From the IMG/VR virus record IMGVR_UViG_3300045988_043987: a stretch of DNA of 44,072 nucleotides. One strand, given 5' to 3'. The number at the start of each line of letters is the position of its first letter. Positions within the stretch are counted from its first letter, which is position 1. A program made the translations under genes and the position numbers. The notes under the pieces were generated by a model that saw only the letters and a program-made list of their open reading frames with translations, ran no database searches and was not told the DNA's origin. This document shows positions 1 through 44,072 of the stretch, piece after piece. The DNA is from a virus (lineage: Duplodnaviria > Heunggongvirae > Uroviricota > Caudoviricetes).

Positions 1-119
1 ATTTTTTTTATCTATTTTCTATAATGACTAGTTGACTATTATCTACGACCCTACTATATTTACTCCATCGACAACGAGAACGGAGTAGAGAGAAATGATG
101 ACTAAGATTAAGCATACCG
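1..119. repeat. terminal direct repeat, left copy (identical to 43954-44072)
   Basis: bases 1-119 recur exactly at the window end; true terminal repeat or circular-assembly overlap. Confidence 0.9.
32..60 (+). promoter_or_regulatory. sigma70-like promoter (TTGACT - 17 bp - TATATT) for the rightward small-gene cluster
   Basis: -35 TTGACT at 32-37, 17-bp spacer, -10 TATATT at 55-60; lies downstream of the 43934-43962 terminator in circular order. Confidence 0.6.
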
Positions 120-283
120 ATAACTGGGGCGATTTCATGGAGATAGAGAAGTGCCGGGACGGGACATTACTTATAACTTGTACAGACGGAGATAGCGACG
201 AATCGGTTAGTGTTAACGTGAGTATGGGTGATTTTATGATTATTGTTGAGCAAGTGGCGTCTTTTTACGGAGATGATAAATGA
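95..283 (+). CDS. hypothetical protein (62 aa)
   Basis: ORF with GGAG ribosome-binding site 9-12 nt upstream; first gene after promoter. Confidence 0.6.
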   Translation: MMTKIKHTDNWGDFMEIEKCRDGTLLITCTDGDSDESVSVNVSMGDFMIIVEQVASFYGDDK

Positions 284-429
284 AAATCACAGATACCGAA
301 GCATTTGAAGACGCACAACTGATGGCACGTATTGCCGTTAGCAACCTGGGCAGCAATATCCCGTCGGACGCGTTCTGGTCCGCGGCGATGCAGGCACTTA
401 AAGCAGCTTATGCAGGAGAGAAGAAATGA
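280..429 (+). CDS. hypothetical small protein (49 aa)
   Basis: ATGA start/stop overlap with upstream ORF; below ORF-track size cutoff. Confidence 0.35.
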   Translation: MKITDTEAFEDAQLMARIAVSNLGSNIPSDAFWSAAMQALKAAYAGEKK

Positions 430-580
430 GCTAACAAAGTCCAGCAAGCCGGCCATTACGAGTAGGCCGTAAAGTTAGTCACACCCCGTTCCCGACACGC
501 GAGGAACTGATGAAACGTAACAGTTTCCCTGGGCCGGACAAGAACAAGTATCTCAATCGCATGTGGGGAGAGCGTAAAGA

Positions 581-751
581 ATGAAAAAGTTAATTGCAGA
601 CGTTGAGCTTGGCGATGTTATCCGTATTGATGATGACTACGGCGGCTACGACGTAGTGGCGAAGCGCATCGAGTGGGATTTTATGTTGCCGTTTGTCACG
701 ATTAACCGTGAAATCATGTTCGCTAAAACTGATTGGGTAGAGGTTCGATAA
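581..751 (+). CDS. hypothetical small protein (56 aa)
   Basis: ATG ORF whose stop overlaps the next start (TAATG). Confidence 0.35.
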   Translation: MKKLIADVELGDVIRIDDDYGGYDVVAKRIEWDFMLPFVTINREIMFAKTDWVEVR

Positions 752-948
752 TGACTGACCGTGAATACGAAAAGATGATGGTAGAGGCTGTTAACGGCGG
801 TGTAGACATCGGTCACGTGATGCACGTCCTGAATACTAAAATTTCGGTAGCGGAGCAAATGGTTGAGTCGCTTTACGAGACACGCCGCGAACTGATTAAC
901 CGCTTCAACCTGAACAAAGTCTTGGGTGACGGGCATGAAAGCGCCTGA
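751..948 (+). CDS. hypothetical protein (65 aa)
   Basis: ATG at 751 in frame with track ORF 733-948; GGTAGAGG upstream. Confidence 0.55.
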   Translation: MTDREYEKMMVEAVNGGVDIGHVMHVLNTKISVAEQMVESLYETRRELINRFNLNKVLGDGHESA

Positions 949-1117
949 ACCAGTAGTTATCGATGGCGTCCTGTGGAAACCCTACTCTGTTAACCACATA
1001 GACGCTGACGGGAAGAAGTTCAGCTTCTACATTTTTGCAATTAGCCGGGAGCATGCCGCTTGTGTGGTCGACGATATCAGAGAAACGGCGTGGCTCGGTG
1101 ATGAGATAGTGGGGTAG
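935..1117 (+). CDS. hypothetical protein (60 aa)
   Basis: ATG at 935 in frame with track ORF 926-1117. Confidence 0.5.
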   Translation: MKAPEPVVIDGVLWKPYSVNHIDADGKKFSFYIFAISREHAACVVDDIRETAWLGDEIVG

Positions 1118-1119
1118 TT

Positions 1120-1290
1120 ATGTTCAGTGACATCAACGCTGCAATCGAAGAGGCGATATGGCGCCGCTACAACGGTGGGCAACAGCGGCACTTCTGCCTG
1201 GTGCAGCGCGGTAACGTGATTGCCGTGGTACAGGACCGCGATAACAAATATCCGAATGCGATGTGGACAACGAGGAATTTCTTAGGATGA
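1120..1290 (+). CDS. hypothetical small protein (56 aa)
   Basis: ATG ORF filling gap; stop overlaps next start (ATGA). Confidence 0.35.
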   Translation: MFSDINAAIEEAIWRRYNGGQQRHFCLVQRGNVIAVVQDRDNKYPNAMWTTRNFLG

Positions 1291-1523
1291 TTACCAGCAT
1301 TCCGAACCTGATTAAAGAATTTGGCACGATGGCCGAGACATGCCGACAAACCGGCATCAACGAGATGACGATTGCCAAGTACAGCAAAGACGTGGACTGT
1401 GAGCGCCACGTAATTTATAACAACCGTCTGATGACGCATGTTAAGACAAGCCCGGTGTTATTCACGCGCCGGGGCATCACTAAAACTGAGCAACGCATTG
1501 CTAAAGGGGAGAGTGGAGAATGA
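1287..1523 (+). CDS. hypothetical protein (78 aa)
   Basis: ATG at 1287 in frame with track ORF 1263-1523. Confidence 0.55.
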   Translation: MITSIPNLIKEFGTMAETCRQTGINEMTIAKYSKDVDCERHVIYNNRLMTHVKTSPVLFTRRGITKTEQRIAKGESGE

Positions 1524-1702
1524 TTGCGTTTTTGAAGGCACTTGATGCCGCAGGCAACCTGGTGTTTTGGCTGGCCTTTTTAGTTGTGCTGATAAAACAA
1601 CCGACTTTGTTTAACAGTCTTCCTAGCCATCTGTGGTGGCCTATGTTTTTAGGCATGATTGTGTCAGGAGTGGCTGGTATCCTTTTGTGGTTTTTCAAAT
1701 GA
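1520..1702 (+). CDS. small membrane protein (60 aa, 2 predicted TM helices)
   Basis: hydrophobic segments LVFWLAFLVVL and MFLGMIVSGVAGILLWFF; ATGA overlap with upstream gene. Confidence 0.6.
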   Translation: MIAFLKALDAAGNLVFWLAFLVVLIKQPTLFNSLPSHLWWPMFLGMIVSGVAGILLWFFK

Positions 1703-1804
1703 GACTACTAATCATCCCGAACGCCTGGGCTATCGCTGTAGCTAACGACCATTACGGCGGTGATGGTAAAAGAGCACCACGACACGGCCTATATAACTGA
1801 TACA

Positions 1805-1827
1805 AGCCCTCTACGGAGGGCTTTTCT
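1805..1827 (+). terminator. intrinsic terminator
   Basis: hairpin AGCCCTC-TACG-GAGGGCT followed by TTTT. Confidence 0.6.
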
Positions 1828-1921
1828 GTACATCCAGCCCAATCCCCTTATATAATCCCTTTAGACGCGTAGGGCGCGTCTGGTGCGCTCTGATGGTCAG
1901 ACGCATATGCAAGGGGATTCT

Positions 1922-2431
1922 ATGAAGCTGAAACTTAAGCAGCCATCGCCTGAGGTGGTGCAAGCTGCACATGAAGAAGCTGTTAGCGCAAACCGTCGCC
2001 GTAAACGCCCGCGCGGTAAACAGAGCCTTTATCAATCATCCCGTAATTCCGCCGCGTTGTGGGACCCGGACTATTGCGACGAACTGATTCGTTTCTTCGA
2101 CCGCACGTCGTGGGAGCTTGTGCCTACGTCTAAGGGTGGCGAACGCCCCCTTATTCAGGATAAACCGCCATCACTGGCCCGCTTCGCCTTGCACATCGGC
2201 GTCACTATTCCGATTATTAAACTATGGCTGCGCGAGATTCCCGCATTTGCAGAAGCCTATGAAACGGCGCAGGCACTGGAAGAGGCGTACTTCACTGAGA
2301 CAGGGGCCGCGGGCATCTCCGCTACGTTCGCTGCCGCTAAGTTGGGCCTGAATAAAACAGTTGTTGCTGAAGAAGTACGCGACGAGCCAATCAGCGAAGT
2401 AACAATTAAGGTGGTGTCCGGTGAACGTTAA
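1922..2431 (+). CDS. terminase small subunit (putative)
   Basis: position immediately upstream of TerL; basic N-terminus; AAGGGG ribosome-binding site before ATG at 1922. Confidence 0.55.
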   Translation: MKLKLKQPSPEVVQAAHEEAVSANRRRKRPRGKQSLYQSSRNSAALWDPDYCDELIRFFDRTSWELVPTSKGGERPLIQDKPPSLARFALHIGVTIPIIKLWLREIPAFAEAYETAQALEEAYFTETGAAGISATFAAAKLGLNKTVVAEEVRDEPISEVTIKVVSGER

Positions 2432-3692
2432 TATCACGGCGACGGAGCCACAAGGCGCATTTCTAGGTATGCATTGCAAGTTCCCGGCATTCGTGGCAGG
2501 CTTCGGCACCGGGAAGTCAGAGGTTATGTGCAACTCTGCACTACTCGACAGCATGGAAGGTGGTAGCGATTCTATCATCGCCATGTACGAGCCTACCTAT
2601 GACCTGGTGCGCCTCATCCTTGCACCGCGTATGGAAGAAAAGCTGACGGACTGGGGTATCCGATACAAATACAACAAGTCTGACAACATAATCTATACGT
2701 CATCCAGTCAATTTGGGGATTTTGTTCTGCGTACATTGGATAATCCAGCACGAATCGTAGGTTACGAGTCCTTTCGCGCAAAAATCGACGAGTTGGACAC
2801 CCTTAACATGGAACATGCTGAGCACGCGTGGAACAAAGTCATCGCCCGTAACCGCCAGTTGCCGCGGACATATAAACCTATTACGCCCAAACCGGCTAAT
2901 ACCGTTTCCGTGTTCACCACGCCGGAAGGATTCCGTTTCGTACATGACCGCTGGGTTGTTAAAAAGAATCCTGGCTACGAGATGATTCAGGCATCCACCC
3001 TGTCGAACCCGTTCCTGCCGGAAGATTATGTTCAGTCATTGCGCGATACCTACCCGGGTCAGTTGATTGACGCCTACATTAACGGCGAGTTTGTAAACCT
3101 CACGGCTGGGACGGTCTACTACGCTTACGACCGCAGGAAAAATAGTAGTCGTGAAACAATCAAGCCTGGCGAGACTCTGTATATTGGGCAGGACTTTAAC
3201 GTAGGCCACATGGCGAGCACAGTTTACGTGCAACGCGGGAAGGTGTGGCACGCTGTCGCCGAGTTGGTTGATATGTTCGATACCCCCGATGTAGTGCGGG
3301 CTATAACCGAGCGATGGAAAAGTAAGGGTCACTATATCGTTATGTACCCGGACGCCAGCGGCAAAAACCGTAAAAGCAACAACGCCAGTACCTCAGACAT
3401 CGCCCAGCTACAGCAGGCCGGTTTCGAAGTACGCGCTAAATCGACAAACCCACCGGTTAAAGACCGCGTATCTGCGATGAATAAGGCGCTTGAATCTGGT
3501 ATGGTCATGATTAACGAACAGGCTTGCCCAGTTACGGCGCGATGCCTGGAGCAGCAAGCCTACGACAAGAACGGCGAACCGGATAAATCCGGGGGCGTGG
3601 ACCACCAGAATGATGGAACCACATACCCTATCGCGTACGAAATGCCGATTCGCAAACCAGTTATTAACGTCCCGGTGACTTTCGCACTTTAA
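2421..3692 (+). CDS. terminase large subunit
   Basis: N-terminal Walker A-like GFGTGKS, C-terminal nuclease-like region; GTG start with AAGGTGG ribosome-binding site (start uncertain; first ATG at 2469). Confidence 0.8.
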   Translation: MNVNITATEPQGAFLGMHCKFPAFVAGFGTGKSEVMCNSALLDSMEGGSDSIIAMYEPTYDLVRLILAPRMEEKLTDWGIRYKYNKSDNIIYTSSSQFGDFVLRTLDNPARIVGYESFRAKIDELDTLNMEHAEHAWNKVIARNRQLPRTYKPITPKPANTVSVFTTPEGFRFVHDRWVVKKNPGYEMIQASTLSNPFLPEDYVQSLRDTYPGQLIDAYINGEFVNLTAGTVYYAYDRRKNSSRETIKPGETLYIGQDFNVGHMASTVYVQRGKVWHAVAELVDMFDTPDVVRAITERWKSKGHYIVMYPDASGKNRKSNNASTSDIAQLQQAGFEVRAKSTNPPVKDRVSAMNKALESGMVMINEQACPVTARCLEQQAYDKNGEPDKSGGVDHQNDGTTYPIAYEMPIRKPVINVPVTFAL

Positions 3693-3704
3693 GAGGATTA
3701 TTCA

Positions 3705-5186
3705 ATGTTAACTATGAACGGTCAGAATCAGGGTGTTAAGACAAAACACCTGGAATGGCTACATCACTTCGATAAATGGCAGAAGGTACGCCACGCTCTG
3801 GAAGGCGACCTCATCCGTTATCTTCGCAACGTCGGGAAGAACGAGCCGGACCCTAAATATGCAGCACAGCGCCAGGAAGAATACGAGAATGGCGCTATCT
3901 GCTACAACTTCACAAAACGTACCCTGGCGGGGATGGTCGGCAGCGTTATGCGTAAAGACCCTGAGCAAATTATCCCACCTGAAATGGAGTACCTGCTACG
4001 CAACGCGGATGGCTCAGGTGTCGGCTTGTGGCAGCACGCGCAGGACACGCTGATGGAGATTGACTCGGTGGGCCGTGGCGGTTTGCTGGTGGACGCCCCT
4101 GAGACTGCTGCTGCAACGGCGGCAGAACAGAACGCGGGGCTATTAAACCCGGTCATCGCGTTCTACACCGCGGAGAACATCATCAACTGGCGACTTACTC
4201 GCATCGGCTCAGTGAACCGCGTGACGATGGTTGTATTGCGTGAGGTATGGGAATACTCAGAACCTGGTGCAGAGTTCGAAACCAAGTTCGGTGAGCAATA
4301 CCGCGTCCTTGACCTTATTGAAGGCCGTTACCGTCAGCGCATTTACCGCTTCGATGCCGAAGGTGGTGCTCAGGATGAGGTAATCGAAATATTCCCGGAA
4401 CTCGGCGAACAGTTACGCGGCAAAATCCCCTTCACATTCATCGGGGCAAGCAACAACGATGCAACCATCGACGACGCACCTTTGCTGCCGTTGGCTGAAC
4501 TTAATATCGGACATTTCCGCAACAGCGCGGACAATGAGGAGTCCAGCTTCGTTGTAGGCCAACCTACTCTGTTCATCGCCCCGGGAGAGAACATGAGCAT
4601 GGAACAGTGGGCGGAAGCTAACCCGCACGGCGTGCGCATGGGGTCGCGTTCAGGCCATAACATCGGCTACGGCGGCAATGCGTTTCTGGTCCAGGCGGGA
4701 GAGAACAACCTTGCCAAGCAGAACATGCTGGATAAAGAGAATCAGGCAATCCAGATTGGGGCGCAGCTTATCACCCCTACGCAGCAAATCACCGCGGAAT
4801 CGGCCCGCCTGCAACGCGGCGCTGACACCTCAGTTATGGCAACAATCGCACGTAACGTAAGCATGGCGTATACCGATGCGTTGCGCTGGGTAGCGGCGAT
4901 GCTAGGGTTGCGTGAAGGCACAGAGATTGAGTTCAAACTGAACATGGAATTCTTCCTGCAACCGATGACCGCTCAGGACCGTGCACAGTGGATGGCGGAT
5001 ATTAACGCCGGTTTGCTGCCAGCTACTGCTTACTACGCGGCGTTGCGTAAGGCCGGTGTAACCGACTGGACTGACGAGGACATTCAGAACGCTATTGAGG
5101 ATGCACCTCTGCCGAATGCTACGATGGTGCAAGGAGATATTCCGGCATCGGCTAACCCGCAAGACCAACAGAACCCGCCGCAATGA
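3705..5186 (+). CDS. portal protein
   Basis: 493-aa ORF directly after TerL; size and position typical. Confidence 0.75.
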   Translation: MLTMNGQNQGVKTKHLEWLHHFDKWQKVRHALEGDLIRYLRNVGKNEPDPKYAAQRQEEYENGAICYNFTKRTLAGMVGSVMRKDPEQIIPPEMEYLLRNADGSGVGLWQHAQDTLMEIDSVGRGGLLVDAPETAAATAAEQNAGLLNPVIAFYTAENIINWRLTRIGSVNRVTMVVLREVWEYSEPGAEFETKFGEQYRVLDLIEGRYRQRIYRFDAEGGAQDEVIEIFPELGEQLRGKIPFTFIGASNNDATIDDAPLLPLAELNIGHFRNSADNEESSFVVGQPTLFIAPGENMSMEQWAEANPHGVRMGSRSGHNIGYGGNAFLVQAGENNLAKQNMLDKENQAIQIGAQLITPTQQITAESARLQRGADTSVMATIARNVSMAYTDALRWVAAMLGLREGTEIEFKLNMEFFLQPMTAQDRAQWMADINAGLLPATAYYAALRKAGVTDWTDEDIQNAIEDAPLPNATMVQGDIPASANPQDQQNPPQ

Positions 5187-5187
5187 G

Positions 5188-5210
5188 AAAGGCCCCGTGA
5201 GGGGCCTTAA
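5188..5210. terminator. bidirectional hairpin terminator (AAAGGCCCC-GTGA-GGGGCCTT)
   Basis: perfect GC-rich hairpin between convergent genes. Confidence 0.55.
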
Positions 5211-5212
5211 AT

Positions 5213-5398
5213 TTAACAAGCTGATGTTGTCCAGTAATCACCATAATCATTTACGTAAAATTTCTTCATACCAGACCACCCGAAGTTCTTACATGTCTTT
5301 TTGAATCGCTTCATTACCTGTGTTCTTGTCAGCATCAAAACACTACCGTTTCCATCTCTTGCGAAATCTCCGCCGGACTTATATGGTTTCTTTTCCAC
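5213..5398 (-). CDS. hypothetical lysine-rich small protein (61 aa), antisense to late genes
   Basis: GTG start preceded by GGGGG; conserved operator/promoter motif directly upstream at 5424-5456. Confidence 0.4.
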   Translation of the reverse strand: MEKKPYKSGGDFARDGNGSVLMLTRTQVMKRFKKTCKNFGWSGMKKFYVNDYGDYWTTSAC

Positions 5399-5423
5399 TT
5401 TTATGCCCCCTGTTTAAATTAAC

Positions 5424-5456
5424 CGAATAGTACCCTATTATATTGGTGTCTGCAAA
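5424..5456. promoter_or_regulatory. conserved dyad operator/promoter motif, copy 1
   Basis: CGAATAGTACCCTATTATATTGGTGTCTGCAAA; core AATAG-N4-CTATT with TATAAT on the minus strand. Confidence 0.6.
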
Positions 5457-5499
5457 TATTATTTTTATGCGTTACACTGGCGATACTACAGGAGGGCTT

Positions 5500-6543
5500 A
5501 TGAGCTTACTTACATCGCTAATCAGCCACCAGATATGGCTGCAACGCACCGCATCCGGCGAAGTGAAAGACCTTGCACCGTTTATTCAGGAGATGCGGGA
5601 TGAAATCAAACGGCAGGTGCTGTTATTCGGTGACGACGGGCGAAGCACAGCGCGCCTGAATAAACTGTTACGCGACCTCGAAGAAGCATTGACCGGACTT
5701 ACGGGTGACTGGCAGACAAAGCTGACAGAAGACCTTAAGGAACTGGCAGCGTATGAGGCTGAGTGGAACGTAAAGACACTTACCGCCAACGTAAATGCGG
5801 AATTTGTTACACCTACCGCCGAACAGGTGTGGGCCGCCGCCGAGTTTCAACCGCTCTCATTAAGCGACAAACCAGTTGATTTCACCAAGCTGATGTCGGG
5901 CTGGGGTGAAACAGAAGTCGCGCGCCTTGTAACCGGCGTTAAAATGGGTTTCGTACAAGGCCAAACCACACGGCAGATTGTTAAAAGCGTAGTCGGCGCT
6001 GGCGGACTGGCAGACATCTCGGAACGAAACGCAGCTACAGTAATACGTACTGCGCTGTCTCATGTGTCCAACGAAGCCCGTAACGAGACGTACCGCCAGA
6101 ACGACGACATCATTGAGAAATACGAAATAGTCGCCACACTCGACAGCCGTACATCAACAATATGCCGTAGCCTGGACAGGCAGGAATACGAAATCAGCAA
6201 AGGTCCGAGACCCCCTTTCCATCCTAACTGCAGAACGACCACTGCGCCCGTAATCAGTTCCGAGTTCGATTTCCTGGATAAAGGTGCAAAACGCGCGGCT
6301 AAGGGTGCGAACGGCGGTACTCAGGTAAGTGCGGACACCACTTACTACGAGTTCCTCAAACAACAACCGGCGTGGTTTCAGGACCAGGCCCTCGGCCCTG
6401 TTCGCGGTAAGATTTTCCGTAACAGCGGTATATCGCCGGAAGAGTTTCGCGTAATATCTGTAGATGGTTTTGGGAATCCGCTCACGCTTAAGCAGATGGC
6501 GGAACTCGATAAACGTGTCGCTGATTATCTGAAAGGGGAATAA
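5500..6543 (+). CDS. head morphogenesis protein (Mu F / SPP1 gp7-like minor head protein)
   Basis: characteristic C-terminal motif ...STICRSLD...PPFHPNCRTT; ATG at 5500 with AGGAGG. Confidence 0.85.
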   Translation: MSLLTSLISHQIWLQRTASGEVKDLAPFIQEMRDEIKRQVLLFGDDGRSTARLNKLLRDLEEALTGLTGDWQTKLTEDLKELAAYEAEWNVKTLTANVNAEFVTPTAEQVWAAAEFQPLSLSDKPVDFTKLMSGWGETEVARLVTGVKMGFVQGQTTRQIVKSVVGAGGLADISERNAATVIRTALSHVSNEARNETYRQNDDIIEKYEIVATLDSRTSTICRSLDRQEYEISKGPRPPFHPNCRTTTAPVISSEFDFLDKGAKRAAKGANGGTQVSADTTYYEFLKQQPAWFQDQALGPVRGKIFRNSGISPEEFRVISVDGFGNPLTLKQMAELDKRVADYLKGE

Positions 6544-7004
6544 TGATGGGCTTTTTCAAAGTAACTGATGTACCGTCGCGTCGCGTAGTCCAGTACGCCC
6601 GCGTGTCTGGCTCCGGCGAGAACGTAGTATTTATTGAGGATGAAAGTGTACTAGGTACACCAGTAGACGATATGCCGTTTGCGGATAAGACAGGCATCGC
6701 ACTTCCTGCGGCAGGTATGCTTTATGAGATTCCGTATCTGGCTGATGCGGGTGATGTGTATTTCTCCGAGCAACCGAAAGATGCGGAACTGGTAGACGGC
6801 AGCGCAACCCTCACTGTCGAAGTTAAAGCAGGTGAAGCGCCGTATACACTGACCTGGTACAAAGACGGTAAGGAAGTGGTAAACGCCCCGGAAGAGGCCT
6901 TGTCTCTGACGGTCAATGCAGTTGGTGAATACTTCGTTAAGGTTACTGATGCCGATGGTGTAGATGCGGTAAGTAAAGCGGCGAAGGTTACTAAGCCAGA
7001 ATGA
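6543..7004 (+). CDS. Ig-like domain protein (putative capsid decoration)
   Basis: Ig-like beta-sandwich signature TLTVEVKAGEAPYTLTWYKDGKEV. Confidence 0.6.
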   Translation: MMGFFKVTDVPSRRVVQYARVSGSGENVVFIEDESVLGTPVDDMPFADKTGIALPAAGMLYEIPYLADAGDVYFSEQPKDAELVDGSATLTVEVKAGEAPYTLTWYKDGKEVVNAPEEALSLTVNAVGEYFVKVTDADGVDAVSKAAKVTKPE

Positions 7005-7006
7005 TA

Positions 7007-7038
7007 AAAGGCCCCTTATGGGGCCTTAATTTTATTTA
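7007..7038. terminator. bidirectional intrinsic terminator
   Basis: AAAAGGCCCC-TTAT-GGGGCCTT followed by AATTTTATTT. Confidence 0.7.
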
Positions 7039-7553
7039 AATCGCGCTGGCATTAGCACCATAAATGCAGTGTTTGAAAATGATATTTTGCATCCTCTGAT
7101 TTGGTCCTGGAAATCGAAACGAGCGATTTCATTTTTGTATGCCTTAGAAATCTTGTGCGCGTCCGCCAAGTAGCGCAGGGTGAACCCTATGCTGTCAACC
7201 GCCCCCGGCGTGATGTGCGCCACACGTCTCCAGTCAGGAAACCTTCCGTCTACAACATCTACCGGAAGTGTACATATAAGCGCACGACTATCGTCATAGA
7301 AAGAAACGCTGCTGTTGTCGTGGTCTACTTCCGCGTAGTTAAATTTAGAAGGCTCTCTCCCTTTGATGTCTATGAGAACCGCATTCTCAACGTTTGTCTT
7401 AACGTTGTCGCAGAACAATCTATGACCGTCCGTAGACACTATCAATCCCTCCGGGTCTATGTAAAAAGCATTCAAATAATAGCGCACATCATTTTTAGCT
7501 CTGCATATTTTTGCCCCTACATACGCAGGGAAAGTAATTACTGTAGTAGCCAT
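7032..7553 (-). CDS. truncated beta sliding clamp (DnaN)-like protein
   Basis: segments DVRYYLNA, STDGHRLF, VDGRFPDWRRV, SIGFTLRYLADA and C-terminal MVLMPARFK match recalled enterobacterial DnaN domain II and C-terminus; GAGGAGG ribosome-binding site; own promoter motif. Confidence 0.7.
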   Translation of the reverse strand: MATTVITFPAYVGAKICRAKNDVRYYLNAFYIDPEGLIVSTDGHRLFCDNVKTNVENAVLIDIKGREPSKFNYAEVDHDNSSVSFYDDSRALICTLPVDVVDGRFPDWRRVAHITPGAVDSIGFTLRYLADAHKISKAYKNEIARFDFQDQIRGCKISFSNTAFMVLMPARFK

Positions 7554-7578
7554 TTTAACTCCTCCTCGTTTCGATAAC

Positions 7579-7611
7579 TGAATAGTACCCTATTATGTTG
7601 GGGTGTGCAAA
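7579..7611. promoter_or_regulatory. conserved dyad operator/promoter motif, copy 2
   Basis: TGAATAGTACCCTATTATGTTGGGGTGTGCAAA; minus-strand reading precedes the clamp-like gene's ribosome-binding site. Confidence 0.6.
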
Positions 7612-7661
7612 CTATTTATTAGCCTATTCCAGTTATTCCGCTCAATTGTAAATGTTGGAAT

Positions 7662-7704
7662 AAACTATTCGAATAGTTGACTTTTCACTAAAAATATGCT
7701 AAGC
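7662..7704 (+). promoter_or_regulatory. promoter of ncRNA A with upstream perfect palindrome
   Basis: palindrome AACTATTCGAATAGTT (7662-7677) overlapping -35 TTGACT (7676-7681); 17-bp spacer; -10 TAAGCT (7699-7704). Confidence 0.55.
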
Positions 7705-7710
7705 TCCACC

Positions 7711-7910
7711 TGAGCTTGTGAAGTATGAACAAGCGACCGCGGCGCGGGCAGGTAACGGAGCGGGACGTAAGTCCTGAGTGTAGTTACGCTGACGCGTTCG
7801 GAAGGGCCATACTCTATTGCTTGTGTAAAAAGTAACTGGTTTACTGAGATTACGCCGTTTCTATGTTTAAATGATAAGGACTAGCGCCCCGCTTTATGGC
7901 GGGGCTTTAC
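7711..7910 (+). ncRNA. candidate structured small RNA, paralog A
   Basis: own promoter; 5' hairpin GCUUGU-N9-ACAAGC; internal hairpin GGAC-GUAA-GUCC; conserved 3' segment UUCGGAAGGGCCAUA; terminator-like hairpin GCCCCGC-N6-GCGGGGC plus U-rich tail; paralog at 38625. Confidence 0.5.
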
Positions 7911-7929
7911 TTATCGAGAAAGGAGAAAC

Positions 7930-8316
7930 ATGAATCTTAAAGCAACTGTCGTAGCGGGAGCATGTTTCATCATCCTGGCTTACGCACACGGCATCCACCA
8001 GTATCGCAGCGGCTGGCACGAAGGCCGGGCGAATCTCGTTTCGCAGCAACAGCAGAAAGCACAAGCTGAGTTAGCGAAGAAAACACAACGGCAGCAGCAG
8101 GATGAATCAAAGGCCGCAGCCGCTGACAACGAAGGCAAGACGAAATCAGAGGTGATTACCCGTGAAGTCGTTAAGTACATTAAAACGCCTGGCCGCAGCG
8201 TGTGCACTTTTGACCCTGAGCGCGTGCAGCTCAAGTCCCGCGCCGTCGCAAACGCAAATTCCATCCCCGGATATGACGATGATGCAGCCTCCGTGCAAAC
8301 TGGCGCCGCCAAGTAG
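7930..8316 (+). CDS. i-spanin (Rz-like)
   Basis: N-terminal TM helix, Q/K-rich coiled-coil region, o-spanin gene overlapping in another frame. Confidence 0.75.
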   Translation: MNLKATVVAGACFIILAYAHGIHQYRSGWHEGRANLVSQQQQKAQAELAKKTQRQQQDESKAAAADNEGKTKSEVITREVVKYIKTPGRSVCTFDPERVQLKSRAVANANSIPGYDDDAASVQTGAAK

Positions 8317-8425
8317 CGACGCTGACGAGGATTTGGCTATCGACGTTCAGAACGCCGAATGTGTACGGCAACTGAGACTGAAAGTGTTCATGTTGCAGGA
8401 TTACGTGAGGAATATTCTGGAATAG
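8162..8425 (+). CDS. o-spanin (Rz1-like outer-membrane lipoprotein)
   Basis: signal peptide with lipobox LSAC, proline-rich mature part; GTG start with GAGGTGA; begins inside Rz and extends past its stop. Confidence 0.7.
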   Translation: MKSLSTLKRLAAACALLTLSACSSSPAPSQTQIPSPDMTMMQPPCKLAPPSSDADEDLAIDVQNAECVRQLRLKVFMLQDYVRNILE

Positions 8426-8507
8426 TTGCCTTGCATGTTGGAATAATTTATTCTTGACATGTAAATCCGGGTGGCCCGGGTTCCAACGTCCAGGGGACAT
8501 ACTGACT

Positions 8508-9209
8508 ATGAATCGTTTTTTACGTTATCCGTTCCAGGAAGAAGCTGGGGCAGAAGATAAAGCTGGTGGCGGTGACGCGCCGAAAATGTTCACCGCTGAA
8601 GAAGTTCAGGCGCTGATTGAGAAAGAAGTCGCCGGGCTTAAGGCCAATCAGGAAGCGTTGCTGGCGGAGAAGAAAGAAGCCGCTCGCAAAGCAAAAGAGG
8701 CCGAAGAAGAACGGCAGCGCGCACACCAGGAGGCGTTAAAAGCCGCTGGTAAGATGGACGAGTTCGAAAAAACGATTCGTAGCCAGTATGACCCGGTGCT
8801 AGCCGAGAAAGATGGCCGCATCTCCAGAATGGCAGAGCGCATCCTCGGCAGCGAACGTAAAGCGGTGTTAGGCTCTTTCGCAGGTGACTTCATCACCCCG
8901 GAAGCAGTGGACATCCTTGCACCGTTCGTTAAGACTGAGTTCGAAGGTGATGATGTGGTTACTAAGTTTGTCGGTGCAGATGGCAACGTAATCACGACTG
9001 ACCCGGAACAGTTCCGCAAATATCTGCGCGAACACAAAGCGTTTTCGCATTTGATTAAAGCAAATGCAGCTTCCGGCGGCGGGGCTTCCGGTGGCAAAGG
9101 CGGCGGGGCCGCACCAGCGTTTAAAGACATGAGTGAAGCGGAGCGTTTAGCTCTGTATAAATCGAACCCTGCCGAATTTGAACGGCAACTTAAAGCCCTG
9201 AGGAAATAA
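8508..9209 (+). CDS. scaffolding protein
   Basis: charged alpha-helical/coiled-coil sequence with Gly-rich C-terminal region, immediately upstream of major capsid gene. Confidence 0.6.
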   Translation: MNRFLRYPFQEEAGAEDKAGGGDAPKMFTAEEVQALIEKEVAGLKANQEALLAEKKEAARKAKEAEEERQRAHQEALKAAGKMDEFEKTIRSQYDPVLAEKDGRISRMAERILGSERKAVLGSFAGDFITPEAVDILAPFVKTEFEGDDVVTKFVGADGNVITTDPEQFRKYLREHKAFSHLIKANAASGGGASGGKGGGAAPAFKDMSEAERLALYKSNPAEFERQLKALRK

Positions 9210-9211
9210 TA

Positions 9212-10261
9212 ATGGCAATTACCACTATCGGCGATATCGTAACTAGCAACATCCCGGTCTTGGCGTCTTATATGACCGAGGACCCGGTAGAGAAAACCGC
9301 GTTCTTCCAGTCCGGTATTCTGACCCCGACTCCGTACGCCGCAGAGATTGCTCGTGGCCCTTCCAACGTCGCCAACATTCCTTTCTGGAAAGCGATTGAT
9401 GCCTCTATCGAGCCTAACTATTCGAACGACGTGTATCAGGACATCGCTACCCCGCGTAACGTGCAGACCGGTGAGATGATGGCCCGCGTTGCGTACCTGA
9501 ACGAAGGTTTCGGCCAGGCGGACCTGACTGTCGAACTGACCAGTCAGAATCCGCTGCAATCCGTGGCTTCTCGTCTGGATAACTTCTGGCAGCGCCAGGC
9601 ACAACGCCGTCTGATTGCTACCGCGCTGGGTCTGTACAACGACAACGTAGCCGCTACTGATGCTTACCACGAGAAGGATGACATGGTTATCGACGTGTCC
9701 GCTACTCTGGGCTTCGACGCGGGTGCATTCATCGACGCTACCCAGACTATGGGCGACGCTCTGATGGGCAACGGTGGTGAAGTGCTGGGCGCCATTGCTA
9801 TGCACAGCTTCGTTTATGCGCAGGCGCGTAAGCAGCAGCTTATTGACTTCATCAAAGACGCCGACAACGACACCCTGTTTGCCACCTACCAGGGCTACCG
9901 CGTGATTGTTGACGACAGCATGACCGTGGTCGGCACTGGTCCAAGCCGTAAGTTCATCTCCATCATCTTCGGCAACGGCGCTATCGGTTATGGCGAAGGC
10001 AACCCGTCCAACCCGCTGGAATATGAGCGCGAAGCGTCTCGCGGTAACGGCGGTGGCATTGAAACCCTGTGGACCCGTAAGACCTGGCTGTTGCACCCGC
10101 TGGGTTACAGCTTCACCAGCGCAGTAATCACTGGCAACGGCACCGAGACTACCCCGCGCTCTGCTTCATGGCAGGACCTGGCGAACGCCTCCAACTGGAA
10201 CCGTGTTGTTGACCGTAAGCACGTACCGATTGCCTTCCTGGTAACTGGTGTCGGTGCTTAA
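9212..10261 (+). CDS. major capsid protein
   Basis: 349-aa ORF after scaffold gene, GAGGA ribosome-binding site, followed by attenuating terminator. Confidence 0.7.
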   Translation: MAITTIGDIVTSNIPVLASYMTEDPVEKTAFFQSGILTPTPYAAEIARGPSNVANIPFWKAIDASIEPNYSNDVYQDIATPRNVQTGEMMARVAYLNEGFGQADLTVELTSQNPLQSVASRLDNFWQRQAQRRLIATALGLYNDNVAATDAYHEKDDMVIDVSATLGFDAGAFIDATQTMGDALMGNGGEVLGAIAMHSFVYAQARKQQLIDFIKDADNDTLFATYQGYRVIVDDSMTVVGTGPSRKFISIIFGNGAIGYGEGNPSNPLEYEREASRGNGGGIETLWTRKTWLLHPLGYSFTSAVITGNGTETTPRSASWQDLANASNWNRVVDRKHVPIAFLVTGVGA

Positions 10262-10277
10262 GGTTAAGCTATAATCG

Positions 10278-10304
10278 AGAGGGACTTCGGTCCCTCTTTT
10301 CATT
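10278..10304 (+). terminator. intrinsic terminator with UUCG tetraloop
   Basis: AGAGGGAC-UUCG-GUCCCUCU followed by TTTT. Confidence 0.7.
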
Positions 10305-10320
10305 TACTAAGAGGTAAATT

Positions 10321-10620
10321 ATGGCTAAGACCGGAAAAGGCTTGCCGCGCAGCCTTCAGAATGTTGACTTCGGCGACTTTGATATCCCAGTCACGCCTGC
10401 TACTACCAGCGTAGTTGGTGGCGTTAAAAAGTCAGCTACTGTAGCCGCACCAGCCGCCATTACCGCTGGTGAAGGGGCACAGTCTGCGGATGCCCCGACT
10501 AAGATCGAGTTCGACGCCCTTGTAGCGGAGTACAACAAACTCCGAACTGATGTTACCGCGCTGCGCACTACCGTAGCAAATCTATTGACTGCGCTTAAAA
10601 ACGCAGGAACTGTAAGCTAA
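10321..10620 (+). CDS. hypothetical virion protein (99 aa)
   Basis: ORF with AAGAGG ribosome-binding site within head module. Confidence 0.55.
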   Translation: MAKTGKGLPRSLQNVDFGDFDIPVTPATTSVVGGVKKSATVAAPAAITAGEGAQSADAPTKIEFDALVAEYNKLRTDVTALRTTVANLLTALKNAGTVS

Positions 10621-10632
10621 AGGAGCTTAAAA

Positions 10633-10983
10633 ATGGTTGATGTAATCAAACGTCGTATTACCGGTGTTTCTGATGATTCTCCTGCCGATGGTCAGGTTGA
10701 AATCGATATGGCGAATATCTCGCCAGCGTCTTTTTCTACCGCACTCTCGGCTACTACCGCAGTTACAGCAGGGCAGACAATGACTCTGACCGTAGCGGTA
10801 ACTGGCGGTCTGGAGCCGTATTCCTACCAGTGGTATAAGAACAACAACGCCATCGACGGAGCTACCGCAGCTACCTATGCTAAAGCGTCGACCACTACCG
10901 CCGATTCCGGTACGTATAAAGTGGTTGTTCACGATGTATATGGTAATATTATCTCCGGCAGCACTGTAGCAACTGTGTCTTAA
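10633..10983 (+). CDS. Ig-like domain protein (second putative decoration protein)
   Basis: Ig-like signature TLTVAVTGGLEPYSYQWYKNNNAIDGAT. Confidence 0.6.
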   Translation: MVDVIKRRITGVSDDSPADGQVEIDMANISPASFSTALSATTAVTAGQTMTLTVAVTGGLEPYSYQWYKNNNAIDGATAATYAKASTTTADSGTYKVVVHDVYGNIISGSTVATVS

Positions 10984-11019
10984 TACAACGGCCCTTCGGG
11001 GCCGTAATAAGGAAAGGTC

Positions 11020-11199
11020 ATGGCTGATAATTACGTAATCCGCGAAAAGTATACCCACGTTGATGTTGTTGATGGGCAGGTGATGCCGGTTCGCGGTGTT
11101 GTAGAAGCGGATGAACTGGTTGCAACGCAACCGGACAACGAAGAAGCGCACAACAACGGCGGTGGTACTAAGCGTCGTCGCCGTAAGTCAGAGGAATAA
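11020..11199 (+). CDS. hypothetical small protein (59 aa), basic C-terminus
   Basis: ATG ORF preceded by GGAAAGG; below track cutoff. Confidence 0.35.
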   Translation: MADNYVIREKYTHVDVVDGQVMPVRGVVEADELVATQPDNEEAHNNGGGTKRRRRKSEE

Positions 11200-11202
11200 T
11201 CT

Positions 11203-11715
11203 ATGCCGCTAATCGTGGAAACTGGGGCAATCGTCCCGAATGCCGACAGTTACATTAGTCTGGCTGACGCCCGCGCGTTAGCGGCTAATTATGGCCTGGA
11301 GCTGCCGGAAGACGATACCGCAGCAGAGGTGGCCTTGCGCAACGGTGCTACTTATGTCGGGCTTGCAGAGCCGCAGATGTGTGGTCGTCGGGTGTCAGCG
11401 GAACAGTCTCTGGCGTATCCACGCACCGGCGTTGCGTTAAACGGGTTCCCTGTAGCAAACAATGTTATCCCTAAGCAGGTAATTCTTGCGCAGGTAATCG
11501 CCGCCGTTACATATGGCGCAGGTACTGAGGTACGAGCTAACTCAGATGGGCGCGCGGTACAGACCGAGCGCGTAGAGGGCGCAGTAACCGTGACGTACTT
11601 CAACAACGGCAACAGTGGAGCTACAACCGCTATTACCGCCGCGGACGACGCCTTACGCCCGTTACTGTGTGGTGGTCTTAACAATGGCTTCTCGTTTAAC
11701 GTGTACCGGGGTTAA
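11203..11715 (+). CDS. head-tail connector/neck protein (putative)
   Basis: position between head and tail genes. Confidence 0.45.
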   Translation: MPLIVETGAIVPNADSYISLADARALAANYGLELPEDDTAAEVALRNGATYVGLAEPQMCGRRVSAEQSLAYPRTGVALNGFPVANNVIPKQVILAQVIAAVTYGAGTEVRANSDGRAVQTERVEGAVTVTYFNNGNSGATTAITAADDALRPLLCGGLNNGFSFNVYRG

Positions 11716-11717
11716 AA

Positions 11718-12332
11718 ATGGCGAAGACTAAAACAGAGATGTTTACCCTTATCGGTGCAAATCTTCCCGATAACACTACCGGTCTTATCACCCCAGCCGC
11801 ATTGCGCGAGGTAATGACGCAGATGGCCGACTCGCCTATTTACGCCACTCCTGGGGTGAAAGAGGTCGAAGTTCTCCGTGCCGCGTCGACCGTAACACAA
11901 GCGCCTACCGCGGTAGATACGGCGTTGCAGTTAACTTTTGGTTCCGCTCAGGGTAGCGCATCTGACCCGGTAATGATTAATGCCGCCGGGCTGGTTACAT
12001 TCAACACCGCGGGTAACTACGCCGTTCGCATCAAGTTACAAGCTGGGCGCACTGGGGCAAGCGGCACGTCTATCCTGTTATCGCGTATTCTTCTGAACGG
12101 CGCTCAGTACGGCTCGCCAGCAGCTACTAAACTGGTAAACGCTGATATTACAATCCCGATTGAGTCTCGCGTCGTTATTAACCCGACCGCAGGTCAGACG
12201 TTTGCCGTTCAGATTATGCGGGACAGCGCCGGGAGTGACTTCGGCGGAGTATACCCACAAGCAGCTACTGTAACCTCATGGGGTACTGCGCCATCTGCGC
12301 TACTGGTTATTTCGAGACTGGAGGCCGCCTGA
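11718..12332 (+). CDS. hypothetical structural protein (204 aa)
   Basis: ORF in head-tail joining region. Confidence 0.5.
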   Translation: MAKTKTEMFTLIGANLPDNTTGLITPAALREVMTQMADSPIYATPGVKEVEVLRAASTVTQAPTAVDTALQLTFGSAQGSASDPVMINAAGLVTFNTAGNYAVRIKLQAGRTGASGTSILLSRILLNGAQYGSPAATKLVNADITIPIESRVVINPTAGQTFAVQIMRDSAGSDFGGVYPQAATVTSWGTAPSALLVISRLEAA

Positions 12333-12691
12333 TGAGCACCGCTTTCAGTAAACGTATGCAAGGCGTTGGCACGCGCCTGCTAACTAAATTCGGTAGCACG
12401 GTATCTCTGGTTCGTGCTGGCTCGAAAGTGTGGGATGAAGTTCTCGGTGAATACGTCTGGTCCGCGGATGAAGTGCTGCCGTTAAAGGCCGTTCCGGTTC
12501 CTGTTAACGCGGGGCTGGTAAATGGTACGACGATTCAGGCGGGCGACATGATTGTTAAAGCCGATTGCAGTGTCGTTCCTAAGATGGAGGACAAGGTGCA
12601 ATTCGGTGGCGAGCAATGGTCTGTCGTAGCTATTGAGAAGAAGATGGTTAACGATGATGTCGTGGCATATTTTATTCAGGTGAGAAAATGA
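12332..12691 (+). CDS. head-tail adaptor (putative)
   Basis: ATG at 12332 overlapping upstream stop; in frame with track ORF 12278-12691. Confidence 0.5.
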   Translation: MSTAFSKRMQGVGTRLLTKFGSTVSLVRAGSKVWDEVLGEYVWSADEVLPLKAVPVPVNAGLVNGTTIQAGDMIVKADCSVVPKMEDKVQFGGEQWSVVAIEKKMVNDDVVAYFIQVRK

Positions 12692-13086
12692 GTTTCGCGC
12701 TTGATGTCTCTAAGTTCGTGGAAAAGGCGAAGAAGAACCCAGAGAAGGTGATGCGTCAGGTGTCTATCAAGCTGTTTTCCGCTATTATAAAGGCGAGTCC
12801 GGTAGATACGGGTCGCTTTCGTATGAACTGGATGGCGTCTGGCGGCATTCCTGCTTCGGGGATTACAGATGCTACGGATAAATCAGGAAACATAGCAATC
12901 GGAAACGCTACAGGTTTCGTACTGAAAGCCACAGACTGGCACGAGTTCACGCTGACAAATAACCTACCGTATGCCCAACGGCTGGAGTATGGCCATTGGT
13001 CGAAACAGGCCCCACAAGGCATGGTCAGGATAAATGTGTCCCGCTTCCAGCAACTCATTAACGAAGAAGCCAACAAGGTGAAATGA
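12688..13086 (+). CDS. neck/head-closure protein (putative)
   Basis: translationally coupled ORF in neck gene block. Confidence 0.5.
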   Translation: MSFALDVSKFVEKAKKNPEKVMRQVSIKLFSAIIKASPVDTGRFRMNWMASGGIPASGITDATDKSGNIAIGNATGFVLKATDWHEFTLTNNLPYAQRLEYGHWSKQAPQGMVRINVSRFQQLINEEANKVK

Positions 13087-13499
13087 TGGGCTACTTTGAG
13101 GACTTAACCAAAGCGTTCGATGTGCCACTGGTAGCCTTCGGAACCACCAACGGCATCAAGGTCGCGCTTGAAAATATCGACGCGCCAACGTCAACCAATA
13201 CCCCGTATCTGGCAAGTTACATGTTGCTGGCGGATACGGAACAGGCGGATTTGTTCTTCACGGAACAACGCGCCGGTGTTTATCAGGTAGACATTAACTA
13301 CGCATCGGTGAAAGGTAGCGCGCCAATCAATAAAATGGCAGACTTACTTAACACGGCGTTTAAAGCAGGTAAGTCATTTTCGCGTAACGACATCTGCGCC
13401 GAGGTTCAATCGGTTAGCCTGGGGCCGCTAATTGTAGAAAACGGATGGGCCAAACGACCATTGTCAATTAACTTTATTGCATTCACCAAGAGGCTGTGA
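13083..13499 (+). CDS. tail completion/terminator protein (putative)
   Basis: ORF immediately upstream of tail tube gene. Confidence 0.5.
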   Translation: MMGYFEDLTKAFDVPLVAFGTTNGIKVALENIDAPTSTNTPYLASYMLLADTEQADLFFTEQRAGVYQVDINYASVKGSAPINKMADLLNTAFKAGKSFSRNDICAEVQSVSLGPLIVENGWAKRPLSINFIAFTKRL

Positions 13500-13501
13500 A
13501 T

Positions 13502-14668
13502 ATGGCTACAACTCCTTTTAAGGGCGCGACTACCGCGCAATTCTATGTGGCAGAAGTCACCCCGGGCGTAACACCGACTAACCCGGTATGGTCGCCGTTG
13601 CGTAACACAGGTGGCGTCCCCGCTATTACCCGCGACACGCTGACCTCCAACGAGCTGGACGGCAGCCGTGAAACTACGTCCATCCGCACCGGTAACAAGC
13701 AGATTAGCGGGGAATACGCTATTGAGCTTAGCTCGAAAAGCCAGGACGACTGGCTGGCGGGGGCTTTAGGCTCTACGTGGCAATCCGGTAGATCTCTGAC
13801 AGGGCTATCAATTACCGTCGCACCGGCGGGCAAGACGTTCACACGCGCCACTGGCAGCTTCATCACTGACGGCGTTGAAGTTGGCGACCTGATCGCGTTT
13901 ACCGACTTAACAGGCGATAACGCAAAACCATTTATTGTTACTGCAGTAACGGCTACGGTTGTTACTGGTGCAGGTATCCAACACACCCTGACCACCGAGA
14001 CAAAAACCAGTAAGGCTAAAACTGGCGACACGCTGGAAACCGGCAACACGTGTAAGACGTTCTCTATCCTCACCTGGTACAAAGGCCAGTGCGGCGGTAC
14101 TGACGCGTACACGTTAACCAAAGGCGTGGAAGTTTCTGGTTTTACCATCGAACAGGCTGTTAACGCAATGGTAACGGGCAGCTTCCCGTTCATCGGGCGC
14201 AGCCAGGAGATTCTCGCGACGCCGCCGTCTGGTTCCGACTTCTCTTCCGTTACGTTTGGTGACGAGCCGTTCTCTTCGGTTGACGTTTCTGTGTTCGATG
14301 GGTCTACGCCGTTGCGTTGCGACAGCCTGACCATCACCAACGATAACAGCGCGTCTGCGCAGTTCGAACTCGGCAACACTAACGTAGCGTTTGTGGAACG
14401 TAGCCGCGCGGCTAACACCTTCTCCATCTCCGGTAAGCTGTACGACATGGCGATGATTCAGAAGTTTATCAACGAACAGCAGGTAGAGATTAACTCTATT
14501 CTGGCTGGGGTAAACGGGGCTATGTCCTTTAGTCTGAAACGTGCAGAACTTACAGCGGTTACACCAGAGATTGGCGGGCCTGAGTCAATCACTCAGTCTA
14601 TTGAAGGCCAGGCTACGGGCAACCAGTACCAGTCGTCTATTGTTATCCAGCGTATCACCTACGCATAA
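13502..14668 (+). CDS. major tail (tube) protein (putative)
   Basis: large ORF upstream of chaperone/tape-measure genes; AAGAGG ribosome-binding site; followed by strong terminator. Confidence 0.6.
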   Translation: MATTPFKGATTAQFYVAEVTPGVTPTNPVWSPLRNTGGVPAITRDTLTSNELDGSRETTSIRTGNKQISGEYAIELSSKSQDDWLAGALGSTWQSGRSLTGLSITVAPAGKTFTRATGSFITDGVEVGDLIAFTDLTGDNAKPFIVTAVTATVVTGAGIQHTLTTETKTSKAKTGDTLETGNTCKTFSILTWYKGQCGGTDAYTLTKGVEVSGFTIEQAVNAMVTGSFPFIGRSQEILATPPSGSDFSSVTFGDEPFSSVDVSVFDGSTPLRCDSLTITNDNSASAQFELGNTNVAFVERSRAANTFSISGKLYDMAMIQKFINEQQVEINSILAGVNGAMSFSLKRAELTAVTPEIGGPESITQSIEGQATGNQYQSSIVIQRITYA

Positions 14669-14672
14669 AACT

Positions 14673-14697
14673 AAGGCCCCTTTCGGGGCCTTTTTCT
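14673..14697. terminator. bidirectional intrinsic terminator
   Basis: AAGGCCCC-TTTC-GGGGCCTT plus TTTTT. Confidence 0.7.
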
Positions 14698-15251
14698 TAC
14701 AAACCTAATTTTAAAGCAATGTCTATAACGTTCGATTTAACGTCACCTGGTATGATGTAGGTGTCGTAATCTTTTACACCGCTAACATCATACAGATAAC
14801 CACGGCTGTCCCCCTCAAACGTATAGCCGTCGCGATGGAGGCGAACGATTCGCACGTCATGACCCGCGGCGACGATAGGGGCTACTTCGCTGGCGAACCC
14901 GCCGTCGGACACTACAAAAACTTCGTCGCCGTCTGGCAAGTTTTCAGCAAGATACTTACCGAAATAATCACTACCAAGTACCGGTTTAATGAATTGCTCA
15001 GATATAGCAATCATGAACTGACGCCGCGACAAGCCATTAAGGAAGCCTTCTGACTTTTCTTTCCGTGCCCGGTCGTCGTAGCCGTCGATAAACTCGTGGT
15101 AAGCATCCGGGCCTAATGCCGCCAGAGCGATATTGAACATTGGATTCTTGAAACTGGTGATTCCCTTCGCAAAGCCCATTTCTACCAGCGCCATAGCAAG
15201 TGTGTCTTTCCCGCAACCCGCCGGGCCATTAAGAATAATTACCTTAGCCAT
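14697..15251 (-). CDS. deoxynucleoside monophosphate kinase (T4 gp1-like)
   Basis: P-loop NGPAGCGKDT near N-terminus. Confidence 0.7.
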   Translation of the reverse strand: MAKVIILNGPAGCGKDTLAMALVEMGFAKGITSFKNPMFNIALAALGPDAYHEFIDGYDDRARKEKSEGFLNGLSRRQFMIAISEQFIKPVLGSDYFGKYLAENLPDGDEVFVVSDGGFASEVAPIVAAGHDVRIVRLHRDGYTFEGDSRGYLYDVSGVKDYDTYIIPGDVKSNVIDIALKLGL

Positions 15252-15739
15252 TATTTATCGCTCCCGTGTGGTTTTAAGTGTGTAGAGTTCCCGTTACAGT
15301 CGTATTCAGTAACCGCGTGAGTGGTTATACCGAGTCCGCGGAAATGCTTTATTACCGCGGGAGAGTCGTCGAATGCGCACAAGATTCTTTCCAGCCCGAT
15401 AGCACGTAACACCTCTTCTTTAATTACGATGTCTTTTCTGTTGTCGTGTTTGCTGCGCATTATCAGCGTGTCAAACTTAACGTTATTTTCTCGCAACCAT
15501 TTACGAGTCCCATCCTCAGCGTCGTCGCTTCGACCGGTAAGGATGATTACGGTCATCCCGGTATGCCACAGCGTGTTGCACAAGTGAATGTTGTCATATA
15601 TCGGCGCATCATCTTTGCACGCCATGTTAAATGGCCTCCAAGCCCATGTTTCGCCGTAGTTATCTTTCGGCAGCAGGTGCAAACGATGTGTACCATCTGC
15701 TAATGTCCCGTCTAAATCGAAAATTACAATATCTTTCAT
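15251..15739 (-). CDS. HAD-superfamily phosphatase/nucleotidase
   Basis: HAD motif I FDLDGTL at N-terminus. Confidence 0.7.
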   Translation of the reverse strand: MKDIVIFDLDGTLADGTHRLHLLPKDNYGETWAWRPFNMACKDDAPIYDNIHLCNTLWHTGMTVIILTGRSDDAEDGTRKWLRENNVKFDTLIMRSKHDNRKDIVIKEEVLRAIGLERILCAFDDSPAVIKHFRGLGITTHAVTEYDCNGNSTHLKPHGSDK

Positions 15740-16866
15740 CCCAGCATCTCCGGTGAAATAGTTAAACGCGCAACCTCGCCATATTCGGCGCTATATGTAA
15801 TTACGTTTGCACTGCGGCCTGACATCCATCCGCCGCGAGAGGCGTAGGCGTCTTTAGCCGCCAGGGTGCGGTGTTGCTCGACAATCATGTTACGACTTTC
15901 TACAATCTTCTGGTGGTGCAGGTGGCCCACGTGAGCGTAGCTGTAAACACTCTCGCCGAACGCTTTACGGAACTTGGCAATCATAACAGGTTCGATAGCG
16001 TCGAATCGCGCCTTATGGCCGTGATGAAAGAACAGAGTCGTTTTGCCGTGTCGCACCATCTTGTAAACATCCGGCGACGTATCGACGAACACACGCGGCT
16101 CGTTGTCGTACAGCGTGCTAAACATCTCAGCCAACCAAATCATTCCGCTTTCGTCGTGGTTCCCTTGCACGATAAGCAAGCGAACATTTTTATGCTTAAC
16201 AAGGGCCATATCAACAACACGGCGGACCATACGAATCATGTAGCGGACAAGTTTCTGATAACGGGTGTCAGCATCAAGAACATTACCACTCGCCGGTGTA
16301 ACGGCAACCAGACTATCGAAGTGCGCAAGGTCCCCAAGCAGGTTAATAACCCCTGTTCCCGCATCCGGTGCTTTCTGAAACGCGGCATCGAACCAGCGGG
16401 AGAACAGGTCTTCTGCAATCTTCATATCCCAGTCGTCGCCGCTTTCATCGGCCCAGGCCAGCATACCGAGATGGAAATCAGATACCGTGTAAAGATTGAG
16501 TAGTTTATCGTCGCGTTTAGCCCGAACGGCTTTAACAGGAGCAACGGGGGTAATCTCCGACTTCATCCCTTCGATTACGGCTTTCATCAACTCTACCTGA
16601 CGTTCGGCATCGGTGTCGGTCTTAACCCATTGCAGCTTAGTGTTGCCGAACTCGTCCACCAGTGACGACGTGCCTTTAATCTTGTAGCCGTCTGGTACAA
16701 GATGACTGACGTCGCGGCCGTGCCCTACGCCTTTCTTAGCCAGCTTCGCTTTACGGATACGAATAACGCGATCTGAGATGCCATATTTACGGGCTATATC
16801 GATATTCCTCAATCCGGCGTTCAATTCTTCCTGTAACTGTTCGTCGGTTATTTTCTTCCGGGCCAT
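15736..16866 (-). CDS. metallophosphoesterase (SbcD/Mre11-like motifs) with N-terminal helix-turn-helix
   Basis: motifs SDFHLG, GDLAHFD, GNHDE, GHLHH; N-terminal helix-turn-helix ARKYGISDRVIRIRKAKL. Confidence 0.65.
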   Translation of the reverse strand: MARKKITDEQLQEELNAGLRNIDIARKYGISDRVIRIRKAKLAKKGVGHGRDVSHLVPDGYKIKGTSSLVDEFGNTKLQWVKTDTDAERQVELMKAVIEGMKSEITPVAPVKAVRAKRDDKLLNLYTVSDFHLGMLAWADESGDDWDMKIAEDLFSRWFDAAFQKAPDAGTGVINLLGDLAHFDSLVAVTPASGNVLDADTRYQKLVRYMIRMVRRVVDMALVKHKNVRLLIVQGNHDESGMIWLAEMFSTLYDNEPRVFVDTSPDVYKMVRHGKTTLFFHHGHKARFDAIEPVMIAKFRKAFGESVYSYAHVGHLHHQKIVESRNMIVEQHRTLAAKDAYASRGGWMSGRSANVITYSAEYGEVARLTISPEMLG

Positions 16867-16904
16867 GCTTACGTCCTCGTGTTTAGGATTTGTCCTATAC
16901 TAGC

Positions 16905-17096
16905 TCACTTCTCGTTAACATTCGAGTTGCACGCCCAGATTAAAATAAACACCCACGGCAGCAGAACCCATCCGAGAAACAGGTTAGCCATGAATATCGC
17001 TAACTTCGCTTTATGGTTACGGAAGTATGCAACCAGGAAAGGTGCGAAATAGGCGAGCAGTGCAAACAGAATTAAGGAAACTGGTAAACTTGACAT
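16905..17096 (-). CDS. small membrane protein (about 63 aa, 2 TM helices)
   Basis: hydrophobic helices; AAGGGG before ATG at 17096; first gene of antisense operon. Confidence 0.5.
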   Translation of the reverse strand: MSSLPVSLILFALLAYFAPFLVAYFRNHKAKLAIFMANLFLGWVLLPWVFILIWACNSNVNEK

Positions 17097-17122
17097 TTTA
17101 AACCCCTTCATTGTTGGTGTAA

Positions 17123-17156
17123 GTGAATAGTACCCTATTATATTGGGGCGCGCAAG
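17123..17156. promoter_or_regulatory. conserved dyad operator/promoter motif, copy 3
   Basis: GTGAATAGTACCCTATTATATTGGGGCGCGCAAG. Confidence 0.6.
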
Positions 17157-17263
17157 TAGTGTGCTAGAATAAGTTTGCGCCTAGTGTCGCACACGAAAAG
17201 CGGGTGGTTCCCGTCTGGCGCATTTATCGTTAACCTGTAACCTCTTAACCAAAGGATTAAAGA

Positions 17264-17680
17264 ATGAAACTTTCTGATTTTTATTTCGAAGAGAAAGCAC
17301 TGGTAGGCAAGAAGATGCCGATTACGCTGCCGAATGGTGAAGACTCAGGAGAGTGGCTTAACGTTGTAAATACGGATGCGGATGCCGCCGTTAAAGCCGG
17401 GCGTGCTTTCATTATTGCGTACCGCCGTGGGTTGGCGCGTTTCGAAGAACTGGAAAAAGCCGCCAAAGAAACCGGCGACTATACTGAATATAACCTGGCG
17501 GTTAACGAACTGGCGGAAGACCTCAACCGGCAACTCGCGGCAGAAGTCGTAAACGGCTGGAGCTTTGACGAGCCATTCTCTAAGGAAGCGTTTAACAAAT
17601 TGCTCGATCAGTTCAAAGCATTAGGCACACAGGTAGCGGCGTTTCATAACGCTGAACGTAAAGCATTACAGGAAAAGTAG
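17264..17680 (+). CDS. tail assembly chaperone (gpG-like)
   Basis: acidic 138-aa ORF immediately upstream of tape measure gene. Confidence 0.65.
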   Translation: MKLSDFYFEEKALVGKKMPITLPNGEDSGEWLNVVNTDADAAVKAGRAFIIAYRRGLARFEELEKAAKETGDYTEYNLAVNELAEDLNRQLAAEVVNGWSFDEPFSKEAFNKLLDQFKALGTQVAAFHNAERKALQEK

Positions 17681-18045
17681 ACGCGCTGTACAGGTTCGCC
17701 ACCTACGAGTTCGTTGATAAGCATAAAATCAGAGAGTTTGATTCTATAGCTGACGGACACGAACAGGCGCTTATCGCGATGGGTGTAATCGATAAGAAAA
17801 AACGTGCAGCGCGACGGGGTGGGCCGGAATGCCCGCCCCTTTTTATATCCACCTTTGAGACGTATTGCGACATTAAGTTTACGCGACACGTGCGCGAGGA
17901 CGCTGTAGTATTGTTTGCAAGAGAATCCGTTACGTGGCAAGACCTGAAAGCCTATCTCGATGTTACGCAAAAGCAGCTTAGCCTGTTCGAGATAGACATT
18001 ATCATGGGCTTAGAAGCAATCTTTGAAGGTAGAAATCATGGCTGA
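17662..18045 (+). CDS. tail assembly chaperone T-frame extension (putative -1 frameshift product)
   Basis: -1 frame opens at 17662, overlaps last 6 codons of G ORF; slippery-like GGAAAAG at 17671-17677; ends overlapping tape-measure start. Confidence 0.45.
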   Translation, partial: SITGKVDALYRFATYEFVDKHKIREFDSIADGHEQALIAMGVIDKKKRAARRGGPECPPLFISTFETYCDIKFTRHVREDAVVLFARESVTWQDLKAYLDVTQKQLSLFEIDIIMGLEAIFEGRNHG

Positions 18046-20311
18046 TACCGCTAGTTTGATAGTACGAGTATCATCGACCGGCGTCGATAAAACCACATCA
18101 CAACTGAACGGGCTTACTAAGGCGGCGGGGGCCGCAGCAGCCGCCGTTGTCAGTCTGGAAACCGCTAAGCAGGTGTTCAGCGCGCTGGTGGACTCTCAGC
18201 GCAACTTCGACAAGCTAAATTCCGGACTCATCACGATGACCGGGAGCGCGGAGAACGCGGCTAAGGCTTTCAGCGTCCTGCAACAATTCGCAAAAGAAAC
18301 CCCATACGGGCTTAACCAGGCGGTGGAAGGCTTTACTAAACTTGTGGCCCTGGGCCTGAACCCCAGCAAAGAAGCGTTAATCTCCTATGGCAACACCGCC
18401 GCGGCTATGGGTAAAGACCTTAATCAAATGATTGAGGCTGTGGCGGACGCCAGTACCTTTGAGTTTGAGCGCCTAAAAGAGTTCGGCATCAAGTCCTCCC
18501 AACAGGCAGATACAGTGTCGTTCACGTTCCGCGGCGTAACGACTACTGTTAAAAAGAACTCCGAAGAGATTCAGAAATACCTTCTGAACATCGGCAACAC
18601 GGATTTCGCCGGGGCGATGGAGACGCGCTCTAAGACGTTAGACGGCCAGTTATCGAGCCTCGCTGACTCTTTCGACGGCCTTGTTCTTGCGGTAGCGCAA
18701 TCCGGTTTTGGCGACGCGGTAGGTGAACAAGCAGCAACAGCGGAAGATGCCATCACGGCGCTCACCGACGCCATTGCGTCTAATGAGATAGCAGCCACGC
18801 TGCAGGATTGGGTGACACTGTTCAATGAGTCGTTCAAGTTTATCTCCGACGCCTTGAACGACCTGGCATTTGACACCGAGGACAAATCCGCGGATATGTC
18901 CGACTCGCTGGGTACCATACCTGACGCTATCCGTGAGTGGTTGCCCGACATCCAGCAGACATTCCACGAGGTTATCGCGTGGTTCCAGCGCATTGACGAT
19001 TATGCCGTAGCGCTAGGGCAGACCCTTGCCGACGTGTTTGACCCGAGCAAAACGGCAGCGCTCACATTTAAAAACCTGACTGCAGAAGCCGACGCCGCAT
19101 ACGCCGCCAGCATAAAACGCGCAGAGGCAGAATCACAGGCCATTACCAACAGGTCTAAGCAGCGTAAGAAAGAAATTGAGGAGCAACGCAAGCAGTATAA
19201 TGAGCGCAAGAAGCAAGAGATTGACTTAGCCAGCCTTGTTAATAACAAGGGTGGAACTGGTGGGGCGGGAAACACCAACGACAAAGACGCGAAAGCTGCC
19301 GCTAAGAAAGCGGAGCAATTACGTAAACAGGCGCAGGATTACCTCGACACTTTGGCTCGTCAGAACAACGACGAGTTAAAGGCTATTGACGCTCAGGAAC
19401 AGCAGAAACTGGCTAAGGCAAAAGAGTTCTACGGCCAGGGCGCGTTGTCTCTGAAAGAATACGAACAAGCTAAAACGGCTATCGTCCTTGAAGCAGGGCA
19501 AAAACGGCAAGATGAACTGGATAAACGCCAGAAAGAAGCCCAGGAAAAGCAGCAGAAAGGCGACGACTTCATGGCCCAGATTATGGGCCAGAACGCCACT
19601 GAGCTTGAGCTTCTCGATATCCAGGAACAGCAGAAACTGGCTGTCGCCGATAAATACCGCGAACAGGGGCTGATTAAAGAGGAACAGTATCAGGCGGCAC
19701 TTAACGCTATCAATGAGCAGTATGCTACGAAGCGCGCCGACGCAACGGCAACCGCCTTTGGTAACATGGCCTCAAATATCGGGTCTGCGTTGGGCGAGGC
19801 CTCTGGTGCGTATAAGGCATTCGCTATCGTACAGGCCACTATCGCCACGTACACCGCAGCTATTGAGGCGTACAAGTCAACGGCTGCTATCCCTGTAGTT
19901 GGCCCGTTCCTGGCCCCTGTAGCCGCTGCCGCTGCCGTTGGGGCAGGTATGGCGCAGATTTCAGCTATCAGATCCGCACGTGAACAGGGTGGTCAGTTGT
20001 CCGCGGGGCAGGCTTCCACCATCACGGAACGCGATAAACCTGAGGTTATCATGCCGGCGGGTGCATCGCGTGTGCGCACCGCGCAGCAGATGAAAGAAAT
20101 TATGGGGCAAAACGGGTCTTCTTCCGGCCCGTCTAATGTTACTATCGTAAACAACACGAGTTCTCAAATCGGCAAAGTATCCACCGAACAAGATGATGAA
20201 GGCCGTTTGCGAATCATCATTGAAGAACAGGTTGCCGCGTCTTTGCAGAACAGCAACAGTAAGATTAGCAAGGCCCGCAAGGCCACAAGAAATGCGCCGG
20301 GGTTCAAATAA
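18023..20311 (+). CDS. tail tape measure protein
   Basis: 762-aa largely helical, Ala/Gln/Lys-rich protein; position. Confidence 0.85.
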   Translation: MKVEIMADTASLIVRVSSTGVDKTTSQLNGLTKAAGAAAAAVVSLETAKQVFSALVDSQRNFDKLNSGLITMTGSAENAAKAFSVLQQFAKETPYGLNQAVEGFTKLVALGLNPSKEALISYGNTAAAMGKDLNQMIEAVADASTFEFERLKEFGIKSSQQADTVSFTFRGVTTTVKKNSEEIQKYLLNIGNTDFAGAMETRSKTLDGQLSSLADSFDGLVLAVAQSGFGDAVGEQAATAEDAITALTDAIASNEIAATLQDWVTLFNESFKFISDALNDLAFDTEDKSADMSDSLGTIPDAIREWLPDIQQTFHEVIAWFQRIDDYAVALGQTLADVFDPSKTAALTFKNLTAEADAAYAASIKRAEAESQAITNRSKQRKKEIEEQRKQYNERKKQEIDLASLVNNKGGTGGAGNTNDKDAKAAAKKAEQLRKQAQDYLDTLARQNNDELKAIDAQEQQKLAKAKEFYGQGALSLKEYEQAKTAIVLEAGQKRQDELDKRQKEAQEKQQKGDDFMAQIMGQNATELELLDIQEQQKLAVADKYREQGLIKEEQYQAALNAINEQYATKRADATATAFGNMASNIGSALGEASGAYKAFAIVQATIATYTAAIEAYKSTAAIPVVGPFLAPVAAAAAVGAGMAQISAIRSAREQGGQLSAGQASTITERDKPEVIMPAGASRVRTAQQMKEIMGQNGSSSGPSNVTIVNNTSSQIGKVSTEQDDEGRLRIIIEEQVAASLQNSNSKISKARKATRNAPGFK

Positions 20312-20811
20312 TGACTGACTTATATTTCCCACGTAGCCTTAAGCCTATCGTATCAAAAGGCTACTCGATGACCAGACGCAACAACGTCTGGAGTGTCGAT
20401 TTAGCCTGCGTCGGGGTGCGTCAGGGCCGTGACACGTACTACGACGTGTTCCCGATAAGCGTAACCCTGATTACCTCAGCGCTGGGGCGGCAGGCGTTTC
20501 TATCGTTTCTCGAAAAAGTAGACGGCGGTGCGTCAAGTTTCTGGATGGCGCATGACTTCGGCATGGGTATCGAGGATTATCAAGTCACCATCACGTCCAC
20601 CATCGCGGAGTCCACAGAAGACGGCATTAACTGGACGATTACTTTCACGGCAACCGCTGAGAAATCGCCGTTCCAGGATGAGGATAACCAGTGCCTTGTT
20701 AACAATCTGCCGGATTTGTACGGTTGCTATGGTGATGTGCTGGGATGTCTCATTAAAACCTACGGCGCCGCACAATCAACGTTTCCACGAATTTGGGATC
20801 CGATGCAATGA
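20311..20811 (+). CDS. minor tail protein (gpM-like, putative)
   Basis: position directly after tape measure. Confidence 0.55.
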   Translation: MTDLYFPRSLKPIVSKGYSMTRRNNVWSVDLACVGVRQGRDTYYDVFPISVTLITSALGRQAFLSFLEKVDGGASSFWMAHDFGMGIEDYQVTITSTIAESTEDGINWTITFTATAEKSPFQDEDNQCLVNNLPDLYGCYGDVLGCLIKTYGAAQSTFPRIWDPMQ

Positions 20812-21323
20812 GTCAGGAATCAGTAGAAGCCGCCTATCGCCGTAAGCTGGCTTCAAATCCCGACGGCGAGATGGATTACATCACGTTGCAAATCAGCCAC
20901 CCGTTGCTGTCAAAGACGTATTATCTTGTGCGCGGGCTGCAGGAACTTACGGCAACACTGGAGACGGGCGAAACAATCACGTTCGAGCCGACCCCGATGG
21001 AAGCGTCGGGGGCCGCTAACAACAGCGATATGGACCAGACGACCACGTTTACTTTACCGGATATCCTCAATCAACTGGATGATGAGATGGATAAAATCCC
21101 GATGAGTAATACTGAGTTGCCAAAGTTCGTATTCCGCCGTTACGTCAGCACCGACCTGTCTTACCCGGCTGACGGCCCCGTCGTGTATGAGTTGCAGGCC
21201 ATCAACCAGGAGAAAGGTGAGTTCTCTGCAGATGTTGGTACACCTATGCTGAACCAACGAAGCACTGGTATACTGATGACACCTAAAGAGATACCGTTAT
21301 TACGCGGCCTGTTGACCACATGA
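20808..21323 (+). CDS. minor tail protein (gpL-like, putative)
   Basis: ATGA-coupled ORF in tail-tip gene block. Confidence 0.55.
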   Translation: MSQESVEAAYRRKLASNPDGEMDYITLQISHPLLSKTYYLVRGLQELTATLETGETITFEPTPMEASGAANNSDMDQTTTFTLPDILNQLDDEMDKIPMSNTELPKFVFRRYVSTDLSYPADGPVVYELQAINQEKGEFSADVGTPMLNQRSTGILMTPKEIPLLRGLLTT

Positions 21324-21685
21324 ATATTAACGACTACACGGGCATACCTTACGACTTTCGCAAACGCAATTGCTGGCATCACGTGCGCATTGTCCGCGCG
21401 GACGCCGGGTTAGACACCCCGGCGTTCGACGTCACAAGCCCTACGGCAATTAACGAAGCGTTTGACGAAGGTCATCGCAACACAAAGGGGCTTACGAAGA
21501 TTGATAAGCCTGAAAACTTCTGTGCGGTGCTTATGGGGTATCGCCGTGGTGGTCGTATCGTGTGGCACGCAGGAGTTTACTTCGACGGGATGGTGAGTCA
21601 TTGCGAGCTTGCATCCCGTCAGGTACGGCTTGACAGGCTGGCGGATCTCAGAGACACGTACACGGAGATTGAATTTTGGCGATAA
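21320..21685 (+). CDS. tail assembly protein (gpK-like, putative peptidase)
   Basis: position; conserved Cys/His (CWHHVR). Confidence 0.45.
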   Translation: MNINDYTGIPYDFRKRNCWHHVRIVRADAGLDTPAFDVTSPTAINEAFDEGHRNTKGLTKIDKPENFCAVLMGYRRGGRIVWHAGVYFDGMVSHCELASRQVRLDRLADLRDTYTEIEFWR

Positions 21686-24231
21686 TCCTGCACTACACGC
21701 GAAACGCCGACGGCGCTTTCGACCGTACAAAACACGTCGGGATGCCGATGGAGTTTGTCGTTAACCGTATTCCCGACGGCGTGCCTGCGCGAGTCTACCT
21801 CGGTGAGATTGGTGATGATACCGACGTAACCGACGACTTCGATGCGCTTAAAGACGAAGACGCGGTATACCACATTATTGAGGGTGCGGGTAGCGGGGCG
21901 CTTGGTGCCGTTAGTAAGGTGTTCGGTTTTATCCTTAAGCCAATCGCCAAGTTGTTCGGCCTGAACATGTCCGCTAACGCCAACTACACGGCGACTAACA
22001 ATCAGACAACGTCACCGAACAACAGCCTTACCGACCGCTCAAACAAACCACGCCCTTACGAGCGCTCTTATGACATCTGCGGTACTGTGCAGACAATCCC
22101 TAACGACCTTATGCAGACGTATAAGGCGTTCAACTCAACTGGTGCTTTGCTGGAGTATTCGTACTATGACGCGGGACGCGGGCATCTGCATATTGAGGCG
22201 GATGGCGTCACAGAAGGCGACACCCTTATAAGCGACATCACGGGTTCTTCTGTTGCCGTGTACGCGCCGTATACTTCCCCGAACAACACCGCATCTCCCC
22301 AACTACAAATCGGCGACGTCATTGACCAGAAACTCTATGTGACATACTCCAACGACGACGTTGACGGTATTGTACTGAAAGCACCAAACGACATCGGAGC
22401 TAACCCAAGCGCCGACGGCACCGCTAAACGTATTTCAAACACCGGCTACATTTATGACCCGTCAGGCGACTCTGCTTTTTCTGAGTTTCTTAGCGTCGGT
22501 GATGTCGCGGTGCTGAGCAACTTTGACGTTGCTGATGTCACTAACCTGAACGGCTCGTTTGAGGTTTTATACGTTGACGACTTCGAAGTAAGATTAGCCG
22601 TAAACGGTGCGTCTAACTGGACGGCGTTGACCAGCGGACAGACGTACACCCTAACAGAGCGTTCAGATACGTTTATTGGCCCGAGCAACACCTATGACGT
22701 ATCCCTGACAGACTGGTATTACATGGTGCGCGGAGAGGTTGACCGTGTGCTCGCTAACGTAGCCGGGCAGAACGGCCTATACAAATACGACGGCGGCTAT
22801 AACCGCACCAGCGTAACCGTAGAACTCCAGTACCAGATGATTGACTCTCAGCGCAACCCGTTGAGTGATATTTACACGGTACAGGCTACAATTACAGGCA
22901 ACAATACGGATTACGTCGGTACGTCTATCTACGGACAGTTGCCGACAGCATCTCGTTTCCGCGCCCGTATGCGCCGTGTAACTAATTTTGACAAGGGCTA
23001 CGACGGAACGGTAAGTGACGAGATAACCTTCATCAACCTGTACGGGCAGTCGCTGGACACAACCCCACACTACGGCAACCGAACTACCGTGCATTGCGCA
23101 CGTAAACAGACGCCGCGCGCCGCCAGTATCGACAACCCGGAACTACGCATGATTGCTACCGAGATGTGCTACAAATACCTCGGCAATGGGGTGTTCGATA
23201 CGGTAATGACTCCGAACACTCAGGCAGTGCAGTCGCTAATCCGACTGGCCCGAGACCCAGCGGTTGGTAATCTGAAACTGACAACGGTAAACATGGATAA
23301 GTTGCTTGCTGTGCAGGAAGAAATTGAGTCGTATTTCGGAAGTGAATTAGCGGGGCAATTCTGCTACACGTTCGACGACTACGACACCACGATGCAGGAC
23401 ATTGTTCAGACCATAGCGGAAGCCGTTTTCTGTACCGCATACCGTAAAGGCGCGGATATTATGTTGCGGTTTGACCGTCCGGTTGCGGGGCCTGAAATGG
23501 TGTTCACCCACCGCAGCAAAACTACCGGTACGGAGAAATGGACCCGCACGTTCAACGATTCTACGACCTACGATAGCCTGTCGTTCTCGTACATCGACCC
23601 GGATACGAATGTACAGGAAACGATTTATATCCCGGAAGAACTCGGTGCAAATACGGAGGAGTACGAATCGAAGGGCGTGCGCAACTACCAACAGGCATAT
23701 TGGCTGGCGTGGCGTCGCTATCAGCGCAACACGTTAAGTAAAGTTGTCGTAGAGTTCGAAGCTACGGAAGAAGGCGCTCTCGCTACCCCAGGCGGCGTAA
23801 TTAGTGTAGTTAAAGGTTCACGTATTGCACCACAGGACGGCTATATTGTTGCCGTTAATGGGCTTACACTTACGTTATCCCAGCCTGTTACGTTTACTCC
23901 TGGCGATGACCACTCCATCATTCTTAAGAAGCGCGATGGCTCGGTGCAGAGTATCTCCGTTATCAAAGGAAGCCACGACCGCGAAGTGATTATGCTCTCT
24001 GCGCCGGAGGAGGCAATCTACACAGGGAATAGTGCGCTAAAAACTGAGTTTTCATTCGGCAACGAAGCAAGGCATAATGCTCAGAAGATAGTTGTTTCTT
24101 CAATCGACCCGGGCGACGACCGCACGGTCAAGATTACGGGCTACAACTATGATGACGGATTCTATAAATACGACGGCGTCGCGCCATACGGCAGCGGTTT
24201 CTCCGACGGATTCAGCAATGGTTTTAATTAA
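21676..24231 (+). CDS. tail tip / central fibre protein (gpJ-like)
   Basis: 851-aa ORF after gpK-like gene; start uncertain (TTG 21676 or ATG 21742). Confidence 0.7.
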   Translation: MAIILHYTRNADGAFDRTKHVGMPMEFVVNRIPDGVPARVYLGEIGDDTDVTDDFDALKDEDAVYHIIEGAGSGALGAVSKVFGFILKPIAKLFGLNMSANANYTATNNQTTSPNNSLTDRSNKPRPYERSYDICGTVQTIPNDLMQTYKAFNSTGALLEYSYYDAGRGHLHIEADGVTEGDTLISDITGSSVAVYAPYTSPNNTASPQLQIGDVIDQKLYVTYSNDDVDGIVLKAPNDIGANPSADGTAKRISNTGYIYDPSGDSAFSEFLSVGDVAVLSNFDVADVTNLNGSFEVLYVDDFEVRLAVNGASNWTALTSGQTYTLTERSDTFIGPSNTYDVSLTDWYYMVRGEVDRVLANVAGQNGLYKYDGGYNRTSVTVELQYQMIDSQRNPLSDIYTVQATITGNNTDYVGTSIYGQLPTASRFRARMRRVTNFDKGYDGTVSDEITFINLYGQSLDTTPHYGNRTTVHCARKQTPRAASIDNPELRMIATEMCYKYLGNGVFDTVMTPNTQAVQSLIRLARDPAVGNLKLTTVNMDKLLAVQEEIESYFGSELAGQFCYTFDDYDTTMQDIVQTIAEAVFCTAYRKGADIMLRFDRPVAGPEMVFTHRSKTTGTEKWTRTFNDSTTYDSLSFSYIDPDTNVQETIYIPEELGANTEEYESKGVRNYQQAYWLAWRRYQRNTLSKVVVEFEATEEGALATPGGVISVVKGSRIAPQDGYIVAVNGLTLTLSQPVTFTPGDDHSIILKKRDGSVQSISVIKGSHDREVIMLSAPEEAIYTGNSALKTEFSFGNEARHNAQKIVVSSIDPGDDRTVKITGYNYDDGFYKYDGVAPYGSGFSDGFSNGFN

Positions 24232-24243
24232 AGAGGACTCTAT

Positions 24244-26238
24244 ATGTCAAGCGGATGCGGTGACGTTTTAAGCCTGGCGGATTTACAAACCGCCAAGAAA
24301 CACCAGATTTTTGAAGCTGAGGTTATCACCGGCAAGTCCGGCGGTGTCGCTGGCGGTGCTGATATTGATTATGCGACCAATGCGGTTACAGGGCAGACCC
24401 AAAAGACACTACCTGCCGTGTTACGTGACGTGGGCTTCCGCCCGGCGGCATTTACGTTCGCCACTGGAGGTACGCTGGGTGTTAATGACGCAGATTTAGC
24501 GGTTTTATGGCCTATTTCCGATGGTGGCGATGGTAACTATTACGCGTGGAAAGGCGCGCTGCCGAAGGTTGTGCCTGCGGCGTCGACCCCTCTAACCACC
24601 GGCGGCGTTTCCGATGAGGCTTGGATGCCTGTGACAGAGGCCGCCTTACGTAGTGATTTAGCTTCCAGTAGTGGGGCTGGTATGATAGGGACTACCTCAG
24701 GCGCTACGGTGCAAGATACTATTAATCAAACAGGAACCCAGCAAAAGGATTTACATCCATTTGTACCAACAGGTTCTTTCGGTTCTGGTGCTTCTTTCAC
24801 TTCTACACTTCAAGTATTCGAACATAATGGCGAATATTATTCATACAAAGGACCAATTTCACCAGGTTCTACAGTCCCGGCAACACCATCATCCGATGCA
24901 AACTGGAAAAAAGAACCCGTGTCTGACTATATTGAAAATTACGGCGGCGGCGTGCATGTTGCCGACCAAACACCCGCGATATTAAAAGCTATAGATGCTG
25001 GTGTACGACGCATTGTTCTACCCAAGGGTGAGCTTAGGATGTCACCTTGTACCATACCGGGATACACCCAAGGGCTAACTTTTGTAGGTCAAGGTGCTAA
25101 CCAGGCGTACTCAGGTACTACAGTAATAAAACCGTTGAACGATGGTCAGAACTATATTTTTGGCTCTGGTGACACTAATGATGGGCAAGATAGTATTAAG
25201 TTTGAAAACATCCAGTTCGACGGTGAGTGGCGGTGCAACCACGCCATACTGCATACTCGTGGTGCCGGTTGGTACTACGAGAAGTTAACTGGCAAGAGAT
25301 TCAATACGTGGTTTATCTACGACGGTCAAGGACTTGCCAGATTTAGAGATATTTATTGCGAAGCCACTGATGCATCAGATATCTCAATCCGTGCAACGGG
25401 GGGTGGCATACGGGTGTATAGCGACTCTGTCCTGGACACTGTGGAAGTGTACGGAGGAAGCTGCCCATTAAGGTTATCAGCCGGTGGCAATCGAGCTAGC
25501 AATATCTTTTGTAATGGAGGGTATGATATCGGCGCTATAGCTTTAGAGCCACAAGATACTTCAACAAATCATATAAACACGGCGTTAAGTAATATATATA
25601 TAGGTGAGAGTACTAATACATCAGGTGTAGCTATCCCAATTTTAGCACTGTATGGAAACTCCGTAAGAAAAGTAGAATCTGTGCAAATATCTAACGCTCA
25701 TTTTGTTCATGCATCAACCACATTGAATACTAACATGACAGTTATAAGGGCTGATAAAGTTAATGGTTTTGTTATGTCTTCTTTTGATGCACTTGCCATG
25801 GGAGAATACAGCACATCTAGCCGACGTACATATAACTTCCTTAATGCAACTAATTCTACATCTATGTTATTTTCTGCTGGCAGTATTAGAGGCGTAAATA
25901 ATAATCCAATAGTATTGGGTGATGGATGCTCATTGAGCATAGATGCAGTTGAGTTTAATGGCTGGGGTACAAACTCTGATTCTGGCACTGAAAACAAAGC
26001 CGCTATCAGAACCACATCCTCCGATGCAAGGTGCGTGATAGGCTCATCATGTAACTTTACCGCAAGTCAAACAGACTCATACGCCGTTTGTGCTTATAAT
26101 GAGTTTACGGTTAGCGCATCGATACTTAACATAAACTATAGTAGTTCTACAATATTCTACCCTGCTAACGTTAATTACAGTTACATATATAAACGTCCCG
26201 GTGGTAAGATAACTTTAGTTAACACTTTTAGTGCGTAG
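24244..26238 (+). CDS. tailspike / receptor-binding protein (putative beta-helix)
   Basis: 664-aa ORF at end of tail module; N/S/T/G-rich repetitive C-terminal region. Confidence 0.7.
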   Translation: MSSGCGDVLSLADLQTAKKHQIFEAEVITGKSGGVAGGADIDYATNAVTGQTQKTLPAVLRDVGFRPAAFTFATGGTLGVNDADLAVLWPISDGGDGNYYAWKGALPKVVPAASTPLTTGGVSDEAWMPVTEAALRSDLASSSGAGMIGTTSGATVQDTINQTGTQQKDLHPFVPTGSFGSGASFTSTLQVFEHNGEYYSYKGPISPGSTVPATPSSDANWKKEPVSDYIENYGGGVHVADQTPAILKAIDAGVRRIVLPKGELRMSPCTIPGYTQGLTFVGQGANQAYSGTTVIKPLNDGQNYIFGSGDTNDGQDSIKFENIQFDGEWRCNHAILHTRGAGWYYEKLTGKRFNTWFIYDGQGLARFRDIYCEATDASDISIRATGGGIRVYSDSVLDTVEVYGGSCPLRLSAGGNRASNIFCNGGYDIGAIALEPQDTSTNHINTALSNIYIGESTNTSGVAIPILALYGNSVRKVESVQISNAHFVHASTTLNTNMTVIRADKVNGFVMSSFDALAMGEYSTSSRRTYNFLNATNSTSMLFSAGSIRGVNNNPIVLGDGCSLSIDAVEFNGWGTNSDSGTENKAAIRTTSSDARCVIGSSCNFTASQTDSYAVCAYNEFTVSASILNINYSSSTIFYPANVNYSYIYKRPGGKITLVNTFSA

Positions 26239-26242
26239 AAAT

Positions 26243-26268
26243 AAGGCCCCGAAAGGGGCCTTTTCTCT
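26243..26268. terminator. bidirectional intrinsic terminator
   Basis: AAGGCCCC-GAAA-GGGGCCTT plus TTTT. Confidence 0.7.
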
Positions 26269-26404
26269 ACTCTTCTGATACCTTCTCCAGTACAAACGCC
26301 AGTTGCGCATTAGCGGCATCTCTTTGCTGCCGTAGTCGTAGAACCTCTTCTTCAAGTTCCTTGATACGTTTTTGTAATGCCGGAATCGGGGCTATGATGT
26401 TCAT
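26267..26404 (-). CDS. hypothetical coiled-coil micro-protein (45 aa)
   Basis: ATGA coupling to stop of Toprim gene; below track cutoff. Confidence 0.3.
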   Translation of the reverse strand: MNIIAPIPALQKRIKELEEEVLRLRQQRDAANAQLAFVLEKVSEE

Positions 26405-26916
26405 CTGGTAAATTTCCTCGCAAGATACGTTATTTCTTCTTCACAAAGTTCATCAAGGTCATTTGACACAAATCCTCTGGTGAATGTTTTGCTGAACTTT
26501 AAGCCCGCTTTATCATTGTCACCGGCGCACACCCATTCATACGGCAAAAGTGACATTTGCTGCCGTAAGTCCGCTGGTATGTTCGACCCCAATGCGCTAA
26601 CTGCATTAAACCCGCAATTCATCAAAGCAACAGCTTTAAATATGCTTTCGGTAACAAATACCACCCCGCTACTCGGCAAATACTCAAGTCCCCATAAACA
26701 CGGCCTTGTTGTTCGGGTATAGTACCGCGCGTCTTTATGGTTCTTGCAGTTCTTTTCGGCGTGTGGTTTGTAGTGCTGGTACCCGCGAAGCCTACCGTCA
26801 AATCCCCACAGGTAAAACGTAGCTACTCCAGGGCCTAAGACTACACGTAAACGGTCCGCGTCAAAACCTCGTGACAGCAGATGTGCCTTAAGTAGTAACT
26901 CCTCGCTGCCCATCAT
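26401..26916 (-). CDS. Toprim-domain protein (putative)
   Basis: VTESIFKAVAL (Toprim Glu) and CAGDNDKAG (DxD) motifs. Confidence 0.5.
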   Translation of the reverse strand: MMGSEELLLKAHLLSRGFDADRLRVVLGPGVATFYLWGFDGRLRGYQHYKPHAEKNCKNHKDARYYTRTTRPCLWGLEYLPSSGVVFVTESIFKAVALMNCGFNAVSALGSNIPADLRQQMSLLPYEWVCAGDNDKAGLKFSKTFTRGFVSNDLDELCEEEITYLARKFTR

Positions 26917-28337
26917 TTCTTACCTCGTCTCTTCATGTAGTTAAGCAACTCTTCCTGCACCGATTTCTTCTCATCAGTACGCGCGGCAACAACCTCGTCA
27001 AGAGTGTCTTTGGCAACGATATGATAGAGGAACACCGGGCGCTCGTGGCCTGCCTGTTTCTGGCGGACTGGGCCTATGCGCTCGACAACCTGCAAATAGT
27101 GCTCAAGGTTCCACCCTGGCGAAATAAACGCCAGATGATGCCCGCCGTCCTGTAAATTGAGGCCGTGGCCCGCCGACGCAGGATGCACGCATAAGATTTC
27201 GATTTCGCCGCGGTTCCACGCTTCCATCTGCTTATTACCCTTAGCGCCTTTGGCGAACGCCTGCGCCTGCGGGAATCGTTTAAGGATGCGCTCCAGTTCA
27301 TGCTTGAACTGATAGGCGACTAGCAACGGTGCACCCTGCAACTCTTCCACAATGGACTCCAGTGCGTCCAGTTTCGTGTCGTGCACTTTCTCCCAGTCTT
27401 TCGTTGCTTCGCCGTCCGGCCCTGACACATACACGGCACCGGATGCAATCTGAAGGCACTTAGATGTCTTCGCCGCCGCGTTAGCCGCTTCAACTTCCCC
27501 GCTCTCCAGCTCCGCGAATAGCTTCTCCTCCATATCGATGTACGCCTGACGTGCTTTCTTCGGCAGGTCGATTTCAACCGGTACGATAATCGGCGCTTCA
27601 CATCCGAACCACTCGGCGGCGTCAATCGTGAGACTAATGTCCTTCATCTTCTGGTGAATCTCGGTATCCGCCCCCGGGCGGGCATGGTACTCGCGTGCCA
27701 TCGCCGACTTACCTTTCTGTACCGAGTTAAACCAGCGGTCTGTGAATGCCGTGTATGAAGACCCCAAGCGCTCTCCTGCGTCGATAAACCAGTTCTGGCC
27801 CCACAAGTCCTTGAGGCCGTTCGGTGATGGTGTGCCAGTCAGGTTGATAAAACGCTTAACCTTACCGAAAGCAACCTTGCTAAGAGCCTTTGCGCGCTTG
27901 CTTCCACCTGAACGGCTGCGGAACGATTTAAGCTTCGTGCTTTCATCGGCAACGATAACCGTAAAAGGCCAGTCGTCTTTGCCGTAGTAGTCAATCAGCC
28001 ACTCGATAACTTCGTAGTTTGTGCACACCACGTTAGCGTCTGACTCCAGTGCCGCGATGCGACGCCTCTCGCTACCTGTTGCATCTACGACACTCAGGCA
28101 TGGAAATCGCCATTTCTCTTGTTCTGCGGGCCATGTGCCGGATGCGACGCGCAACGGAGCGAGGATTAACACGCGGTCGTCGTCCGTAAGCTGCCCGTTG
28201 CGGAACAGTCTGTTTAACGTCCACAGTACGCTGCCAGTCTTCCCGGCACCCATGCTTGCCCATATGTTGCAGCGATGGTGCCGCAACATGAACGAGGTAA
28301 TGAGCTTCTGGTACTCGCGCCTTTGAAACTTACTCAT
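26913..28337 (-). CDS. SF2 DNA helicase (SNF2/DEAD-like)
   Basis: Walker A MGAGKTG, Walker B/DExx VIVADEST, helicase C-terminal region. Confidence 0.85.
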   Translation of the reverse strand: MSKFQRREYQKLITSFMLRHHRCNIWASMGAGKTGSVLWTLNRLFRNGQLTDDDRVLILAPLRVASGTWPAEQEKWRFPCLSVVDATGSERRRIAALESDANVVCTNYEVIEWLIDYYGKDDWPFTVIVADESTKLKSFRSRSGGSKRAKALSKVAFGKVKRFINLTGTPSPNGLKDLWGQNWFIDAGERLGSSYTAFTDRWFNSVQKGKSAMAREYHARPGADTEIHQKMKDISLTIDAAEWFGCEAPIIVPVEIDLPKKARQAYIDMEEKLFAELESGEVEAANAAAKTSKCLQIASGAVYVSGPDGEATKDWEKVHDTKLDALESIVEELQGAPLLVAYQFKHELERILKRFPQAQAFAKGAKGNKQMEAWNRGEIEILCVHPASAGHGLNLQDGGHHLAFISPGWNLEHYLQVVERIGPVRQKQAGHERPVFLYHIVAKDTLDEVVAARTDEKKSVQEELLNYMKRRGKK

Positions 28338-29254
28338 TTACAGCCCCCATGAACGCCTTTATAAATTCAGCGGCTACTTGCGGGACGATGGCATTGCCGT
28401 AACCGCGCAATCGTCCCACTCTGGCGGGTATCCCATTAGCCAGCGGGAATGTGCCGGGTTCAACTGGCCGGAACTTTCCATCCCTGCATCCGAGCCAGTC
28501 AGCATCCGACCAGAAGCTGCGATTCGGATTGCCCCCACGAGGTAGCATTGATTGTGCAGATTGTTCGGGTCTCTTTTTGTTTCCGCCTCGCTGTAGCTGC
28601 CGTGACGCGAATTCTGAACCGTCGGCGTCCCCCATGCCGCTTTCAGTCCCTGCTCTGTTGAGTAGTCCAGCCTGTCGAATGTTCTGTCCTTCCCGTCCTT
28701 GCGAATCACTGTCTCTCCGCTCCCTTTGTGATCGTTCGCTGTCGGTGTCGGCCAGTTGGTACGCACCAAAGAAGAGTCGTTCTCTTTTATGCGGAGCGCC
28801 GACGCTACAAGCTGGGAGTACGGCAAACCCGACGGCGTAGTCTTCTCCTTCCAGGTGAGTTTGTAAATCGCACATCCACGATTTTGCAATTGCTGGCGCA
28901 ACCTGTTCCCCAAAGAGGACTGGAGGGTGGCACTCGCTGATGAGGTCGAGGAAGACTGGCGCGAGGTGTCTCGGGTCGAACTGTCCGAGTTGTTTTCCTG
29001 CCGCGCTAAACGGTTGGCAAGGCGGGCTTCCCGTCCAGAGAGGCGTATCTTCCGAAACTCCCGCAAGTCTGAGCGCGAGAGGCCAGCCGCCGATGCCAGC
29101 GAAAAAAATGACACTGGGTGAACCCGTCAAGGTCTTCTGGCTTAACTTCGGTAATGCTTCTTTCATCTACAACTCCAAAAGGTATGTGACCCTGTTTTAT
29201 TAATTCACGCAGCCACGCGGCTGCACCTTTATCCCATTCATTGTAATAGTTCAT
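28330..29254 (-). CDS. DNA cytosine-5 methyltransferase, reading frame interrupted at a homopolymer
   Basis: motifs NEWDK, FFAGIGGW, PCQPFSAAGK, GEQV, GNAIVPQVA; N-terminal 82-aa ORF (29254-29006) and catalytic ORF (29166-28330) differ by one base at the A7 run 29102-29108. Confidence 0.75.
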
Positions 29255-29442
29255 TTGGCCACCAGAACTAACTCTTTACGCCCGAACGCCGTAACGTTAC
29301 CTGTTACGTCTTCGATAACCAGTTTGCCGTTCGACTCTACGAACACTGTATCAACGGCAACAGGACGACGGGTCTTAACGTTGAAAATCATGTCGCCCGG
29401 TACGATGTCACGTGCTGGTTTGCGGTCATATTCGTGTTTCAT
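29251..29442 (-). CDS. hypothetical protein (63 aa)
   Basis: AAGGA ribosome-binding site; stop overlaps methyltransferase start (ATGA). Confidence 0.55.
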   Translation of the reverse strand: MKHEYDRKPARDIVPGDMIFNVKTRRPVAVDTVFVESNGKLVIEDVTGNVTAFGRKELVLVAK

Positions 29443-29461
29443 TTCTCAATTCCTTATATTG

Positions 29462-29492
29462 TTGGTGTAGGACTAACTATAGTAGTTCGCTA
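29462..29492 (-). promoter_or_regulatory. sigma70-like promoter (TTGACG-17-TATAGT) with dyad operator in spacer
   Basis: minus-strand TTGACG, 17-bp spacer containing AATAGCGAACTACTAT, -10 TATAGT. Confidence 0.5.
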
Positions 29493-29757
29493 TTAGGTCG
29501 TCAACCTGTTTGAACGAACCAACGACAAAAACATTTGCACCACGTTTGCGCATCCGCTCGTGCTCTCGTAACTGGTGCGGGTCAGGCTTCGTGCTTTCGT
29601 CTTTCTTAACCTCGACGAACCAGATGATGCCGCCGGGGAGAATTACCAGCAGGTCAGGAGCGCCGGAGCGCCCCTCGTAGGAAAGTTTACGAACGAGGCC
29701 ACCAATGGCCTCGAATCGCTCTTTTGCGTATTTCTGTATTTTTCCTTCCGGGGTCAC
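29473..29757 (-). CDS. VRR-NUC domain nuclease
   Basis: PD-(D/E)XK-like pattern GAPDLLVILPGGIIWFVEVKK ... HQLREHERMRKRGANVFVV. Confidence 0.65.
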   Translation of the reverse strand: MTPEGKIQKYAKERFEAIGGLVRKLSYEGRSGAPDLLVILPGGIIWFVEVKKDESTKPDPHQLREHERMRKRGANVFVVGSFKQVDDLIANYYS

Positions 29758-29948
29758 AGCAAAGGCTCCGCATCCGGGTTACGCAGGAAGTACGCTTGAT
29801 AGATGTCGTGTTCTGAATAGTAAACGCCTTTGTGCGTACACCCGGCACAAACGTCACTAAAGAACCCATCACCCATTACCATGATAAATTCCCATTCTGG
29901 CATATCCACCAACGCAGCTAGTTTCTTACTAAATGGTTTGTTGCTCAT
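29754..29948 (-). CDS. hypothetical protein (64 aa)
   Basis: ATG at 29948 preceded by GAGGGG. Confidence 0.5.
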   Translation of the reverse strand: MSNKPFSKKLAALVDMPEWEFIMVMGDGFFSDVCAGCTHKGVYYSEHDIYQAYFLRNPDAEPLL

Positions 29949-30030
29949 AATACGCACCCCTCTCGTTTTGTATGCTCAATACCACAGCGCGGACAGATTC
30001 GGCAGTCTTCTTCATAAAACCAGTAAATTT

Positions 30031-30162
30031 TCATTCCAGCACCCACAGATAAATTGCGATGAACATGCCCAGTACGGCGACAATCATGCCGTATTGGCCC
30101 TCGTGACAGTAGACACCGGCGGCAAATCCCGCCAGTACCGCGATAATCAGTTTACTTAGCAT
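30031..30162 (-). CDS. hypothetical membrane micro-protein (43 aa)
   Basis: ATG overlaps last codons of DNA polymerase gene; single hydrophobic helix pair; below track cutoff. Confidence 0.3.
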   Translation of the reverse strand: MLSKLIIAVLAGFAAGVYCHEGQYGMIVAVLGMFIAIYLWVLE

Positions 30163-32335
30163 AGCGCTTCATCTCCGCACCTTCCGCCACAAGAGGGAAC
30201 CCCTCTGCCCACTCCGGTAATTCGCACATCAACCGCTCAAGCTCTGCAACATTGTATTCCGGTAAATCTGGCGTCTCGCAGATAATCTCATCGTGAACAT
30301 GAAGTACAATCGGGTAGCCGTTTGCCTCTACGTTCAGCAGCGCATTAGCCAGCAAATCACGGCACAGCGCCTGCGTGCAGTTTTCCACCAGTTTACCGGA
30401 GTAGGTGTACTGAAAGCCCCACTGACGGGTTAGCTGATTTTCACCCTGATACTTGATGCGGACGTTAGTAGACACTTTTCCATCTTCGTCTGTCTCTTTC
30501 GACACGCTTAACCCAACACCCGGATAAGACATAACACGACCCGACGGCAGCGTCATACGCAACCACCAACCGGCGACTTTGTTGCCGTTGTTGTCTGTCT
30601 CCACGTTACGCGAAAACTTAACTCCCCGCGGCCCTGCGGTGAACTCTTTACCTGGATTGCGAATAGCTGCCATAGCCGCATCTTCAATATCTCGCCAGAA
30701 AGCTACGGTTTCCGGGTGGGACTCACGCCACATGCGTTTGATAGCGTCACAGGTACGCCACACTTTCTTATCAAGAATATATGATGGTCGGTCATCTTTT
30801 TCACCTGGCCGCGGAGGCCGCTTGGCTTCCTGAATACGCGCCCACTCATATCCACGCGCGGTAGCGGCCCAGATGTGGTCGGGGAAAGTACCGTCCATTG
30901 TTTTAGCCATATCAACAAGGTCAAGGCCGAGGTTCTTAGCAAACTGAACGAAAGCACCTACACCGCCTGCGTAGCCGAGGCCCAATTCGCAGGCTTTACC
31001 AATCTGCCGTAAGTCTTTACGTTCTTTCTTAATGTAATCCGGCTCCATGCCAAACATCTTACCTGCGGTTACGCAGTAAATATCCAGCCCAGCACGGAAC
31101 GTATCTAACGCGGTTTCTTCCCCCGCCAGCCACGCGAGACCGCGGCCTTCAACGTTAGAGTAATCGGCAACGACAAACTTATGCCCGGCTTCCGGGATAA
31201 TGCAGCTACGAACCGTCGATGCCGTCAGCTTGGCTACATCGAAACGGCGGTGCGCGCGGCCCTTAAGTAACGCTGAAATGCCTTTATCCAGTTCATCATC
31301 ATCATGGTAATACCCGCGCGCCAGGTTCTGCGGCTGGAAGCCTTTACCCGCAAACCGTAACGTACGCTTTGCCCCACCGTACTGGATGCAACCGCGGCGT
31401 CGGTCGTCAGAAGAGCGGCCTAACAGCAGCGGGTTATATTTCGTTGACGCCGTGGACGCGGCCCCGAGGCGCATTTCGATAATCGTGCGGGCGTCGTCCG
31501 GTAAATCATCATCCGCCAGCAGGTCATTCAGCGTCGACTTCTGCGCATTGTGGATGCGGTGCGCGGGTGCGAGTTCACGCAGAATCGGAAGGAAGTCTTT
31601 ACCGGTAAGCGAGCCGCCGTATTTGCGCTGTGCTTCTTCCTGTAACTGCGCTTTATGTTTCTCCACGGCTTCAATCGCGGCTTCCGCCAGCGCGACGTCA
31701 ACCTTAAACCCTCGGTCATTGATTAACTGGTCCAGTTCCAGTACGCGGTCCTCGAACTCAGAGTTACCCCACCGCGGTAGCTTATGGAAAACTTCACGCA
31801 TCGCAGTGATGTCGCTCACGGCGTACTTGATGAATAGCGCCCACTCGTCCGGGTGTGTTTCGGCGGTGTAACGGCGGATTTTGTAGTTCTTCGGCGTAGG
31901 TTTAGAAAAACGCTGAATCAGTGCCTTGCCGCGTTTATCTTTCGCGTTGTCCGCGGATACGCCCAGCACTTCGCACAGCGCATCGAGAGAACCCGGCAGC
32001 GCGTGACGAAACGCCCAAATCATCGTATCAATGGTGTTGCTTACCGGAATATCAAAGCCCCAGCAGTGCTTCATGATGAGCCTATCGAAAAGTCCACCGT
32101 TGTGCCACACCATCTTAATTCGGCTGTTTGGCTTCACCAGACGGCGTAACACGCGGTGCAAATCCCCCGGCATGTCGCTGCCGTCCGTGCAATCCCACAC
32201 CTGCACAGGCTCGTCATCGAAAGCATAGGTACAGATTAACACTTCGGTTGACGGGTGTTCGGCGTAAGCGTAGGAACCGACTTTCTTTAAATCGGCTTCG
32301 GAGAATGTTTCAAAGTCTAAGAACAGGTAACTCAT
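30152..32335 (-). CDS. DNA polymerase, family A, with 3'-5' exonuclease domain
   Basis: N-terminal Exo I motif LFLDFETFS; 727 aa; polymerase-domain pattern. Confidence 0.9.
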   Translation of the reverse strand: MSYLFLDFETFSEADLKKVGSYAYAEHPSTEVLICTYAFDDEPVQVWDCTDGSDMPGDLHRVLRRLVKPNSRIKMVWHNGGLFDRLIMKHCWGFDIPVSNTIDTMIWAFRHALPGSLDALCEVLGVSADNAKDKRGKALIQRFSKPTPKNYKIRRYTAETHPDEWALFIKYAVSDITAMREVFHKLPRWGNSEFEDRVLELDQLINDRGFKVDVALAEAAIEAVEKHKAQLQEEAQRKYGGSLTGKDFLPILRELAPAHRIHNAQKSTLNDLLADDDLPDDARTIIEMRLGAASTASTKYNPLLLGRSSDDRRRGCIQYGGAKRTLRFAGKGFQPQNLARGYYHDDDELDKGISALLKGRAHRRFDVAKLTASTVRSCIIPEAGHKFVVADYSNVEGRGLAWLAGEETALDTFRAGLDIYCVTAGKMFGMEPDYIKKERKDLRQIGKACELGLGYAGGVGAFVQFAKNLGLDLVDMAKTMDGTFPDHIWAATARGYEWARIQEAKRPPRPGEKDDRPSYILDKKVWRTCDAIKRMWRESHPETVAFWRDIEDAAMAAIRNPGKEFTAGPRGVKFSRNVETDNNGNKVAGWWLRMTLPSGRVMSYPGVGLSVSKETDEDGKVSTNVRIKYQGENQLTRQWGFQYTYSGKLVENCTQALCRDLLANALLNVEANGYPIVLHVHDEIICETPDLPEYNVAELERLMCELPEWAEGFPLVAEGAEMKRYAK

Positions 32336-32352
32336 TATTTTCGACCCTTAGT

Positions 32353-32377
32353 AAAAAGGCCCAATGAAGGGCCTTAG
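32353..32377 (-). terminator. intrinsic terminator/attenuator between SSB and polymerase genes
   Basis: minus-strand hairpin GGCCC-N6-GGGCC followed by TTTTTA. Confidence 0.55.
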
Positions 32378-32394
32378 TTAAATTGATTCAGATA

Positions 32395-33024
32395 TTAACG
32401 GCGACGACGTTCGCGACGTGGTGCGTCATCTTCTTCGTCGTCTTCAAGGTCGTCGGTGCTCGCTACTACACTGGAGCCTCCGAAGCGTTTACCTTCTCCC
32501 ATATACTTGATACCAAGGATGGTAGCGCACAGGTTTTTCCAATCTTTGTGCCACCATAATTCTACAGATACGTTTGCTACACAACCGCTATAAACCTGCT
32601 CCCCTTCTACTTCCTTCCCGTCGATGTTGAAATCAGGCTCGGTTTGTTTTTCACCTTTAGCCGATGTCATAATCACCGGTTGGCGGTTGTTAGTAGCACG
32701 GAAGTACAGACCTTCTTCAAAATCCTCAATCGGATTGTCGCGCATTGCCAGGTCGCGGACGCAGCATTTGTCTGCGTGGTGGTCTGCACCGTAGTTGGCC
32801 TTCATCCATTTCTCAGCAGCAGCAGCCCCGATTGCCTCTGTTACAACTTCCATAGCGGTATCGTAAAGCGCATCAATTTGAGGATGGTCCGGCTGCATAA
32901 GAACAGTAACCTGATATTTACCCTTAATCAGTTTACCGGTTTTCTTGTCCTCAGAGTCGGCAGCACGTTCAAATACATTAACCCATGCAGTGTTTACTTT
33001 ACGCAGATTCAGCTTAATACCCAT
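32395..33024 (-). CDS. single-stranded DNA-binding protein (T7 gp2.5-like, putative)
   Basis: overall pattern and acidic C-terminal stretch DDLEDDEEDD, here followed by RRERRRR. Confidence 0.5.
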   Translation of the reverse strand: MGIKLNLRKVNTAWVNVFERAADSEDKKTGKLIKGKYQVTVLMQPDHPQIDALYDTAMEVVTEAIGAAAAEKWMKANYGADHHADKCCVRDLAMRDNPIEDFEEGLYFRATNNRQPVIMTSAKGEKQTEPDFNIDGKEVEGEQVYSGCVANVSVELWWHKDWKNLCATILGIKYMGEGKRFGGSSVVASTDDLEDDEEDDAPRRERRRR

Positions 33025-33074
33025 CTTGATTTCTCGCTTTTAAGTTTCGTTTACTCCGGGAACTGCCCGGCCAG

Positions 33075-33106
33075 TGGTTAGAAATATAATAGCTAACTAT
33101 TCAGGT
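33075..33106 (-). promoter_or_regulatory. sigma70-like promoter (TTGACA-17-TATATT) with dyad operator in spacer
   Basis: minus-strand GTGTTGACA, 17-bp spacer containing TGAATAGTTAGCTATT, -10 TATATT; upstream of SSB gene. Confidence 0.6.
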
Positions 33107-33115
33107 GTCAACACT

Positions 33116-34378
33116 TTATTCCAAATCTTCTTCACTAACCCGATTCCACTCAGGCCGTTTGTCGTCGGCTGTTGCGACGCATGGCGCCCCCCGCTTGCGT
33201 GTGATGAAGTCTTTCAGTTCTTCTTCCGGTATTACTTTAACCGCTTCGGTCGGTGTCATGAGCACTACCTTTTGCAGCATAGTACCGTACTTCTCGAATA
33301 CTGCATCGGCATCTTTCCACGCACGATTACCTGGGCGGCCCTCGACCAGCTTGTACCCCGGCACTTTCTTACCGGAATGCAACGCGACCGCCATAGCTTT
33401 CTCAACCTTGTCGATGTGCTGGCGCAACAACGGCAACTTCTCGTACTCAGATACGAGTTGCTCTGGTGTCAGTTCCAGTGCAAAGTCGTCTTCCAGTTCT
33501 TCCGCCAGTACCGCGTTAACTGTTTTTGTACGCGCGGCGCACTGTTCAGAGAAACGACACCACTGACAACCATCGACCGACGGCTTGAAGTCCGACGCTT
33601 TCAGGTTCTTCTTGCCACGGAAATACGCATCAAGAGCCAACAGCGCGCGTTTTTGTGCGAACTTAGCGAACAGTTCCAGACCTTCAACCGAGATATCCCA
33701 CTCCGACGCACCTCCGGCATACGGCTGGAAGATGGCCAGACGAACCATGGTGATGTTATAGCGTCTCTTGAGTCGGCGATAAACACCGAGAGCGTAAAGC
33801 ATAAGCTGCTTGTTTTCTTTCGCTTCGACGCGATGTCTCCCGGTTTTAAGGTCGCCGATAATGAGCATTGCTGAGTTACTTTCACCCGTAAAGCCTTCTA
33901 TAACCGCCACTAAGTCGGCGGTTCCGAACGTCTCAACACCTTCATAGCCCGGATGCAATACCTCAGTAAGATTGACGCGCATTTCCAGCTTAGCGTAAGT
34001 CGCTACATCGATAATAGCTTTGCAGTAGTCGGTGTACTTGCGCACCTGCTCAATCATGTCAGCTGTAATCAGTACCGCGCCTTTCATCGGACTGATTAGC
34101 GCCTTAATATGGCCTTTACCATCATCCAGAACATACGCACCTACTTCACGCTCTAACGGCAGCGCAGTTCCGCGAATATAGGCGTTGAGATGTACCTCAG
34201 CTATGGTGTGGCACGCGGTCCCTGTAACGGCGGCTTTACCCGACGTGTTAGGAATATCTTTTTCACAGGCTAGCGATGCACTGCACGTCAGCCACTTCTT
34301 AGCACCTGACGGCGACAGTAGGGCGTGCACATCGTTATTACCACCGCGTTCTTTTAGAATCATACTCTGCTCTCCCAC
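33116..34378 (-). CDS. PD-(D/E)XK exonuclease, RecB/Cas4-like with Cys cluster
   Basis: nuclease core IIGDLKTG...EAKE...QLMLYALG; N-terminal Cys and C-terminal CQWCRFSEQC. Confidence 0.65.
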   Translation of the reverse strand: MGEQSMILKERGGNNDVHALLSPSGAKKWLTCSASLACEKDIPNTSGKAAVTGTACHTIAEVHLNAYIRGTALPLEREVGAYVLDDGKGHIKALISPMKGAVLITADMIEQVRKYTDYCKAIIDVATYAKLEMRVNLTEVLHPGYEGVETFGTADLVAVIEGFTGESNSAMLIIGDLKTGRHRVEAKENKQLMLYALGVYRRLKRRYNITMVRLAIFQPYAGGASEWDISVEGLELFAKFAQKRALLALDAYFRGKKNLKASDFKPSVDGCQWCRFSEQCAARTKTVNAVLAEELEDDFALELTPEQLVSEYEKLPLLRQHIDKVEKAMAVALHSGKKVPGYKLVEGRPGNRAWKDADAVFEKYGTMLQKVVLMTPTEAVKVIPEEELKDFITRKRGAPCVATADDKRPEWNRVSEEDLE

Positions 34379-34632
34379 TGGTCAATTAAATGTCGCGTCT
34401 TATGGTCGCAGTGCATCGCCCACCCGTACATCGACTCGAAGACATAAAAGTCAGGTTTGGCGAAAGTCGTGCGTTTAATCTGCGACACATGACGGCCTAT
34501 ATCTTTATGCCGTGGTACTTTGCCTAAGTATGCCATCTCTTCCATCTGGTGCGCACCTGACGTCGCACGCAATAGCCACAACGCCTCGGTGTTATCCCGC
34601 CTGTCTACGGCGCGGTAGAGTTGGTAAATCAT
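34360..34632 (-). CDS. hypothetical protein (90 aa)
   Basis: ORF in replication module. Confidence 0.5.
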   Translation of the reverse strand: MIYQLYRAVDRRDNTEALWLLRATSGAHQMEEMAYLGKVPRHKDIGRHVSQIKRTTFAKPDFYVFESMYGWAMHCDHKTRHLIDQWESRV

Positions 34633-34675
34633 AATTCCGACCCTCAGTTAAAGCGGCCCGAAGGCCGCGAGATAG

Positions 34676-35146
34676 TTATTCTTCTTCGAAATACTTGTTC
34701 TTGATTGCTGTCAAGCGTTCCAGGTATTCAGCCAGGTCTTCGTCTTTAATCGCAGCAATCTTCATCTTCTTGCCGGTGAACTCTTCCAGCAGTTCATCTG
34801 AATCATCGCACGCGGCATCGCTAGGACCTTCGTTAATAGCATCGTCGATAGCCTGAATCTGGTCACGCAGAGACTGGTAATCTACCTCTTCCTTCTCTTC
34901 TTCCGGCTCTGGCGTTGGTTCCTCTACTTTAGCTTTACGCGGCTTGCGTTTCGGCTTCTCTTCTTCTGCCGGTTTAGTGTCGACGATGTCTTCACCTTCG
35001 ACCGGGATTTCTTTTGTTGCTTCTTTTACAACATTAGGCTCAATTGTTGCGGTTTCAGCAACGACAACTTGTTTCGCACTGTTCGCAGCAATCAGTTCAT
35101 GTGCAACTACGAAACGTTCCAGTAATACTAAGAATTTCTCTAACAT
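34676..35146 (-). CDS. hypothetical acidic protein (156 aa)
   Basis: Glu/Asp-rich ORF; GAGAGGAGAGA before start. Confidence 0.55.
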   Translation of the reverse strand: MLEKFLVLLERFVVAHELIAANSAKQVVVAETATIEPNVVKEATKEIPVEGEDIVDTKPAEEEKPKRKPRKAKVEEPTPEPEEEKEEVDYQSLRDQIQAIDDAINEGPSDAACDDSDELLEEFTGKKMKIAAIKDEDLAEYLERLTAIKNKYFEEE

Positions 35147-35167
35147 TTGTTTCTCTCCTCTCGTTTG

Positions 35168-35200
35168 GTATGCACTAACTATAATAGCTAACTATTCATT
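35168..35200 (+). promoter_or_regulatory. dyad operator/promoter motif, copy upstream of helix-turn-helix gene (site 1)
   Basis: ATGCAC-TAAC-TATAAT-AGCTAACTATTCA. Confidence 0.55.
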
Positions 35201-35221
35201 ATGTCAATGGGCTTTTCTAAA

Positions 35222-35250
35222 ATAATTAATATGGTACTATTCACATATCA
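35222..35250 (+). promoter_or_regulatory. dyad operator/promoter motif, site 2, about 20 nt before ribosome-binding site of helix-turn-helix gene
   Basis: TAATATGGTACTATTCACAT, one mismatch from canonical copies. Confidence 0.55.
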
Positions 35251-35271
35251 ACTGACTAAGGAGTAATTGAC

Positions 35272-35487
35272 ATGCAACCATCTGAACTAGGCATCCGTGT
35301 AGAACAACGCCGTAAAGAACTCGGTATCTCCCAGCGCCGTCTGGCGGTCCTGGCCGGTGTTTCCCAGGGCGCGATTAACCAGCTGGCACTTGGAGTAACT
35401 CAGGACGTCCGCCCGGCGACGCTGTTCAAGCTGGCGGAAGTGCTGGAAGTAGACGCCAAGTGGCTGGCGTTCGGTGAAGGGGCTTAA
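35272..35487 (+). CDS. XRE-family (Cro/CI-like) helix-turn-helix transcriptional regulator
   Basis: helix-turn-helix signature ISQRRLAVLAGVSQGAINQL; AAGGAG ribosome-binding site; lone plus-strand gene in minus-strand module. Confidence 0.75.
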   Translation: MQPSELGIRVEQRRKELGISQRRLAVLAGVSQGAINQLALGVTQDVRPATLFKLAEVLEVDAKWLAFGEGA

Positions 35488-35503
35488 CGCCCCTTTCTTT
35501 TCA
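35477..35503 (+). terminator. intrinsic terminator
   Basis: GGGGC-TTAAC-GCCCC followed by TTTCTTTTC. Confidence 0.6.
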
Positions 35504-35527
35504 TTCCTCTACGGCTTTCTCGCATAA

Positions 35528-35638
35528 TCACTCGAGAAACGAAACAAGACCGCAGATTAAATCCTCAGAAACAATAAATTGGCCGTCATCTTCCTGTTCG
35601 CACTGCTTCAACTCAGCAATTAACTGTTCAGCGTTCAT
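35528..35638 (-). CDS. hypothetical acidic micro-protein (36 aa)
   Basis: ATGA coupling to primase stop; below track cutoff. Confidence 0.25.
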   Translation of the reverse strand: MNAEQLIAELKQCEQEDDGQFIVSEDLICGLVSFLE

Positions 35639-37896
35639 TCCAAATCCTCATCTGTCACCACCAGCATTTCATTCGGTTCGTATATTGTCTTCGGAATTTT
35701 GTTGTCGTTTATACCCCACGGCAGCCGGTACTGCTTAGGTATAGGTCTGTTGTTGCCATCCAGACCTGAGACGATAACCCCAGCCTCGTGCATCTCTTCC
35801 AGTTTCTTTCTAAGGTCGTTATTGGCGTTAATTGGTACGCCATAACTATCTTCTTTCGCGGCTTTGACGATAGCCGACATAGAGAACCCTCGCTTATCGT
35901 CGCCCTGCTCCTGCAATTTACCCAATGCGTAAATAACCGTAGCCTCTTTGGTGTCCAGTTTCTCGAACTGGCCTACCTTTTCTTTAACGGCTTCCTTCTG
36001 TTCGTCGGTCATACCTTCTACTTTCTTCACGAAGACAGAGAAGGCGTTAAAGTTAACAAAGACATCGATGTGCGGGTTTCCTGCGTCAAAATCGCGGACA
36101 TCATCACTACTGTACCCTTCCGGAAGACCCATGAAGTTGTGAGTTGGCTCTTTCTTTTTCGGTGGCTCCGCTATCTGAATCTTCTGTATTACAAATCCTC
36201 TGGCTTTCTGCCGTTCTCCGTTTCGGTTCTTTATGTGATACAGGTTTATCCCTAAGTTATTGTCGTTGTCAGGCTTATGCAGGAACATCCCGTTATCGAT
36301 GGAGTTGTGAAAGTCACTTCCACCCTTCGGCATCATGCCGTTTTCCGACGGTACTGTTTCGTCGATGTTTTTAGTCGGGTGCACCATAGCACCTACCGCG
36401 GCGTTAAGCGTCGACGCTATTTCGTTAAGTGCCTGCGCCGCTTCTTTCATTGACCTGTTGTCGTTTTCGTCAAAGCCAGGTATGCAAGTTTGCAGGGTAT
36501 CAAACGTAACCTTTACAATTTTCTCTTCACCGGCAACACGGCGCATCATTCTCACCACCTGACGTCGCCATGCTTCGTCGAGTAAGTTACATCCCTCCGC
36601 AACACAATCGATAATGTGCAAGCGGTCCAAGTTATCGCCGAGGGCAATCTGCAAAGATTTTTTATGTCGCTCGAACGACCGCACACCTTCACCCGCAAAA
36701 ATAAACGCATGACCTTCCGCTACCTCAGCCCCGCCGAACGCATATCTTTTTTCGGCAGCAATAGCGGCGTCAATCGCCATACTAAATGTTGACTTACCGG
36801 TATGCGACTTTGCACAAATGTAGAATGATTCGTTAGTCTGCATAAGACCATCTACGACGGAGTATGCAGGTTCTTTTTCTAATTCCGGCTCGTCTTCAAG
36901 GTCTTCCAGCGTGCAAGTTACAGGTTCCTCGTTCTCTGTGCGGTGCAGTTCTTCAATCTCTTCATCAGGTAAATCAGGCAGAGCCGCGCGAATGCTGTTA
37001 ACGCTGATAGGTTGCTTGTCTACGTTAAGCTCGTCAGGTAGACCACACATACGCAGGGCCAAATGCTGCCTACGGTTAAGCTCGGTGCAAGCGCCGTTGT
37101 TTGTATGCTGGCAGACAAAGCGCACTTCTTTACCGTCTAGCATGATGCTGGTGGAGCCTTTGCCTGTGTGCAGATGTTCGTTAGGGCATGGCACTTCGTA
37201 CCCGCGCCCGGAAGATAAAGCATCAAGCCCAAGCTCGGCTTCGCAGAAATGCGCTATATCTGCGTTAAGCCCATGCTCATCGGCAGCAAGTGTCTTGGCT
37301 TCGCGTTTACGCAACCCCATCTCTTCGGCTTTCTTGATGTACCGCTCGGCACGGATAACACGCCCCTCTGTAACCGTTATCTTCGACTCTTTATGCGGCA
37401 GGTAGATAAGGCGGTTGCCATCTTCTGTGCAGTGGTCACGCAGCGATTCATCTATTTCTAACTCTGCACAAATAGCCCGTTGCACCATCCACGCATCGTT
37501 AGAGTTAAACGGAGTGCGAGCCGGAACCAGAACGCGGAATGCGTAATCCCCGTTTTTACACGCGTGCTGATGCGATGCCGTTGTGTGCAGAATATTGAAG
37601 AACGGCGCGTTCTTGAATTTGCGTGTCAGGTCGCGGTACTGAGTACGGTTGAGATGGTCGAAGTCGAACTTAACCACACTGTCTTCCAGAATCGCATTCT
37701 TACGGCGACCGCCAACAGGAGCAATAGCCTTCTGCTTAATCTTAGCCGCGTCGTATTCTTCCTTAGTCCACGACGGGTCCACGGACAAACGCTTCGATGT
37801 ATCGCAGACGTACTCTACAAACTGCTCCAGCGGCATTTCACGTGCTACAGGGTTTTTATCGAATGTGTTACGCAGCGTTGCAAAAACAATATTCAT
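35635..37896 (-). CDS. DNA primase / P-loop ATPase (primase-helicase-like replication protein)
   Basis: Cys/His zinc-binding cluster, Walker A SHTGKST, 753 aa. Confidence 0.75.
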   Translation of the reverse strand: MNIVFATLRNTFDKNPVAREMPLEQFVEYVCDTSKRLSVDPSWTKEEYDAAKIKQKAIAPVGGRRKNAILEDSVVKFDFDHLNRTQYRDLTRKFKNAPFFNILHTTASHQHACKNGDYAFRVLVPARTPFNSNDAWMVQRAICAELEIDESLRDHCTEDGNRLIYLPHKESKITVTEGRVIRAERYIKKAEEMGLRKREAKTLAADEHGLNADIAHFCEAELGLDALSSGRGYEVPCPNEHLHTGKGSTSIMLDGKEVRFVCQHTNNGACTELNRRQHLALRMCGLPDELNVDKQPISVNSIRAALPDLPDEEIEELHRTENEEPVTCTLEDLEDEPELEKEPAYSVVDGLMQTNESFYICAKSHTGKSTFSMAIDAAIAAEKRYAFGGAEVAEGHAFIFAGEGVRSFERHKKSLQIALGDNLDRLHIIDCVAEGCNLLDEAWRRQVVRMMRRVAGEEKIVKVTFDTLQTCIPGFDENDNRSMKEAAQALNEIASTLNAAVGAMVHPTKNIDETVPSENGMMPKGGSDFHNSIDNGMFLHKPDNDNNLGINLYHIKNRNGERQKARGFVIQKIQIAEPPKKKEPTHNFMGLPEGYSSDDVRDFDAGNPHIDVFVNFNAFSVFVKKVEGMTDEQKEAVKEKVGQFEKLDTKEATVIYALGKLQEQGDDKRGFSMSAIVKAAKEDSYGVPINANNDLRKKLEEMHEAGVIVSGLDGNNRPIPKQYRLPWGINDNKIPKTIYEPNEMLVVTDEDLE

Positions 37897-38021
37897 TTCT
37901 TTTTCTCCGCACGTTCTAAGGCTTCCTGCATACGACGCATTGCGCGGTTCATCTTTACCGGTGCGAAGAAATCAGCGCCGTGTTTCTGGCGGCGTAGCTG
38001 TGGAACTATTAACTTCGTCAT
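37893..38021 (-). CDS. hypothetical basic micro-protein (42 aa)
   Basis: AAGGA ribosome-binding site; stop overlaps primase ATG (ATGA); below track cutoff. Confidence 0.3.
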   Translation of the reverse strand: MTKLIVPQLRRQKHGADFFAPVKMNRAMRRMQEALERAEKKK

Positions 38022-38089
38022 TGTATAATCCTTGTGCTTACTTTGATGATTTGTACTTTAACCCCGACGTTCTGGCGTTGGGGTTTCTT

Positions 38090-38302
38090 TTATTTATCGC
38101 CTGCAAACCACGCGTGCGCAGAATCATAGAAACGACATTTACTTAACATGTCTACCGGCATCTTAATAATGCGCGTCGGTTCCGACAAATGATTAGGTTT
38201 ACATATTTCTGCATAGAATCCGCTGTCGGTAATTTCTGACGCAAACTTAAACCAGTATTTAACTTTACCGTTCTCAAAGTAACAACCCATACGCCCAATC
38301 AT
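38090..38302 (-). CDS. hypothetical protein (70 aa)
   Basis: ORF coupled to upstream helix-turn-helix gene. Confidence 0.5.
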   Translation of the reverse strand: MIGRMGCYFENGKVKYWFKFASEITDSGFYAEICKPNHLSEPTRIIKMPVDMLSKCRFYDSAHAWFAGDK

Positions 38303-38481
38303 TTCACGTTCTCCTTAATCCACGCTTCAACTTTATTACGGTCAAATGTTCCAGGTAAACGGCGGCCCATAACCTTAATACAACAGTCGGGGAATTTACC
38401 ACTGCGTAACCAGTTATTAATTGTCTGACGTGTCACCCCAATACGTTCTGCTACTTCATTCTGGGTCATGTAATGTTGCAT
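38299..38481 (-). CDS. helix-turn-helix DNA-binding protein (AlpA/excisionase-like fold)
   Basis: MTQNEVAERIGVTRQTINNWLRSGKFP; AGGAG before ATG at 38481 (track ORF extends to 38553). Confidence 0.65.
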   Translation of the reverse strand: MQHYMTQNEVAERIGVTRQTINNWLRSGKFPDCCIKVMGRRLPGTFDRNKVEAWIKENVK

Positions 38482-38589
38482 TTTTATATCTCCTGTTTGT
38501 TTAGTGAAGCCAAGTATAGGATAGCGTGAATGTAAAAGCAACCAAAACACCACACAAAGTTACTAAGATACAAAAGATGCTACTGGTAT

Positions 38590-38618
38590 TGACTTTTACT
38601 AAGAAATATGCTAAGCTC
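38590..38618 (+). promoter_or_regulatory. promoter of ncRNA B (TTGACT - 17 bp - TAAGCT)
   Basis: same hexamers and spacing as ncRNA A promoter. Confidence 0.55.
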
Positions 38619-38624
38619 GTCCTG

Positions 38625-38836
38625 AGCTTGTGAAGTATGAACAAGCGACCGCGGTGCGCGGCAGGCGAAACGAGCACGTCTCGACGTGTGGAGTGAGTCT
38701 CGCTGGCGCATTCGGAAGGGCCATAGTCTATTGTTATTCCCGCCTAAGTATCTAAGTTACTGATTTGACGTAGGTTAGAACCGCAAGCTCACTCACTCAC
38801 TCTTGGTGCCTTCGGCACCCCGTTCGTTTCGTTTCG
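38625..38836 (+). ncRNA. candidate structured small RNA, paralog B
   Basis: shares 5' 37 nt and 3' UUCGGAAGGGCCAUA segment with paralog A; internal hairpin CACGU-CUCG-ACGUG; terminator-like GGUGCC-UUCG-GCACC plus U-rich tail. Confidence 0.5.
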
Positions 38837-38885
38837 CTCGCTACCCTATTACACGAAAGAATCACAACGGCAACGTAACTATTCT

Positions 38886-38919
38886 CTTGCACACCCCAAT
38901 ATAATAGGATACTATTCAC
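38886..38919 (+). promoter_or_regulatory. conserved dyad operator/promoter motif, copy 4 (TTGCAC-N7-TATAAT-AGGATACTATTCAC)
   Basis: perfect TATAAT at 38900-38905; about 30 nt upstream of ribosome-binding site of 38950 gene. Confidence 0.6.
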
Positions 38920-38949
38920 TTATCGAAACGAGACAGAGGAGTGAGGGTT

Positions 38950-39141
38950 ATGTTTAAAAAGGGTCAGTTGGTTAAATGCGCCGACGGTAAACACGGTGTG
39001 ATTGAATTAAAATCCGCTTTATTTCCGGGAGAGTACGTAGTTACTGTGCAAAAGGTGAGAGGAGTAAATTCGGTGGTATACGTAGCGGAAGAGAATTTAA
39101 AGCTAATCGGCAACAATTTTAAATTCAAAGGGGCGAAGTGA
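38950..39141 (+). CDS. hypothetical protein (63 aa)
   Basis: GAGGAG ribosome-binding site; first gene of rightward early cluster. Confidence 0.6.
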   Translation: MFKKGQLVKCADGKHGVIELKSALFPGEYVVTVQKVRGVNSVVYVAEENLKLIGNNFKFKGAK

Positions 39142-39347
39142 TGGACGAATTATTCGAAGAACTGAAACATCATAAACTGGAGAAAGTGCATTTCCAGGTA
39201 AACAGATACGAGGTTATTTTATTCGACGGCCCAACTATTTCTTCCGGGGTATGGAAGGACCTGCTAAAAGTTTTACGTGCGCTACGAACGGCATCGAATC
39301 ATGATGCCAGTGCCGACGACTCTGAGGGAGTTGCCGTTAATGAATAA
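39138..39347 (+). CDS. hypothetical protein (69 aa)
   Basis: ATGA-coupled ORF. Confidence 0.55.
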   Translation: MMDELFEELKHHKLEKVHFQVNRYEVILFDGPTISSGVWKDLLKVLRALRTASNHDASADDSEGVAVNE

Positions 39348-39606
39348 CGCTGAACTGGAAAAAGTCTCCGACACTCTTCATAAGGTACGGGTCATGCGTC
39401 GGGGTGCTGGGCTGGAGCAGTTTTATAACATGTGGCGCACCGCGACGCGCGACCATGAGTTTCTGCGAACAGGTTATTATTTCACTAAAGGCATTATCCC
39501 GATTCGCGCACGCGGGGATTACGGATGGGTTCGCGAGACACCTAATCTTATGTGGTGCTGGTACTGCGGTGAGTTCTGGGTGCACGTTAAAGAGAAGATG
39601 GGGTGA
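39340..39606 (+). CDS. hypothetical protein (88 aa)
   Basis: ATG at 39340 overlapping upstream stop. Confidence 0.5.
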   Translation: MNNAELEKVSDTLHKVRVMRRGAGLEQFYNMWRTATRDHEFLRTGYYFTKGIIPIRARGDYGWVRETPNLMWCWYCGEFWVHVKEKMG

Positions 39607-39609
39607 GTT

Positions 39610-39864
39610 ATGAGAGAAGCATTCGAACGGTGGGCCGTCGTCGATGGTCTGCCGGTTAACAAGGGTTCGAAGAAAGAGTACCTGAACGTTAAGACGCGTC
39701 TCGCGTGGCGGGCGTGGAAAGCTGGTGTGCAGTACAAATCTCGTGCTGACGAAGTGCTGCTCTCGCGTTCATACAAGAATCAGACACATGAAGCGTTAAA
39801 ATGCGATTCTCCGAAGTCTGATGAATCGATCTTAGATATGCTATCTACTTACTCAGAAAGGTAA
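39610..39864 (+). CDS. hypothetical protein (84 aa)
   Basis: ORF with GGGTGAG upstream. Confidence 0.5.
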   Translation: MREAFERWAVVDGLPVNKGSKKEYLNVKTRLAWRAWKAGVQYKSRADEVLLSRSYKNQTHEALKCDSPKSDESILDMLSTYSER

Positions 39865-39907
39865 GTGGAAAGCTGGTGTGTTGTTTATCGCGAATCAGAG
39901 GTGAGAT

Positions 39908-40111
39908 ATGGGTAAGTGGATTAAGTGTAGTGAGCGGATGCCAGACCATGGCCAGCCAGTTTTGGTTGTCAGTAGTATGGGTGGTGTGGTCCAGAACAAT
40001 GTGTACGAGTGGGATGGGGTAACTTGGTGTGATTTCCGGGCGGACTACGGGGAACACGTGCAGGAAGTGTTTTCTCACTGGATGCCATTACCTGAGCCAC
40101 CAGAAGTGTGA
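39908..40111 (+). CDS. DUF551-like protein
   Basis: W-x-KCSERMP ... HWMPLPEPP pattern typical of DUF551. Confidence 0.55.
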   Translation: MGKWIKCSERMPDHGQPVLVVSSMGGVVQNNVYEWDGVTWCDFRADYGEHVQEVFSHWMPLPEPPEV

Positions 40112-40143
40112 TGTTCAATAGTTTGGGATTTTACTGAGTGACT

Positions 40144-40176
40144 TACGCTGCTACACAGCAGCGTATCATTTTTCTC
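40144..40176 (+). terminator. intrinsic terminator
   Basis: TACGCTGC-N6-GCAGCGTA followed by T-rich tract. Confidence 0.6.
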
Positions 40177-40235
40177 ATTTTTGTTCTATTTCACCAAACG
40201 CAACAATCGAAGCGACTATTGAAGGAGATGCAACA

Positions 40236-40406
40236 ATGAAACTTAATGACATCGTAACCTGGACCGGTAGAAACGGAGAAAAGCGATTCGGGCTTATTGT
40301 TGCATCAAACGGCAACAAGTACCGTGTTATGCGATGGCGTCAGTGGGCGCGACGCCCGAGGCACTACTGGATTAGTAGCGAACGATTATCTTTAAAACAC
40401 CAATAA
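40236..40406 (+). CDS. hypothetical basic small protein (56 aa)
   Basis: strong AAGGAG ribosome-binding site; below track cutoff. Confidence 0.4.
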   Translation: MKLNDIVTWTGRNGEKRFGLIVASNGNKYRVMRWRQWARRPRHYWISSERLSLKHQ

Positions 40407-40412
40407 AATTTA

Positions 40413-40447
40413 CTTGCACGCTAAGATAGAATAGGCTACTATTCACT
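40413..40447 (+). promoter_or_regulatory. conserved dyad operator/promoter motif, copy 5 (TTGCAC-N7-TAGAAT-AGGCTACTATTCAC)
   Basis: same architecture and leader (CACAAACGAGAGGAG) as copy 4. Confidence 0.55.
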
Positions 40448-40473
40448 TACACAAACGAGAGGAGAGACAGAAT

Positions 40474-40614
40474 ATGATTCCCGCAGCAACTTGGATGGAA
40501 GGGTATAGGTCCTGGACTTTAGGCGAACTGGTTGATGCTTACGAGATACTAGGCAGCACTTCGGTGTGTAACGGCGACACGAAAGTGATAACAATGGGGT
40601 TTGATGATGAGTAA
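40474..40614 (+). CDS. hypothetical small protein (46 aa)
   Basis: GAGAGGAG ribosome-binding site; below track cutoff. Confidence 0.4.
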   Translation: MIPAATWMEGYRSWTLGELVDAYEILGSTSVCNGDTKVITMGFDDE

Positions 40615-41275
40615 CAAAAACGAAGTATTCGAGTACCTGATTGACCAGCTACGGCAGCAGCTACCTGTCGTAGATGTAATGGGTGAGATTGAACGGTGGA
40701 GTATCGACCGTAGTATTGCTGGCCGCGGTAACTATACCGACGAGGAAAACGTCATAATCGATGCTTACATCGGCCTGGAGCACAACACATACAAGCAACA
40801 GTGCGAAGACCTGGCACAAGAGGTACAGTCACTCAAGAATCAGTTACGTGATGCGTCTGCACAGATTAAGGAGTTGCAGGAAGACAACATTAGGAAATCC
40901 GAGCACATATCACATATGACCGGGCAATCGTCCGCATATCGTAATGACGCGTTGCGCTTTCAAGCGCAAGTTGATGACCTGGTAAAACGACTGGCTACCG
41001 CTACCGGTGACGTGGAGGCGTACAAACTTATCCGCAAAGGCGGCTACATTTCTGGTGGTCAGCGATACGTAGTAGGTGAACACGGACCTGAGCAATCTGG
41101 TTGCCGCAAAGAAGATACACAAGAATGCAACCATACCTGGAGATTCGTTAATGGTAAGGCTCCCGCCGTTTGTATTAATTGCGGCGTGACTAAATCCAGC
41201 GAGTGTGAACACGAATGGCAATTTTACGGAGTAGGGTTTCCGTGTATGTGCATTAAATGCGGGCTGAAGAAATGA
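40604..41275 (+). CDS. hypothetical protein with coiled-coil and C-terminal Cys-rich zinc-ribbon-like region
   Basis: four CxxC-type pairs near C-terminus. Confidence 0.55.
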   Translation: MMSNKNEVFEYLIDQLRQQLPVVDVMGEIERWSIDRSIAGRGNYTDEENVIIDAYIGLEHNTYKQQCEDLAQEVQSLKNQLRDASAQIKELQEDNIRKSEHISHMTGQSSAYRNDALRFQAQVDDLVKRLATATGDVEAYKLIRKGGYISGGQRYVVGEHGPEQSGCRKEDTQECNHTWRFVNGKAPAVCINCGVTKSSECEHEWQFYGVGFPCMCIKCGLKK

Positions 41276-41475
41276 CCAGCGTCTTATTCATCTGGGTACT
41301 GTCCGCAGGCCAGATGCAACTGGCGGCATCAGAAACGTTCTATTCGATGGAGGCGTGCCAGTCAGCGGCACGCGCCGCAGAGAACGCGCACTTTCTGTTT
41401 CAGGGCGACAAGCCCATCGATTCAGAGGTACGCGCTATCTGCTCACCTAAGCGACTTGGTAAACAGGAGAAGTGA
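41272..41475 (+). CDS. hypothetical small protein with N-terminal signal-peptide-like segment
   Basis: ATGA-coupled; hydrophobic N-terminus MTSVLFIWVLSAG. Confidence 0.45.
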   Translation: MTSVLFIWVLSAGQMQLAASETFYSMEACQSAARAAENAHFLFQGDKPIDSEVRAICSPKRLGKQEK

Positions 41476-41684
41476 TTATGGTGCAGAGATATTTATTACA
41501 AGGCGGTTTAATTGGACCGCACGATGCAGGTGATTGGGTTGGCTATGAAGATTACGCAAAACTTGAGGCCGCCGTTATCGCATTACTTGCGGACATAAAC
41601 CGACGCTACCCTGGAGAAGGGTTTAAGTGTCCGTTAATACTTAAACTCGCGGAGATTGTGGAACATGTGGAAGGGGTGGAGTGA
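41472..41684 (+). CDS. hypothetical protein (paralog 1 of tandem pair)
   Basis: shares MVQRY...YEDYAKLEA pattern with next gene. Confidence 0.5.
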   Translation: MIMVQRYLLQGGLIGPHDAGDWVGYEDYAKLEAAVIALLADINRRYPGEGFKCPLILKLAEIVEHVEGVE

Positions 41685-41878
41685 TGGTACAGAGGTACGA
41701 GGCAAACGCGTGGGGTCTGCCGGAGCCTGAGATGGCTGAGTACGCGTACGGCGATTACGTAGAATATGACGCTTATCTGAAACTCGAAGCAAAGTTACGT
41801 GAATTCGCTGAACAGGTAATGTACGCACCTTGTTCGAAAGTTACAGAAGAAATGGCCCGCGAGATTCTCGGAATATGA
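41681..41878 (+). CDS. hypothetical protein (paralog 2 of tandem pair)
   Basis: MMVQRY...YDAYLKLEA. Confidence 0.5.
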   Translation: MMVQRYEANAWGLPEPEMAEYAYGDYVEYDAYLKLEAKLREFAEQVMYAPCSKVTEEMAREILGI

Positions 41879-42015
41879 GCCTCGCAACTGACATCCTGAA
41901 ACGAAGCGGCCTCGCTCCGCTGTCTCCGAGAGCGAAGACCCGGATACACAAGCGCCGCCGTAACGCGCTGTTCCCGGAGATACAAGAACGCCGTAAAGCT
42001 ATCCGCGCCTGTTGA
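41875..42015 (+). CDS. hypothetical arginine-rich small protein (46 aa)
   Basis: ATGA-coupled ATG in frame with track ORF 41830-42015. Confidence 0.4.
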   Translation: MSLATDILKRSGLAPLSPRAKTRIHKRRRNALFPEIQERRKAIRAC

Positions 42016-42033
42016 TTCCAGAACGGGAAGGCC

Positions 42034-42168
42034 GTGAATCTTGGTGAGTTTAAAACACAGGAACGCGCAGCTATCGCTAATCGACTATTTAACTACTGGA
42101 AATCGCTGGGGTACGAGGATATTCCGACGAAACCTCAGAGACGACAATACATCTGGAGACACAAATGA
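42034..42168 (+). CDS. hypothetical small protein (44 aa, GTG start)
   Basis: gap-filling ORF whose stop overlaps next ATG. Confidence 0.25.
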   Translation: MNLGEFKTQERAAIANRLFNYWKSLGYEDIPTKPQRRQYIWRHK

Positions 42169-42605
42169 CGACTATCGCGTTCGACGGAAAGACAATGGCA
42201 TGTGACACGCGTGTTGTGTGCGGGAGTAACTGTTACAACACAGACACAAAGATATACGAGAATGATTTTGCTGTTATCGGGGTGGCTGGCGATGCCGGAG
42301 TCGGAACTATGCTTATCGATTGTCCGTATATCCTCCAGGCCAGACACTATGACTTCGATTTCGAAGCCCTGGTGTTCGTGAAAGATACAGAAAAAGTGTA
42401 TAAAGTCGCGTTTTATAAATCGTGGGATTGTGCACTAAGTTCGGTTATCCCTGTTGCCGATAGCTTTGCCGCCGTTGGTTCCGGTTCTCCTTATGCACTG
42501 GCGGCCATGGAATGTGGATATTCAGCACATGGAGGTGTGGCCGTTGCCTCGAAGTTCGACACTAACACGGGCGGCAAGATTATTACCAAACAACTATTAG
42601 GATAA
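42165..42605 (+). CDS. HslV/proteasome-beta-like Ntn-hydrolase peptidase (putative)
   Basis: N-terminal MTTIAF (Thr after Met) and GSGSPYALAA motif, as in HslV TTIV... and GSGGPYAQAA. Confidence 0.55.
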   Translation: MTTIAFDGKTMACDTRVVCGSNCYNTDTKIYENDFAVIGVAGDAGVGTMLIDCPYILQARHYDFDFEALVFVKDTEKVYKVAFYKSWDCALSSVIPVADSFAAVGSGSPYALAAMECGYSAHGGVAVASKFDTNTGGKIITKQLLG

Positions 42606-42664
42606 ATCCTACCCGTGGTATCCTCCAGTTACTGCATACTTAATACGCACCTGGAGGATTCATC

Positions 42665-42973
42665 TTGGATAAATTTACCGAAACAGTGACAGGCTGGCTT
42701 CTCGCTGCCGCACTCGCCGGAGGGGTCATCGGACTACGACAACATAAGTCCGTTATTTCTGGCCCTATCGACGGCTTCTGCTTTATCGCAACCGGCTTCA
42801 CTTGCGCCGTATTTGGTGCGCCTCTTGCCGCCCAATGGTTTGGCATTACCGGGGAGCGTGAAATCGCTGGCCTCGGATTTATCATCGCTGTCCTCTGGAT
42901 GCCCATCTATTCCCGCCTTTCTGGCATCGTCGCCGGAGAATACATCGCACGTCGAGGAGGCTCGGATGAATGA
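42665..42973 (+). CDS. holin (putative, 3 TM helices)
   Basis: three hydrophobic helices, charged C-terminus; TTG start with GGAGGA; upstream of endolysin. Confidence 0.55.
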   Translation: MDKFTETVTGWLLAAALAGGVIGLRQHKSVISGPIDGFCFIATGFTCAVFGAPLAAQWFGITGEREIAGLGFIIAVLWMPIYSRLSGIVAGEYIARRGGSDE

Positions 42974-43238
42974 GCTATTCTGGTTCGGCGGTATGCTGGC
43001 AATCGGTGGCGCATCGCTGTTTAATGTGTATCATCCCAGCGTTGACGACGGGTTATTTGGTCGGGTGCTCTATATCCTGACCGCTATTGTCTGCGCCGCC
43101 GGGTGTATCCACCTGTTACAGGGCAGCATGTCACCTACGTTGCCCGAGACGTTAATCACATTAGTCGCGCTGCGTCAGATTCGTCAGGCGTGGCTGTCGT
43201 ACGGAGGACATAAGCGTGTCTCGAAATATTTCAGATAA
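42966..43238 (+). CDS. second lysis-cassette membrane protein (2 TM helices; holin/antiholin-like)
   Basis: ATG at 42966 with GAGGAGG; overlaps holin stop and endolysin start. Confidence 0.45.
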   Translation: MNELFWFGGMLAIGGASLFNVYHPSVDDGLFGRVLYILTAIVCAAGCIHLLQGSMSPTLPETLITLVALRQIRQAWLSYGGHKRVSKYFR

Positions 43239-43719
43239 TGGATTGCAGTTCAAAAAAGCGTGGGAAAAGTTTCGCGGAACTGCGTACAAAGCAACAAAGA
43301 ACGAAAAATACTGGACTATAGGCTGGGGCCATACCGGGCCTGATGTGTACGAAGGGCAGAAGATTACCGAAGGCCAGGGACTTCTGTTACTGAACCGTGA
43401 TATGCAGTGGGCGGTGAAAGCAGTCGATGACGTCGCACATCCCTCCCTGACCCAAGCCCAGTTTGATGCCGTCGTTGACCTGGTGTTCAACGCAGGGACT
43501 GGCGTGATTGCGGCTACGACAGGGACGGGTAAGGCACTACAGCGGGGAGACATCCCTACCCTACGGCACAAGATGAGTCAGTTCATTAACCAGCGCAACC
43601 CTAAGACCGGTAAACTTGAACCTGTTCTGGGCCTGCGCCGTCGCGTAGCGGGTCGTCTGGCGCTGTTCGACGGTAAACCGTGGCGGGAGGCAGAGGCTAT
43701 CGGGAGGGCTGTTAAATGA
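43216..43719 (+). CDS. endolysin, T4-lysozyme-like (GH24)
   Basis: AYKATKNEKYWTIGWGH lysozyme signature with upstream catalytic Glu; GTG start with GGAGGA. Confidence 0.8.
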   Translation: MSRNISDNGLQFKKAWEKFRGTAYKATKNEKYWTIGWGHTGPDVYEGQKITEGQGLLLLNRDMQWAVKAVDDVAHPSLTQAQFDAVVDLVFNAGTGVIAATTGTGKALQRGDIPTLRHKMSQFINQRNPKTGKLEPVLGLRRRVAGRLALFDGKPWREAEAIGRAVK

Positions 43720-43933
43720 TGGACGAATACGAAGGTGTTTAGTATTCTGGTTAGGCCAAGTTTTTCGTATTTGCTAATGGAGGCCGATATGGCACTGCAA
43801 GAGTTCACCAACCCTGTTAAATCGCGCGACGATATTGACGAGTCTGTCGGTTACGGCGAAGGTTGACACCTAAGACTAATCCGACGATACTTAAATCACC
43901 TCCTGTTCCATCCCTCTACTCTCCAGTTTTATC

Positions 43934-43962
43934 CCGGCCCTGACCTAGCCGGGATTTTTTTT
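43934..43962 (+). terminator. intrinsic terminator
   Basis: CCCGGC-N9-GCCGGG followed by T8. Confidence 0.7.
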
Positions 43963-44072
43963 ATCTATTTTCTATAATGACTAGTTGACTATTATCTACG
44001 ACCCTACTATATTTACTCCATCGACAACGAGAACGGAGTAGAGAGAAATGATGACTAAGATTAAGCATACCG
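43954..44072. repeat. terminal direct repeat, right copy (identical to 1-119)
   Basis: exact 119-bp repetition of the window start. Confidence 0.9.

Follow-up and report, generated by a model that had tools for sequence, protein, structure and literature searches.

The antisense operon in the tail module of Guernseyvirinae and a possible route from degraded DNA to the phage dNTP pool

In the window, i.e., the whole 44,072-nt stretch of DNA that was analysed, which is an E. coli phage of the Kagunavirus type (Guernseyvirinae), the tail tube gene is separated from the tail assembly chaperones by four minus-strand ORFs. Where do these genes belong, and what may their products do together? A sequence-only reading had suggested that they are a horizontally acquired cassette serving nucleotide salvage from host DNA. 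We find instead that the antisense operon is the standard non-structural operon of all Guernseyvirinae, already annotated in GenBank relatives, and we see an even chance that the enzymes of this standard operon supply the phage dNTP pool from degraded DNA. The features are these:

13496-14668, plus strand: tail tube gene (PF18906)
14673-14692, both strands: bidirectional intrinsic terminator hairpin, common to the tail tube gene (plus) and the operon (minus)
14693-15729, minus strand: exchangeable cassette of HAD and kinase genes, delimited by similarity breakpoints against relatives
14697-15251, minus strand: predicted P-loop NMP-kinase-fold protein, T4 gp1-like, 184 aa (phrog_139, AF2, Foldseek)
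15251-15739, minus strand: predicted capless HAD phosphatase of the T4 Pnkp 3'-phosphatase type, 162 aa (PF25109)
15736-16866, minus strand: predicted helix-turn-helix (HTH) metallophosphoesterase (MPE), 376 aa, the only gene invariant in the slot
15739-16512, minus strand: catalytic MPE domain, aa 119-376 (AF2 secondary structure, pLDDT 96-99)
16735-16845, minus strand: N-terminal three-helix HTH of the MPE, aa 8-44 (AF2 model and weak HTH matches)
16905-17111, minus strand: Imm-type superinfection-immunity membrane protein, 68-aa ORF (PF14373, phrog_1039)
17123-17156, minus strand: promoter-like motif at the operon head, 34 nt, four copies in the window
17264-17680 and 17779-18045: tail assembly chaperones, flanking the operon on the other side

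The ORFs and their family matches confirm the four antisense genes at the positions where they had first been read, and since each gene has strong family matches, chance ORFs can be excluded for all four. The frames of the MPE and the HAD phosphatase overlap by ATGA and those of the HAD phosphatase and the kinase by TAATG, which is consistent with translational coupling. The first gene, described earlier as a membrane protein, is of the T4 Imm type, with a match to PF14373 Imm_superinfect well above its cut-off (48.3 bits versus 27.9) and to phrog_1039 with E 1e-22. Its start is probably the second ATG at 17096, giving 63 aa, because this ATG is preceded by the Shine-Dalgarno sequence GAAGGGG and agrees with the 192-nt annotation in EM1 and K1B4.

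The 34-nt motif at the operon head reads TTGCGC, an 18-nt conserved spacer containing TATAAT, and then TACTAT. Four copies of its core are observed in the window where none is expected by chance, and every copy sits 25-31 nt upstream of a start codon. The same motif heads other antisense islands as well as a small-gene cluster at 38.9 kb, and EM1 keeps it upstream of Imm. The earlier description of 17123-17156 as a motif promoter holds as far as the recurring motif is concerned, but a sigma-70 consensus scan called no promoter there, although TTGCGC-18 nt-TACTAT is readable as a pair of hexamers; we infer that the motif may act as a promoter. The bidirectional terminator proposed for the other end is borne out by a hairpin that scores as a terminator on both strands, with an 8-bp stem, six GC pairs and a T-run on each strand, and that is conserved at 96% in Ro145c2YLVW and wast. 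In RNA-seq of K1B4, the only temporal transcriptome of a close relative, Imm, the one operon gene for which a temporal class is stated, does not share its peak class with the structural genes on either side (PMC12645636), and the 120-minute sampling scheme makes 'early' and 'late' hard to interpret. The class of Imm is consistent with the operon being transcribed separately from the tail genes.

How old is the association of these genes with the tail module? Kagunavirus genomes with 92% nucleotide identity to the window have the same four annotated genes, and the antisense slot with its MPE is present in all of the seven Guernseyvirinae examined. The tail tube gene occurs in about 495 records and an MPE of at least 80% identity in 292, with divergent MPEs filling the same slot. 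Imm is present in 351 phage records; AG11, SGPC and L223 have an unrelated protein of 109 aa in its stead. The window therefore adds no new architecture, the operon arrangement being previously known. The presence of the same genes as core genes at the same locus in relatives, which had been named beforehand as speaking against acquisition, was thus found for the slot, the MPE and mostly Imm. What could still suggest a recently acquired foreign four-gene cassette, built around an SbcD/Mre11-type nuclease without Rad50, is the reverse orientation within the tail module, the operon's own promoter-like motif and terminator, and a GC content slightly below that of the flanks (0.48-0.51 versus 0.53-0.56). 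This shift in base composition gives no clear sign of foreign origin, the MPE has neither a capping domain nor a Rad50 partner nor a match to Mre11/SbcD sequence models, and synteny across Guernseyvirinae refutes foreign origin of the four-gene unit, so that we regard the foreign cassette as highly improbable.

A cassette is apparent in one part of the operon only. In nucleotide comparisons with AG11 and Ro145c2YLVW, similarity is lost at the stop codon of the MPE gene and regained at the terminator. Where the window has the HAD phosphatase and kinase genes, relatives have a 76-aa gene, in some cases accompanied by HNH homing endonucleases. The HAD and kinase genes are found in about 55 of the approximately 495 subfamily records, i.e., they are absent from about 90%, and only they (about 1 kb), with these clean breakpoints, behave as an exchangeable accessory cassette.

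The MPE carries the motifs SDFHLG (aa 129-134), GDLAHFD (178-184), GNHDE (235-239) and GHLHH (314-318), and has all metal ligands in place: D130, H132, D179, N236, H237, H282, H315 and H317. Among 142 diverse homologs all ligands are invariant except H315 (at least 90%), and the lack of metal-binding residues that had been named as evidence against a phosphoesterase was not seen. The N-terminal HTH is likewise upheld, by three helices (8-16, 21-28 and 32-44) in the AF2 model (pLDDT 94) and by weak sequence matches to GerE (E 0.018), LuxR, FixJ and LrpA domains. The Pfam scores for Metallophos and Metallophos_2 are below gathering (20.7 bits versus 27 and 18.9 versus 21.5), and superfamily membership therefore rests on motifs and fold. 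The alpha/beta sandwich of the MPE fold is seen when the AF2 model is compared with known folds, with matches that cover the MPE core only. The closest structural neighbours are the DNA exonucleases PolD-DP1, SbcD and Mre11, but the non-nuclease MPEs LpxH, MJ0936, YfcE and Vps29 score nearly as high, so that the nuclease bias is marginal. PDB sequence and profile searches gave nothing significant for the catalytic domain, the 142-sequence profile reaching only E 0.5-1.7 to SbcD and Mre11, and among these comparisons that of folds alone was informative.

Of the SbcD/Mre11-type core proposed earlier, the five motifs and the full set of ligands stand, whereas the traits that would tie it to SbcD or Mre11 do not. 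An NCBIfam scan gave no SbcD or Mre11 match, the AF2 model has no C-terminal capping domain after the MPE domain, and no SMC/Rad50-like product occurs among the 76 annotated genes of EM1 or in a Pfam scan of the window's large ORFs, in agreement with the sequence-only reading on the missing Rad50/SbcC partner. The protein is thus best described as an HTH-tethered binuclear metallophosphoesterase with a complete predicted active site. Its catalytic domain is 86% identical to that of Dhillonvirus HK578 and 49% to that of Jerseyvirus wast, and an identical MPE is already in public databases. Direct homologue searches gave only proteins of 88-100% identity; the deep alignment came from a representative-library search. 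The family is very large, with 2055 phage records and, when clustered at 50% identity, more than 4600 clusters. Its members occur in model phages such as T1 and the BASEL Kagunaviruses, one of which, Bas74, has a tail tube 97% identical to that of the window. We found no experimental characterisation of the HTH-MPE family in the literature, that on Kagunavirus and bacteriophage T1 included.

The third gene had rightly been called a HAD phosphatase, and can be placed more precisely. Residues 3-145 of its 162 match PF25109 HAD_PNKP with 72.3 bits (cut-off 27.6), the top PDB sequence matches are Pnkp1 (4xrp) and T4 Pnkp (5uj0, 1ltq), and hhalign against residues 156-298 of T4 Pnkp gives a probability of 96.8%. 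Residues D8, D10, T12, R19, T68, R70, K107 and D125 are invariant in five orthologs (47-93% identity). The gene is accordingly predicted to encode a capless Pnkp-type 3'-phosphatase.

For the fourth gene, the call of a gp1-like dNMP kinase is likewise supported, above all by its fold. It matches phrog_139 with E 1.5e-44, and its AF2 model (pLDDT 96.2) has T4 dNMP kinase, 1DEK, as Foldseek top match (E 2.8e-5, TMq 0.66), followed by phosphomevalonate and adenylate kinases, with no polynucleotide kinase among the top 50 fold matches. Pairwise BLAST and shallow hhalign against T4 gp1 and Pnkp aligned the P-loop only (for the Pnkp kinase domain, residues 1-22) and were not discriminating; what discriminated was the AF2 model together with a 50-sequence family profile, which finds 1dek with E 0.003 over profile positions 7-131. 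The window kinase has no match to Pfam DNMK (PF21448), while four of the 50 family members do (best E 2.5e-6). We take the product to be a predicted gp1-like dNMP kinase.

The genes for MPE, HAD phosphatase and kinase are adjacent and co-directional also in Webervirus NJS1, Yersinia phage 534, Pseudomonas podovirus MR4, whose MPE is 52% identical to that of the window, and Jerseyvirus L223. Of 80 IMG/VR loci with the kinase, 63 have the HAD gene upstream of it and on its strand, and 27 contain all three genes. Because the three recur as an adjacent unit in a Webervirus, a Yersinia phage and a Pseudomonas podovirus, the MPE, the HAD phosphatase and the kinase are probably functionally coupled. 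In most lineages the MPE occurs without adjoining HAD and kinase, and it stands alone in T1, HK578 and Vibrio phages. The HNH endonuclease that follows the MPE in T1, wast, Ro145c2YLVW and Vibrio K137 was considered as a partner and rejected, being one homing-endonuclease family with several copies per genome.

What would such a coupling achieve? The candidate function with the best support is the salvage of nucleotides from degraded DNA; it is plausible, and it is the reading that we prefer. In a first step the MPE would bind DNA via its HTH and cut or trim it; the HAD phosphatase would then strip 3'-phosphates from the resulting oligo- or mononucleotides, and the kinase would turn 5'-dNMPs into dNDPs. 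Jointly, the three enzymes would convert degraded DNA into phage dNTP pool in a phage without other enzymes of nucleotide synthesis, and Imm would block superinfection independently of them. The annotation of EM1 contains no RNR, thymidylate synthase or other nucleotide-synthesis genes. As to context, the trio of MR4 has exonuclease, endonuclease and ligase genes as neighbours, and the authors of the AAS23 study class a phosphoesterase, 3'-phosphatase-PNK and dNMP kinase trio under nucleotide metabolism (PMC8004638). Guernseyvirinae are also sensitive to Ec2ApeA, whose deoxydinucleotide trigger is proposed to arise when nucleases degrade the host genome (bioRxiv 10.64898/2026.01.26.701840). 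Several observations go against salvage. The known role of the clade to which the HAD phosphatase belongs is the healing of polynucleotide ends, and it is no nucleotidase clade; HAD and kinase are dispensable, about 90% of Guernseyvirinae records being without them; in most lineages the MPE has no HAD and kinase next to it; and its structural neighbours are, as noted, only marginally biased toward nucleases. Dhillonviruses, with an MPE catalytic domain 86% identical to that of the window, are reported to be resistant to ApeA, and for that reason there is no simple correlation between MPE and trigger.

The affiliation of the HAD phosphatase leads to another reading, in which a 3'-phosphatase and a P-loop kinase, the two activities fused in T4 Pnkp, form an end-healing module: the MPE would trim damaged ends or open 2',3'-cyclic phosphates, a host or phage ligase would seal, and host nucleases, such as anticodon nucleases and DNA-nicking defences, would be countered. 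The full-length homology of the HAD protein to the T4 Pnkp phosphatase domain fits this, its top PDB relatives being RNA-repair Pnkp1 and T4 Pnkp, as does the fact that phosphatase followed by kinase is the most conserved pairing (63/80 loci). In MR4 a DNA ligase gene comes directly after the trio and in Campylobacter phage F365 one precedes the MPE, and the bacterial Pnkp of the Pnkp/Hen1 system has an MPE-fold phosphoesterase as healing domain. The kinase, however, is nearest in fold to T4 gp1 and small-molecule kinases and resembles T4 Pnkp in the P-loop only, no ligase is encoded in the window or in EM1, and MPE and HAD phosphatase would be partly redundant as two 3'-end phosphoesterases. 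Because of the kinase fold, HAD and kinase as a split Pnkp rank below salvage, and we consider end-healing rather unlikely. A joint function of any kind is dispensed with if the slot is a 'moron' landing pad, in which an immunity protein, a stand-alone nuclease, homing endonucleases, an Ant-like protein, the HAD phosphatase and the kinase are neighbours by virtue of a permissive insertion site and not of a pathway. The occupants do vary: the first gene is Imm or the 109-aa protein, and the 76-aa gene, one or two HNH endonucleases or an Ant-like protein can stand in for HAD and kinase. Close relatives differ, too, in two further antisense islands that carry this promoter-like motif (where the window has orf173, EM1 has a Dam methylase, and it lacks orf61), and the solitary MPEs of T1, HK578 and Vibrio phages point the same way. 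Yet at least five distinct lineages, a podovirus and a phage whose name calls it a myovirus among them, have the trio in the same order and with overlapping or near-abutting frames, and this is hard to explain without selection for co-inheritance; mere co-residence is in our view distinctly unlikely.

Finally, the trio could, instead of or besides salvage, be a counter-defence module that rapidly clears mono- and dinucleotides arising from genome degradation, which newly described sensors of bacteria read as alarm signals. The MPE would then hydrolyse short oligo- or dinucleotides, the HAD phosphatase would dephosphorylate signal nucleotides, as MisB does, and the kinase would remove dNMPs by conversion to dNDPs. 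The signal of Metis, itself a metallophosphatase and HAD-phosphatase pair, is m6dAMP, and several of the trio-bearing phages examined encode Dam-type methylases, so that m6dAMP production would matter for them. The signal of ApeA consists of 5'-phosphorylated deoxydinucleotides. A PADLOC scan of the four proteins gave no match at E<=0.01 with the 2023 library, which predates Metis. We hold a counter-defence role to be very unlikely.

As a genome feature the operon is routine, and its remaining value lies in the widespread HTH-MPE family. The recurrent link of the MPE to a Pnkp-type phosphatase and a gp1-like kinase, seen in siphoviruses, in a podovirus and in a phage with a myovirus name, outlines a concrete candidate pathway of three enzymes, and the trio is timely in that the Metis and ApeA defences, which sense DNA-degradation products, have just been described.

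Compared with known systems, the operon is matched most closely by those of EM1, K1G, K1ind1-3, RP180, K1B4 and L223, in which the four genes, their order and their antisense position between tail tube and chaperone are all as here (identity 90-92% for the Kagunaviruses), with no substantive difference; their GenBank labels are superinfection immunity, DNA repair exonuclease or metallophosphoesterase, polynucleotide kinase/phosphatase and dNMP kinase. Drexlerviridae have a homologous trio (Pantoea phage AAS23 gp38-40 and Klebsiella phage NJS1 gp55-57; MPE 41%, HAD 59%, kinase 43%), with gene order and common strand as in the window, but in the replication/lysis region rather than the tail module, and with no Imm gene. 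Mass spectrometry of AAS23 virion preparations revealed gp38 (PMC8004638).

For the single enzymes, the HAD protein aligns across the whole phosphatase domain of T4 Pnkp (PseT) and keeps the DxDGT nucleophile and the Arg, Lys and Asp positions, but it stands alone, and the neighbouring kinase shares no homology with the kinase domain of T4 Pnkp past the P-loop. The kinase has its best structural match in T4 gp1 (1DEK), with which it shares the GKDT P-loop, although identity is 18% and the protein is 57 residues shorter and itself below the Pfam DNMK model. The MPE, finally, is 13-17% identical to Mre11/SbcD and PolD-DP1 and is without capping domain and without Rad50/SbcC or polymerase partner; where Mre11/SbcD have capping domain and partner, it has an N-terminal HTH and a beta-hairpin.

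The window covers nearly the whole genome of a Kagunavirus-type siphophage of the subfamily Guernseyvirinae, and the 4 kb around the operon share 90-92% nucleotide identity with Escherichia phages EM1, K1G and K1ind1-3 and with Raoultella phage RP180. The operon occupies an antisense locus (the slot) between the tail tube and tail-assembly-chaperone genes, and ORF coordinates confirm the layout given in an earlier sequence-only reading, i.e., four consecutive minus-strand ORFs that encode an Imm-type membrane protein, a helix-turn-helix (HTH) metallophosphoesterase (MPE), a HAD phosphatase and a kinase. The MPE ORF shares ATGA with the HAD ORF, which in turn shares TAATG with the kinase ORF, and the 38-nt gap between Imm and MPE contains an AGGA ribosome-binding site. 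The bidirectional terminator of that reading is likewise found, as a hairpin that serves both convergent units. The chaperone ORFs are 98 nt apart, whereas the usual frameshift arrangement has overlapping ORFs.

Landmarks of the locus.
13496-14668, tail tube gene (PF18906)
14673-14692, GC-rich hairpin with T-runs on both strands
17264-17680, first tail-assembly-chaperone ORF
17779-18045 (+), second tail-assembly-chaperone ORF
17816-17839, strong terminator-like hairpin within the second chaperone ORF: 9-bp stem, 8 GC pairs, then TTTTTAT

The first gene encodes a T4 Imm-type superinfection-immunity membrane protein (PF14373 above cut-off; phrog_1039), for which the ATG at 17096, giving 63 aa, is the more likely start because of its good Shine-Dalgarno sequence and its agreement with the EM1 and K1B4 annotations. 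Many Jerseyviruses have, in place of Imm, a 109-aa protein unrelated to it as first operon product (phrog_14165; AG11 gp23, 3109-3438 in L013; also L014 and L015); its N-terminus is hydrophobic, and it may act at the envelope as an alternative means of exclusion.

The 376-aa MPE belongs to phrog_704 (E 8e-166), scores under the thresholds of Pfam Metallophos and has relatives in 4629 clusters when 1.84 billion cluster representatives are searched. Across 142 of these clusters, aligned at 33-51% identity, D130, H132, G178, D179, N236, H237, H282, G314 and H317 are invariant, so that the binuclear metal site is intact. In the AF2 model (pLDDT 94.1) an N-terminal three-helix HTH spans aa 8-44, a beta-hairpin 61-85 and a helix 87-102; the phosphoesterase core (119-376) runs to the end of the protein. 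All Foldseek matches are of the generic MPE fold, at 10-16% identity. The protein had been read as an SbcD/Mre11-type enzyme that lacks Rad50; the metal site and the missing Rad50 partner agree with this, but neither a capping domain nor a significant SbcD/Mre11 sequence-model match was found. MPE is therefore a nuclease-like enzyme of its own family, and these three absences place it outside SbcD/Mre11.

The catalytic domain of MPE (aa 119-376) is 86% identical to that of Dhillonvirus HK578 and 49% to that of Jerseyvirus wast, whereas the hairpin/linker (aa 48-118) is 75% identical to wast and 51% to HK578. By this comparison MPE is an intragenic mosaic, and the opposite identity patterns suggest that its N-terminal module may be lineage-specific and its catalytic domain exchangeable. 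The HTH-MPE homolog gp38 of Pantoea phage AAS23 was found by LC-MS/MS in virion preparations (PMC8004638), which raises the possibility that the enzyme is virion-associated; if true, this would be notable, as the Guernseyvirinae MPE gene sits inside the tail module.

The third gene encodes a capless HAD phosphatase of 162 aa, as had been proposed: its score with PF25109 (HAD_PNKP) is 72 bits (cut-off 27.6), its catalytic positions are invariant, and in PDB Pnkp1 and T4 Pnkp come closest to it. The fourth product (184 aa) is a P-loop kinase, and its description as gp1-like holds. The top match of its model (pLDDT 96.2) is the T4 gp1 dNMP kinase (1DEK, TMq 0.66), followed by phosphomevalonate and adenylate kinases, with no polynucleotide kinase among the top 50 fold matches; a 50-sequence profile matches 1dek over most of its length, and some family members match Pfam DNMK.

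Contents of the slot, from the chaperone side.
Window, EM1, K1B4 (Kagunavirus): Imm, MPE, HAD, kinase; in K1B4 also one small ORF after the kinase
L223 (Jerseyvirus): 109-aa protein, MPE, HAD, kinase
AG11, SGPC (Jerseyvirus): 109-aa protein, MPE, 76-aa protein
wast (Jerseyvirus): Imm, MPE, HNH, 76-aa protein, Ant-like protein
Ro145c2YLVW (Kagunavirus): Imm, MPE, HNH, 76-aa protein, HNH

Among these phages MPE is the sole invariant slot gene. In a collection of 50,697 phage records, about 495 carry the subfamily tail tube (at least 60% identity), 351 carry Imm and 292 carry MPE at 80% identity or more, with more divergent versions also in the slot; at the same threshold HAD is found in 57 and the kinase in 53. 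In alignments with AG11 and Ro145c2YLVW, nucleotide similarity is lost from the MPE stop codon (about 15727-15730) to the terminator (about 14692-14700), where it returns, so that HAD and kinase together are a discrete, replaceable cassette of ~1.04 kb, while the operon itself is a core feature of the subfamily. All four genes had been suggested to form one horizontally acquired cassette. This view must be abandoned, since relatives hold the slot and MPE at the same locus; the GC content of the operon is only slightly below that of its flanks.

HNH genes follow MPE in several phages. As functional partners of MPE they were rejected, because all belong to one multi-copy homing-endonuclease family and are thus mobile elements. 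Homologs lie immediately downstream of MPE in four unrelated phages, and homing may recur at the 3' end of the MPE gene.

HNH genes.
T1: 6207-6689 and 10264-10803
wast: 6171-6671
Ro145c2YLVW: 4628-5098 and 5386-5874
Vibrio K137: 6241-6750

Outside the subfamily, MPE, HAD and kinase occur in the same order on one strand in Klebsiella Webervirus NJS1, Yersinia phage vB_YenM_534, Pantoea phage AAS23 (PMC8004638) and Pseudomonas podovirus MR4, with a full-length MPE identity of 52%. When 80 IMG/VR loci were retrieved via the kinase, 63 had HAD upstream of it on its strand, at a distance of up to about 2.2 kb; 27, from several lineages, had the full trio, and in 17 the kinase stood alone. HAD and kinase are therefore the tightest pair, which MPE joins in some of the lineages only; in T1, HK578 and Vibrio phages MPE is found without it.

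The operon is headed by a 34-nt motif whose core occurs four times in the window against zero expected, each copy 25-31 nt upstream of a start codon.

Copies of the motif core.
5423-5448 (-)
7578-7603 (-)
17123-17148 (-)
38894-38919 (+)

The sequence-only reading took the motif for a promoter. It is real and non-random, and can be read as TTGCRC, 18 nt, TACTAT, but its promoter function we only infer, because a generic sigma-70 scan calls no promoter in it. At all four sites there is a conserved block of ~45 nt (TTGCRC..CCAAyATAATAGGrTACTATTC..TTA), which probably represents a phage promoter or operator class; its strongly conserved 'spacer' holds a perfect TATAAT. The motif heads all three antisense islands of the structural module and a small-gene cluster at 38.9 kb, which suggests that islands and cluster belong to one non-structural class of transcription. 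K1B4 is the only close relative with temporal RNA-seq, which puts the Imm gene (K1B4_045), the only operon gene with a stated class, together with DNA polymerase and methylases, and capsid and tail genes in another class, in a 120-minute scheme where early and late are not separable (PMC12645636). This agrees with transcription independent of the tail genes. The other two islands lie in the head/packaging region: one (7032-7553, minus strand) encodes a 173-aa protein labelled RusA-like resolvase (phrog_3007), with weaker matches to processivity-factor families, and the other (5213-5398, minus strand) a 61-aa ORF of no family. EM1 has a Dam methylase in place of the former and no annotated gene at the position of the latter.

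The most likely joint role of the three enzymes is nucleotide salvage from degraded DNA, a reading in which we place about as much belief as doubt. MPE, bound to DNA via its HTH, would act as nuclease or phosphodiesterase, HAD would remove 3'-phosphates from the oligo- and mononucleotide products, and the gp1-like kinase would convert dNMPs to dNDPs. The T4 Pnkp phosphatase acts on 3'-dNMPs too. The Golestan phage paper says so as well. Such a pathway would benefit this phage, which encodes DNA polymerase, helicases and a PD-(D/E)XK nuclease, whereas no enzymes of nucleotide synthesis appear in the EM1 annotation or in a Pfam scan of the large ORFs of the window. Circumstantial support comes from three sides: the AAS23 authors place the trio in nucleotide metabolism (PMC8004638), the MR4 trio is surrounded by nuclease and ligase genes, and Guernseyvirinae are reported sensitive to Ec2ApeA, for whose deoxydinucleotide trigger an origin in host-genome degradation has been proposed (bioRxiv 10.64898/2026.01.26.701840).

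Two newly described defences sense degradation products: Metis, itself an MPE plus HAD pair, which senses m6dAMP, and ApeA. That the trio clears their trigger molecules is a speculative link that we consider very improbable. PADLOC defence models match none of the four operon proteins. A C-5 cytosine DNA methylase (PF00145; 28330-29166, minus strand) lies in the replication module, and close relatives also have Dam-type methylases; these matter for escape from restriction and for the kinds of modified nucleotide that DNA degradation would release. That the enzymes have no joint function, the slot being simply a permissive site, seems unlikely to us.

The operon is already public together with its annotation, as is the exact 376-aa MPE, on a contig of 44,072 bp, and the trio is in print, so that as a genome feature the operon is ordinary; the remaining value lies in the biochemistry of the HTH-MPE family, which is very large and experimentally uncharacterised, and of the phosphatase and kinase linked to it. 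The main rival to salvage is a doubtful end-healing module, i.e., a split Pnkp made of HAD and kinase, with MPE as trimming enzyme. The pairing of phosphatase with kinase speaks for it, and its main contextual hint is neighbouring DNA ligases, directly after the kinase in MR4 (whole locus 3253-6540) and directly before the MPE homolog in Campylobacter phage F365 (whole locus 2654-4951), but the window phage lacks a ligase. The ancestry of HAD also favours end-healing and the fold of the kinase opposes it: HAD aligns with the phosphatase domain of T4 Pnkp over the whole domain (probability 96.8%), whereas between the kinase and the T4 Pnkp kinase domain the P-loop alone aligns.

Follow-up and report, generated by a model that had tools for sequence, protein, structure and literature searches.

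A predicted −1 frameshift joining the G and T tail chaperone frames of a Kagunavirus, with a conserved A_AAG slip site, an adjacent stop codon and a candidate long-range stimulator

The window, by which we mean the whole stretch of 44,072 nucleotides of viral DNA that was analysed (IMG/VR record IMGVR_UViG_3300045988_043987), contains two overlapping reading frames directly upstream of the tape measure gene. These are very probably joined by a programmed −1 ribosomal frameshift of the lambda G/G-T type, giving a G-T fusion of 260 amino acids. A frameshift at this point had been predicted from the letters of the window, and the idea is supported here by the A_AAG tetramer and stop codon shared by 88/88 relatives, by the evolution of the linker as −1-frame coding sequence and by an internal ATG that is not conserved. 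The original prediction was real and correctly read, the G-T frameshift being already known and annotated in near-identical phages. For the anatomy of the signal, with its tetramer, adjacent stop, covarying long-range helix and nearby terminator-like hairpin, we found no description in the literature.

Results

The G-T locus

The 901 bases around the G-T junction are 93–97% identical to about 100 Kagunavirus genomes (K1G, K1ind1–3, RP180 and other Guernseyvirinae) and, judged by its nucleotide sequence, the window is a Kagunavirus, that is, a K1G-like coliphage. The features of the region are given in Table 1. The G ORF matches the Pfam family PF08748 (Phage_TAC_4) with 27 bits (cut-off 21.1) and positions 1–138 of phrog_15027 (E = 1.8e-69). 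The T part matches positions 137–259 of the same PHROG, a family of 259 positions that was built from fused proteins and takes in both the G and T halves end to end. In Jersey-like phages the T part was found by tblastn with 100% coverage from residue 1 and 55% identity. A sequence search of the PDB gave no relative of the G/T proteins, and a search of NCBIfam gave no match to them.

As in a lambda-type locus, the two ORFs overlap, lie directly 5′ of the tape measure gene and 3′ of the tail tube gene, and belong to tail assembly chaperone families (PF08748, PF23812 and phrog_15027). The tube gene is set apart by the reverse-strand genes, which by the annotation of relatives encode a kinase-like protein, a polynucleotide kinase, a DNA repair exonuclease and a superinfection immunity protein. 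On the other side, the ATG of the tape measure gene (18038) overlaps the T stop by 8 nt (ATGGCTGA), with the distal tail genes lying 3′ of the tape measure gene.

Table 1. Features in and around the G-T junction of the window.
Feature	Position	Strand	Remarks
Tail tube gene	13496..14668	+	PF18906 Phage_tube_2, 125 bits
Reverse-strand module, ~2.4 kb, between tube gene and G	14697–17111	−	ORF list
G-like tail assembly chaperone ORF, product of normal decoding	17264..17680	+	138 aa; ORF list, Pfam, PHROG
Heptamer context G_GAA_AAG	17671..17677	+	Non-canonical; first three bases vary among relatives
Slip site A_AAG; proposed re-pairing of tRNA-Lys from last sense codon AAG to AAA	17674..17677	+	Invariant, 88/88 relatives
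T part (−1-frame extension)	17677..18045	+	122 codons post-shift, then TGA 18043–18045
G stop codon UAG, directly 3′ of slip site	17678..17680	+	TAG or TAA, never TGA, in 88/88 sequences
Candidate stimulator H1, 5′ arm (CGCGCUGUAC), starts 4–5 nt after slip site	17682..17691	+	RNAduplex, folding, compensatory changes, frozen synonymous sites
T domain proper, Pfam PF23812 Phage_TAC_18	17773..18027	+	67.6 bits (cut-off 27), residues 38–122 of translation from 17662
Internal ATG, first canonical start (ATG/GTG/TTG) of −1 frame	17779..17781	+	Internal Met of fusion; not conserved as start
H1, 3′ arm (GUGCAGCGCG), 112 nt downstream within T ORF	17804..17813	+	Pairs with 17682–17691
Hairpin H2 and UUUUU, intrinsic-terminator-like, inside T ORF	17816..17844	+	9 bp, 8 G-C, 6-nt loop
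Tape measure protein gene	18038..20311	+	phrog_1538, E = 1.8e-191; PF20155 TMP_3

The G ORF ends in CAG(17669) GAA(17672) AAG(17675) TAG(17678). The −1 frame has a TAA at 17659–17661, after which no stop occurs from 17662 until the TGA at 18043–18045; this frame had been described as overlapping the last six codons of G, staying open to 18045 and overlapping the start of the tape measure gene, and all of these coordinates are correct. Read in the −1 frame, the final G of the lysine codon and the UA of the stop form an invariant valine codon, GUA (17677–17679).

A conserved tetramer followed by a stop

Relatives were collected from IMG/VR and GenBank as 91 loci, which gave 88 distinct sequences with G identities down to 43%; one locus (L092, GE_vB_HIL, an ‘UNVERIFIED’ record) was left out because its G ORF is broken. 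A non-redundant subset consisted of 29 sequences sharing less than 90% nucleotide identity. All 88 distinct relatives have A_AAG and then at once TAA or TAG, and the −1 frame runs on for another 120–122 codons in the 86 complete sequences. Comparison with related phages had been put forward as a check on the frameshift and it speaks in its favour, both through the A_AAG and TAR found in 88/88 and through the same junction being annotated in K1ind1, Shemara and fPoEco01.

The triplet before A_AAG is GGA in 65 of the 88 sequences, CGC in 11, GGT in four, AGC in three, AAA in two, and GGG, GGC and GTC in one each. Because these three bases vary, the conserved element is the tetramer A_AAG and not the heptamer. 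The window's own G_GAA_AAG is non-canonical, since XXX is GGA, and a canonical X_XXY_YYZ is present in only three relatives, one with G_GGA_AAG and two with A_AAA_AAG. Such a heptamer, which would allow tandem re-pairing, is typical of the lambda family without strictly defining it. Canonical tandem slippage was rejected as the general mechanism, given that the P-site triplet is not conserved. The original prediction had pointed to GGAAAAG for its closeness to the lambda heptamer: the position (17671–17677) stands, but conservation does not bear out the likeness, with only A_AAG kept.

As expected for the lambda type, the overlap thus holds a conserved slippery sequence, and its synonymous sites are frozen as well. 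In the non-redundant set the last lysine codon is AAG in 29/29 and never AAA, while the codon before it always ends in A, glutamate being encoded by GAA in 19/19. The alanine at +3 is GCG in 29/29, and the leucine at +4 uses only CTG (25) or TTG (4). This freeze is confined to NNA-AAG-(G)TA-..-GCG-YTG; other invariant residues in the 29 sequences use all of their codons.

By these alignments the position and conservation of the slip site are far beyond chance, whereas the heptamer alone is not significant. GGAAAAG is not enriched in the 44-kb window (8 occurrences against 5.5 ± 2.5 expected), and a 39-codon open stretch without a start is unremarkable by chance. The extended motif AAAGTARNNGCGYTG has one exact match in the window and one more at one mismatch, where 0.21 would be expected at ≤ 1 mismatch.

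We attach practically no credence to transcriptional slippage on a stretch of A, or to a single G-T gene that an error of sequencing or assembly has split. There is a run of four A at 17673–17676, but slippage by RNA polymerase calls for a long homopolymer at the shift point, and four A, or the three of the Jersey-like phages, are far below the run length at which it becomes productive. An error would also have to recur, as 88 sequences assembled independently of one another all show the same arrangement of two frames.

Of all tetramers A_AA.G is the one most prone to shifting in E. coli; it gives about 0.15% frameshifting without a stimulator, barely above background, and 5.6% with the IS3 pseudoknot (PMC4066793). 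NNA_AAG sites, at which the 5′ tRNA is unable to re-pair, are used in B. subtilis cdd and IS1222, and first halves of the G_GA type are known intermediates (PMC5009743). Since the bare tetramer is barely active and NNA_AAG sites are known elsewhere, a stimulator is to be expected at the G-T junction. The efficiency of the shift may be low, as at the C_GCA_AAG of Jersey-like phages the P-site tRNA cannot re-pair at all. A Shine–Dalgarno-like stimulator upstream was considered and rejected: AGGA abuts the slip site in the window and is absent in Jersey-like relatives.

Coding of the linker in the −1 frame

From the G stop to the ATG at 17779 there are 33 codons, and these evolve as −1-frame coding sequence. 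Entropy was scored on the 26 gap-free codon columns from the helix arm to the internal ATG (+9 to +34) and is 0.73/0.64/1.48 bits at codon positions 1/2/3 of the −1 frame, the same as within G and T. Stops interrupt the linker in 0/29 sequences in the −1 frame and in 26/29 in each other frame. The alignment of the fused protein is conserved through the junction (K-V-x-A-L-x-x-F-A-x-W … F-D-x-I-x-x-G-H), so that the N-terminal part of T carries the signature of a translated sequence without any start preceding it. The first canonical start of the −1 frame lies +8 to +323 nt from the first base of the G stop in most relatives, upstream of the G stop in two relatives and at the extreme of +323 nt in two contigs. 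The internal methionine (17779) is replaced by isoleucine (ATC or ATA) in Cornellvirus-like lineages. As first-start positions are not conserved and the methionine is lost in some lineages, T cannot generally be started independently, and the second ORF has the lambda-type character of being shifted and coding from the overlap on without a conserved start.

It is highly improbable that T is a separate protein made from ATG 17779 or another internal start, with the open frame upstream being fortuitous. The ATG is present, the Pfam T domain begins at about this point (residue 38 of the frame), and several records annotate an 88-amino-acid ORF from it, with 88-residue proteins in the databases. 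A start here would, however, lie behind 33 codons that have a −1-frame coding signature and encode the conserved FDxIxxGH; the same methionine is isoleucine in several lineages, and the two contigs whose first start is at +323 nt do not fit either. No good Shine–Dalgarno sequence was seen upstream of ATG 17779 on inspection of the sequence, and an internal start leaves the invariant A_AAG and stop unexplained. Translation of T solely from this ATG, which the original prediction had set against the frameshift, is disfavoured by the coding evolution of the codons upstream and the poor conservation of the ATG.

A long-range helix downstream of the slip site

No local hairpin or pseudoknot was evident: consensus folding of sets of 12 and 29 diverse sequences with RNAalifold yielded nothing beyond a 3-bp stem (−0.5 to −0.8 kcal/mol), and the first 120 nt downstream in the window were not more stably folded than shuffled sequence (z = −0.5). 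The 5′ arm of a stimulatory stem would be expected at the point where the frozen block GCGYUG… starts, 5 nt after A_AAG, and the whole T ORF was therefore searched for a partner. In the window the resulting helix, H1, has an energy of −20 kcal/mol (RNAduplex), and a partner was found in 29/29 non-redundant sequences, forming 10–15 bp with ΔG between −16 and −23 kcal/mol. Rfam holds no family matching the H1 region.

In 27/29 sequences the 3′ partner is at one of two homologous positions. In class 1, which comprises the Kagunavirus group including the window, Ent1-like phages and others, it lies about 130 nt downstream. In class 2, with SETP3/Jersey-like, Cornellvirus-like, Serratia and other phages, it lies about 200 nt downstream in codons for K-F-I-Q-R. 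In gap-free alignments 78.9% of cells are paired in class 1, compared with 24–50% in slid registers, and 90.5% in class 2 over 15 bp, compared with 23–50%. Six pairs of class 1 have changed on both sides (e.g. UA 11/CG 8, CG 6/UA 6 and CG 12/GC 6). Class 2 has double changes at four pairs and 18 G·U cells, and because of these G·U pairs H1 is specific to the mRNA strand. H1 is present in both the minimum free energy and the centroid structure of the window (17671–17850; z = −3.99) and of three relatives (L032, −2.69; L036, −1.87; L022, −4.38).

The duplex energy of H1 reaches only the top ~12% of control 18-mers of the same length within the same sequences (616/5293). As it is weak as a stand-alone test, the case for H1 rests on covariation and fixed spacing. 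Between lineages the 3′ partner has shifted by about 70 nt, but the 5′ arm is held at 4–5 nt from the slip site, and a fixed 5′ arm with a moved 3′ arm is what selection for a recoding stimulator predicts. H1 probably acts as the stimulator of the frameshift. On a ribosome holding GAA in its P site and AAG in its A site, H1 would start at about +12, the canonical geometry for a −1 shift. A 3′ stimulator is typically a stable structure, supported by covariation, some 5–9 nt after the slip site; H1 is of this kind, with its start at 4–5 nt.

With 4–5 nt, the spacer is close to the usual minimum. A helix that closes a loop of 110–190 nt is an unusual stimulator.

H1 also bears on another way of making T. 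Termination at the G stop followed by reinitiation at the conserved YUG 5 nt past it (CUG 17686–17688; UUG in Ent1-like phages) would give a separate T of 119–120 residues, which we regard as very unlikely. The restriction of the leucine codon to CTG (25) or TTG (4) among the 29 sequences would fit it, as would the annotation of T from the YUG codon in Ent1 and Bas74 and the 119-residue proteins in databases. The same restriction is explained by H1: the Y is alignment column 12, which covaries with its partner (UA 11, CG 8, none unpaired). CUG is a very poor initiator. There is no conserved Shine–Dalgarno sequence, Jersey-like phages having AACGCAAAGTAA upstream, and reinitiation would explain neither the strict use of AAG over AAA for lysine nor the constant final A of the codon before it.

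A terminator-like hairpin within T

A second structure, H2, begins 2 nt after the 3′ arm of H1. Its stem-loop (17816–17839) reads GGGGUGGGC-CGGAAU-GCCCGCCCC and is followed by UUUUU, so that it has the G+C-rich stem-loop and the U tract on the transcribed strand that characterise an intrinsic terminator. No other terminator-like match in the 44-kb window has as many G-C pairs (8), and H2 is comparable to the intergenic bidirectional terminators at 7008–7027 and 14673–14692. H2 lies upstream of the tape measure and distal tail genes. Stem variants in which both sides have changed include AAGGGGC…GCCCCUU, GAGGGGC…GCCCCUC and ACGGGGC…GCCCCGU. Paired cells make up 67.3% of the alignment, and the covariation observed was reached by 0/500 shuffles. 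The hairpin is kept in many lineages but not in all, being missing in Ent1-like and Cornellvirus-like phages. At 139 nt from the slip site it was rejected as a classical frameshift stimulator. One may speculate that H2 stacks on H1, or that it attenuates in a region most ribosomes never enter.

The frameshift could be real without H1 being its stimulator, H1 and H2 instead shaping the fate of the T region through mRNA stability, protection from Rho or attenuation into the tape measure gene. We judge this unlikely, though deserving of some weight. H2 does resemble a strong intrinsic terminator, the T region would be free of ribosomes most of the time, the duplex energy of H1 is not extreme compared with controls, and lambda G-T reportedly works without a required structure. 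A stability element, on the other hand, would not be predicted to keep its 5′ arm at a fixed 4–5 nt while its 3′ partner moved by ~70 nt, as a recoding stimulator would, and bare A_AAG is barely shifty in E. coli.

Discussion

A model of the frameshift

For a programmed frameshift stimulated by H1, the following model can be proposed. Most ribosomes would decode 17264–17677 and terminate at the UAG at 17678 to give the 138-residue G. A minority would slip back by one base on A_AAG, the tRNA-Lys moving from AAG to AAA, then take GUA as the next codon and continue to 18042, giving the 260-residue G-T (…ALQEK-VDALYRF…). By analogy with lambda, the T domain of the fusion would recruit the tail tube protein to the tape measure protein coated with G. 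H1, closing a domain of 112 nt, would be the stimulator that the bare A_AAG needs. The adjacent stop may act as a slowly decoded A-site codon and so allow the tRNA-Lys, by then in the P site, another opportunity of slipping, a ‘shifty stop’ (Weiss et al, 1987, as cited in PMC5009743). Terminating ribosomes might also spare a slow-refolding long-range helix from repeated melting.

We tentatively suggest, as a possibility short of an even chance, that the recoding signal of the subfamily is a cassette of three parts, namely A_AAG as the last sense codon, the stop, and H1 closing a domain of 110–190 nt of the otherwise untranslated T ORF, and that its 3′ partner has been relocated in evolution. 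Because the 3′ arm of H1 in Kagunavirus lies 2 nt upstream of H2, frameshifting, folding of the T region and read-through into the tape measure and distal tail genes could in these phages be coupled, forming an attenuator that would set G far above GT and the tape measure protein.

Existing annotation

Independent annotators have entered a CDS joined from two pieces in the RefSeq/GenBank records of K1ind1, Shemara, fPoEco01 and Smarc3, with a span of 779–782 nt that is one base short of a multiple of three. The fusion of K1ind1, whose DNA is 95.8% identical to the window, is ORF21A/21B (YP_009597304/YP_009597303), and the Shemara product is labelled ‘tail assembly chaperone frameshift product’. 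Fusions exactly as predicted, with the shift after Lys-AAG (…QEK|VDAL…), are present at NCBI for K1ind1, Shemara and fPoEco01, while an exact-sequence look-up of the alternative junction (…QGK…) gave no match there. The four annotated Guernseyvirinae fusions have the same genes, slip site and junction as the window and differ from it in nothing of substance; they are database annotations, none of which mentions an RNA stimulator. Many GenBank records list T as a separate ORF from an ATG, CTG or TTG. In the literature on Kagunavirus and related phages we found no paper with the fusion protein or a frameshift assay; the tail proteins of K1G are merely mentioned in PMC3483164.

For annotation this means that the window should carry the 138-residue G and a joined CDS for the 260-residue G-T, and that the separate ORFs of 88 to 119 residues called ‘hypothetical protein’ or ‘tail assembly chaperone’ in many GenBank records should not be carried.

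Comparison with other frameshift systems

Three distant homologues of G (27–32% identity), from a Vibrio Queuovirinae phage, the Pseudomonas Pamexvirus PA_LZ02 and the Serratia phage Tlacuache, have a −1 ORF that overlaps the end of G by 19–38 codons. Their candidate slip sites, among them T_TTT_TTC and CGA_AAG, are of other kinds and are placed well ahead of the stop. The A_AAG-stop cassette was not found in these three, and none is annotated as a fusion. As they keep the overlap but not the cassette, the G-T arrangement is general, whereas among the phages examined the A_AAG-stop-helix cassette was seen only in Guernseyvirinae and their closest kin.

In its tetramer the window resembles B. 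subtilis cdd (A_CGA_AAG) and IS1222 (G_CGA_AAG) and conforms to the tetramer rules of Sharma et al (2014): a tRNA-Lys on A_AAG, a 5′ codon that re-pairs poorly and an efficiency that depends on a stimulator. The genes of cdd and IS1222 are different, and their stimulators are a Shine–Dalgarno-like sequence or local structures and not a long-range helix. Large or long-range −1 stimulators are known in the three-way junction of IS911 and the long-distance pairings of luteoviruses and dianthoviruses, and frameshifting in T7 gene 10 depends, in a manner that is unexplained, on a distal element that is part of the Tφ terminator, at a distance of more than 200 nt (PMC5009743). Like H1, these close a large branched domain by a basal helix immediately downstream of the slip site, or they pair with a distant segment, and T7 gene 10 has, like the window, a terminator-like hairpin at the distal element. 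They differ from H1, a putative stimulator, in sequence, fold and gene.

The relatives form a natural series for the study of recoding, in which A_AAG follows eight different triplets, including those of the canonical lambda and dnaX heptamers, always before a stop and with a helix that has two alternative partner positions. If H1 is the stimulator, this would be a clean bacterial system in which to study the boosting of a tetranucleotide site, the reach of a stimulator arm and the reason for the adjacent stop. The embedded terminator-like H2 raises the testable idea that the stoichiometry of chaperone and tape measure protein may be set partly at the level of transcription.

The closest parallel in gene function is the G/G-T chaperone frameshift of lambda (Levin et al, 1993; Xu et al, 2004, 2013, 2014, as cited in PMC5009743). 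Shared with it are two overlapping ORFs directly upstream of the tape measure gene, the second in the −1 frame without a start of its own, and a slip on …A_AAG near the end of G, from which an abundant short product and a rare fusion would be expected. Lambda has the canonical G_GGA_AAG, whereas in the window and its relatives conservation is limited to A_AAG, and it is on the last sense codon that the slip would take place. Unlike lambda, the window has a conserved long-range helix 4–5 nt downstream of the slip site, and its G is separated from the tail tube gene by the 2.4-kb reverse-strand module. In one relative (L013) a single base change creates the lambda heptamer.

Extent of the overlap and variation of the slip site

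The -1 frame overlaps the end of G, the tail assembly chaperone ORF, by only six codons in the window, the overlap being bounded by a TAA at 17659-17661 that derives from a synonymous CGC to CGT change in G (CGT AAA). Any frameshift in this genome is therefore restricted to 17662-17680. Most close relatives have an overlap of 8-10 codons, and in distant ones it reaches up to 69. The exact lambda heptamer, G_GGA_AAG, is found in one close relative (L013, 1908-1914), where it arises through a single A to G change that replaces Glu with Gly in G. Two IMG/VR contigs among L040-L091 carry the dnaX-type A_AAA_AAG, and the slip sites of all the remaining relatives are non-canonical.

In distant homologues of G (L093, 1260-1290; L094; L095, 1300-1332), too, the end of the gene is overlapped by a -1 ORF. 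The distant homologues taken in were those of a Vibrio Queuovirinae phage, the Pseudomonas Pamexvirus PA_LZ02 and Serratia phage Tlacuache. Their candidate slip sites differ, with T_TTT_TTC in the Vibrio phage and CGA_AAG in Tlacuache, and a fusion is annotated in none of these three records.

A second match to the extended junction motif, the sequence around the A_AAG/stop junction of G and T (AAAGTARNNGCGYTG), lies at 29910-29924 on the - strand of the window. This sequence, AAACTAGCTGCGTTG, has one mismatch to the motif and lacks A_AAG; it is probably a chance match.

Annotation of T in GenBank

In L002, L003, L036, L038 and many more GenBank records T, the -1-frame extension, is annotated as a separate ORF of 88 to 119 amino acids starting at ATG, TTG or even CTG, with no joined G-T CDS. 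These entries probably reflect a mis-annotation that is widespread in the phage group. In Salmonella phage GE_vB_HIL (L092, MG969408) frame changes break the G homologue after 21 codons; because the record is marked UNVERIFIED, these are probably sequencing errors rather than biology.

Transcription and the hairpin within T

Features around the G-T-TMP genes (TMP, tape-measure gene)
Feature	Position	Strand	Details
Bidirectional terminator-like hairpin	14673-14692		Directly after tail tube gene; flanks reverse-strand module
Reverse-strand module, 2.4 kb	14697-17111	-	Between tail tube gene and G-T-TMP genes
Intrinsic-terminator-like hairpin	17816-17844	+	Within T ORF; 9 bp, 8 G-C, loop 6 nt, then UUUUU

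According to the annotation of relatives, the reverse-strand module encodes P-loop kinase-like, polynucleotide kinase/phosphatase-like, DNA repair exonuclease and superinfection-immunity proteins. This module and the terminator-like hairpin that follows the tube gene require the G-T-TMP operon to have its own promoter within 17112-17263, but a simple scan found none on the + strand.

The number of G-C pairs in the hairpin within T is the highest among the terminator-like matches of the entire window. Compensatory changes preserve its stem across many related lineages; other lineages lack it. The long-range helix, a candidate frameshift stimulator, has its 3' arm 2 nt upstream of this hairpin, which may be either an attenuator placed between the G and tape-measure genes or a component of the stimulator.

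Follow-up and report, generated by a model that had tools for sequence, protein, structure and literature searches.

Four short open reading frames in the replication region of a Kagunavirus-type phage are very probably genuine small genes

Translationally coupled cistrons with overlapping stop and start codons are found in E. coli, at the trpE-trpD and trpB-trpA junctions, and in many phage operons. Phage phi29 organises its DNA replication at the membrane with the help of the membrane proteins p1 and p16.7. More generally, phage proteins of fewer than 100 residues modulate host or phage processes (PMC11323111). Kagunavirus is a genus that now serves as a synthetic-biology and BASEL model (PMC11990801).

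The DNA analysed here, referred to as the window, is a 44-kb stretch (44,072 nucleotides) with about 90% nucleotide identity to Kagunavirus genomes, and its source is the genome of a Kagunavirus (Guernseyvirinae)-type E. coli phage. An initial annotation had singled out four short ORFs in this window, here named m1 to m4; all four were found exactly where it had placed them, every one on the minus strand. They are listed below with the adjoining large genes and with a fifth micro-ORF that had been overlooked.

26267-26404, minus strand: m1, 45 aa, leucine-zipper-like coiled coil; last gene of its transcription unit, its ATG overlapping the Toprim stop (ATGA)
26401-26916, minus strand: Toprim-domain gene, 171 aa (Pfam Toprim_2, PHROG 849); upstream neighbour of m1
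29945-30034, minus strand: fifth micro-ORF, 29 aa, four cysteines (CxxCxxC...C), PHROG 38225
30031-30162, minus strand: m2, 43 aa, hydrophobic, two predicted membrane-spanning segments (hydropathy), near-invariant YCHEGQYG loop
30152-32335, minus strand: DNA polymerase I-type gene (PolA), 727 aa, annotated as DNA polymerase in relatives; upstream neighbour of m2
35528-35638, minus strand: m3, 36 aa, acidic; its ATG overlaps the helicase-primase stop (ATGA)
35635-37896, minus strand: replicative helicase-primase, 753 aa, "type A" N-terminus MNIVFATLRN; m4 upstream, m3 downstream
37893-38021, minus strand: m4, 42 aa, basic, net charge +8; its stop overlaps the helicase-primase ATG; PHROG 23061

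Our analysis indicates that all four ORFs are very probably genuine small protein-coding genes, situated in two polycistronic early/replication transcription units of this phage. The initial annotation had reached a similar view from the way the ORFs join their neighbours, describing each as starting or ending in an ATGA overlap with a large gene. This description is accurate at the Toprim/m1, helicase-primase/m3 and m4/helicase-primase junctions. The start of m2, by contrast, shares 11 nt (ATGCTAAGTAA) with the 3′ end of PolA, and its only ATGA overlap is at its stop, with the 29-aa micro-ORF rather than with a large gene. Furthermore, such geometry does not set these ORFs apart: 4-nt overlaps are the usual junction of the minus-strand block, accounting for 9 of its 19 junctions, and five of those nine involve none of the four ORFs.

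The junctions nonetheless resemble those of the trp-type coupled cistrons, in that the partners lie on the same strand and in the same transcription unit, with no promoter and no terminator between overlapping partners, with ATGA overlaps, and with Shine-Dalgarno sequences inside the last codons of the upstream gene. A Shine-Dalgarno-like GAGGA, GGAG or AAGGA is present 6-11 nt 5′ of every one of the four starts, and those of m1, m2 and m3 are embedded in the 3′ codons of the preceding cistron. The differences from the trp-type arrangement are that all four ORFs have such a sequence of their own and that m4 is the upstream partner, starting after a 68-nt gap with its own AAGGA site (38029-38033, 7 nt 5′ of the ATG). 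None of the four is thus a downstream start devoid of its own accessible ribosome-binding site, and strict reliance on upstream translation is therefore not required. Since stops and starts overlap at most junctions, ribosomes ending one cistron can begin the next, and translation would proceed by termination-reinitiation coupling, as the normal junction type of this operon block.

Judged on sequence alone, the four ORFs do not exceed chance. An equally long open frame arises in local shuffles with P values of 0.056 (m1), 0.075 (m2), 0.170 (m3) and 0.104 (m4), and the window contains 89 ATG-started ORFs of 36-59 codons. These figures would fit with the ORFs being chance open frames in spacers and their ATGA overlaps a by-product of the ..A TGA with which upstream genes end; for m3, the ATG is indeed generated by GAA-TGA, the final codons of the helicase-primase. 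The comparison with relatives argues strongly against this explanation. Using PolA as the anchor, 74 related loci were retrieved. Variation in m1, m2, the m3 family and m4 is specific to codon position and concentrated at the third (for m1, 21, 14 and 38 variable sites at positions 1, 2 and 3, respectively), and dN/dS in the predicted frame is 0.16 for m1, 0.21 for m2, 0.27 for the m3 family and 0.04 for m4. For m1, m2 and m4, four of the five alternative frames computed give dN/dS of about 1 or higher and contain stops; the one low value belongs to the antisense frame that shares wobble positions. In addition, the frames stay open in tens to hundreds of diverged genomes, m2 has 43 codons in 43 of 43 loci, and the helicase-primase ends in ATAG or GTAG, not ATGA, where the slot after it is empty. 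Chance is thus an extremely unlikely origin of these ORFs, and as a general explanation it is refuted already by the codon-position and dN/dS results. The proposal that these are real micro-proteins and not chance ORFs stands, through this comparative evidence and not as an inference from overlap geometry. Conservation in relatives, which had been suggested as the check, is clear for m1 and m2, while the m3 of the window carries a premature stop and m4 is cut in 4 of 43 isolate genomes. The case confirms that ORF-length cut-offs conceal real genes within phage replication modules, and it is comparative codon analysis, not overlap geometry, that sets these genes apart from the roughly 90 spurious small ORFs.

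Conserved stretches of this kind could also be nucleic-acid elements, such as terminators, a replication origin or a regulatory RNA, instead of peptide-coding sequences. Two hairpins adjoining the ORFs are relevant to this question.

26237-26266, unstranded: GC-rich hairpin (GGCCCC-TTTC-GGGGCC) flanked on either side by T/A runs, interpreted by eye as a bidirectional terminator
35476-35497, unstranded: hairpin 3′ of m3, likewise flanked on either side by T/A runs and interpreted as a bidirectional terminator

The first lies between the plus-strand tail-fibre gene and m1, begins directly after the m1 stop and is kept in most relatives (downstream contexts); it is absent from the terminator-scan output. 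The second, situated between m3 and the convergent HTH (Cro-like) gene, ends the m4/helicase-primase/m3 unit; the scan, whose signals for the transcription units are a promoter at 35207-35178 and this hairpin, lists it on the plus strand only, and its minus-strand reading was made directly from the sequence. A further conserved hairpin is present just 5′ of m4, and the m4 DNA itself is very conserved. However, these hairpins are all outside the ORFs, the fold is not significant and an Rfam search of the region matched no family. Substitutions follow a three-base periodicity in the ORF frame, and stops occur in the antisense and alternative frames. It is thus very unlikely that the conservation is that of a nucleic-acid element.

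The genes are not new, as three of the four are known as predicted ORFs in dozens to hundreds of related genomes. Profile matches to PHROG families are full-length for m1, m2, m4 and the 29-aa ORF, with E-values of 1e-22 to 1e-34: m1 aligns to PHROG 5915 with residues 1-45 on profile positions 3-47 of 53 (2.7e-27), m2 to PHROG 10404 with residues 1-43 on positions 1-43 of 43 (9.1e-31), and m4 to PHROG 23061 with residues 1-42 on positions 1-42 of 42 (6.8e-34). The families concerned (5915/13851 for m1, 10404 for m2, 23061 for m4 and 38225 for the 29-aa ORF) are all listed as "unknown function". Compared with their PHROG members in Guernseyvirinae, the copies in the window are of equal length and in an equal genomic position, i.e. 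they are ordinary members with no substantive difference. Coding sequences for m1, m2 and m4 are annotated in relatives (Golestan, RP180, Bas70-76 and others) and, because these are already labelled hypothetical proteins there, the finding is right but ordinary. A literature search for proteomic, ribosome-profiling or functional data on the four ORFs turned up genome announcements and the BASEL description only. In practical terms, the yield is a modest one: a list of five conserved micro-proteins with their distribution, comprising the core genes m1 and m2, the allele-linked m4, the accessory-cassette gene m3 and one four-Cys peptide, which leaves current understanding unchanged.

In their tiny size, early-operon site and lineage restriction, these ORFs resemble the small proteins of other phages and morons, the accessory genes of hypervariable slots, and the presence of m3 and m4 varies among close relatives, which is not the case for m1 and m2. 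Unlike classical morons, they lack a dedicated promoter and terminator (no promoter-like site was found before m3 or m4, both of which use the shared signals of the operon), and m1 and m2 are core genes and not accessory ones. The description of all four as appended to replication genes is likewise misleading for m1, m2 and m3; m4 is the only one bound to a specific neighbour allele. We infer the roles of m1, m2, m3 and m4 from composition and position only.

m1 was found in 215 phage records by tblastn, and its family comprises 172 protein clusters of 41-78 aa on contigs of 40-45 kb. It is present in 30 of 30 loci with a PolA at least 85% identical, and its start is kept behind five or more different genes. 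The upstream gene varies with the phage and can be a Toprim, helicase or HNH gene; the Toprim gene is missing in many relatives, where m1 comes straight after the helicase. m1 would be a core gene, invariably the last one of the operon behind the helicase. It probably forms a leucine-zipper-like helix of ~32 residues with the near-invariant core RLRQQRDAANAQL, and most likely either forms dimers or docks onto a partner that is itself conserved. Sub-threshold coiled-coil matches (DUF1192, ZapB, SlyX) were all that Pfam gave for m1 and were taken as composition effects. The name "exonuclease subunit SbcD" that RefSeq/UniRef gives to m1 homologues was rejected as probably an annotation transfer, all 172 clusters being peptides 41-78 aa long and the Pfam matches only these sub-threshold ones. 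The possibility that m1 is the C-terminus of a larger protein was also rejected, as all of its variants are stand-alone ORFs, each starting at an ATG that forms part of an ATGA overlap.

m2 occurs in 224 phage records and in 33 of 33 close loci, its start is ATG in 42 of 43 loci, and its location is unchanged where a further gene has been inserted behind the polymerase. No relatives beyond this phage group were found among 1.84 billion representative proteins, and the Pfam matches to m2 were sub-threshold only (EMC6/MARVEL) and taken as composition effects. m2 would be a core membrane hairpin peptide with a near-invariant polar loop, for which the positive-inside rule predicts N-in/C-in topology, and it most likely acts at the inner membrane. 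As a predicted small membrane-anchored protein encoded among replication genes, m2 can be compared to p1 and p16.7 of phi29 by way of analogy only; unlike them, it is far smaller and without a soluble domain. We considered a class II holin or pinholin and rejected it, as the 43-aa m2 ends right after its second segment, without a charged C-terminal domain, and is located between the polymerase and small ORFs of the replication module, not in a lysis cassette. The 29-aa ORF is linked through ATGA overlaps to m2 on its upstream side and to a 64-aa ORF on its downstream side; across 50 loci its dN/dS is 0.09, with 10, 7 and 22 variable sites at codon positions 1, 2 and 3, respectively.

m4 was found in 43 phage records, and its protein is identical in 32 of them. 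All 13 loci with a type-A helicase-primase carry it, and it is missing from all of the ~57 loci whose helicase-primase was typed as having another N-terminus, suggesting that this basic peptide is inherited as one module with the type-A N-terminus. m4 most likely serves the helicase-primase (PHROG 3228, E-value 1.6e-294; Pfam AAA_25), whether as an accessory factor or by forming a coupled upstream cistron. A stricter form of the latter, in which m4 is mainly a regulatory upstream cistron whose translation delivers ribosomes to, or unmasks, the helicase-primase start while the peptide has little or no function, would account for the overlap of the m4 stop with the helicase-primase ATG, for the location of the helicase-primase GGAG inside the last codons of m4 and for the restriction of m4 to type-A N-termini. 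It also agrees with a nucleotide identity of 95-99% that includes the 29 nt upstream, vs. about 90% for the whole block, and with the viability of the four isolates in which m4 is truncated by nonsense or frameshift (Schulenburg, Shashou, Snoke and Sciku). On the other hand, 11 of the 17 variable sites of m4 fall on third codon positions (P=0.008) and almost every variant is synonymous, albeit in a weak test with few substitutions because nucleotide identity is 95-99% across all 43 records. On the same few substitutions, m4 does not appear to be a peptide free to vary, as a leader peptide or uORF would be. Indel variants remain in frame, and no significant fold was obtained around the m4/helicase-primase junction, its predicted RNA structure being no more stable than that of shuffled sequence (z = -0.98). 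In the four isolates, moreover, the disrupted ORF stops 17-19 nt short of the helicase-primase ATG, and these phages are nevertheless able to grow. On balance, a mainly regulatory m4 appears unlikely. In the preferred reading, the basic peptide serves the helicase-primase in one of the two ways named above and would be dispensable for plaque growth.

The distribution of m3 is much narrower. A tblastn search against 50,697 phage records returned no match to m3, a degenerate DNA pattern for CEQEDDGQFIV had 0 matches in IMG/VR, and no PHROG or Pfam family matched. A protein search, for which the 36-aa query was padded with XXXX to 40 aa, identified relatives in 12 protein clusters, from metagenomes only, uncurated and 45-48 aa long. 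They are always in a 4-nt overlap directly after the helicase-primase. The comparison with these relatives revealed the following feature at the end of m3.

35501-35530, minus strand: premature stop of m3 and its ancestral tail, eight in-frame codons (LCEKAVEE) followed by the ancestral stop; relatives have LCEKTVEE-stop

The premature TGA (35530-35528) is at codon 37, where relatives have CGA or GGA. m3 might consequently be a decaying pseudogene, left over from an accessory cassette that a nonsense mutation has inactivated. This would fit with the ancestral last eight codons and stop being still recognisable, and with the slot being dispensable, since it is empty in many relatives. However, the conserved core of the family is residues 1-35, and all 22 of its invariant columns are retained in the copy of the window; the stop removes the variable tail only, and there are no other disabling changes. 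The same 36-aa allele is carried by 10 contigs that come from two or more different samples, and it therefore persists in nature. A pseudogene keeps some weight as an explanation but is not the likely one. By its sequence, the m3 of the window is a circulating allele that has lost the variable C-terminal tail and kept the conserved core. An AF2 model of m3 predicts a helix, a hairpin and a helix (pLDDT 89); the fold search with this model gave nothing significant in PDB and only one uncharacterised Salmonella phage protein in BFVD. m3 would be an accessory acidic mini-domain in a hot-spot slot 3′ of the helicase-primase. In relatives, this slot is empty or occupied by ORFs of 65 or 104 aa, m3 being one of several alternative cassettes.

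The DNA at the entry to this slot is itself distinctive.

35635-35655, minus strand: junction motif ACAGATGAGGATTTGGAATGA, comprising the last helicase-primase codons (..TDEDLE-stop), a GAGGA resembling a Shine-Dalgarno sequence, and the ATGA overlap at the m3 start

The motif has a single match in the window, with none expected by chance. In relatives, it also stands before each of the coupled small ORFs that follow the helicase-primase or the exonuclease. The helicase-primase and the PD-(D/E)XK exonuclease have in common, at their ends, a ~21-nt junction, ACAGAGGAGGATTT(G/A)GAATGA, which combines acidic-tail codons (TEEDLE), a strong Shine-Dalgarno sequence and the ATGA overlap. Small genes of at least 13 unrelated families are found at this junction, m3 included, encoding 20-191 aa and nearly all 45-104 aa. 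The idea that the junction is a portable plug-in site, into and out of which these families are swapped and where they are expressed at once by coupling, is one that we regard as doubtful; if true, small siphophages would acquire small genes through a simple cassette system based on recombination. In a weaker variant of the idea, m1, m2 and m4 may be unrecognised accessory subunits of the replisome. Two hot-spots of accessory small-gene accumulation emerge from these data. Cassette exchange between them was considered and rejected, as the slots behind the helicase-primase and the exonuclease have no small-ORF family in common.

A conserved acidic tail, (S/T)E(E/D)DLE, was also observed at the ends of both the helicase-primase and the exonuclease, and the last 19 helicase-primase residues are identical between alleles with an overall identity of 32-60%. 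In phage T7, the gp4 helicase-primase and the gp2.5 SSB have acidic C-terminal tails that dock on the polymerase and require an aromatic end residue. The tails observed here are similarly acidic and conserved but, unlike those of T7, end in Glu and not in an aromatic residue.

All four small ORFs proposed in the initial annotation (m1 to m4) are found at the coordinates claimed for them, and all lie on the minus strand. The computed compositions also agree with those proposed: m1 is a coiled-coil peptide with a heptad pattern at I14, L17, V21, L24, R28, A31, L35, V38 and V42, m2 is a predicted membrane peptide in which a polar loop is flanked by two hydrophobic segments, m3 is acidic (net charge -8) and m4 is basic (net charge +8). 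A fifth micro-ORF of 29 aa, absent from that list and below its length range, is included here.

m1, 26267-26404, minus strand: 45 aa; its start and the stop of a 171-aa Toprim gene share an ATGA; a terminator hairpin lies directly 3'.
m2, 30031-30162, minus strand: 43 aa; starts 11 nt inside the end of the polymerase gene (ATGCTAAGTAA).
3' end of m2, minus strand: ATGA overlap with the 29-aa ORF at 29945-30034.
m3, 35528-35638, minus strand: 36 aa; its start and the stop of the 753-aa helicase-primase share an ATGA.
m4, 37893-38021, minus strand: 42 aa; AAGGA 7 nt 5' of its ATG; its stop and the helicase-primase start share an ATGA.
Fifth micro-ORF, 29945-30034, minus strand: 29 aa (MKIYWFYEEDCRICPRCGIEHTKREGCVL) with four Cys; PHROG 38225.

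The ATGA overlaps with large genes, from which the existence of real micro-proteins had been argued, are present for m1, m3 and m4 but not for m2, which overlaps the polymerase by 11 nt and forms an ATGA only with the 29-aa ORF. In the minus-strand block 38553-26267, 9 of the 19 gene junctions are 4-nt overlaps, and five of these nine do not involve m1-m4. Thus, the overlap geometry is not diagnostic and reflects the general build of the operon block. In local shuffles, the chance of an equally long open frame is 0.056 for m1, 0.075 for m2, 0.170 for m3 and 0.104 for m4, and ORFs of 36-59 codons that start with ATG number 89 over the six frames of the window. From the window sequence alone, the micro-ORFs are not beyond chance. 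The conclusion that they are real is nevertheless upheld, on comparative codon evidence rather than on coupling geometry and with caveats for m3 and m4: conservation in relatives free of interrupting stops holds for m1 and m2, whereas m3 has an early TGA in the window and m4 is broken in four isolates.

The 12-kb region around the micro-ORFs shows ~90% nucleotide identity to Escherichia and Raoultella phages of the genus Kagunavirus (Guernseyvirinae) and 80-85% to Salmonella Jersey-like phages; the window is assigned as a metagenome-assembled Kagunavirus-type genome. As judged from their family matches, m1, m2, m4 and the 29-aa ORF belong to existing PHROG families without standing out in them, and their annotation is routine. 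For m3, nr already has an entry under the name hypothetical protein, and the arrangement of the micro-ORFs is standard operon architecture with translational coupling. The micro-ORFs are therefore already known, as predicted genes with no assigned function, and homology assigns no function to m1-m4. They fit the general view that small proteins abound in phages (reviewed in PMC11323111), while the BASEL paper (PMC11990801), which describes Kagunavirus phages, has no word on m1-m4.

A tblastn search of 50,697 phage records gave 215 with m1 and 224 with m2. Each of the two extends over Kagunavirus and Jerseyvirus and is labelled 'hypothetical protein' in most matching records. Their full-length PHROG matches are to families without an assigned function (5915 for m1, 10404 for m2). 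We also compared 74 related IMG/VR loci retrieved with the polymerase as anchor, in which m1 (30 of 30) and m2 (33 of 33) are present wherever polymerase identity is 85% or more; the m2 frame has 43 codons in each of 43 loci, and 42 of these have an ATG start. In the predicted frame, dN/dS is 0.16 for m1 (32 distinct nucleotide sequences) and 0.21 for m2 (39 distinct nucleotide sequences). Four of the five other frames are at ~1 or above, with stops in nearly every sequence, the exception being the antisense frame with common wobble positions.

In relatives, the stop that overlaps the m1 ATG belongs to the helicase, to HNH endonucleases or to some other insert, so m1 is not tied to Toprim. Longer relatives (47-85 aa, PHROG 13851) vary at both termini around a near-invariant family core, RIKELE.E..RLRQQRDAANAQL, and each exists as an ORF of its own. 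The start of m2 is kept even when an extra gene lies between it and the polymerase (related loci L014 and L022), and no m2 relatives beyond this phage group were found among 1.84 billion representative proteins. m1 and m2 are independent genes. The 29-aa ORF, joined by ATGA overlaps to m2 on one side and to a 64-aa ORF on the other, is found in 50 related loci with a dN/dS of 0.09.

The Toprim gene itself (26401-26916, minus strand), located between the helicase and m1, occurs in only some relatives. In those lacking it, either m1 lies directly 3' of the helicase or HNH endonuclease genes occupy the position, with the ATGA start of m1 always kept; this position is thus another insertion hot-spot. 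RefSeq and UniRef give m1 homologues the name 'exonuclease subunit (SbcD)', e.g. NC_042084.1 gp31 (530-667 of locus L001). The name looks like an annotation artefact, since the family comprises only coiled-coil peptides of 41-78 aa.

m4 matches PHROG 23061 and is present in 43 phage records, all Kagunavirus, with only five clusters in the wider protein collection. It is found in 13 of 13 loci whose helicase-primase starts MNIVFATLRN and in 0 of ~57 loci typed with other helicase-primase N-termini. The overall identity of helicase-primases with the MNIVFATLRN N-terminus goes down to 60%. m4 DNA is 95-99% identical in all 43 records vs. ~90% for the whole block, and hence offers few substitutions for tests. 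Among 12 distinct sequences, 11 of the 17 variable columns fall at codon position 3 (binomial P=0.008), and two variants (41 and 45 aa) carry in-frame indels. Four cultured isolates have a broken m4, by a GAA to TAA change at codon 36 in Schulenburg and by a 1-nt deletion at codon 26 in Shashou, Snoke and Sciku; in all four, the broken ORF ends 17-19 nt 5' of the helicase-primase ATG. Both the codon-position bias and these end points have to be weighed against a live rival, namely that m4 is purely a regulatory upstream cistron. The RNA fold around m4 is no better than that of shuffles (z = -0.98). Our conclusion is that m4 is a genuine gene, dispensable and tied to a single allele of the helicase-primase.

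The Kagunavirus helicase-primase alleles (35635-37896, minus strand, in the window; related loci L077, L080 and L083) differ greatly. Type A, starting MNIVFATLRN, and type B, starting MSDVILSYSW, are 32% identical, in the C-terminal half only. Even so, the final 19 residues (PKTIYEPNEML.VT.EDLE) hardly differ among all alleles, and neither does the DNA coding for them; between alleles of 32-60% overall identity, these 19 residues are identical. Between m4 and a 70-aa gene lies an 11-bp GC-rich hairpin (38060-38085). On the plus strand, the side with a T-run, it is scored as an intrinsic terminator, with no plus-strand gene reading into it. It has no U-tract on the minus strand, and is an annotated terminator in phage fBC-Eco01.

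For m3, there was no match in the phage isolate collection (50,697 records) or IMG/VR, and no family in PHROG or Pfam. With the query padded to 40 residues, a search of a 5.8-billion-protein collection gave relatives in 12 clusters (75-100% identity), on contigs mostly of 40-45 kb. Eleven of these clusters are 45 or 48 aa long, and the 36-aa form is found only in the window's allele, where codon 37 is TGA vs. CGA or GGA in relatives. Past this TGA, the frame is retained for eight codons (LCEKAVEE) and the ancestral stop, to 35501. The early stop takes off only the variable tail, the invariant columns all lying within residues 1-35. The truncated allele is not an assembly error, since 10 contigs carry it and these come from no fewer than two samples (ENA ERZ28646732, Logan SRR8090798). 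The family has a dN/dS of 0.27 (nine distinct sequences), with 9, 2 and 15 variable sites at codon positions 1, 2 and 3, respectively, and every homologue begins in the identical 4-nt overlap with the helicase-primase stop. From the 12 aligned sequences, AlphaFold2 predicts with confidence a mini-domain of helix, hairpin and helix (pLDDT 89). A fold search against the PDB returned nothing significant, and the sole notable match in BFVD is A0A291AX48 of Salmonella phage St162, which is 76 aa long and uncharacterised (47% identity over 34 columns, rmsd 0.5). This match suggests that a longer protein of a Jersey-like isolate includes the m3 core as a domain, missed by tblastn with the 36-aa query.

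The space from the helicase-primase stop to the convergent terminator is a variable slot. It is empty in 21 loci, where the gene ends in ATAG or GTAG instead of ATGA; otherwise it holds a 65-aa ORF (7 loci), a 104-aa hydrophobic ORF (6 loci), single ORFs of 135 and 191 aa (two Jersey-like loci) or, in the remaining loci, m3 alone or m3 followed by the 104-aa ORF. All of these inserts start at ATGA.

The helicase-primase (gene end at 35635-35655, minus strand) and the PD-(D/E)XK exonuclease (gene end at 33116-33140, minus strand) share an acidic C-terminus, (S/T)E(E/D/G)DLE, across the subfamily (related loci compared: L001, L007, L010, L012, L016, L083 and L087). Both gene ends are hot-spots of alternative coupled small ORFs, with five families at the helicase-primase and eight at the exonuclease. 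Occupied junctions at both sites carry ACAGAGGAGGATTTRGAATGA and, with the coupled ORF, read ACAGAGGAGGATTT(G/A)GAATGA, i.e. a strong Shine-Dalgarno sequence plus ATGA. An unoccupied exonuclease slot, which is the state in the window, has AGTGAAGAAGATTTGGAATAA as the coding sequence of the near-identical tail SEEDLE; it lacks a Shine-Dalgarno sequence and its stop is TAA. Two loci have a second copy of the motif at the end of a 48-aa m3 form, 5' of the 104-aa ORF. No cassette family is common to the two slots, and direct cassette exchange between them is thus unsupported; a recombination site is no more likely than a conserved docking tail together with selection for coupling. This junction and tail observation has some novelty.

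A strong promoter-like site on the minus strand (TTGACA-18-TATAGT, 35207-35178), together with the following hairpins, places the genes in two transcription units.

Terminator hairpin, 35476-35497: listed on the plus strand only.
Terminator hairpin, ~26237-26266: read from the sequence.

The first unit comprises m4, the helicase-primase and, closing it, m3; the second opens with a 156-aa gene, continues with the polymerase, m2, the helicase and Toprim, and closes with m1. No Rfam family matches the micro-ORF region. Beyond the observed presence, conservation, distribution and reading-frame selection of the ORFs, m1-m4 would be translated from polycistronic early mRNAs, probably assisted by termination-reinitiation at the overlapping stop and start codons. 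Shine-Dalgarno-like sequences 6-11 nt 5' of each start probably contribute as well; those of m1, m2 and m3 fall inside the preceding gene. m1 would form a leucine-zipper-like helix and either dimerise or dock on some conserved partner. m2 would be an inner-membrane hairpin peptide with the near-invariant loop as its working part. m4 would serve the type-A helicase-primase, and m3 would be an accessory acidic mini-domain.

Two minus-strand sites resemble near-consensus sigma-70 promoters (11/12 matches). One, at 33083-33111, is directly 3' of the exonuclease stop and 5' of an SSB-like gene; the other, at 35178-35207, lies in a divergent region beside a Cro-like HTH gene. Such promoters would split the 'replication' block into separate transcription units.

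Follow-up and report, generated by a model that had tools for sequence, protein, structure and literature searches.

A probable replication-recombination operon of a Kagunavirus-type siphophage with a small, optional second primase-like protein

Introduction

One block of a viral DNA stretch of 44,072 nucleotides (the window, meaning here the whole stretch analysed) encodes a 753-aa protein with a Walker A motif, an SNF2/DEAD-like helicase and a 171-aa protein with Toprim-like motifs, which raises the question of how priming and unwinding are divided among them. The original prediction distributed both functions over all three. Its domain calls held and the division found only partial support: the 753-aa protein appears self-contained, the helicase is of the SNF2 remodeller type, and the 171-aa gene is optional. 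The block at 26-38 kb is read here with reasonable confidence, the role given to the 171-aa protein included, as the operon serving replication and recombination in an E. coli siphophage of Kagunavirus type, within the Guernseyvirinae.

The module and its relatives

GC skew is negative over all of 26-38 kb and 505 phage records match the block, which is thus real coding sequence. The open reading frames named earlier (the 171-, 474- and 753-aa proteins, DNA polymerase, SSB, exonuclease and VRR-NUC nuclease) were recovered at their positions, all on the minus strand. The window shares ~90% nucleotide identity with Escherichia phage Golestan (VB_EcoS-Golestan, Kagunavirus), with the same genes in the same order, although several small Golestan ORFs are absent from it. 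The Golestan genes are annotated as 'replicative helicase-primase', 'DNA polymerase', 'DUF2815 family protein', 'exonuclease', 'Holliday junction resolvase', 'DNA methyltransferase', 'DNA helicase' and 'DNA primase'. No experimental study of the proteins of a Golestan-type module was found in the literature searched. Other Kagunavirus and Jerseyvirus phages (Guernseyvirinae) carry the same module, and the Enterobacter/Hafnia phage Enc34 has one of the same kind, with primase, polymerase, VRR-NUC and helicase. The gene set and order recur in 43 viral contigs, between whose lineages the primase-helicases are 29-61% identical.

The 753-aa primase-helicase

The 753-aa protein (35635-37896, minus strand) matches Pfam AAA_25 at residues 340-510 (E 2e-16) and phrog_3228, 'replicative helicase-primase' (2e-294). 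It was found in every relative examined, while its family comprises only 14 representative clusters among 1.84 billion proteins, all of 715-790 aa. Four parts can be distinguished: an archaeo-eukaryotic primase (AEP) domain, a zinc ribbon, a RecA-type ATPase and, after it, a C-terminal region whose tail is acidic.

The AEP domain (residues 1-195; 37312-37896, minus strand) is assigned from the AF2 model, with pLDDT >85 across most of residues 1-190, and from Foldseek searches of the PDB. These matched it to the AEP domain of cyanophage S-2L PrimPol (6zp9, E 2.4e-5, prob 1.0) and further to the RSF1010 RepB' primase (3h20/3h25) and CAPP Prim-Pol; the match to vaccinia D5 was weak (E 0.06, prob 0.57). 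R64, D78, D80, T106, R121 and D154 are invariant in the alignment of homologues, and so include a DxD and one further Asp. Motif II (sxH) cannot be identified with certainty, the region reading HTTASH with only T106 invariant. No Pfam AEP model scored above threshold against the protein or its family, and two family members gave weak matches to BT4734-like_N. Distant homology (E 8e-4) links the N-terminus to that of a 788-aa protein, whose C-terminal half differs and carries a GNRRYW motif reminiscent of VirE-type ATPases.

The zinc-ribbon-like element (CPNEHLH...FVCQH...C, residues 237-270; 37087-37188, minus strand) has the pattern C237-P-N-x3-H243...C262-x-H264...C270. Among 11-12 homologues of 20-70% identity C237 is invariant, and P238, N239, H243, C262, H264 and C270 vary little or not at all. 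None of the Pfam zinc-ribbon models matched the family even at E 1, and AF2 confidence across the element is only 55-75; the conserved Cys/His residues suggest metal binding. The RecA-type ATPase (helicase) core at residues 340-510 (36367-36879, minus strand) is supported, besides AAA_25, by profile matches in the PDB to RAD51D (1.6e-6), the RSF1010 RepA helicase 1g8y (1.1e-5) and DnaB (8.5e-3). The Walker A motif, already noticed in the original prediction, reads AKSHTGKST; its K368 and the Walker B D466 are conserved. The chain ends in the acidic peptide ...TDEDLE (35638-35655, minus strand), and an end of the form [ST/A][DE][DE]DL[x] is kept in all lineages, even at 29-33% whole-protein identity.

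Judged by sequence and modelled fold, the 753-aa protein is predicted to be a complete primase-helicase by itself, with AEP domain, zinc ribbon, RepA/DnaB-like ATPase and C-terminal region. Mobile elements often encode proteins built of AEP, zinc-binding domain, RepA/DnaB helicase and winged helix (PMC5862659), and the domains follow each other here as in many mobile-element primase-helicases of the PrimPol-PV1 supergroup (Kazlauskas et al. 2018). RepB' of the IncQ plasmid RSF1010 and PrimPol share the AEP fold of its N-terminus, and RepA (1g8y) resembles its ATPase, but RepB' and RepA are separate whereas both functions are fused here in one chain. Compared with the RSF1010 and PrimPol-PV1 proteins, the N-terminal domain family is very narrow, falls below the thresholds of the Pfam AEP models and has the atypical motif II.

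Polymerase, SSB, exonuclease and smaller genes

The family-A DNA polymerase (PolA, 727 aa; 30152-32335, minus strand) has a 3'-5' exonuclease and lacks a 5' nuclease domain. The earlier call is borne out by DNA_pol_A (1e-15), DNA_pol_A_exo1 (6e-4) and phrog_17, and the motifs DYSNVEGR, RQIGKACELGLGYAGG and HVHDE can be read in the sequence. The SSB (209 aa; 32395-33024, minus strand) is of the T7 gp2.5/Enc34 ORF6 type (Enc34_ssDNA-bd, PF10991, 5e-12; phrog_112, 'Gp2.5-like') and ends in ...STDDLEDDEEDDAPRRERRRR. Both the gp2.5-like assignment and the Arg-rich end after an acidic tail had been foreseen, and this end, an acidic run with (A/R)PR[RK][RE]RRR, is kept in all lineages. Enc34 ORF6, of known structure and ssDNA binding, belongs to the same PF10991 family; its tail and that of T7 gp2.5 are purely acidic (PMC5686142), whereas the family of the window adds a conserved Arg-rich stretch. 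The exonuclease (420 aa; 33116-34378, minus strand) is of the DUF2800/PD-(D/E)XK kind (DUF2800 2e-66, PDDEXK_1 1e-7; phrog_69, 'exonuclease'). It had been called Cas4-like, in agreement with these matches and with a Cas4/AddB-like cysteine pattern, a C near the N-terminus and C-x2-C-x5-C (CQWCRFSEQC). Its conserved tail, ...SEEDLE, is the same kind of end as on the primase-helicase.

The C5-cytosine DNA methyltransferase alpha gene (28330-29254, minus strand; motifs I-VIII and X; PF00145 5e-16) has a run of seven T where Golestan has six. Alignment with the 930-nt Golestan gene places the frameshift (+1 T) at 29102-29108, and the target-recognition part of the Golestan enzyme differs by indels. 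Within this gene a second frame (28374-29114, minus strand) encodes a beta-like polypeptide with a WPTPTA...LNPAHSRWLMGYPPEW region. A tblastn search with it found 238 phage records, distant genera included, and nearly all of the listed ones lay under annotated C5-MTase genes. Both ORFs are annotated in K1H, K1ind and fKuEco01, and M.EcoHK31I is a precedent for the alpha/beta-like frames.

A Cro/DicA-like HTH_3 regulator of 71 aa lies inside the module on the opposite strand (35272-35487, plus strand; Pfam HTH_3 2e-12); the Golestan and fKuEco01 records list it as a transcriptional repressor. An acidic 156-aa protein (34676-35146, minus strand; phrog_3127 2e-64), ending in Y[FY]E[LE]ED, occurs in nearly all related loci, and a conserved 90-aa protein (34360-34632, minus strand; phrog_4965 8e-45) in most of them. 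A conserved 63-aa protein (29251-29442, minus strand) matches phrog_4879 (3e-46). The last operon gene, a coiled-coil ORF of 45 aa (26267-26404, minus strand), is translationally coupled to the preceding gene by an ATGA overlap. It is annotated in Golestan and in fKuEco01, where it directly follows the SNF2 gene.

SNF2 translocase and VRR-NUC nuclease

The 474-aa protein (26913-28337, minus strand) is an SNF2-family ATPase/translocase (SNF2-rel_dom 5e-13; Helicase_C 2e-4, below its cutoff; phrog_62, 1e-167), with Sth1, Snf2, Mot1-like, Sulfolobus Rad54-like 1z63 and INO80 among its PDB relatives. The small VRR-NUC nuclease (94 aa; 29473-29757, minus strand) also stands as predicted, through phrog_93, 'endonuclease' (2e-33), and phrog_5702, 'Holliday junction resolvase', though Pfam VRR_NUC stays below its cutoff (E 0.004). 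The two co-occur in all lineages, VRR-NUC being present wherever SNF2 is. The family assignment of the 'helicase' was thus right and its replicative unwinding role was not retained: membership of a dsDNA translocase/remodeller family and the constant company of VRR-NUC make it more likely a remodeller of forks or branches than the replicative unwinder.

The 171-aa protein

The 171-aa protein (26401-26916, minus strand) was said to hold only Toprim-like motifs. These are present, TES...GDNDKAG corresponding to E90 and D133/D135, but the fold matches reveal a whole DnaG/T7-gp4-type RNA-polymerase domain, that is, N-subdomain plus Toprim. Pfam Toprim_2 is just above cutoff (E 1e-4) and phrog_849, 'DNA primase', gives 4e-48. 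The AF2 model (pLDDT 94) matches in Foldseek the E. coli DnaG RNA-polymerase domain (3b39, 2.6e-6, TMq 0.69), the T7 gp4 primase (1nui, TMq 0.66) and T4 gp61, with RNase M5 among the weaker matches. In the profile search of the PDB the six best matches were DnaG primases; beyond these there were just two small Toprim-domain proteins, at E 1.3. The two assignments on which the original prediction hinged thus came out in its favour, the 171-aa protein being Toprim/DnaG-like and the 753-aa protein having a primase domain, of AEP type.

Full-length members of the family (~100 homologues from very different phages) are uniformly ~165-190 aa long, and the typical ~175 aa equals the T7 RNA-polymerase domain, residues 71-245. 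The family has 32 invariant columns, metal ligands included, among them K55, E90, D133, D135 and D153, and the motif PKxxxNPKEARYFT...LWGL, in which PK..N.P...F is a DnaG signature. The protein shares with the T7 domain (the 56-kDa gp4 form without zinc-binding domain) and the E. coli DnaG core the two-subdomain fold, the size, the Toprim Glu and both DxD motifs. Five of six canonical acidic residues are kept; the second acidic residue of the ExxxD motif (E. coli D269, T7 D161) is Lys in this subfamily. Unlike T7 gp4 and DnaG, the protein is free-standing, without zinc-binding, helicase or helicase-binding domains, and its gene is optional. It is predicted, on sequence and model, to be a second primase-type catalytic module, unrelated to the AEP primase of the 753-aa protein. 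Once deprived of the zinc-binding domain, the T7 domain has hardly any activity and yields nothing but random diribonucleotides, very slowly (PMC2910064), so that a stand-alone domain may need a partner or perform different chemistry. In jumbo phages DnaG-like catalytic domains are likewise encoded without a fused zinc ribbon (Iyer et al. 2021) and are paired with stand-alone primase-type zinc ribbons (PMC7824862). No such stand-alone ribbon was found in the window; its one double zinc-ribbon protein (40601-41275) is equally present in relatives with and without the 171-aa gene.

About 65 of ~505 related phage records carry the 171-aa gene, as do 5 of ~19 assessable metagenomic relatives. In the minority of Guernseyvirinae that have it, it always lies immediately 3' of the SNF2 gene; it has ATGA start/stop overlaps at both ends, and its translational coupling to the SNF2 gene is seen in three lineages. 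It is missing from most relatives, cleanly so from phage fKuEco01, and appears to be dispensable for that reason. Between lineages it has diverged (55% identity) about as far as the other module proteins (53-71%), suggesting an ancient component with repeated losses.

Possible functions of the 171-aa protein

One explanation, a sharpened form of the original prediction, makes the 171-aa domain the catalytic primase, served in trans by the 753-aa zinc ribbon and leaving the AEP-like domain to origin binding or loading. The 171-aa protein has no zinc-binding domain while the 753-aa protein has a conserved one, T7 gp4 subunits use theirs in trans (PMC2910064), and the jumbo-phage pairs offer a parallel (PMC7824862). 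We nevertheless regard it as improbable: in most relatives the 753-aa protein is retained, invariant DxD and Asp included, and the 171-aa gene is missing, so priming cannot depend on the latter, and natural variants such as fKuEco01 already suggest viability without it. Moreover, no relation of the 753-aa ribbon to the DnaG CHC2 type was detected, and in T5-like and other large phages the 171-aa family occurs with no 753-aa relative nearby. Sporadic presence among close relatives and the replaced acidic residue could also indicate a functionless primase gene in decay, its zinc finger already gone. The uniform length across very different phages, the invariant metal ligands, the confident compact fold and a divergence in step with essential module proteins make such decay very hard to credit.

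Another possibility, tentative yet of more weight than these two, is that the family acts on or makes RNA as an accessory RNA/tRNA-repair or counter-defence enzyme and just happens to lie where the early operon of Guernseyvirinae ends. The closest homologue in T5-like phages (47% identical) lies in a tRNA cluster beside NadR-like and PnuC genes, while the canonical Zn-ribbon/DNAG_N/Toprim primase is encoded elsewhere, adjoining helicase and PolA. In Vibrio phage F100 the homologue overlaps the 3' end of a tRNA nucleotidyltransferase gene. The relatives on large environmental phage contigs occur in no fewer than four gene orders, 1-4 genes away from two RNA ligases (one of Rnl1 type, the other PF09414), a metallophosphoesterase, an AAA_33/PNK-like kinase and a DSP phosphatase, with NAMPT and Acb1 also near; these genomes, like the T5-like ones, have their own primase. 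Among the loci examined outside Guernseyvirinae none had a replication-module setting, which weakens the idea of auxiliary re-priming. Toprim domains can also be RNases, as the weak RNase M5 match recalls; OLD/AriB tRNases have also been reported. On the other hand, the fold and the N-subdomain motif PK..N.P...F..LWGL are those of a DnaG-type polymerase rather than of RNase M5 or OLD nucleases, no tRNA or RNA-repair genes were found in the window, and in three lineages the gene is coupled to a replication/repair ATPase. Accessory regions of large phages also mix many unrelated functions, and the loci compared are not phylogenetically independent.

Proposed organisation of replication

The 753-aa protein would act as a ring helicase on the lagging-strand template, its AEP domain making primers with the assistance of its own zinc ribbon, and would so unite the roles of RepB' and RepA of RSF1010. 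PolA would elongate the primers and SSB coat the single strands. The exonuclease, SSB, VRR-NUC and SNF2 proteins may act on DNA ends and on branched or stalled intermediates and would thereby permit recombination-dependent replication and the restart of forks. Through their shared C-terminal [ST][DE][DE]DL peptides, primase-helicase and exonuclease probably bind the same partner, either PolA or SSB. We take the 171-aa protein to be a putative accessory oligoribonucleotide-synthesising enzyme and not the main lagging-strand primase. Its most likely task would be auxiliary priming or re-priming at intermediates of the SNF2/VRR-NUC pair, with a role in RNA repair or counter-defence nearly as likely. 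The module itself is already known and annotated in the Golestan record, and its only unusual part is this small optional second primase-like protein.

Identity and Annotation of the Module

The gene block at 26401-37896 is a known, annotated module of the Guernseyvirinae siphophages. In megablast it is matched by 505 GenBank phage records, the best being Escherichia phage VB_EcoS-Golestan, SCS44, EcoPhCCP1, Raoultella phage RP180 and other Kagunavirus genomes, which are about 90% identical to it along 80-95% of its length. In RefSeq, Golestan has these genes in an unchanged order, labelled 'DNA primase' (516 nt), 'DNA helicase', 'DNA methyltransferase', 'Holliday junction resolvase', 'DNA polymerase', 'DUF2815 family protein', 'exonuclease' and 'replicative helicase-primase'. 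The literature found on these phages consists of genome descriptions, with no biochemistry of the module proteins. GC skew is negative throughout 26-38 kb, and a scan for promoters and terminators gave signals near chance level.

All ORFs named in the original prediction were recovered on the minus strand at the coordinates it gave; the motifs it quoted, including the SSB end ...DDLEDDEEDDAPRRERRRR, are present, and each of its domain calls is supported by Pfam and PHROG searches. The 171-aa protein (26401-26916) matches Pfam Toprim_2 just above the cutoff (E 1e-4) and phrog_849 'DNA primase' (4e-48). The 727-aa polymerase matches DNA_pol_A with the 3'-5' exonuclease and phrog_17; the 209-aa SSB matches Enc34_ssDNA-bd (PF10991, residues 5-200) and phrog_112 'Gp2.5-like'; the 420-aa exonuclease matches DUF2800 (2e-66), PDDEXK_1 (1e-7) and phrog_69. 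The 94-aa protein is a weak match to VRR_NUC and a clear one to phrog_93 (2e-33), and the 753-aa protein matches AAA_25 and phrog_3228 'replicative helicase-primase' (2e-294). In two of the related loci (L020 and L025) the polymerase ORFs are far longer, at 1063-1069 aa, and GenBank notes an 'intein-containing helicase' in related phages (records Shashou and Sciku). Inteins appear to come and go in the replication module.

SNF2 Protein, Nucleases and C-Terminal Tails

The 474-aa protein (26913-28337) matches SNF2-rel_dom (5e-13) and phrog_62, while Helicase_C is reached at 2e-4 (score 22.2, below its cutoff of 23.5); its sequence thus reads as an SNF2-type N-lobe with a helicase C-lobe. Its solved relatives in the PDB (Sth1, Snf2, Mot1-like, Sulfolobus Rad54-like and INO80 proteins) are all dsDNA translocases or remodellers, and the gene is accompanied by VRR-NUC in all lineages. 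The protein may act in fork regression, branch migration or restart. Equivalence to T5 D10 was considered and rejected, since D10 is XPB/UvsW-like and not SNF2.

The 420-aa protein has a predicted PD-(D/E)XK core and a four-Cys cluster of the Cas4/AddB-like kind. The cysteines, as read from the sequence, comprise one at the N-terminus and C-x2-C-x5-C at the C-terminus, and would be suited to binding iron-sulphur. The SSB (32398-33024) resembles the Enc34 ORF6/T7 gp2.5 type in its DUF2815 OB-fold domain and acidic run DDLEDDEEDD, and departs from it in the Arg-rich end that follows. The RRERRRR end had been described as unusual. It is indeed present, but the SSB of every lineage ends in an acidic run followed by (A/R)PR[RK][RE]RRR, so that it is a conserved family trait.

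Other ends are conserved as well. The primase-helicase (35638-35655) and the DUF2800 exonuclease (33119-33136) terminate in [ST/A][DE][DE]DL[x] in all lineages compared (L004-L046), and the 156-aa acidic protein always ends in Y[FY]E[LE]ED. On the analogy of the acidic tails of T7 gp4 and gp2.5, these tails are probably docking peptides. The common [DE][DE]DL end and the acidic-then-basic SSB tail suggest a simple docking code for replisome assembly.

Methyltransferase in Two Frames

A C5-cytosine methyltransferase gene lies at 28330-29254 on the minus strand, with an overlapping ORF at 28374-29114 on the same strand. The first frame carries motifs I-VIII and the final GNAIVPQVAAEFI and matches PF00145; the second (246 aa) carries WPTPTANDHKGSG...LNPAHSRWLMGYPPEW. 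Homologues of the second frame were found under methyltransferase genes in 238 phage records of many genera, and the records of K1H, K1ind and fKuEco01 annotate both ORFs. In M.EcoHK31I, the beta subunit is encoded inside the alpha gene in another frame (PMC2836561). The window methyltransferase shows the same alpha/beta arrangement, being likened to it by its two long overlapping ORFs.

At 29102-29108 the coding strand has a run of seven T, compared with six in Golestan, so that the first 52 codons are no longer in the reading frame of motif I and the rest of the gene. This could be a homopolymer sequencing error or a real inactivating or phase-type change, or it could be bypassed by an internal ATG at 29166.

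The 753-aa Protein as a Predicted One-Chain Primase-Helicase

The N-terminal part of the 753-aa protein (35635-37896) is poorly visible to sequence methods. Searches of Pfam and NCBIfam matched no curated archaeo-eukaryotic primase (AEP) model to the window protein, and BT4734-like_N was reached by two of the 12 family members at E 0.018. A single-sequence PDB search was uninformative, and a word-indexed homologue search with the N-terminal 345 residues returned two fragments and no more. An exhaustive HMMER search of 1.84 billion proteins with residues 1-345 gave 14 representative clusters, nearly all of 715-790 aa. This makes the N-terminal domain a narrow family bound to one architecture. 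Its most distant match, P0037 (788 aa), shares the N-terminal domain and has a different C-terminal half, in which a GNRRYW motif presumably recalls the VirE-type ATPases.

The N-terminal profile gave only noise against PDB sequences, and a comparison of folds was therefore needed. The AlphaFold model is confident over residues 1-190. Its best Foldseek match in the PDB is the AEP domain of cyanophage S-2L PrimPol (6zp9; E 2.4e-5, probability 1.0), followed by RSF1010 RepB' (3h20 and 3h25; 6.5e-4 and 2.7e-3) and CAPP Prim-Pol (7nqd); vaccinia D5 and the HSV helicase-primase are far weaker (E 0.06-0.15). As modelled, the N-terminus has the AEP catalytic fold. Residues R64, D78, D80 (in VVKFDFD), T106, R121 and D154 are conserved in the family alignment, with D78, D80 and D154 invariant. 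AEP motifs I (hhhDhD/E) and III (hD/E) provide metal ligands, and motif II (sxH) binds the nucleotide (PMC5862659). By sequence, D78xD80 and D154 would fit motifs I and III. Motif II is hard to make out: in its candidate region, HTTASH, T106 is the one invariant residue, and other residues replace His in the family (H/Y, H/D). The original prediction would have fallen if the protein lacked primase motifs; an AEP fold with motifs I and III was found instead.

Further along the chain, the alignment shows a conserved Cys/His pattern C237-P-N-x3-H243 ... C262-x-H264 ... C270, a Walker A (K368), a Walker B (D466) and an acidic C-terminal end. Profile matches of the ATPase part in the PDB are RAD51D, RSF1010 RepA (1g8y, 1.1e-5) and DnaB (8.5e-3), and the 'DnaB-like' phrog_19 and phrog_243 also match the protein. 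This part is accordingly predicted to be a RecA-type core with Walker A and B motifs, related to RepA and DnaB. The predicted layout is that of a one-chain primase-helicase, with an AEP domain, a zinc ribbon, a RepA/DnaB-like helicase and a C-terminal region. An AEP/zinc/RepA-DnaB-helicase layout is common in mobile elements according to Kazlauskas et al. (PMC5862659). The 753-aa protein would be the fused counterpart of RSF1010 RepB' and RepA, which are separate proteins in that plasmid system. Priming and unwinding had been proposed to be divided among three proteins; by architecture, the 753-aa chain alone is a full primase-helicase. The original prediction is partly supported, correct in its domains and not in its division of labour. 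The AEP fold, which escapes the sequence models, justifies the 'helicase-primase' label.

The 171-aa Protein as a DnaG-Type Catalytic Core

A single-sequence PDB search with the 171-aa protein gave weak matches. Its profile ranked six DnaG primases first (best E 3e-3), with only two small Toprim-domain proteins (E 1.3) after them, and aligned residues 38-140 to Aquifex DnaG 198-305, an alignment that spans the GfGGR region, PKYINSP...F and the Toprim DxD. The family alignment has 32 invariant columns, including K55, E90, D133, D135 and D153, and a conserved stretch PKxxxNPKEARYFTRxxxPCLWGL. Residues E90, D133 and D135 align to the Glu and DxD of E. coli DnaG, which we take to be E265, D309 and D311. 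From these motifs the protein is predicted to have a Toprim fold with the conserved Glu and DxD metal-binding motif. One canonical acidic residue, the D of ExxxD, has been replaced by Lys in this subfamily, while the most distant members have Asp.

The AlphaFold model (pLDDT 94) extends the likeness beyond the Toprim part. Its best Foldseek match is the E. coli DnaG core (E 2.6e-6, TMq 0.69); a T7 gp4 primase fragment (TMq 0.66), T4 gp61 and DnaG of Aquifex, Pseudomonas, Mycobacterium and Staphylococcus also match. Between 165 and 243 columns of the RNA-polymerase domains of DnaG, T7 gp4 and T4 gp61 are aligned to the model, and plain Toprim proteins such as RNase M5 rank far behind. Viral predicted structures give the same picture of the fold. 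The protein, which had been taken to carry only Toprim-like motifs, is covered in the Foldseek comparison by the whole RNA-polymerase domain, including the N-subdomain that forms the basic template/NTP cleft with Toprim and whose PKY.NSP...F stretch the profile also aligns, and it equals T7 gp4 residues 71-245 in size. Pfam DNAG_N itself has no match in it. By fold and motifs it is a predicted two-subdomain catalytic core of the DnaG/T7-type primase.

The flanking domains of such a primase are absent. About 25 residues precede the first strand of the RNA-polymerase domain, and there is no Cys/His cluster and no CHC2 (or Cys4) zinc-binding domain; the protein ends about 15 residues past the last Toprim strand, with no helicase-binding or helicase domain. 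With these two defining features of DnaG-type primases missing, the 'DNA primase' label of the databases cannot be taken as established. In T7, removal of the zinc-binding domain abolishes template-directed synthesis and leaves only random diribonucleotides, made at a very low rate; the domain can serve a neighbouring subunit in trans (PMC2910064). Such enzymes need the zinc finger for template recognition, and the public label may mislead.

That the 171-aa protein is a fragment of a larger primase gene was rejected on the equal size of its homologues (163-179 aa in one set, 163-190 aa overall) and on clean ATGA gene boundaries. A zinc ribbon supplied by another protein was also considered. 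An all-frame regular-expression scan of the window for a stand-alone primase-type ribbon returned only the ribbon of the 753-aa protein and a 224-aa coiled-coil protein (40601-41275, plus strand), whose C-terminus has two tandem C-x-H...C-x2-C-G zinc-ribbon-like repeats. Zinc-ribbon Pfam models have no match in the latter, and the number and sequence of its repeats vary among relatives without a link to the 171-aa gene. It occurs in relatives with and without that gene and was rejected as a dedicated partner. Farther along, a 146-aa protein (42165-42605, plus strand) weakly matches the proteasome-subunit (Ntn-hydrolase) family just below the cutoff (E 1.5e-4).

Distribution of the 171-aa Gene in Guernseyvirinae

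Near-identical copies of the 171-aa protein (>80% identity) were found by tblastn in about 65 phage records, against the 505 that match the module. Many of the Kagunavirus megablast matches start at query position 513, the exact end of the SNF2 gene. In fKuEco01, the 171-aa gene is missing and a 45-aa ORF directly follows the SNF2 gene. Of 43 viral contigs collected with the primase-helicase profile, roughly 19 extend far enough to be assessed, and five of these carry the gene, each time immediately 3' of the SNF2 gene. The carriers fall into three lineages, in which the primase-helicase shares 98%, 61% and 29% identity with that of the window. Both junctions of the gene in the window are ATGA stop/start overlaps.

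Comparison of the window with the most distant carrier gives identities of 71% for SNF2, 69% for VRR-NUC, 65% for PolA, 55% for the 171-aa protein, 53% for the exonuclease, 40% for the SSB and 29% for the primase-helicase. Horizontal acquisition, as judged by unusually high conservation of the 171-aa protein, is not supported: its 55% is comparable to the values of the other module proteins, and the sole outlier is the primase-helicase, on the low side. From its position, its coupling and these between-lineage identities, the gene appears to be a long-standing member of the module, lost many times; it is accessory and not core.

The module is mosaic. In the Jersey-like loci L010, L011 and L014, SNF2, PolA, VRR-NUC and the exonuclease share 92-97% identity with those of the window, with the primase-helicase at 61% and the SSB at 63%, which suggests gene-level replacement by recombination.

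Homologues Outside Guernseyvirinae

After the Guernseyvirinae copies, the closest homologues (172 aa, about 47% identity) come from T5-like phages. These phages also have a canonical 296-aa primase (Zn_ribbon_DnaG, DNAG_N and Toprim) beside the DnaB-like helicase and polymerase, which is barely alignable with the small homologue (BLAST E 0.24). In Salmonella phage fuchur, the homologue lies in a tRNA cluster and adjoins NadR-like and PnuC genes. In Vibrio phage F100 it overlaps the end of a tRNA nucleotidyltransferase gene, and in the Erwinia jumbo phage Y3 it stands among miscellaneous genes. Wherever a whole genome was examined, the comparison shows the family to be a supernumerary primase-like protein.

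The neighbourhood was surveyed in 80 viral loci, which are not independent. Full-length copies have about 171-190 aa; the exceptions are four truncated ORFs, one apparently split gene and a few ORF calls lengthened by upstream starts. Loci of the T5-like group have 6-17 tRNA genes each. In large environmental contigs, an Rnl1-type RNA ligase (phrog_562), a second RNA ligase (PF09414), an AAA_33/polynucleotide-kinase-like kinase, a metallophosphoesterase and a dual-specificity phosphatase occur within 1-4 genes of the homologue, in at least four different gene orders; NAMPT, DUF2828/DUF7788 and Acb1 are also found nearby. This RNA-repair neighbourhood is a lead, drawn from loci that are not independent and from regions that collect accessory genes. 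In the window itself, no tRNA or structured-RNA genes that might link the 171-aa protein to RNA work were found.

Loci L076-L129, which are environmental viral contigs, contain recurrent islands with an Rnl1-type RNA ligase, a PF09414 ligase with a PHA02142 OB domain, a PNK-like kinase, a metallophosphoesterase, a DSP phosphatase, DUF2828/DUF7788, NAMPT and Acb1. They resemble sets of genes with which large phages would repair RNA or counter host defences.

Tentatively, and with low confidence, the zinc-less DnaG-like proteins of about 175 aa may be proposed as a distinct, widespread accessory family, comprising the 171-aa protein of the window, the small T5-like paralogue and the homologues of jumbo and environmental phages. 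They would not be replicative primases and would serve RNA-repair, tRNA or counter-defence functions, the SNF2-coupled copy of Guernseyvirinae being a lineage-specific recruitment. Short RNAs might, for example, be made or processed under host defences that target tRNA or deplete nucleotides. The 44-kb phage has two unrelated primase-type catalytic domains, of which the DnaG-type one is optional. The latter recurs in large phages beside tRNA genes and enzymes that heal and seal RNA, which is a lead to a new role of the primase fold.

What the first reader, a model, noticed from the sequence alone, without database searches (positions are those of the whole stretch)
28330..29254. C5-cytosine methyltransferase gene split by a one-base frameshift in an A7/T7 homopolymer
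The gene starts at 29254 (ATGA-coupled to the upstream gene) and reads MNYYNEWDKGAAAWL...DGFTQCHFF, then runs out of frame at the homopolymer 29102-29108. The catalytic remainder (FFAGIGGW, PCQPFSAAGK, GEQV, GNAIVPQVA) continues in the adjacent frame. Removing one base of the run restores a single roughly 308-aa protein reading ...QCHFFAGIGGWPLALRLAG.... So this is either a homopolymer sequencing error, a real inactivating or phase-variable slip, or a split gene expressed as two polypeptides. The NEWDK-type motif lies N-terminal to the FxGxGG motif, an unusual motif order.
Basis: partly seen in the sequence, partly recalled or inferred. Interest (0 to 1): 0.6.

Follow-up and report, generated by a model that had tools for sequence, protein, structure and literature searches.

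The report
Frameshifted two-frame phage cytosine methyltransferase gene
A real one-base insertion in a run of T's breaks a phage DNA cytosine methyltransferase gene that encodes two proteins in two overlapping reading frames, so one mutation disrupts both proteins.

Summary
On the minus strand a T7 run (window 29102-29108) splits a C5-cytosine methyltransferase gene (29254->28330). Removing one T restores a 307-aa protein. All 21 close relatives inspected read through in one frame with T6, except L015, which has the same +1 length.

The extra T is a real allele, not an assembly error. The exact 278-aa frameshifted ORF recurs on contigs from three separate assemblies or runs and on two haplotypes. 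It is the only gene-breaking frameshift in the window.

A second ORF (beta) in the +1 frame covers about 85-95% of the methyltransferase gene (alpha). It stays open in about 60 diverged loci, is under purifying selection, usually has its own ATG and Shine-Dalgarno sequence, and belongs to a family of about 9,000 clusters with no Pfam model. This matches the architecture of the characterised enzyme M.EcoHK31I, whose beta subunit (motif IX) is encoded inside the alpha gene in another frame and is required for activity.

In the window the insertion detaches alpha's N-terminal 51 residues (motif II-like YYNEWDK), fuses beta's start codon to alpha's catalytic body, and leaves beta's body without an ATG. 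It is most likely a recent loss-of-function slip at a mutational hotspot.

The parts
29102..29254 (-). Alpha gene, N-terminal 51 codons (MNYYNEWDK...QCHFF). It carries the motif II-like YYNEWDK element (29228-29248). The frameshift detaches it from the rest of alpha.
   Evidence: One search aligns alpha 3-11 to M.HhaI motif II (37-45). The segment is highly conserved across 58 genes.
29102..29108 (-). T7 homopolymer (A7 on the plus strand), one base longer than the T6 of relatives. This is the frameshift site. It lies in codons 49-51 of alpha and codons 20-22 of beta.
   Evidence: It is the only internal homopolymer of 7 or more bases in the window.
29006..29101 (-). Out-of-frame tail (RWHRRLAS...PTV, then stop) read by ribosomes that start at the alpha ATG in this T7 genome.
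28330..29101 (-). Alpha gene body with these motifs: I FFAGIGGW (29083-29106), IV PPCQPFS (29005-29025), VI FGEQV (28900-28914), VIII APHKRERLFF (28768-28797), a variable low-complexity linker (28516-28767), FWSDADW (28495-28515), and X GYGNAIVPQVA (28372-28404). The stop codon TAA is at 28330-28332.
   Evidence: One search shows alignment to M.HhaI residues 2-32 and 75-168 (E 1e-13).
29164..29176 (-). Beta start codon (ATG, 29164-29166) and its Shine-Dalgarno-like GGAG (29173-29176, 6-nt spacer). In this genome this start is in frame with the alpha body, giving the 278-aa fused ORF 29166..28330.
   Evidence: In the T6 relatives this ATG opens the beta ORF MKEALPKL....
28374..29101 (-). Beta gene body in the +1 frame relative to alpha. 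Conserved blocks: hairpin AIYKLTWKEKTTPSGLPYSQLVASA (28797-28871), WPTPTANDHKGSG (28716-28754), a second W.TP repeat (28617-28634), and the motif IX-like [21 protein letters not shown] (28407-28469). The stop codon TAG is at 28374-28376. Here it is cut off from its ATG; the only in-frame start left is a GTG at 29114.
   Evidence: (phrog_1008, E 7e-49).
29251..29442 (-). Upstream 63-aa ORF whose stop codon overlaps the alpha ATG (ATGA), indicating translational coupling.
   Evidence: The same gene order is seen in relatives.
26913..28337 (-). Downstream SNF2-type helicase gene. Its ATG overlaps the end of alpha by 8 nt.
   Evidence: PF00176 is recorded for the same gene on the identical contig.

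Best explanation
The locus is a dual-coding C5-cytosine DNA methyltransferase gene of a Kagunavirus (K1G-like phage).

Frame 0 encodes alpha. Alpha carries the catalytic and AdoMet-binding large domain: a motif II-like element, then motifs I, IV, VI and VIII, then a poorly conserved linker, then motif X.

The +1 frame of the same DNA encodes beta. Beta has a conserved hairpin, W-P-T-P repeats and a motif IX-like tail. By analogy with M.EcoHK31I, I infer that beta is a separately translated subunit that supplies the small-domain or motif IX function, and that alpha needs it for activity.

In this genome a real one-base insertion (T6 to T7) lies inside both genes. It has three effects:
1. It severs alpha's first 51 residues from the catalytic body.
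2. It puts beta's ATG and Shine-Dalgarno sequence in frame with alpha's body, producing a 278-aa chimera.
3. It leaves beta's body without its start codon.

The most likely outcome is loss, or near loss, of methyltransferase activity. The mutation is recent and arose by slippage at the only homopolymer in the gene.

Shown: the sequence facts, the reality of the allele, and conservation of and selection on beta. Inferred: beta's role as a subunit, and the loss of activity.
For: Frameshift relative to orthologs.

Real allele:
- The exact 278-aa ORF is in public collections on 5-7 contigs.
- T7 was verified in ERZ28646732, SRR4305298 and SRR4305073.
- Two haplotypes, differing at window position 27118, both carry T7.
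- It is the only gene-breaking frame switch in the window when compared with phage fTaEco01.
- A 119-bp terminal overlap suggests a short-read de Bruijn assembly.

Recent event: the window is identical to the T6 locus L006 over about 370 nt downstream of the run, apart from the inserted T.

Beta is a real gene:
- The +1 frame is open for 85-95% of the gene in about 60 loci, down to 40% protein identity, while the +2 frame stays open for only 40-90 codons in nearly all of them.
- In codon-permutation tests on 14 genes, 0-13 of 2000 permutations reach the observed open length.
- The most variable codon position switches to the third position of the +1 frame in the alpha linker.
- In that linker, changes that are beta-synonymous but alpha-nonsynonymous (rate 32.5) outnumber the reverse class (19.7). 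In the alpha-only flanks the reverse class dominates at 22-34 against 0-3.6.
- An ATG with an SD-like sequence occurs at several non-homologous positions in different lineages.
- The family has 8963 clusters at 50% identity. A few members are fused in frame to other domains, and both frames stay open across inserted endonuclease-like domains.

Precedent: M.EcoHK31I beta is encoded entirely within the alpha gene in another frame. Alpha carries motifs I-VIII and X, beta carries motif IX, and both are required (PMC2836561 and PMC3404938).
Against: - No biochemical, proteomic or ribosome-profiling evidence for beta in any phage was found.
- The motif IX assignment for beta is by pattern only. Pfam at E up to 10 on 29 beta proteins found no PF00145 match, and PDB sequence searches with the beta tail or a beta-tail plus motif X chimera found no C5 methyltransferase.
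- Both AlphaFold models were of low confidence (mean pLDDT 49.7 and 40.0), so there is no structural support.
- Sequence homology to M.EcoHK31I itself could not be tested.
- Loss of activity is inferred. Low-level slippage on U7 could restore some of both products, and the chimeric 278-aa protein might keep partial function.
- The three runs could come from related samples of one study.
Confidence: 0.68

Rival explanations
1. Homopolymer sequencing or assembly error. The true genome has T6 and an intact alpha/beta pair.
For: Every downstream codon of alpha and beta is intact. The window is identical to the T6 locus L006 around the site except for the inserted T. Homopolymers are the classic site of indel errors. 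No T7 match was found in IMG/VR or the JGI metagenome contigs.
Against: The identical frameshifted ORF occurs in three separately assembled data sets and on two haplotypes. There is no other frameshifted gene in the window, although it holds ten 6- to 8-base runs besides this one. The 119-bp end overlap points to short-read data, where indel errors at 7-mers are uncommon (this step is an inference).
Confidence: 0.06
2. Phase-variable switch. The T run toggles between T6 and T7 by slipped-strand mispairing and turns both subunits on or off at once. This could help the phage escape m5C-dependent restriction such as McrBC while keeping the gene recoverable.
For: A second lineage (L015) has the same +1 length at the same run, on a different local haplotype. 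In both lineages the alpha and beta bodies are undamaged. The run sits where one indel hits both genes. McrBC and McrA restriction of m5C-modified DNA is established knowledge and gives a plausible selective trade-off.
Against: T6 is short for a contingency tract. The tract is not conserved: distant relatives have CAC TTC TTC at this position. Only 2 of about 22 Kagunavirus-type sequences are shifted. No within-population length heterogeneity could be examined.
Confidence: 0.15
3. The rearranged arrangement is functional. The 82-aa N-fragment, the 278-aa chimera (beta start fused to alpha body) and a beta made from a non-ATG start or by slippage would assemble into an active enzyme, much as split C5 methyltransferases complement each other.
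For: Fragment complementation is well documented for C5 methyltransferases (PMC3404938). L015 differs from the window at the run by a C-to-T change that is synonymous in the fused frame (TTC to TTT). The T7 phage persists in several samples.
Against: The break falls at the start of motif I and separates the motif II-like element from the fold. Beta has no ATG before residue 212 of its remaining frame. None of the 386 related proteins retrieved by then has this fusion. A single synonymous change is not evidence of selection.
Confidence: 0.07
4. The +1 ORF is a non-coding by-product of alpha's codon composition, and the locus is an ordinary single-chain methyltransferase with one frameshift.
For: No Pfam, NCBIfam or PADLOC model matches beta. 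The AlphaFold model of beta is mostly low confidence. PGAP does not annotate beta in E. coli prophages.
Against: Openness is significant within each gene tested and repeats across about 60 diverged genes despite many indels. Beta-synonymous changes are in excess in the alpha linker. Beta has conserved blocks where alpha is not conserved. ATG and SD-like sequences recur. In-frame fusions exist and both frames stay open across insertions. M.EcoHK31I is a biochemical precedent.
Confidence: 0.04

Closest known systems
M.EcoHK31I (recognises YGGCCR), a heterodimeric alpha/beta C5-cytosine methyltransferase
   Same: The beta polypeptide is encoded entirely inside the alpha gene in a different reading frame. 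Alpha carries motifs I-VIII and X, beta carries motif IX, and both are needed for activity (PMC2836561, PMC3404938). Here alpha has motifs I, IV, VI, VIII and X but no motif IX, and a nested +1 ORF ends in a motif IX-like L-N-P-x5-L-M-G-Y-P. From memory, the published sizes (alpha 309 aa, beta 176 aa) are close to this alpha (307 aa) and to the conserved part of this beta (about 171 aa).
   Different: Here the beta ORF spans 85-95% of alpha, not just a part of it. Beta also holds most of the conserved sequence between motifs VIII and X (hairpin and WPTP repeats), while alpha's variable region is a weakly constrained linker, so the target-recognition function may sit in beta rather than alpha. 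M.EcoHK31I belongs to a restriction-modification system, whereas this is a phage gene lying between replication genes. In this window both genes are also disrupted by the insertion.
M.AquI, a two-subunit C5 methyltransferase
   Same: A natural C5 methyltransferase made of two polypeptides that are split within the variable region (PMC3404938).
   Different: In M.AquI the subunits are consecutive: alpha carries motifs I-VIII and beta carries IX-X. The second subunit is not nested in another frame of the first.
Monomeric C5 methyltransferases such as M.HhaI and M.HaeIII (PF00145)
   Same: The catalytic motifs align: alpha 35-65 with M.HhaI 2-32, and alpha 73-162 with M.HhaI 75-168, at E 1e-13. 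The PF00145 score is above the gathering threshold.
   Different: The motif II-like element lies N-terminal to motif I, and only about 20 residues separate motifs I and IV. There is no recognisable target-recognition domain or motif IX in the same chain. The Pfam match covers only profile positions 64-165 of 324.
Kagunavirus annotations 'putative C-specific methylase' and 'putative Mte8-like protein' (K1G ORF31 and ORF30; fTaEco01 TE1_031 and TE1_032); PHROGs phrog_363 and phrog_1008
   Same: These are the same two overlapping ORFs. They are already deposited as separate CDSs in several phage records and clustered as two PHROG families, both labelled DNA methyltransferase.
   Different: Those records are intact (T6). 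Annotation is inconsistent: Golestan and ZCEC5 list only alpha, and EcoPhCCP1 lists only beta. No record or paper that I could search links the pair to the M.EcoHK31I architecture.
Phase-variable methyltransferases (phasevarions) of bacterial pathogens
   Same: A simple-sequence tract inside a methyltransferase ORF whose length change switches the gene off.
   Different: This tract is only 6-7 bases long, is not conserved in the family, and no switching has been shown.

Membership tests
C5-cytosine DNA methyltransferase (PF00145) | Score above the Pfam gathering threshold | tested here: met
   59.4 bits (278-aa ORF) and 61 bits (repaired 307-aa protein) against a cut-off of 22.
C5-cytosine DNA methyltransferase (PF00145) | Motif I (FxGxGG), motif IV (PCQ with the catalytic Cys), motif VI (ENV-like) and motif VIII (QxRxR-like) in order | tested here: met
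   FFAGIGGW, PPCQPFS, FGEQV and HKRERLFF are present. They align to M.HhaI FAGLGG, FPCQAFS, MENV and QKRERIYM.
C5-cytosine DNA methyltransferase (PF00145) | Motif X (GNxV...) at the C-terminus | tested here: inconclusive
   GYGNAIVPQVA is invariant in the family, but it lies outside every HMM alignment obtained. The assignment is by pattern only.
C5-cytosine DNA methyltransferase (PF00145) | Target-recognition domain and motif IX in the same polypeptide, between motifs VIII and X | tested here: not met
   Alpha residues 166-245 are low-complexity and poorly conserved. The Pfam match stops at residue 169.
C5-cytosine DNA methyltransferase (PF00145) | Canonical order with motif I before motif II | tested here: not met
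   YYNEWDKGA (alpha 3-11) matches M.HhaI motif II (37-45) but lies upstream of motif I at alpha 50-57.
C5-cytosine DNA methyltransferase (PF00145) | Transfers a methyl group to cytosine C5 in DNA | not testable with these tools
   Needs bisulfite or EM-seq or nanopore sequencing of virion DNA, or expression in E. coli.
M.EcoHK31I-type nested alpha/beta C5 methyltransferase | Second ORF lying entirely within the alpha gene, on the same strand, in a different frame | tested here: met
   The +1 ORF runs 29166 (ATG in relatives) or 29114 to 28374, inside alpha 29254-28330. It is conserved in about 60 loci.
M.EcoHK31I-type nested alpha/beta C5 methyltransferase | Alpha carries motifs I-VIII and X but lacks motif IX | tested here: met
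   Motif X is assigned by pattern.
M.EcoHK31I-type nested alpha/beta C5 methyltransferase | Beta carries motif IX | tested here: inconclusive
   The beta tail [21 protein letters not shown] is invariant or nearly so. It resembles M.HhaI motif IX, recalled from memory as LHPRECARVMGYPDSY. Pfam at E up to 10 on 29 beta proteins, and PDB searches with the tail or a IX+X chimera, gave no C5 methyltransferase hit.
M.EcoHK31I-type nested alpha/beta C5 methyltransferase | Beta is an independently translated, selected protein | tested here: met
   ORF-length tests, codon-position switch, excess of beta-synonymous changes in the alpha linker, own ATG with SD-like sequence in most lineages, and a family of 8963 clusters. 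This is sequence evidence only. In this window the ATG is out of frame with the beta body.
M.EcoHK31I-type nested alpha/beta C5 methyltransferase | Both polypeptides are required for methylation | not testable with these tools
   Needs co-expression and knock-out assays like those in PMC2836561.
M.EcoHK31I-type nested alpha/beta C5 methyltransferase | Sequence homology to M.EcoHK31I alpha and beta | not tested
   The primary paper is not held and its follow-up has no supplement held. No source name among the listed hits mentions EcoHK31I or EaeI.
Phase-variable (simple-sequence-repeat) methyltransferase | Repeat tract in the ORF with length polymorphism among close strains | tested here: inconclusive
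   T6 in 20 close relatives, T7 in the window's lineage, and T8 (equal to the T7 length plus a C-to-T change) in L015. Within-population variation cannot be seen without reads.
Phase-variable (simple-sequence-repeat) methyltransferase | Tract conserved or maintained in the family | tested here: not met
   Distant family members have CAC TTC TTC GCC at this site.
Programmed ribosomal frameshift or transcriptional slippage gene | Orthologs also require the shift at a conserved slippery site | tested here: not met
   Orthologs are in frame across the site.

The most novel reading that the evidence does not exclude
The nested +1 gene (beta) would be the missing small domain (target recognition plus motif IX) of a very large, motif-permuted family of phage and prophage C5 methyltransferases. 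That would make it one of the largest families of long same-strand overlapping genes in prokaryotic viruses. The T run in Kagunavirus would act as a reversible switch that turns both subunits off together, letting the phage alternate between protection from type II restriction and escape from m5C-dependent restriction.
Probability: 0.12. Interest if true: 0.72.

Novelty: new member of a known kind. Interest (0 to 1): 0.5.

Why it matters
The frameshift itself is an ordinary event: a natural knock-out of an accessory phage gene. The gene it hits is not ordinary.

Long same-strand overlapping genes are rare and often disputed in bacteria and phages. Here the second frame covers about 260 codons in the window's relatives (175 to over 420 across the family). 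It is conserved over deep divergence, shows a measurable selection signature, belongs to about 9,000 sequence clusters, and has a biochemically characterised precedent in M.EcoHK31I.

There are three practical consequences:
1. **Annotation.** Records list alpha only, beta only, or both, and any indel yields a long chimeric ORF that gene callers report as a methyltransferase.
2. **Function prediction.** Alpha alone may be inactive, so predicting phage methylation from alpha alone may be wrong.
3. **Evolution.** A single indel can disable or swap the N-termini of two proteins at once.

The T7 phage and its T6 relatives form a natural isogenic-like pair for testing what this methyltransferase does for the phage.

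Tried and rejected
- **AlphaFold2 of beta** (alignment A1): mean pLDDT 49.7. Only residues 61-110 (a helix plus a beta hairpin) were confident.
- **AlphaFold2 of intact alpha** (alignment A3): mean pLDDT 40. Only shallow alignments of close relatives could be submitted. No fold search was run on either model, because matches to low-confidence models are meaningless.
- **Sequence tests for motif IX in beta.** Pfam at E up to 10 on 29 diverse beta proteins, a profile of beta against PDB, and the beta tail alone or a beta-tail plus alpha motif X chimera against PDB all gave no C5 methyltransferase hit.
- **Looking for a single-chain (un-nested) relative.** Only 5 of the top 150 beta representatives have catalytic motifs in frame. 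All five are alpha-to-beta frameshift chimeras, with junctions at five different positions. L074 is a similar mid-gene indel. L083 is still nested.
- **Programmed frameshifting between alpha and beta.** Rejected, because both frames stay open over the whole gene and beta has its own start codon in most lineages.
- **Naming the family as M.EcoHK31I.** The primary paper is not held, its follow-up has no supplement held, and no informative source names appeared. A 176-aa hit (P0405) carries no name.
- **NCBIfam and PADLOC.** Nothing for beta.
- **Promoter and terminator scan of the locus.** At background level.
- **Literature searches** for 'Mte8', Kagunavirus methyltransferases, and overlapping methyltransferase genes in phages. 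Nothing describes the nested pair in phages.
- **T7 pattern scans** of IMG/VR and JGI contigs found nothing, yet the exact look-up shows the allele exists elsewhere. Those two collections evidently do not hold the source contig.
Full report
**1. What is in the sequence**

The window is a Kagunavirus (a K1G-like phage of Guernseyvirinae). The best GenBank match at this locus is Escherichia phage EcoPhCCP1 at 95.8%. Complete relatives are about 90% identical over 71-77% of the 25-kb stretch compared.

The methyltransferase gene lies on the minus strand, between a small ORF coupled to it by ATGA and an SNF2-type helicase gene. The minus strand reads CAG TGT CAT TTT TTT CGC TGG. The run is therefore T7 on the minus strand, or A7 on the plus strand at 29102-29108.

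- The ORF starting at 29254 reads MNYYNEWDK...QCHFF, then leaves the frame and stops after 82 codons.
- The ORF 29166..28330 (278 aa) holds FFAGIGGW, PPCQPFS, GEQV, HKRERLFF and GYGNAIVPQVA.
- Deleting one T gives a 307-aa protein. It matches phrog_363 over its whole length (E 1.5e-86) and PF00145 at 61 bits against a cut-off of 22.

**2. Comparison with orthologs**

Four GenBank relatives (EcoPhCCP1, K1G, ZCEC5, Golestan) read ...QCHFFAGIGGW... in one frame with T6. Sixteen of the 17 Kagunavirus-like IMG/VR loci do the same. More distant family members have CAC TTC TTC at this site, so they have no homopolymer.

In the homology search, 119 of the top 120 alpha clusters carry the N-terminal NEWD element and motif I in one chain.

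One locus, L015, has T8-GCTGG. That has the same +1 length as the window plus a C-to-T change, and it gives the same ORF layout.

**3. Real allele or error**

- An exact look-up finds the window's 278-aa frameshifted ORF in public collections (P0387, nr DAJ10490.1) on several contigs.
- I verified T7 in an ENA assembly of SAMN05826622 (44,008-bp scaffold) and in Logan assemblies of SRR4305298 and SRR4305073.
- The ENA and SRR4305073 contigs share one SNP relative to the window (position 27118, in the helicase gene). T7 therefore sits on two haplotypes.
- A scan of the whole window against the ORFs of phage fTaEco01 finds no other gene-breaking frame switch. This run is the only internal homopolymer of 7 or more bases.
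- The first and last 119 bases of the window are identical. That is the overlap a k=119 de Bruijn assembler leaves on a circular contig, which suggests short-read data (inference).

I conclude that the insertion is a real allele. It is also recent. Around the site the window is identical to the T6 locus L006 for about 370 nt apart from the extra T, whereas L015 differs at 11 positions over the same stretch. The L015 event is therefore most simply independent, and the run looks like a slippage hotspot.

**4.

The 28374..29114 ORF reads ...AIYKLTWKEKTTPSGLPYSQLVASA...WPTPTANDHKGSG...[31 protein letters not shown]. In T6 relatives this frame starts at the ATG that corresponds to window 29166 (MKEALPKL...), preceded by GGAG with a 6-nt spacer.

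Existing annotation is inconsistent:
- K1G and fTaEco01 annotate it as 'putative Mte8-like protein' alongside the methylase.
- In EcoPhCCP1 it is the only CDS called DNA methyltransferase.
- PHROGs holds it as phrog_1008 (E 7e-49).

The evidence that it is a real gene is as follows.

- **Openness.** Across about 60 loci, down to 40% alpha identity, the +1 frame is open for 85-95% of the gene (for example 421 of 447, 386 of 410 and 361 of 391 codons). The +2 frame stays open for only 40-90 codons in nearly all of them.
- **Permutation tests.** In 14 genes tested, 0-13 of 2000 codon permutations reach the observed length.
- **Codon-position switch.** The most variable position is alpha's third position in the N-terminal part and after the +1 stop. 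It becomes alpha's first position (the third position of the +1 frame) in codons 121-150, 161-250 and 261-280.
- **Substitution classes.** In the alpha-only flanks, alpha-synonymous changes run at 22-34 against 0-3.6 for alpha-nonsynonymous changes that would be +1-synonymous. In the alpha linker (codons 166-245), beta-synonymous/alpha-nonsynonymous changes are the most frequent class (32.5, against 19.7 and 16.3). Coding by alpha alone cannot produce that pattern.
- **Conservation.** Alpha is conserved at residues 1-165 and 246-300 and variable between them. Beta is conserved in its hairpin block, its W-P-T-P repeats (one to five or more copies with variable spacers) and its tail.
- **Start signals.** Most lineages have an ATG in the +1 frame at alpha codons 20-40. 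These sit at several non-homologous positions and often follow SD-like strings. One example is AGGAG, built from an AGG-AGC Arg-Ser codon pair.
- **Family size.** The structured 171-aa part of beta has 8963 cluster representatives at E <= 1e-3 among 1.84 billion proteins.
- **Fusions and insertions.** Of the top 150 representatives, 145 have no catalytic motif in frame. A few are fused in frame to other domains. In L083 and in L024/L025, an endonuclease-like domain inserted in the beta frame is crossed by an alpha frame that stays open.

**5. What it most likely is**

M.EcoHK31I is a characterised C5 methyltransferase with exactly this gene architecture. [quoted passage not shown] Removing beta's start codons abolishes methylation, and supplying beta in trans restores it (PMC2836561; PMC3404938).

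The phage pair fits that description.
- Alpha aligns to M.HhaI over motif I and motifs IV-VIII (E 1e-13) and ends in a motif X-like GNAIVP. It has no recognisable target-recognition domain or motif IX.
- Beta ends in L-N-P-x5-L-M-G-Y-P, which resembles motif IX.

I therefore infer that alpha and beta form a two-subunit enzyme, with beta supplying the motif IX or small-domain function. In this family beta may also supply target recognition, because the sequence conserved between motifs VIII and X is in the beta frame.

This step is an inference. Motif IX could not be confirmed by HMM or PDB searches. Both AlphaFold models were too poor to use. Homology to M.EcoHK31I itself could not be tested.

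YYNEWDKGA at alpha residues 3-11 matches M.HhaI motif II, YSNEWDKYA, at residues 37-45. That element lies after motif I in M.HhaI but before it here. Only about 20 residues separate motifs I and IV in alpha.

**6. Consequence of the insertion**

The run lies in codons 49-51 of alpha and codons 20-22 of beta, so one extra T shifts both genes.
- Ribosomes starting at alpha's ATG make 51 native residues, including the motif II-like element, followed by 31 out-of-frame residues.
- Ribosomes starting at beta's ATG now read alpha's body, giving the 278-aa chimera MKEALPKL...SVIFFAGIGGW....
- Beta's body has no ATG before its residue 212; only a GTG at 29114 remains.

The likely result is loss or near loss of activity. 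Restoring either product would need the same +1 slip, or loss of one U from the U7 tract in the mRNA, and that is expected to be rare.

A phage methyltransferase is an accessory gene, so such a knock-out is viable. Other damaged copies exist in the family:
- ZCEC5 alpha has a stop codon in its C-terminal helix.
- L074 has a mid-gene indel, and L049 beta has an in-frame stop.
- Six frameshift chimeras turned up among database proteins.

Because E. coli McrBC and McrA restrict m5C-containing DNA (established knowledge), loss of the methyltransferase could even be favoured on some hosts. That possibility keeps a phase-variation reading open, at low probability.

**7. Novelty and verdict**

The frameshift is an ordinary natural mutation. 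The nested two-frame methyltransferase gene is a known kind (M.EcoHK31I). The two phage ORFs are already deposited in some records, but without that interpretation.

What may be under-appreciated is the scale. The arrangement is conserved across thousands of phage and prophage clusters, beta has no Pfam, NCBIfam or PADLOC model, and annotation is inconsistent. I found no paper in the searchable library that describes this for phages. That library is incomplete, so I do not claim the arrangement is unknown.

I file the finding as a new member of a known kind, with moderate interest.

Noticed in passing
window 1-119 and 43954-44072: There is an exact 119-bp direct repeat at the two ends of the window. 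This is probably the overlap of a circular contig from a k=119 de Bruijn assembly, which would make the genome about 43,953 bp. T8 runs at 2-9 and 43955-43962 are part of this repeat.
   Followed up: partly
L024 and L025 (IMG/VR), about locus 1400-2050: An HNH-endonuclease-like ORF (CxxC...HH...N...CxxCH) sits just after the beta stop, inside the alpha gene. The alpha frame stays open through the roughly 170-codon insertion, giving a 481-aa alpha. I did not determine whether this is an intron, an intein-like element or a tolerated insertion.
   Followed up: no
L083 (ENA ERZ27314313 k141_860601), locus 2501-3832: A beta-family protein (P0298) carries an N-terminal cysteine-rich endonuclease-like domain, encoded in the beta frame between alpha motifs VI and VIII. 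The alpha frame again stays open across the roughly 190-codon insertion.
   Followed up: partly
P0259 (497 aa, from the representative search): This protein is a beta fused in frame to a C-terminal domain with an NPPY motif (WCNPPYS). The domain looks like an N6-adenine methyltransferase, which would link beta to a second kind of methyltransferase.
   Followed up: no
L001 (EcoPhCCP1, PQ384582.1) 635-1426; L003 (ZCEC5); L004 (Golestan): Annotation of the locus is inconsistent. EcoPhCCP1 labels only the +1-frame beta ORF as 'DNA methyltransferase' and omits alpha. Golestan and ZCEC5 list only alpha. K1G and fTaEco01 list both. ZCEC5 alpha is cut short by a stop codon in its C-terminal helix (...PQVAA*FIKAF).
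   Followed up: partly
P0079, P0253, P0247, P0252, P0271, P0096 (database proteins); L074: These are alpha-to-beta or beta-to-alpha chimeric ORFs with junctions at different positions. Because both frames are open, any indel in this gene yields a long chimera that gene callers report as a normal protein.
   Followed up: partly
window 29228-29248 (alpha residues 3-9); PADLOC model PDLC00026: The N-terminal motif II-like element is colinear with the PADLOC DruM2 (Druantia cytosine methylase) model: alpha 6-180 aligns to profile positions 33-182. The permuted motif order may therefore be shared with some defence-system methylases.
   Followed up: no
L080 (E. coli Ec1117 prophage) 765-2532: In this prophage, PGAP marks the homologous cytosine methyltransferase as two partial pseudogene pieces and marks the adjacent MT-A70 methyltransferase as frameshifted. 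This may be another case of decay, or a mis-call caused by the two-frame gene.
   Followed up: no
window 401-918, minus strand: An antisense ORF of phage fTaEco01 matches the window in two different frames, with a 168-nt gap between the pieces. It lies opposite annotated small genes and is probably a non-genic shadow ORF with an indel difference between the two phages.
   Followed up: no
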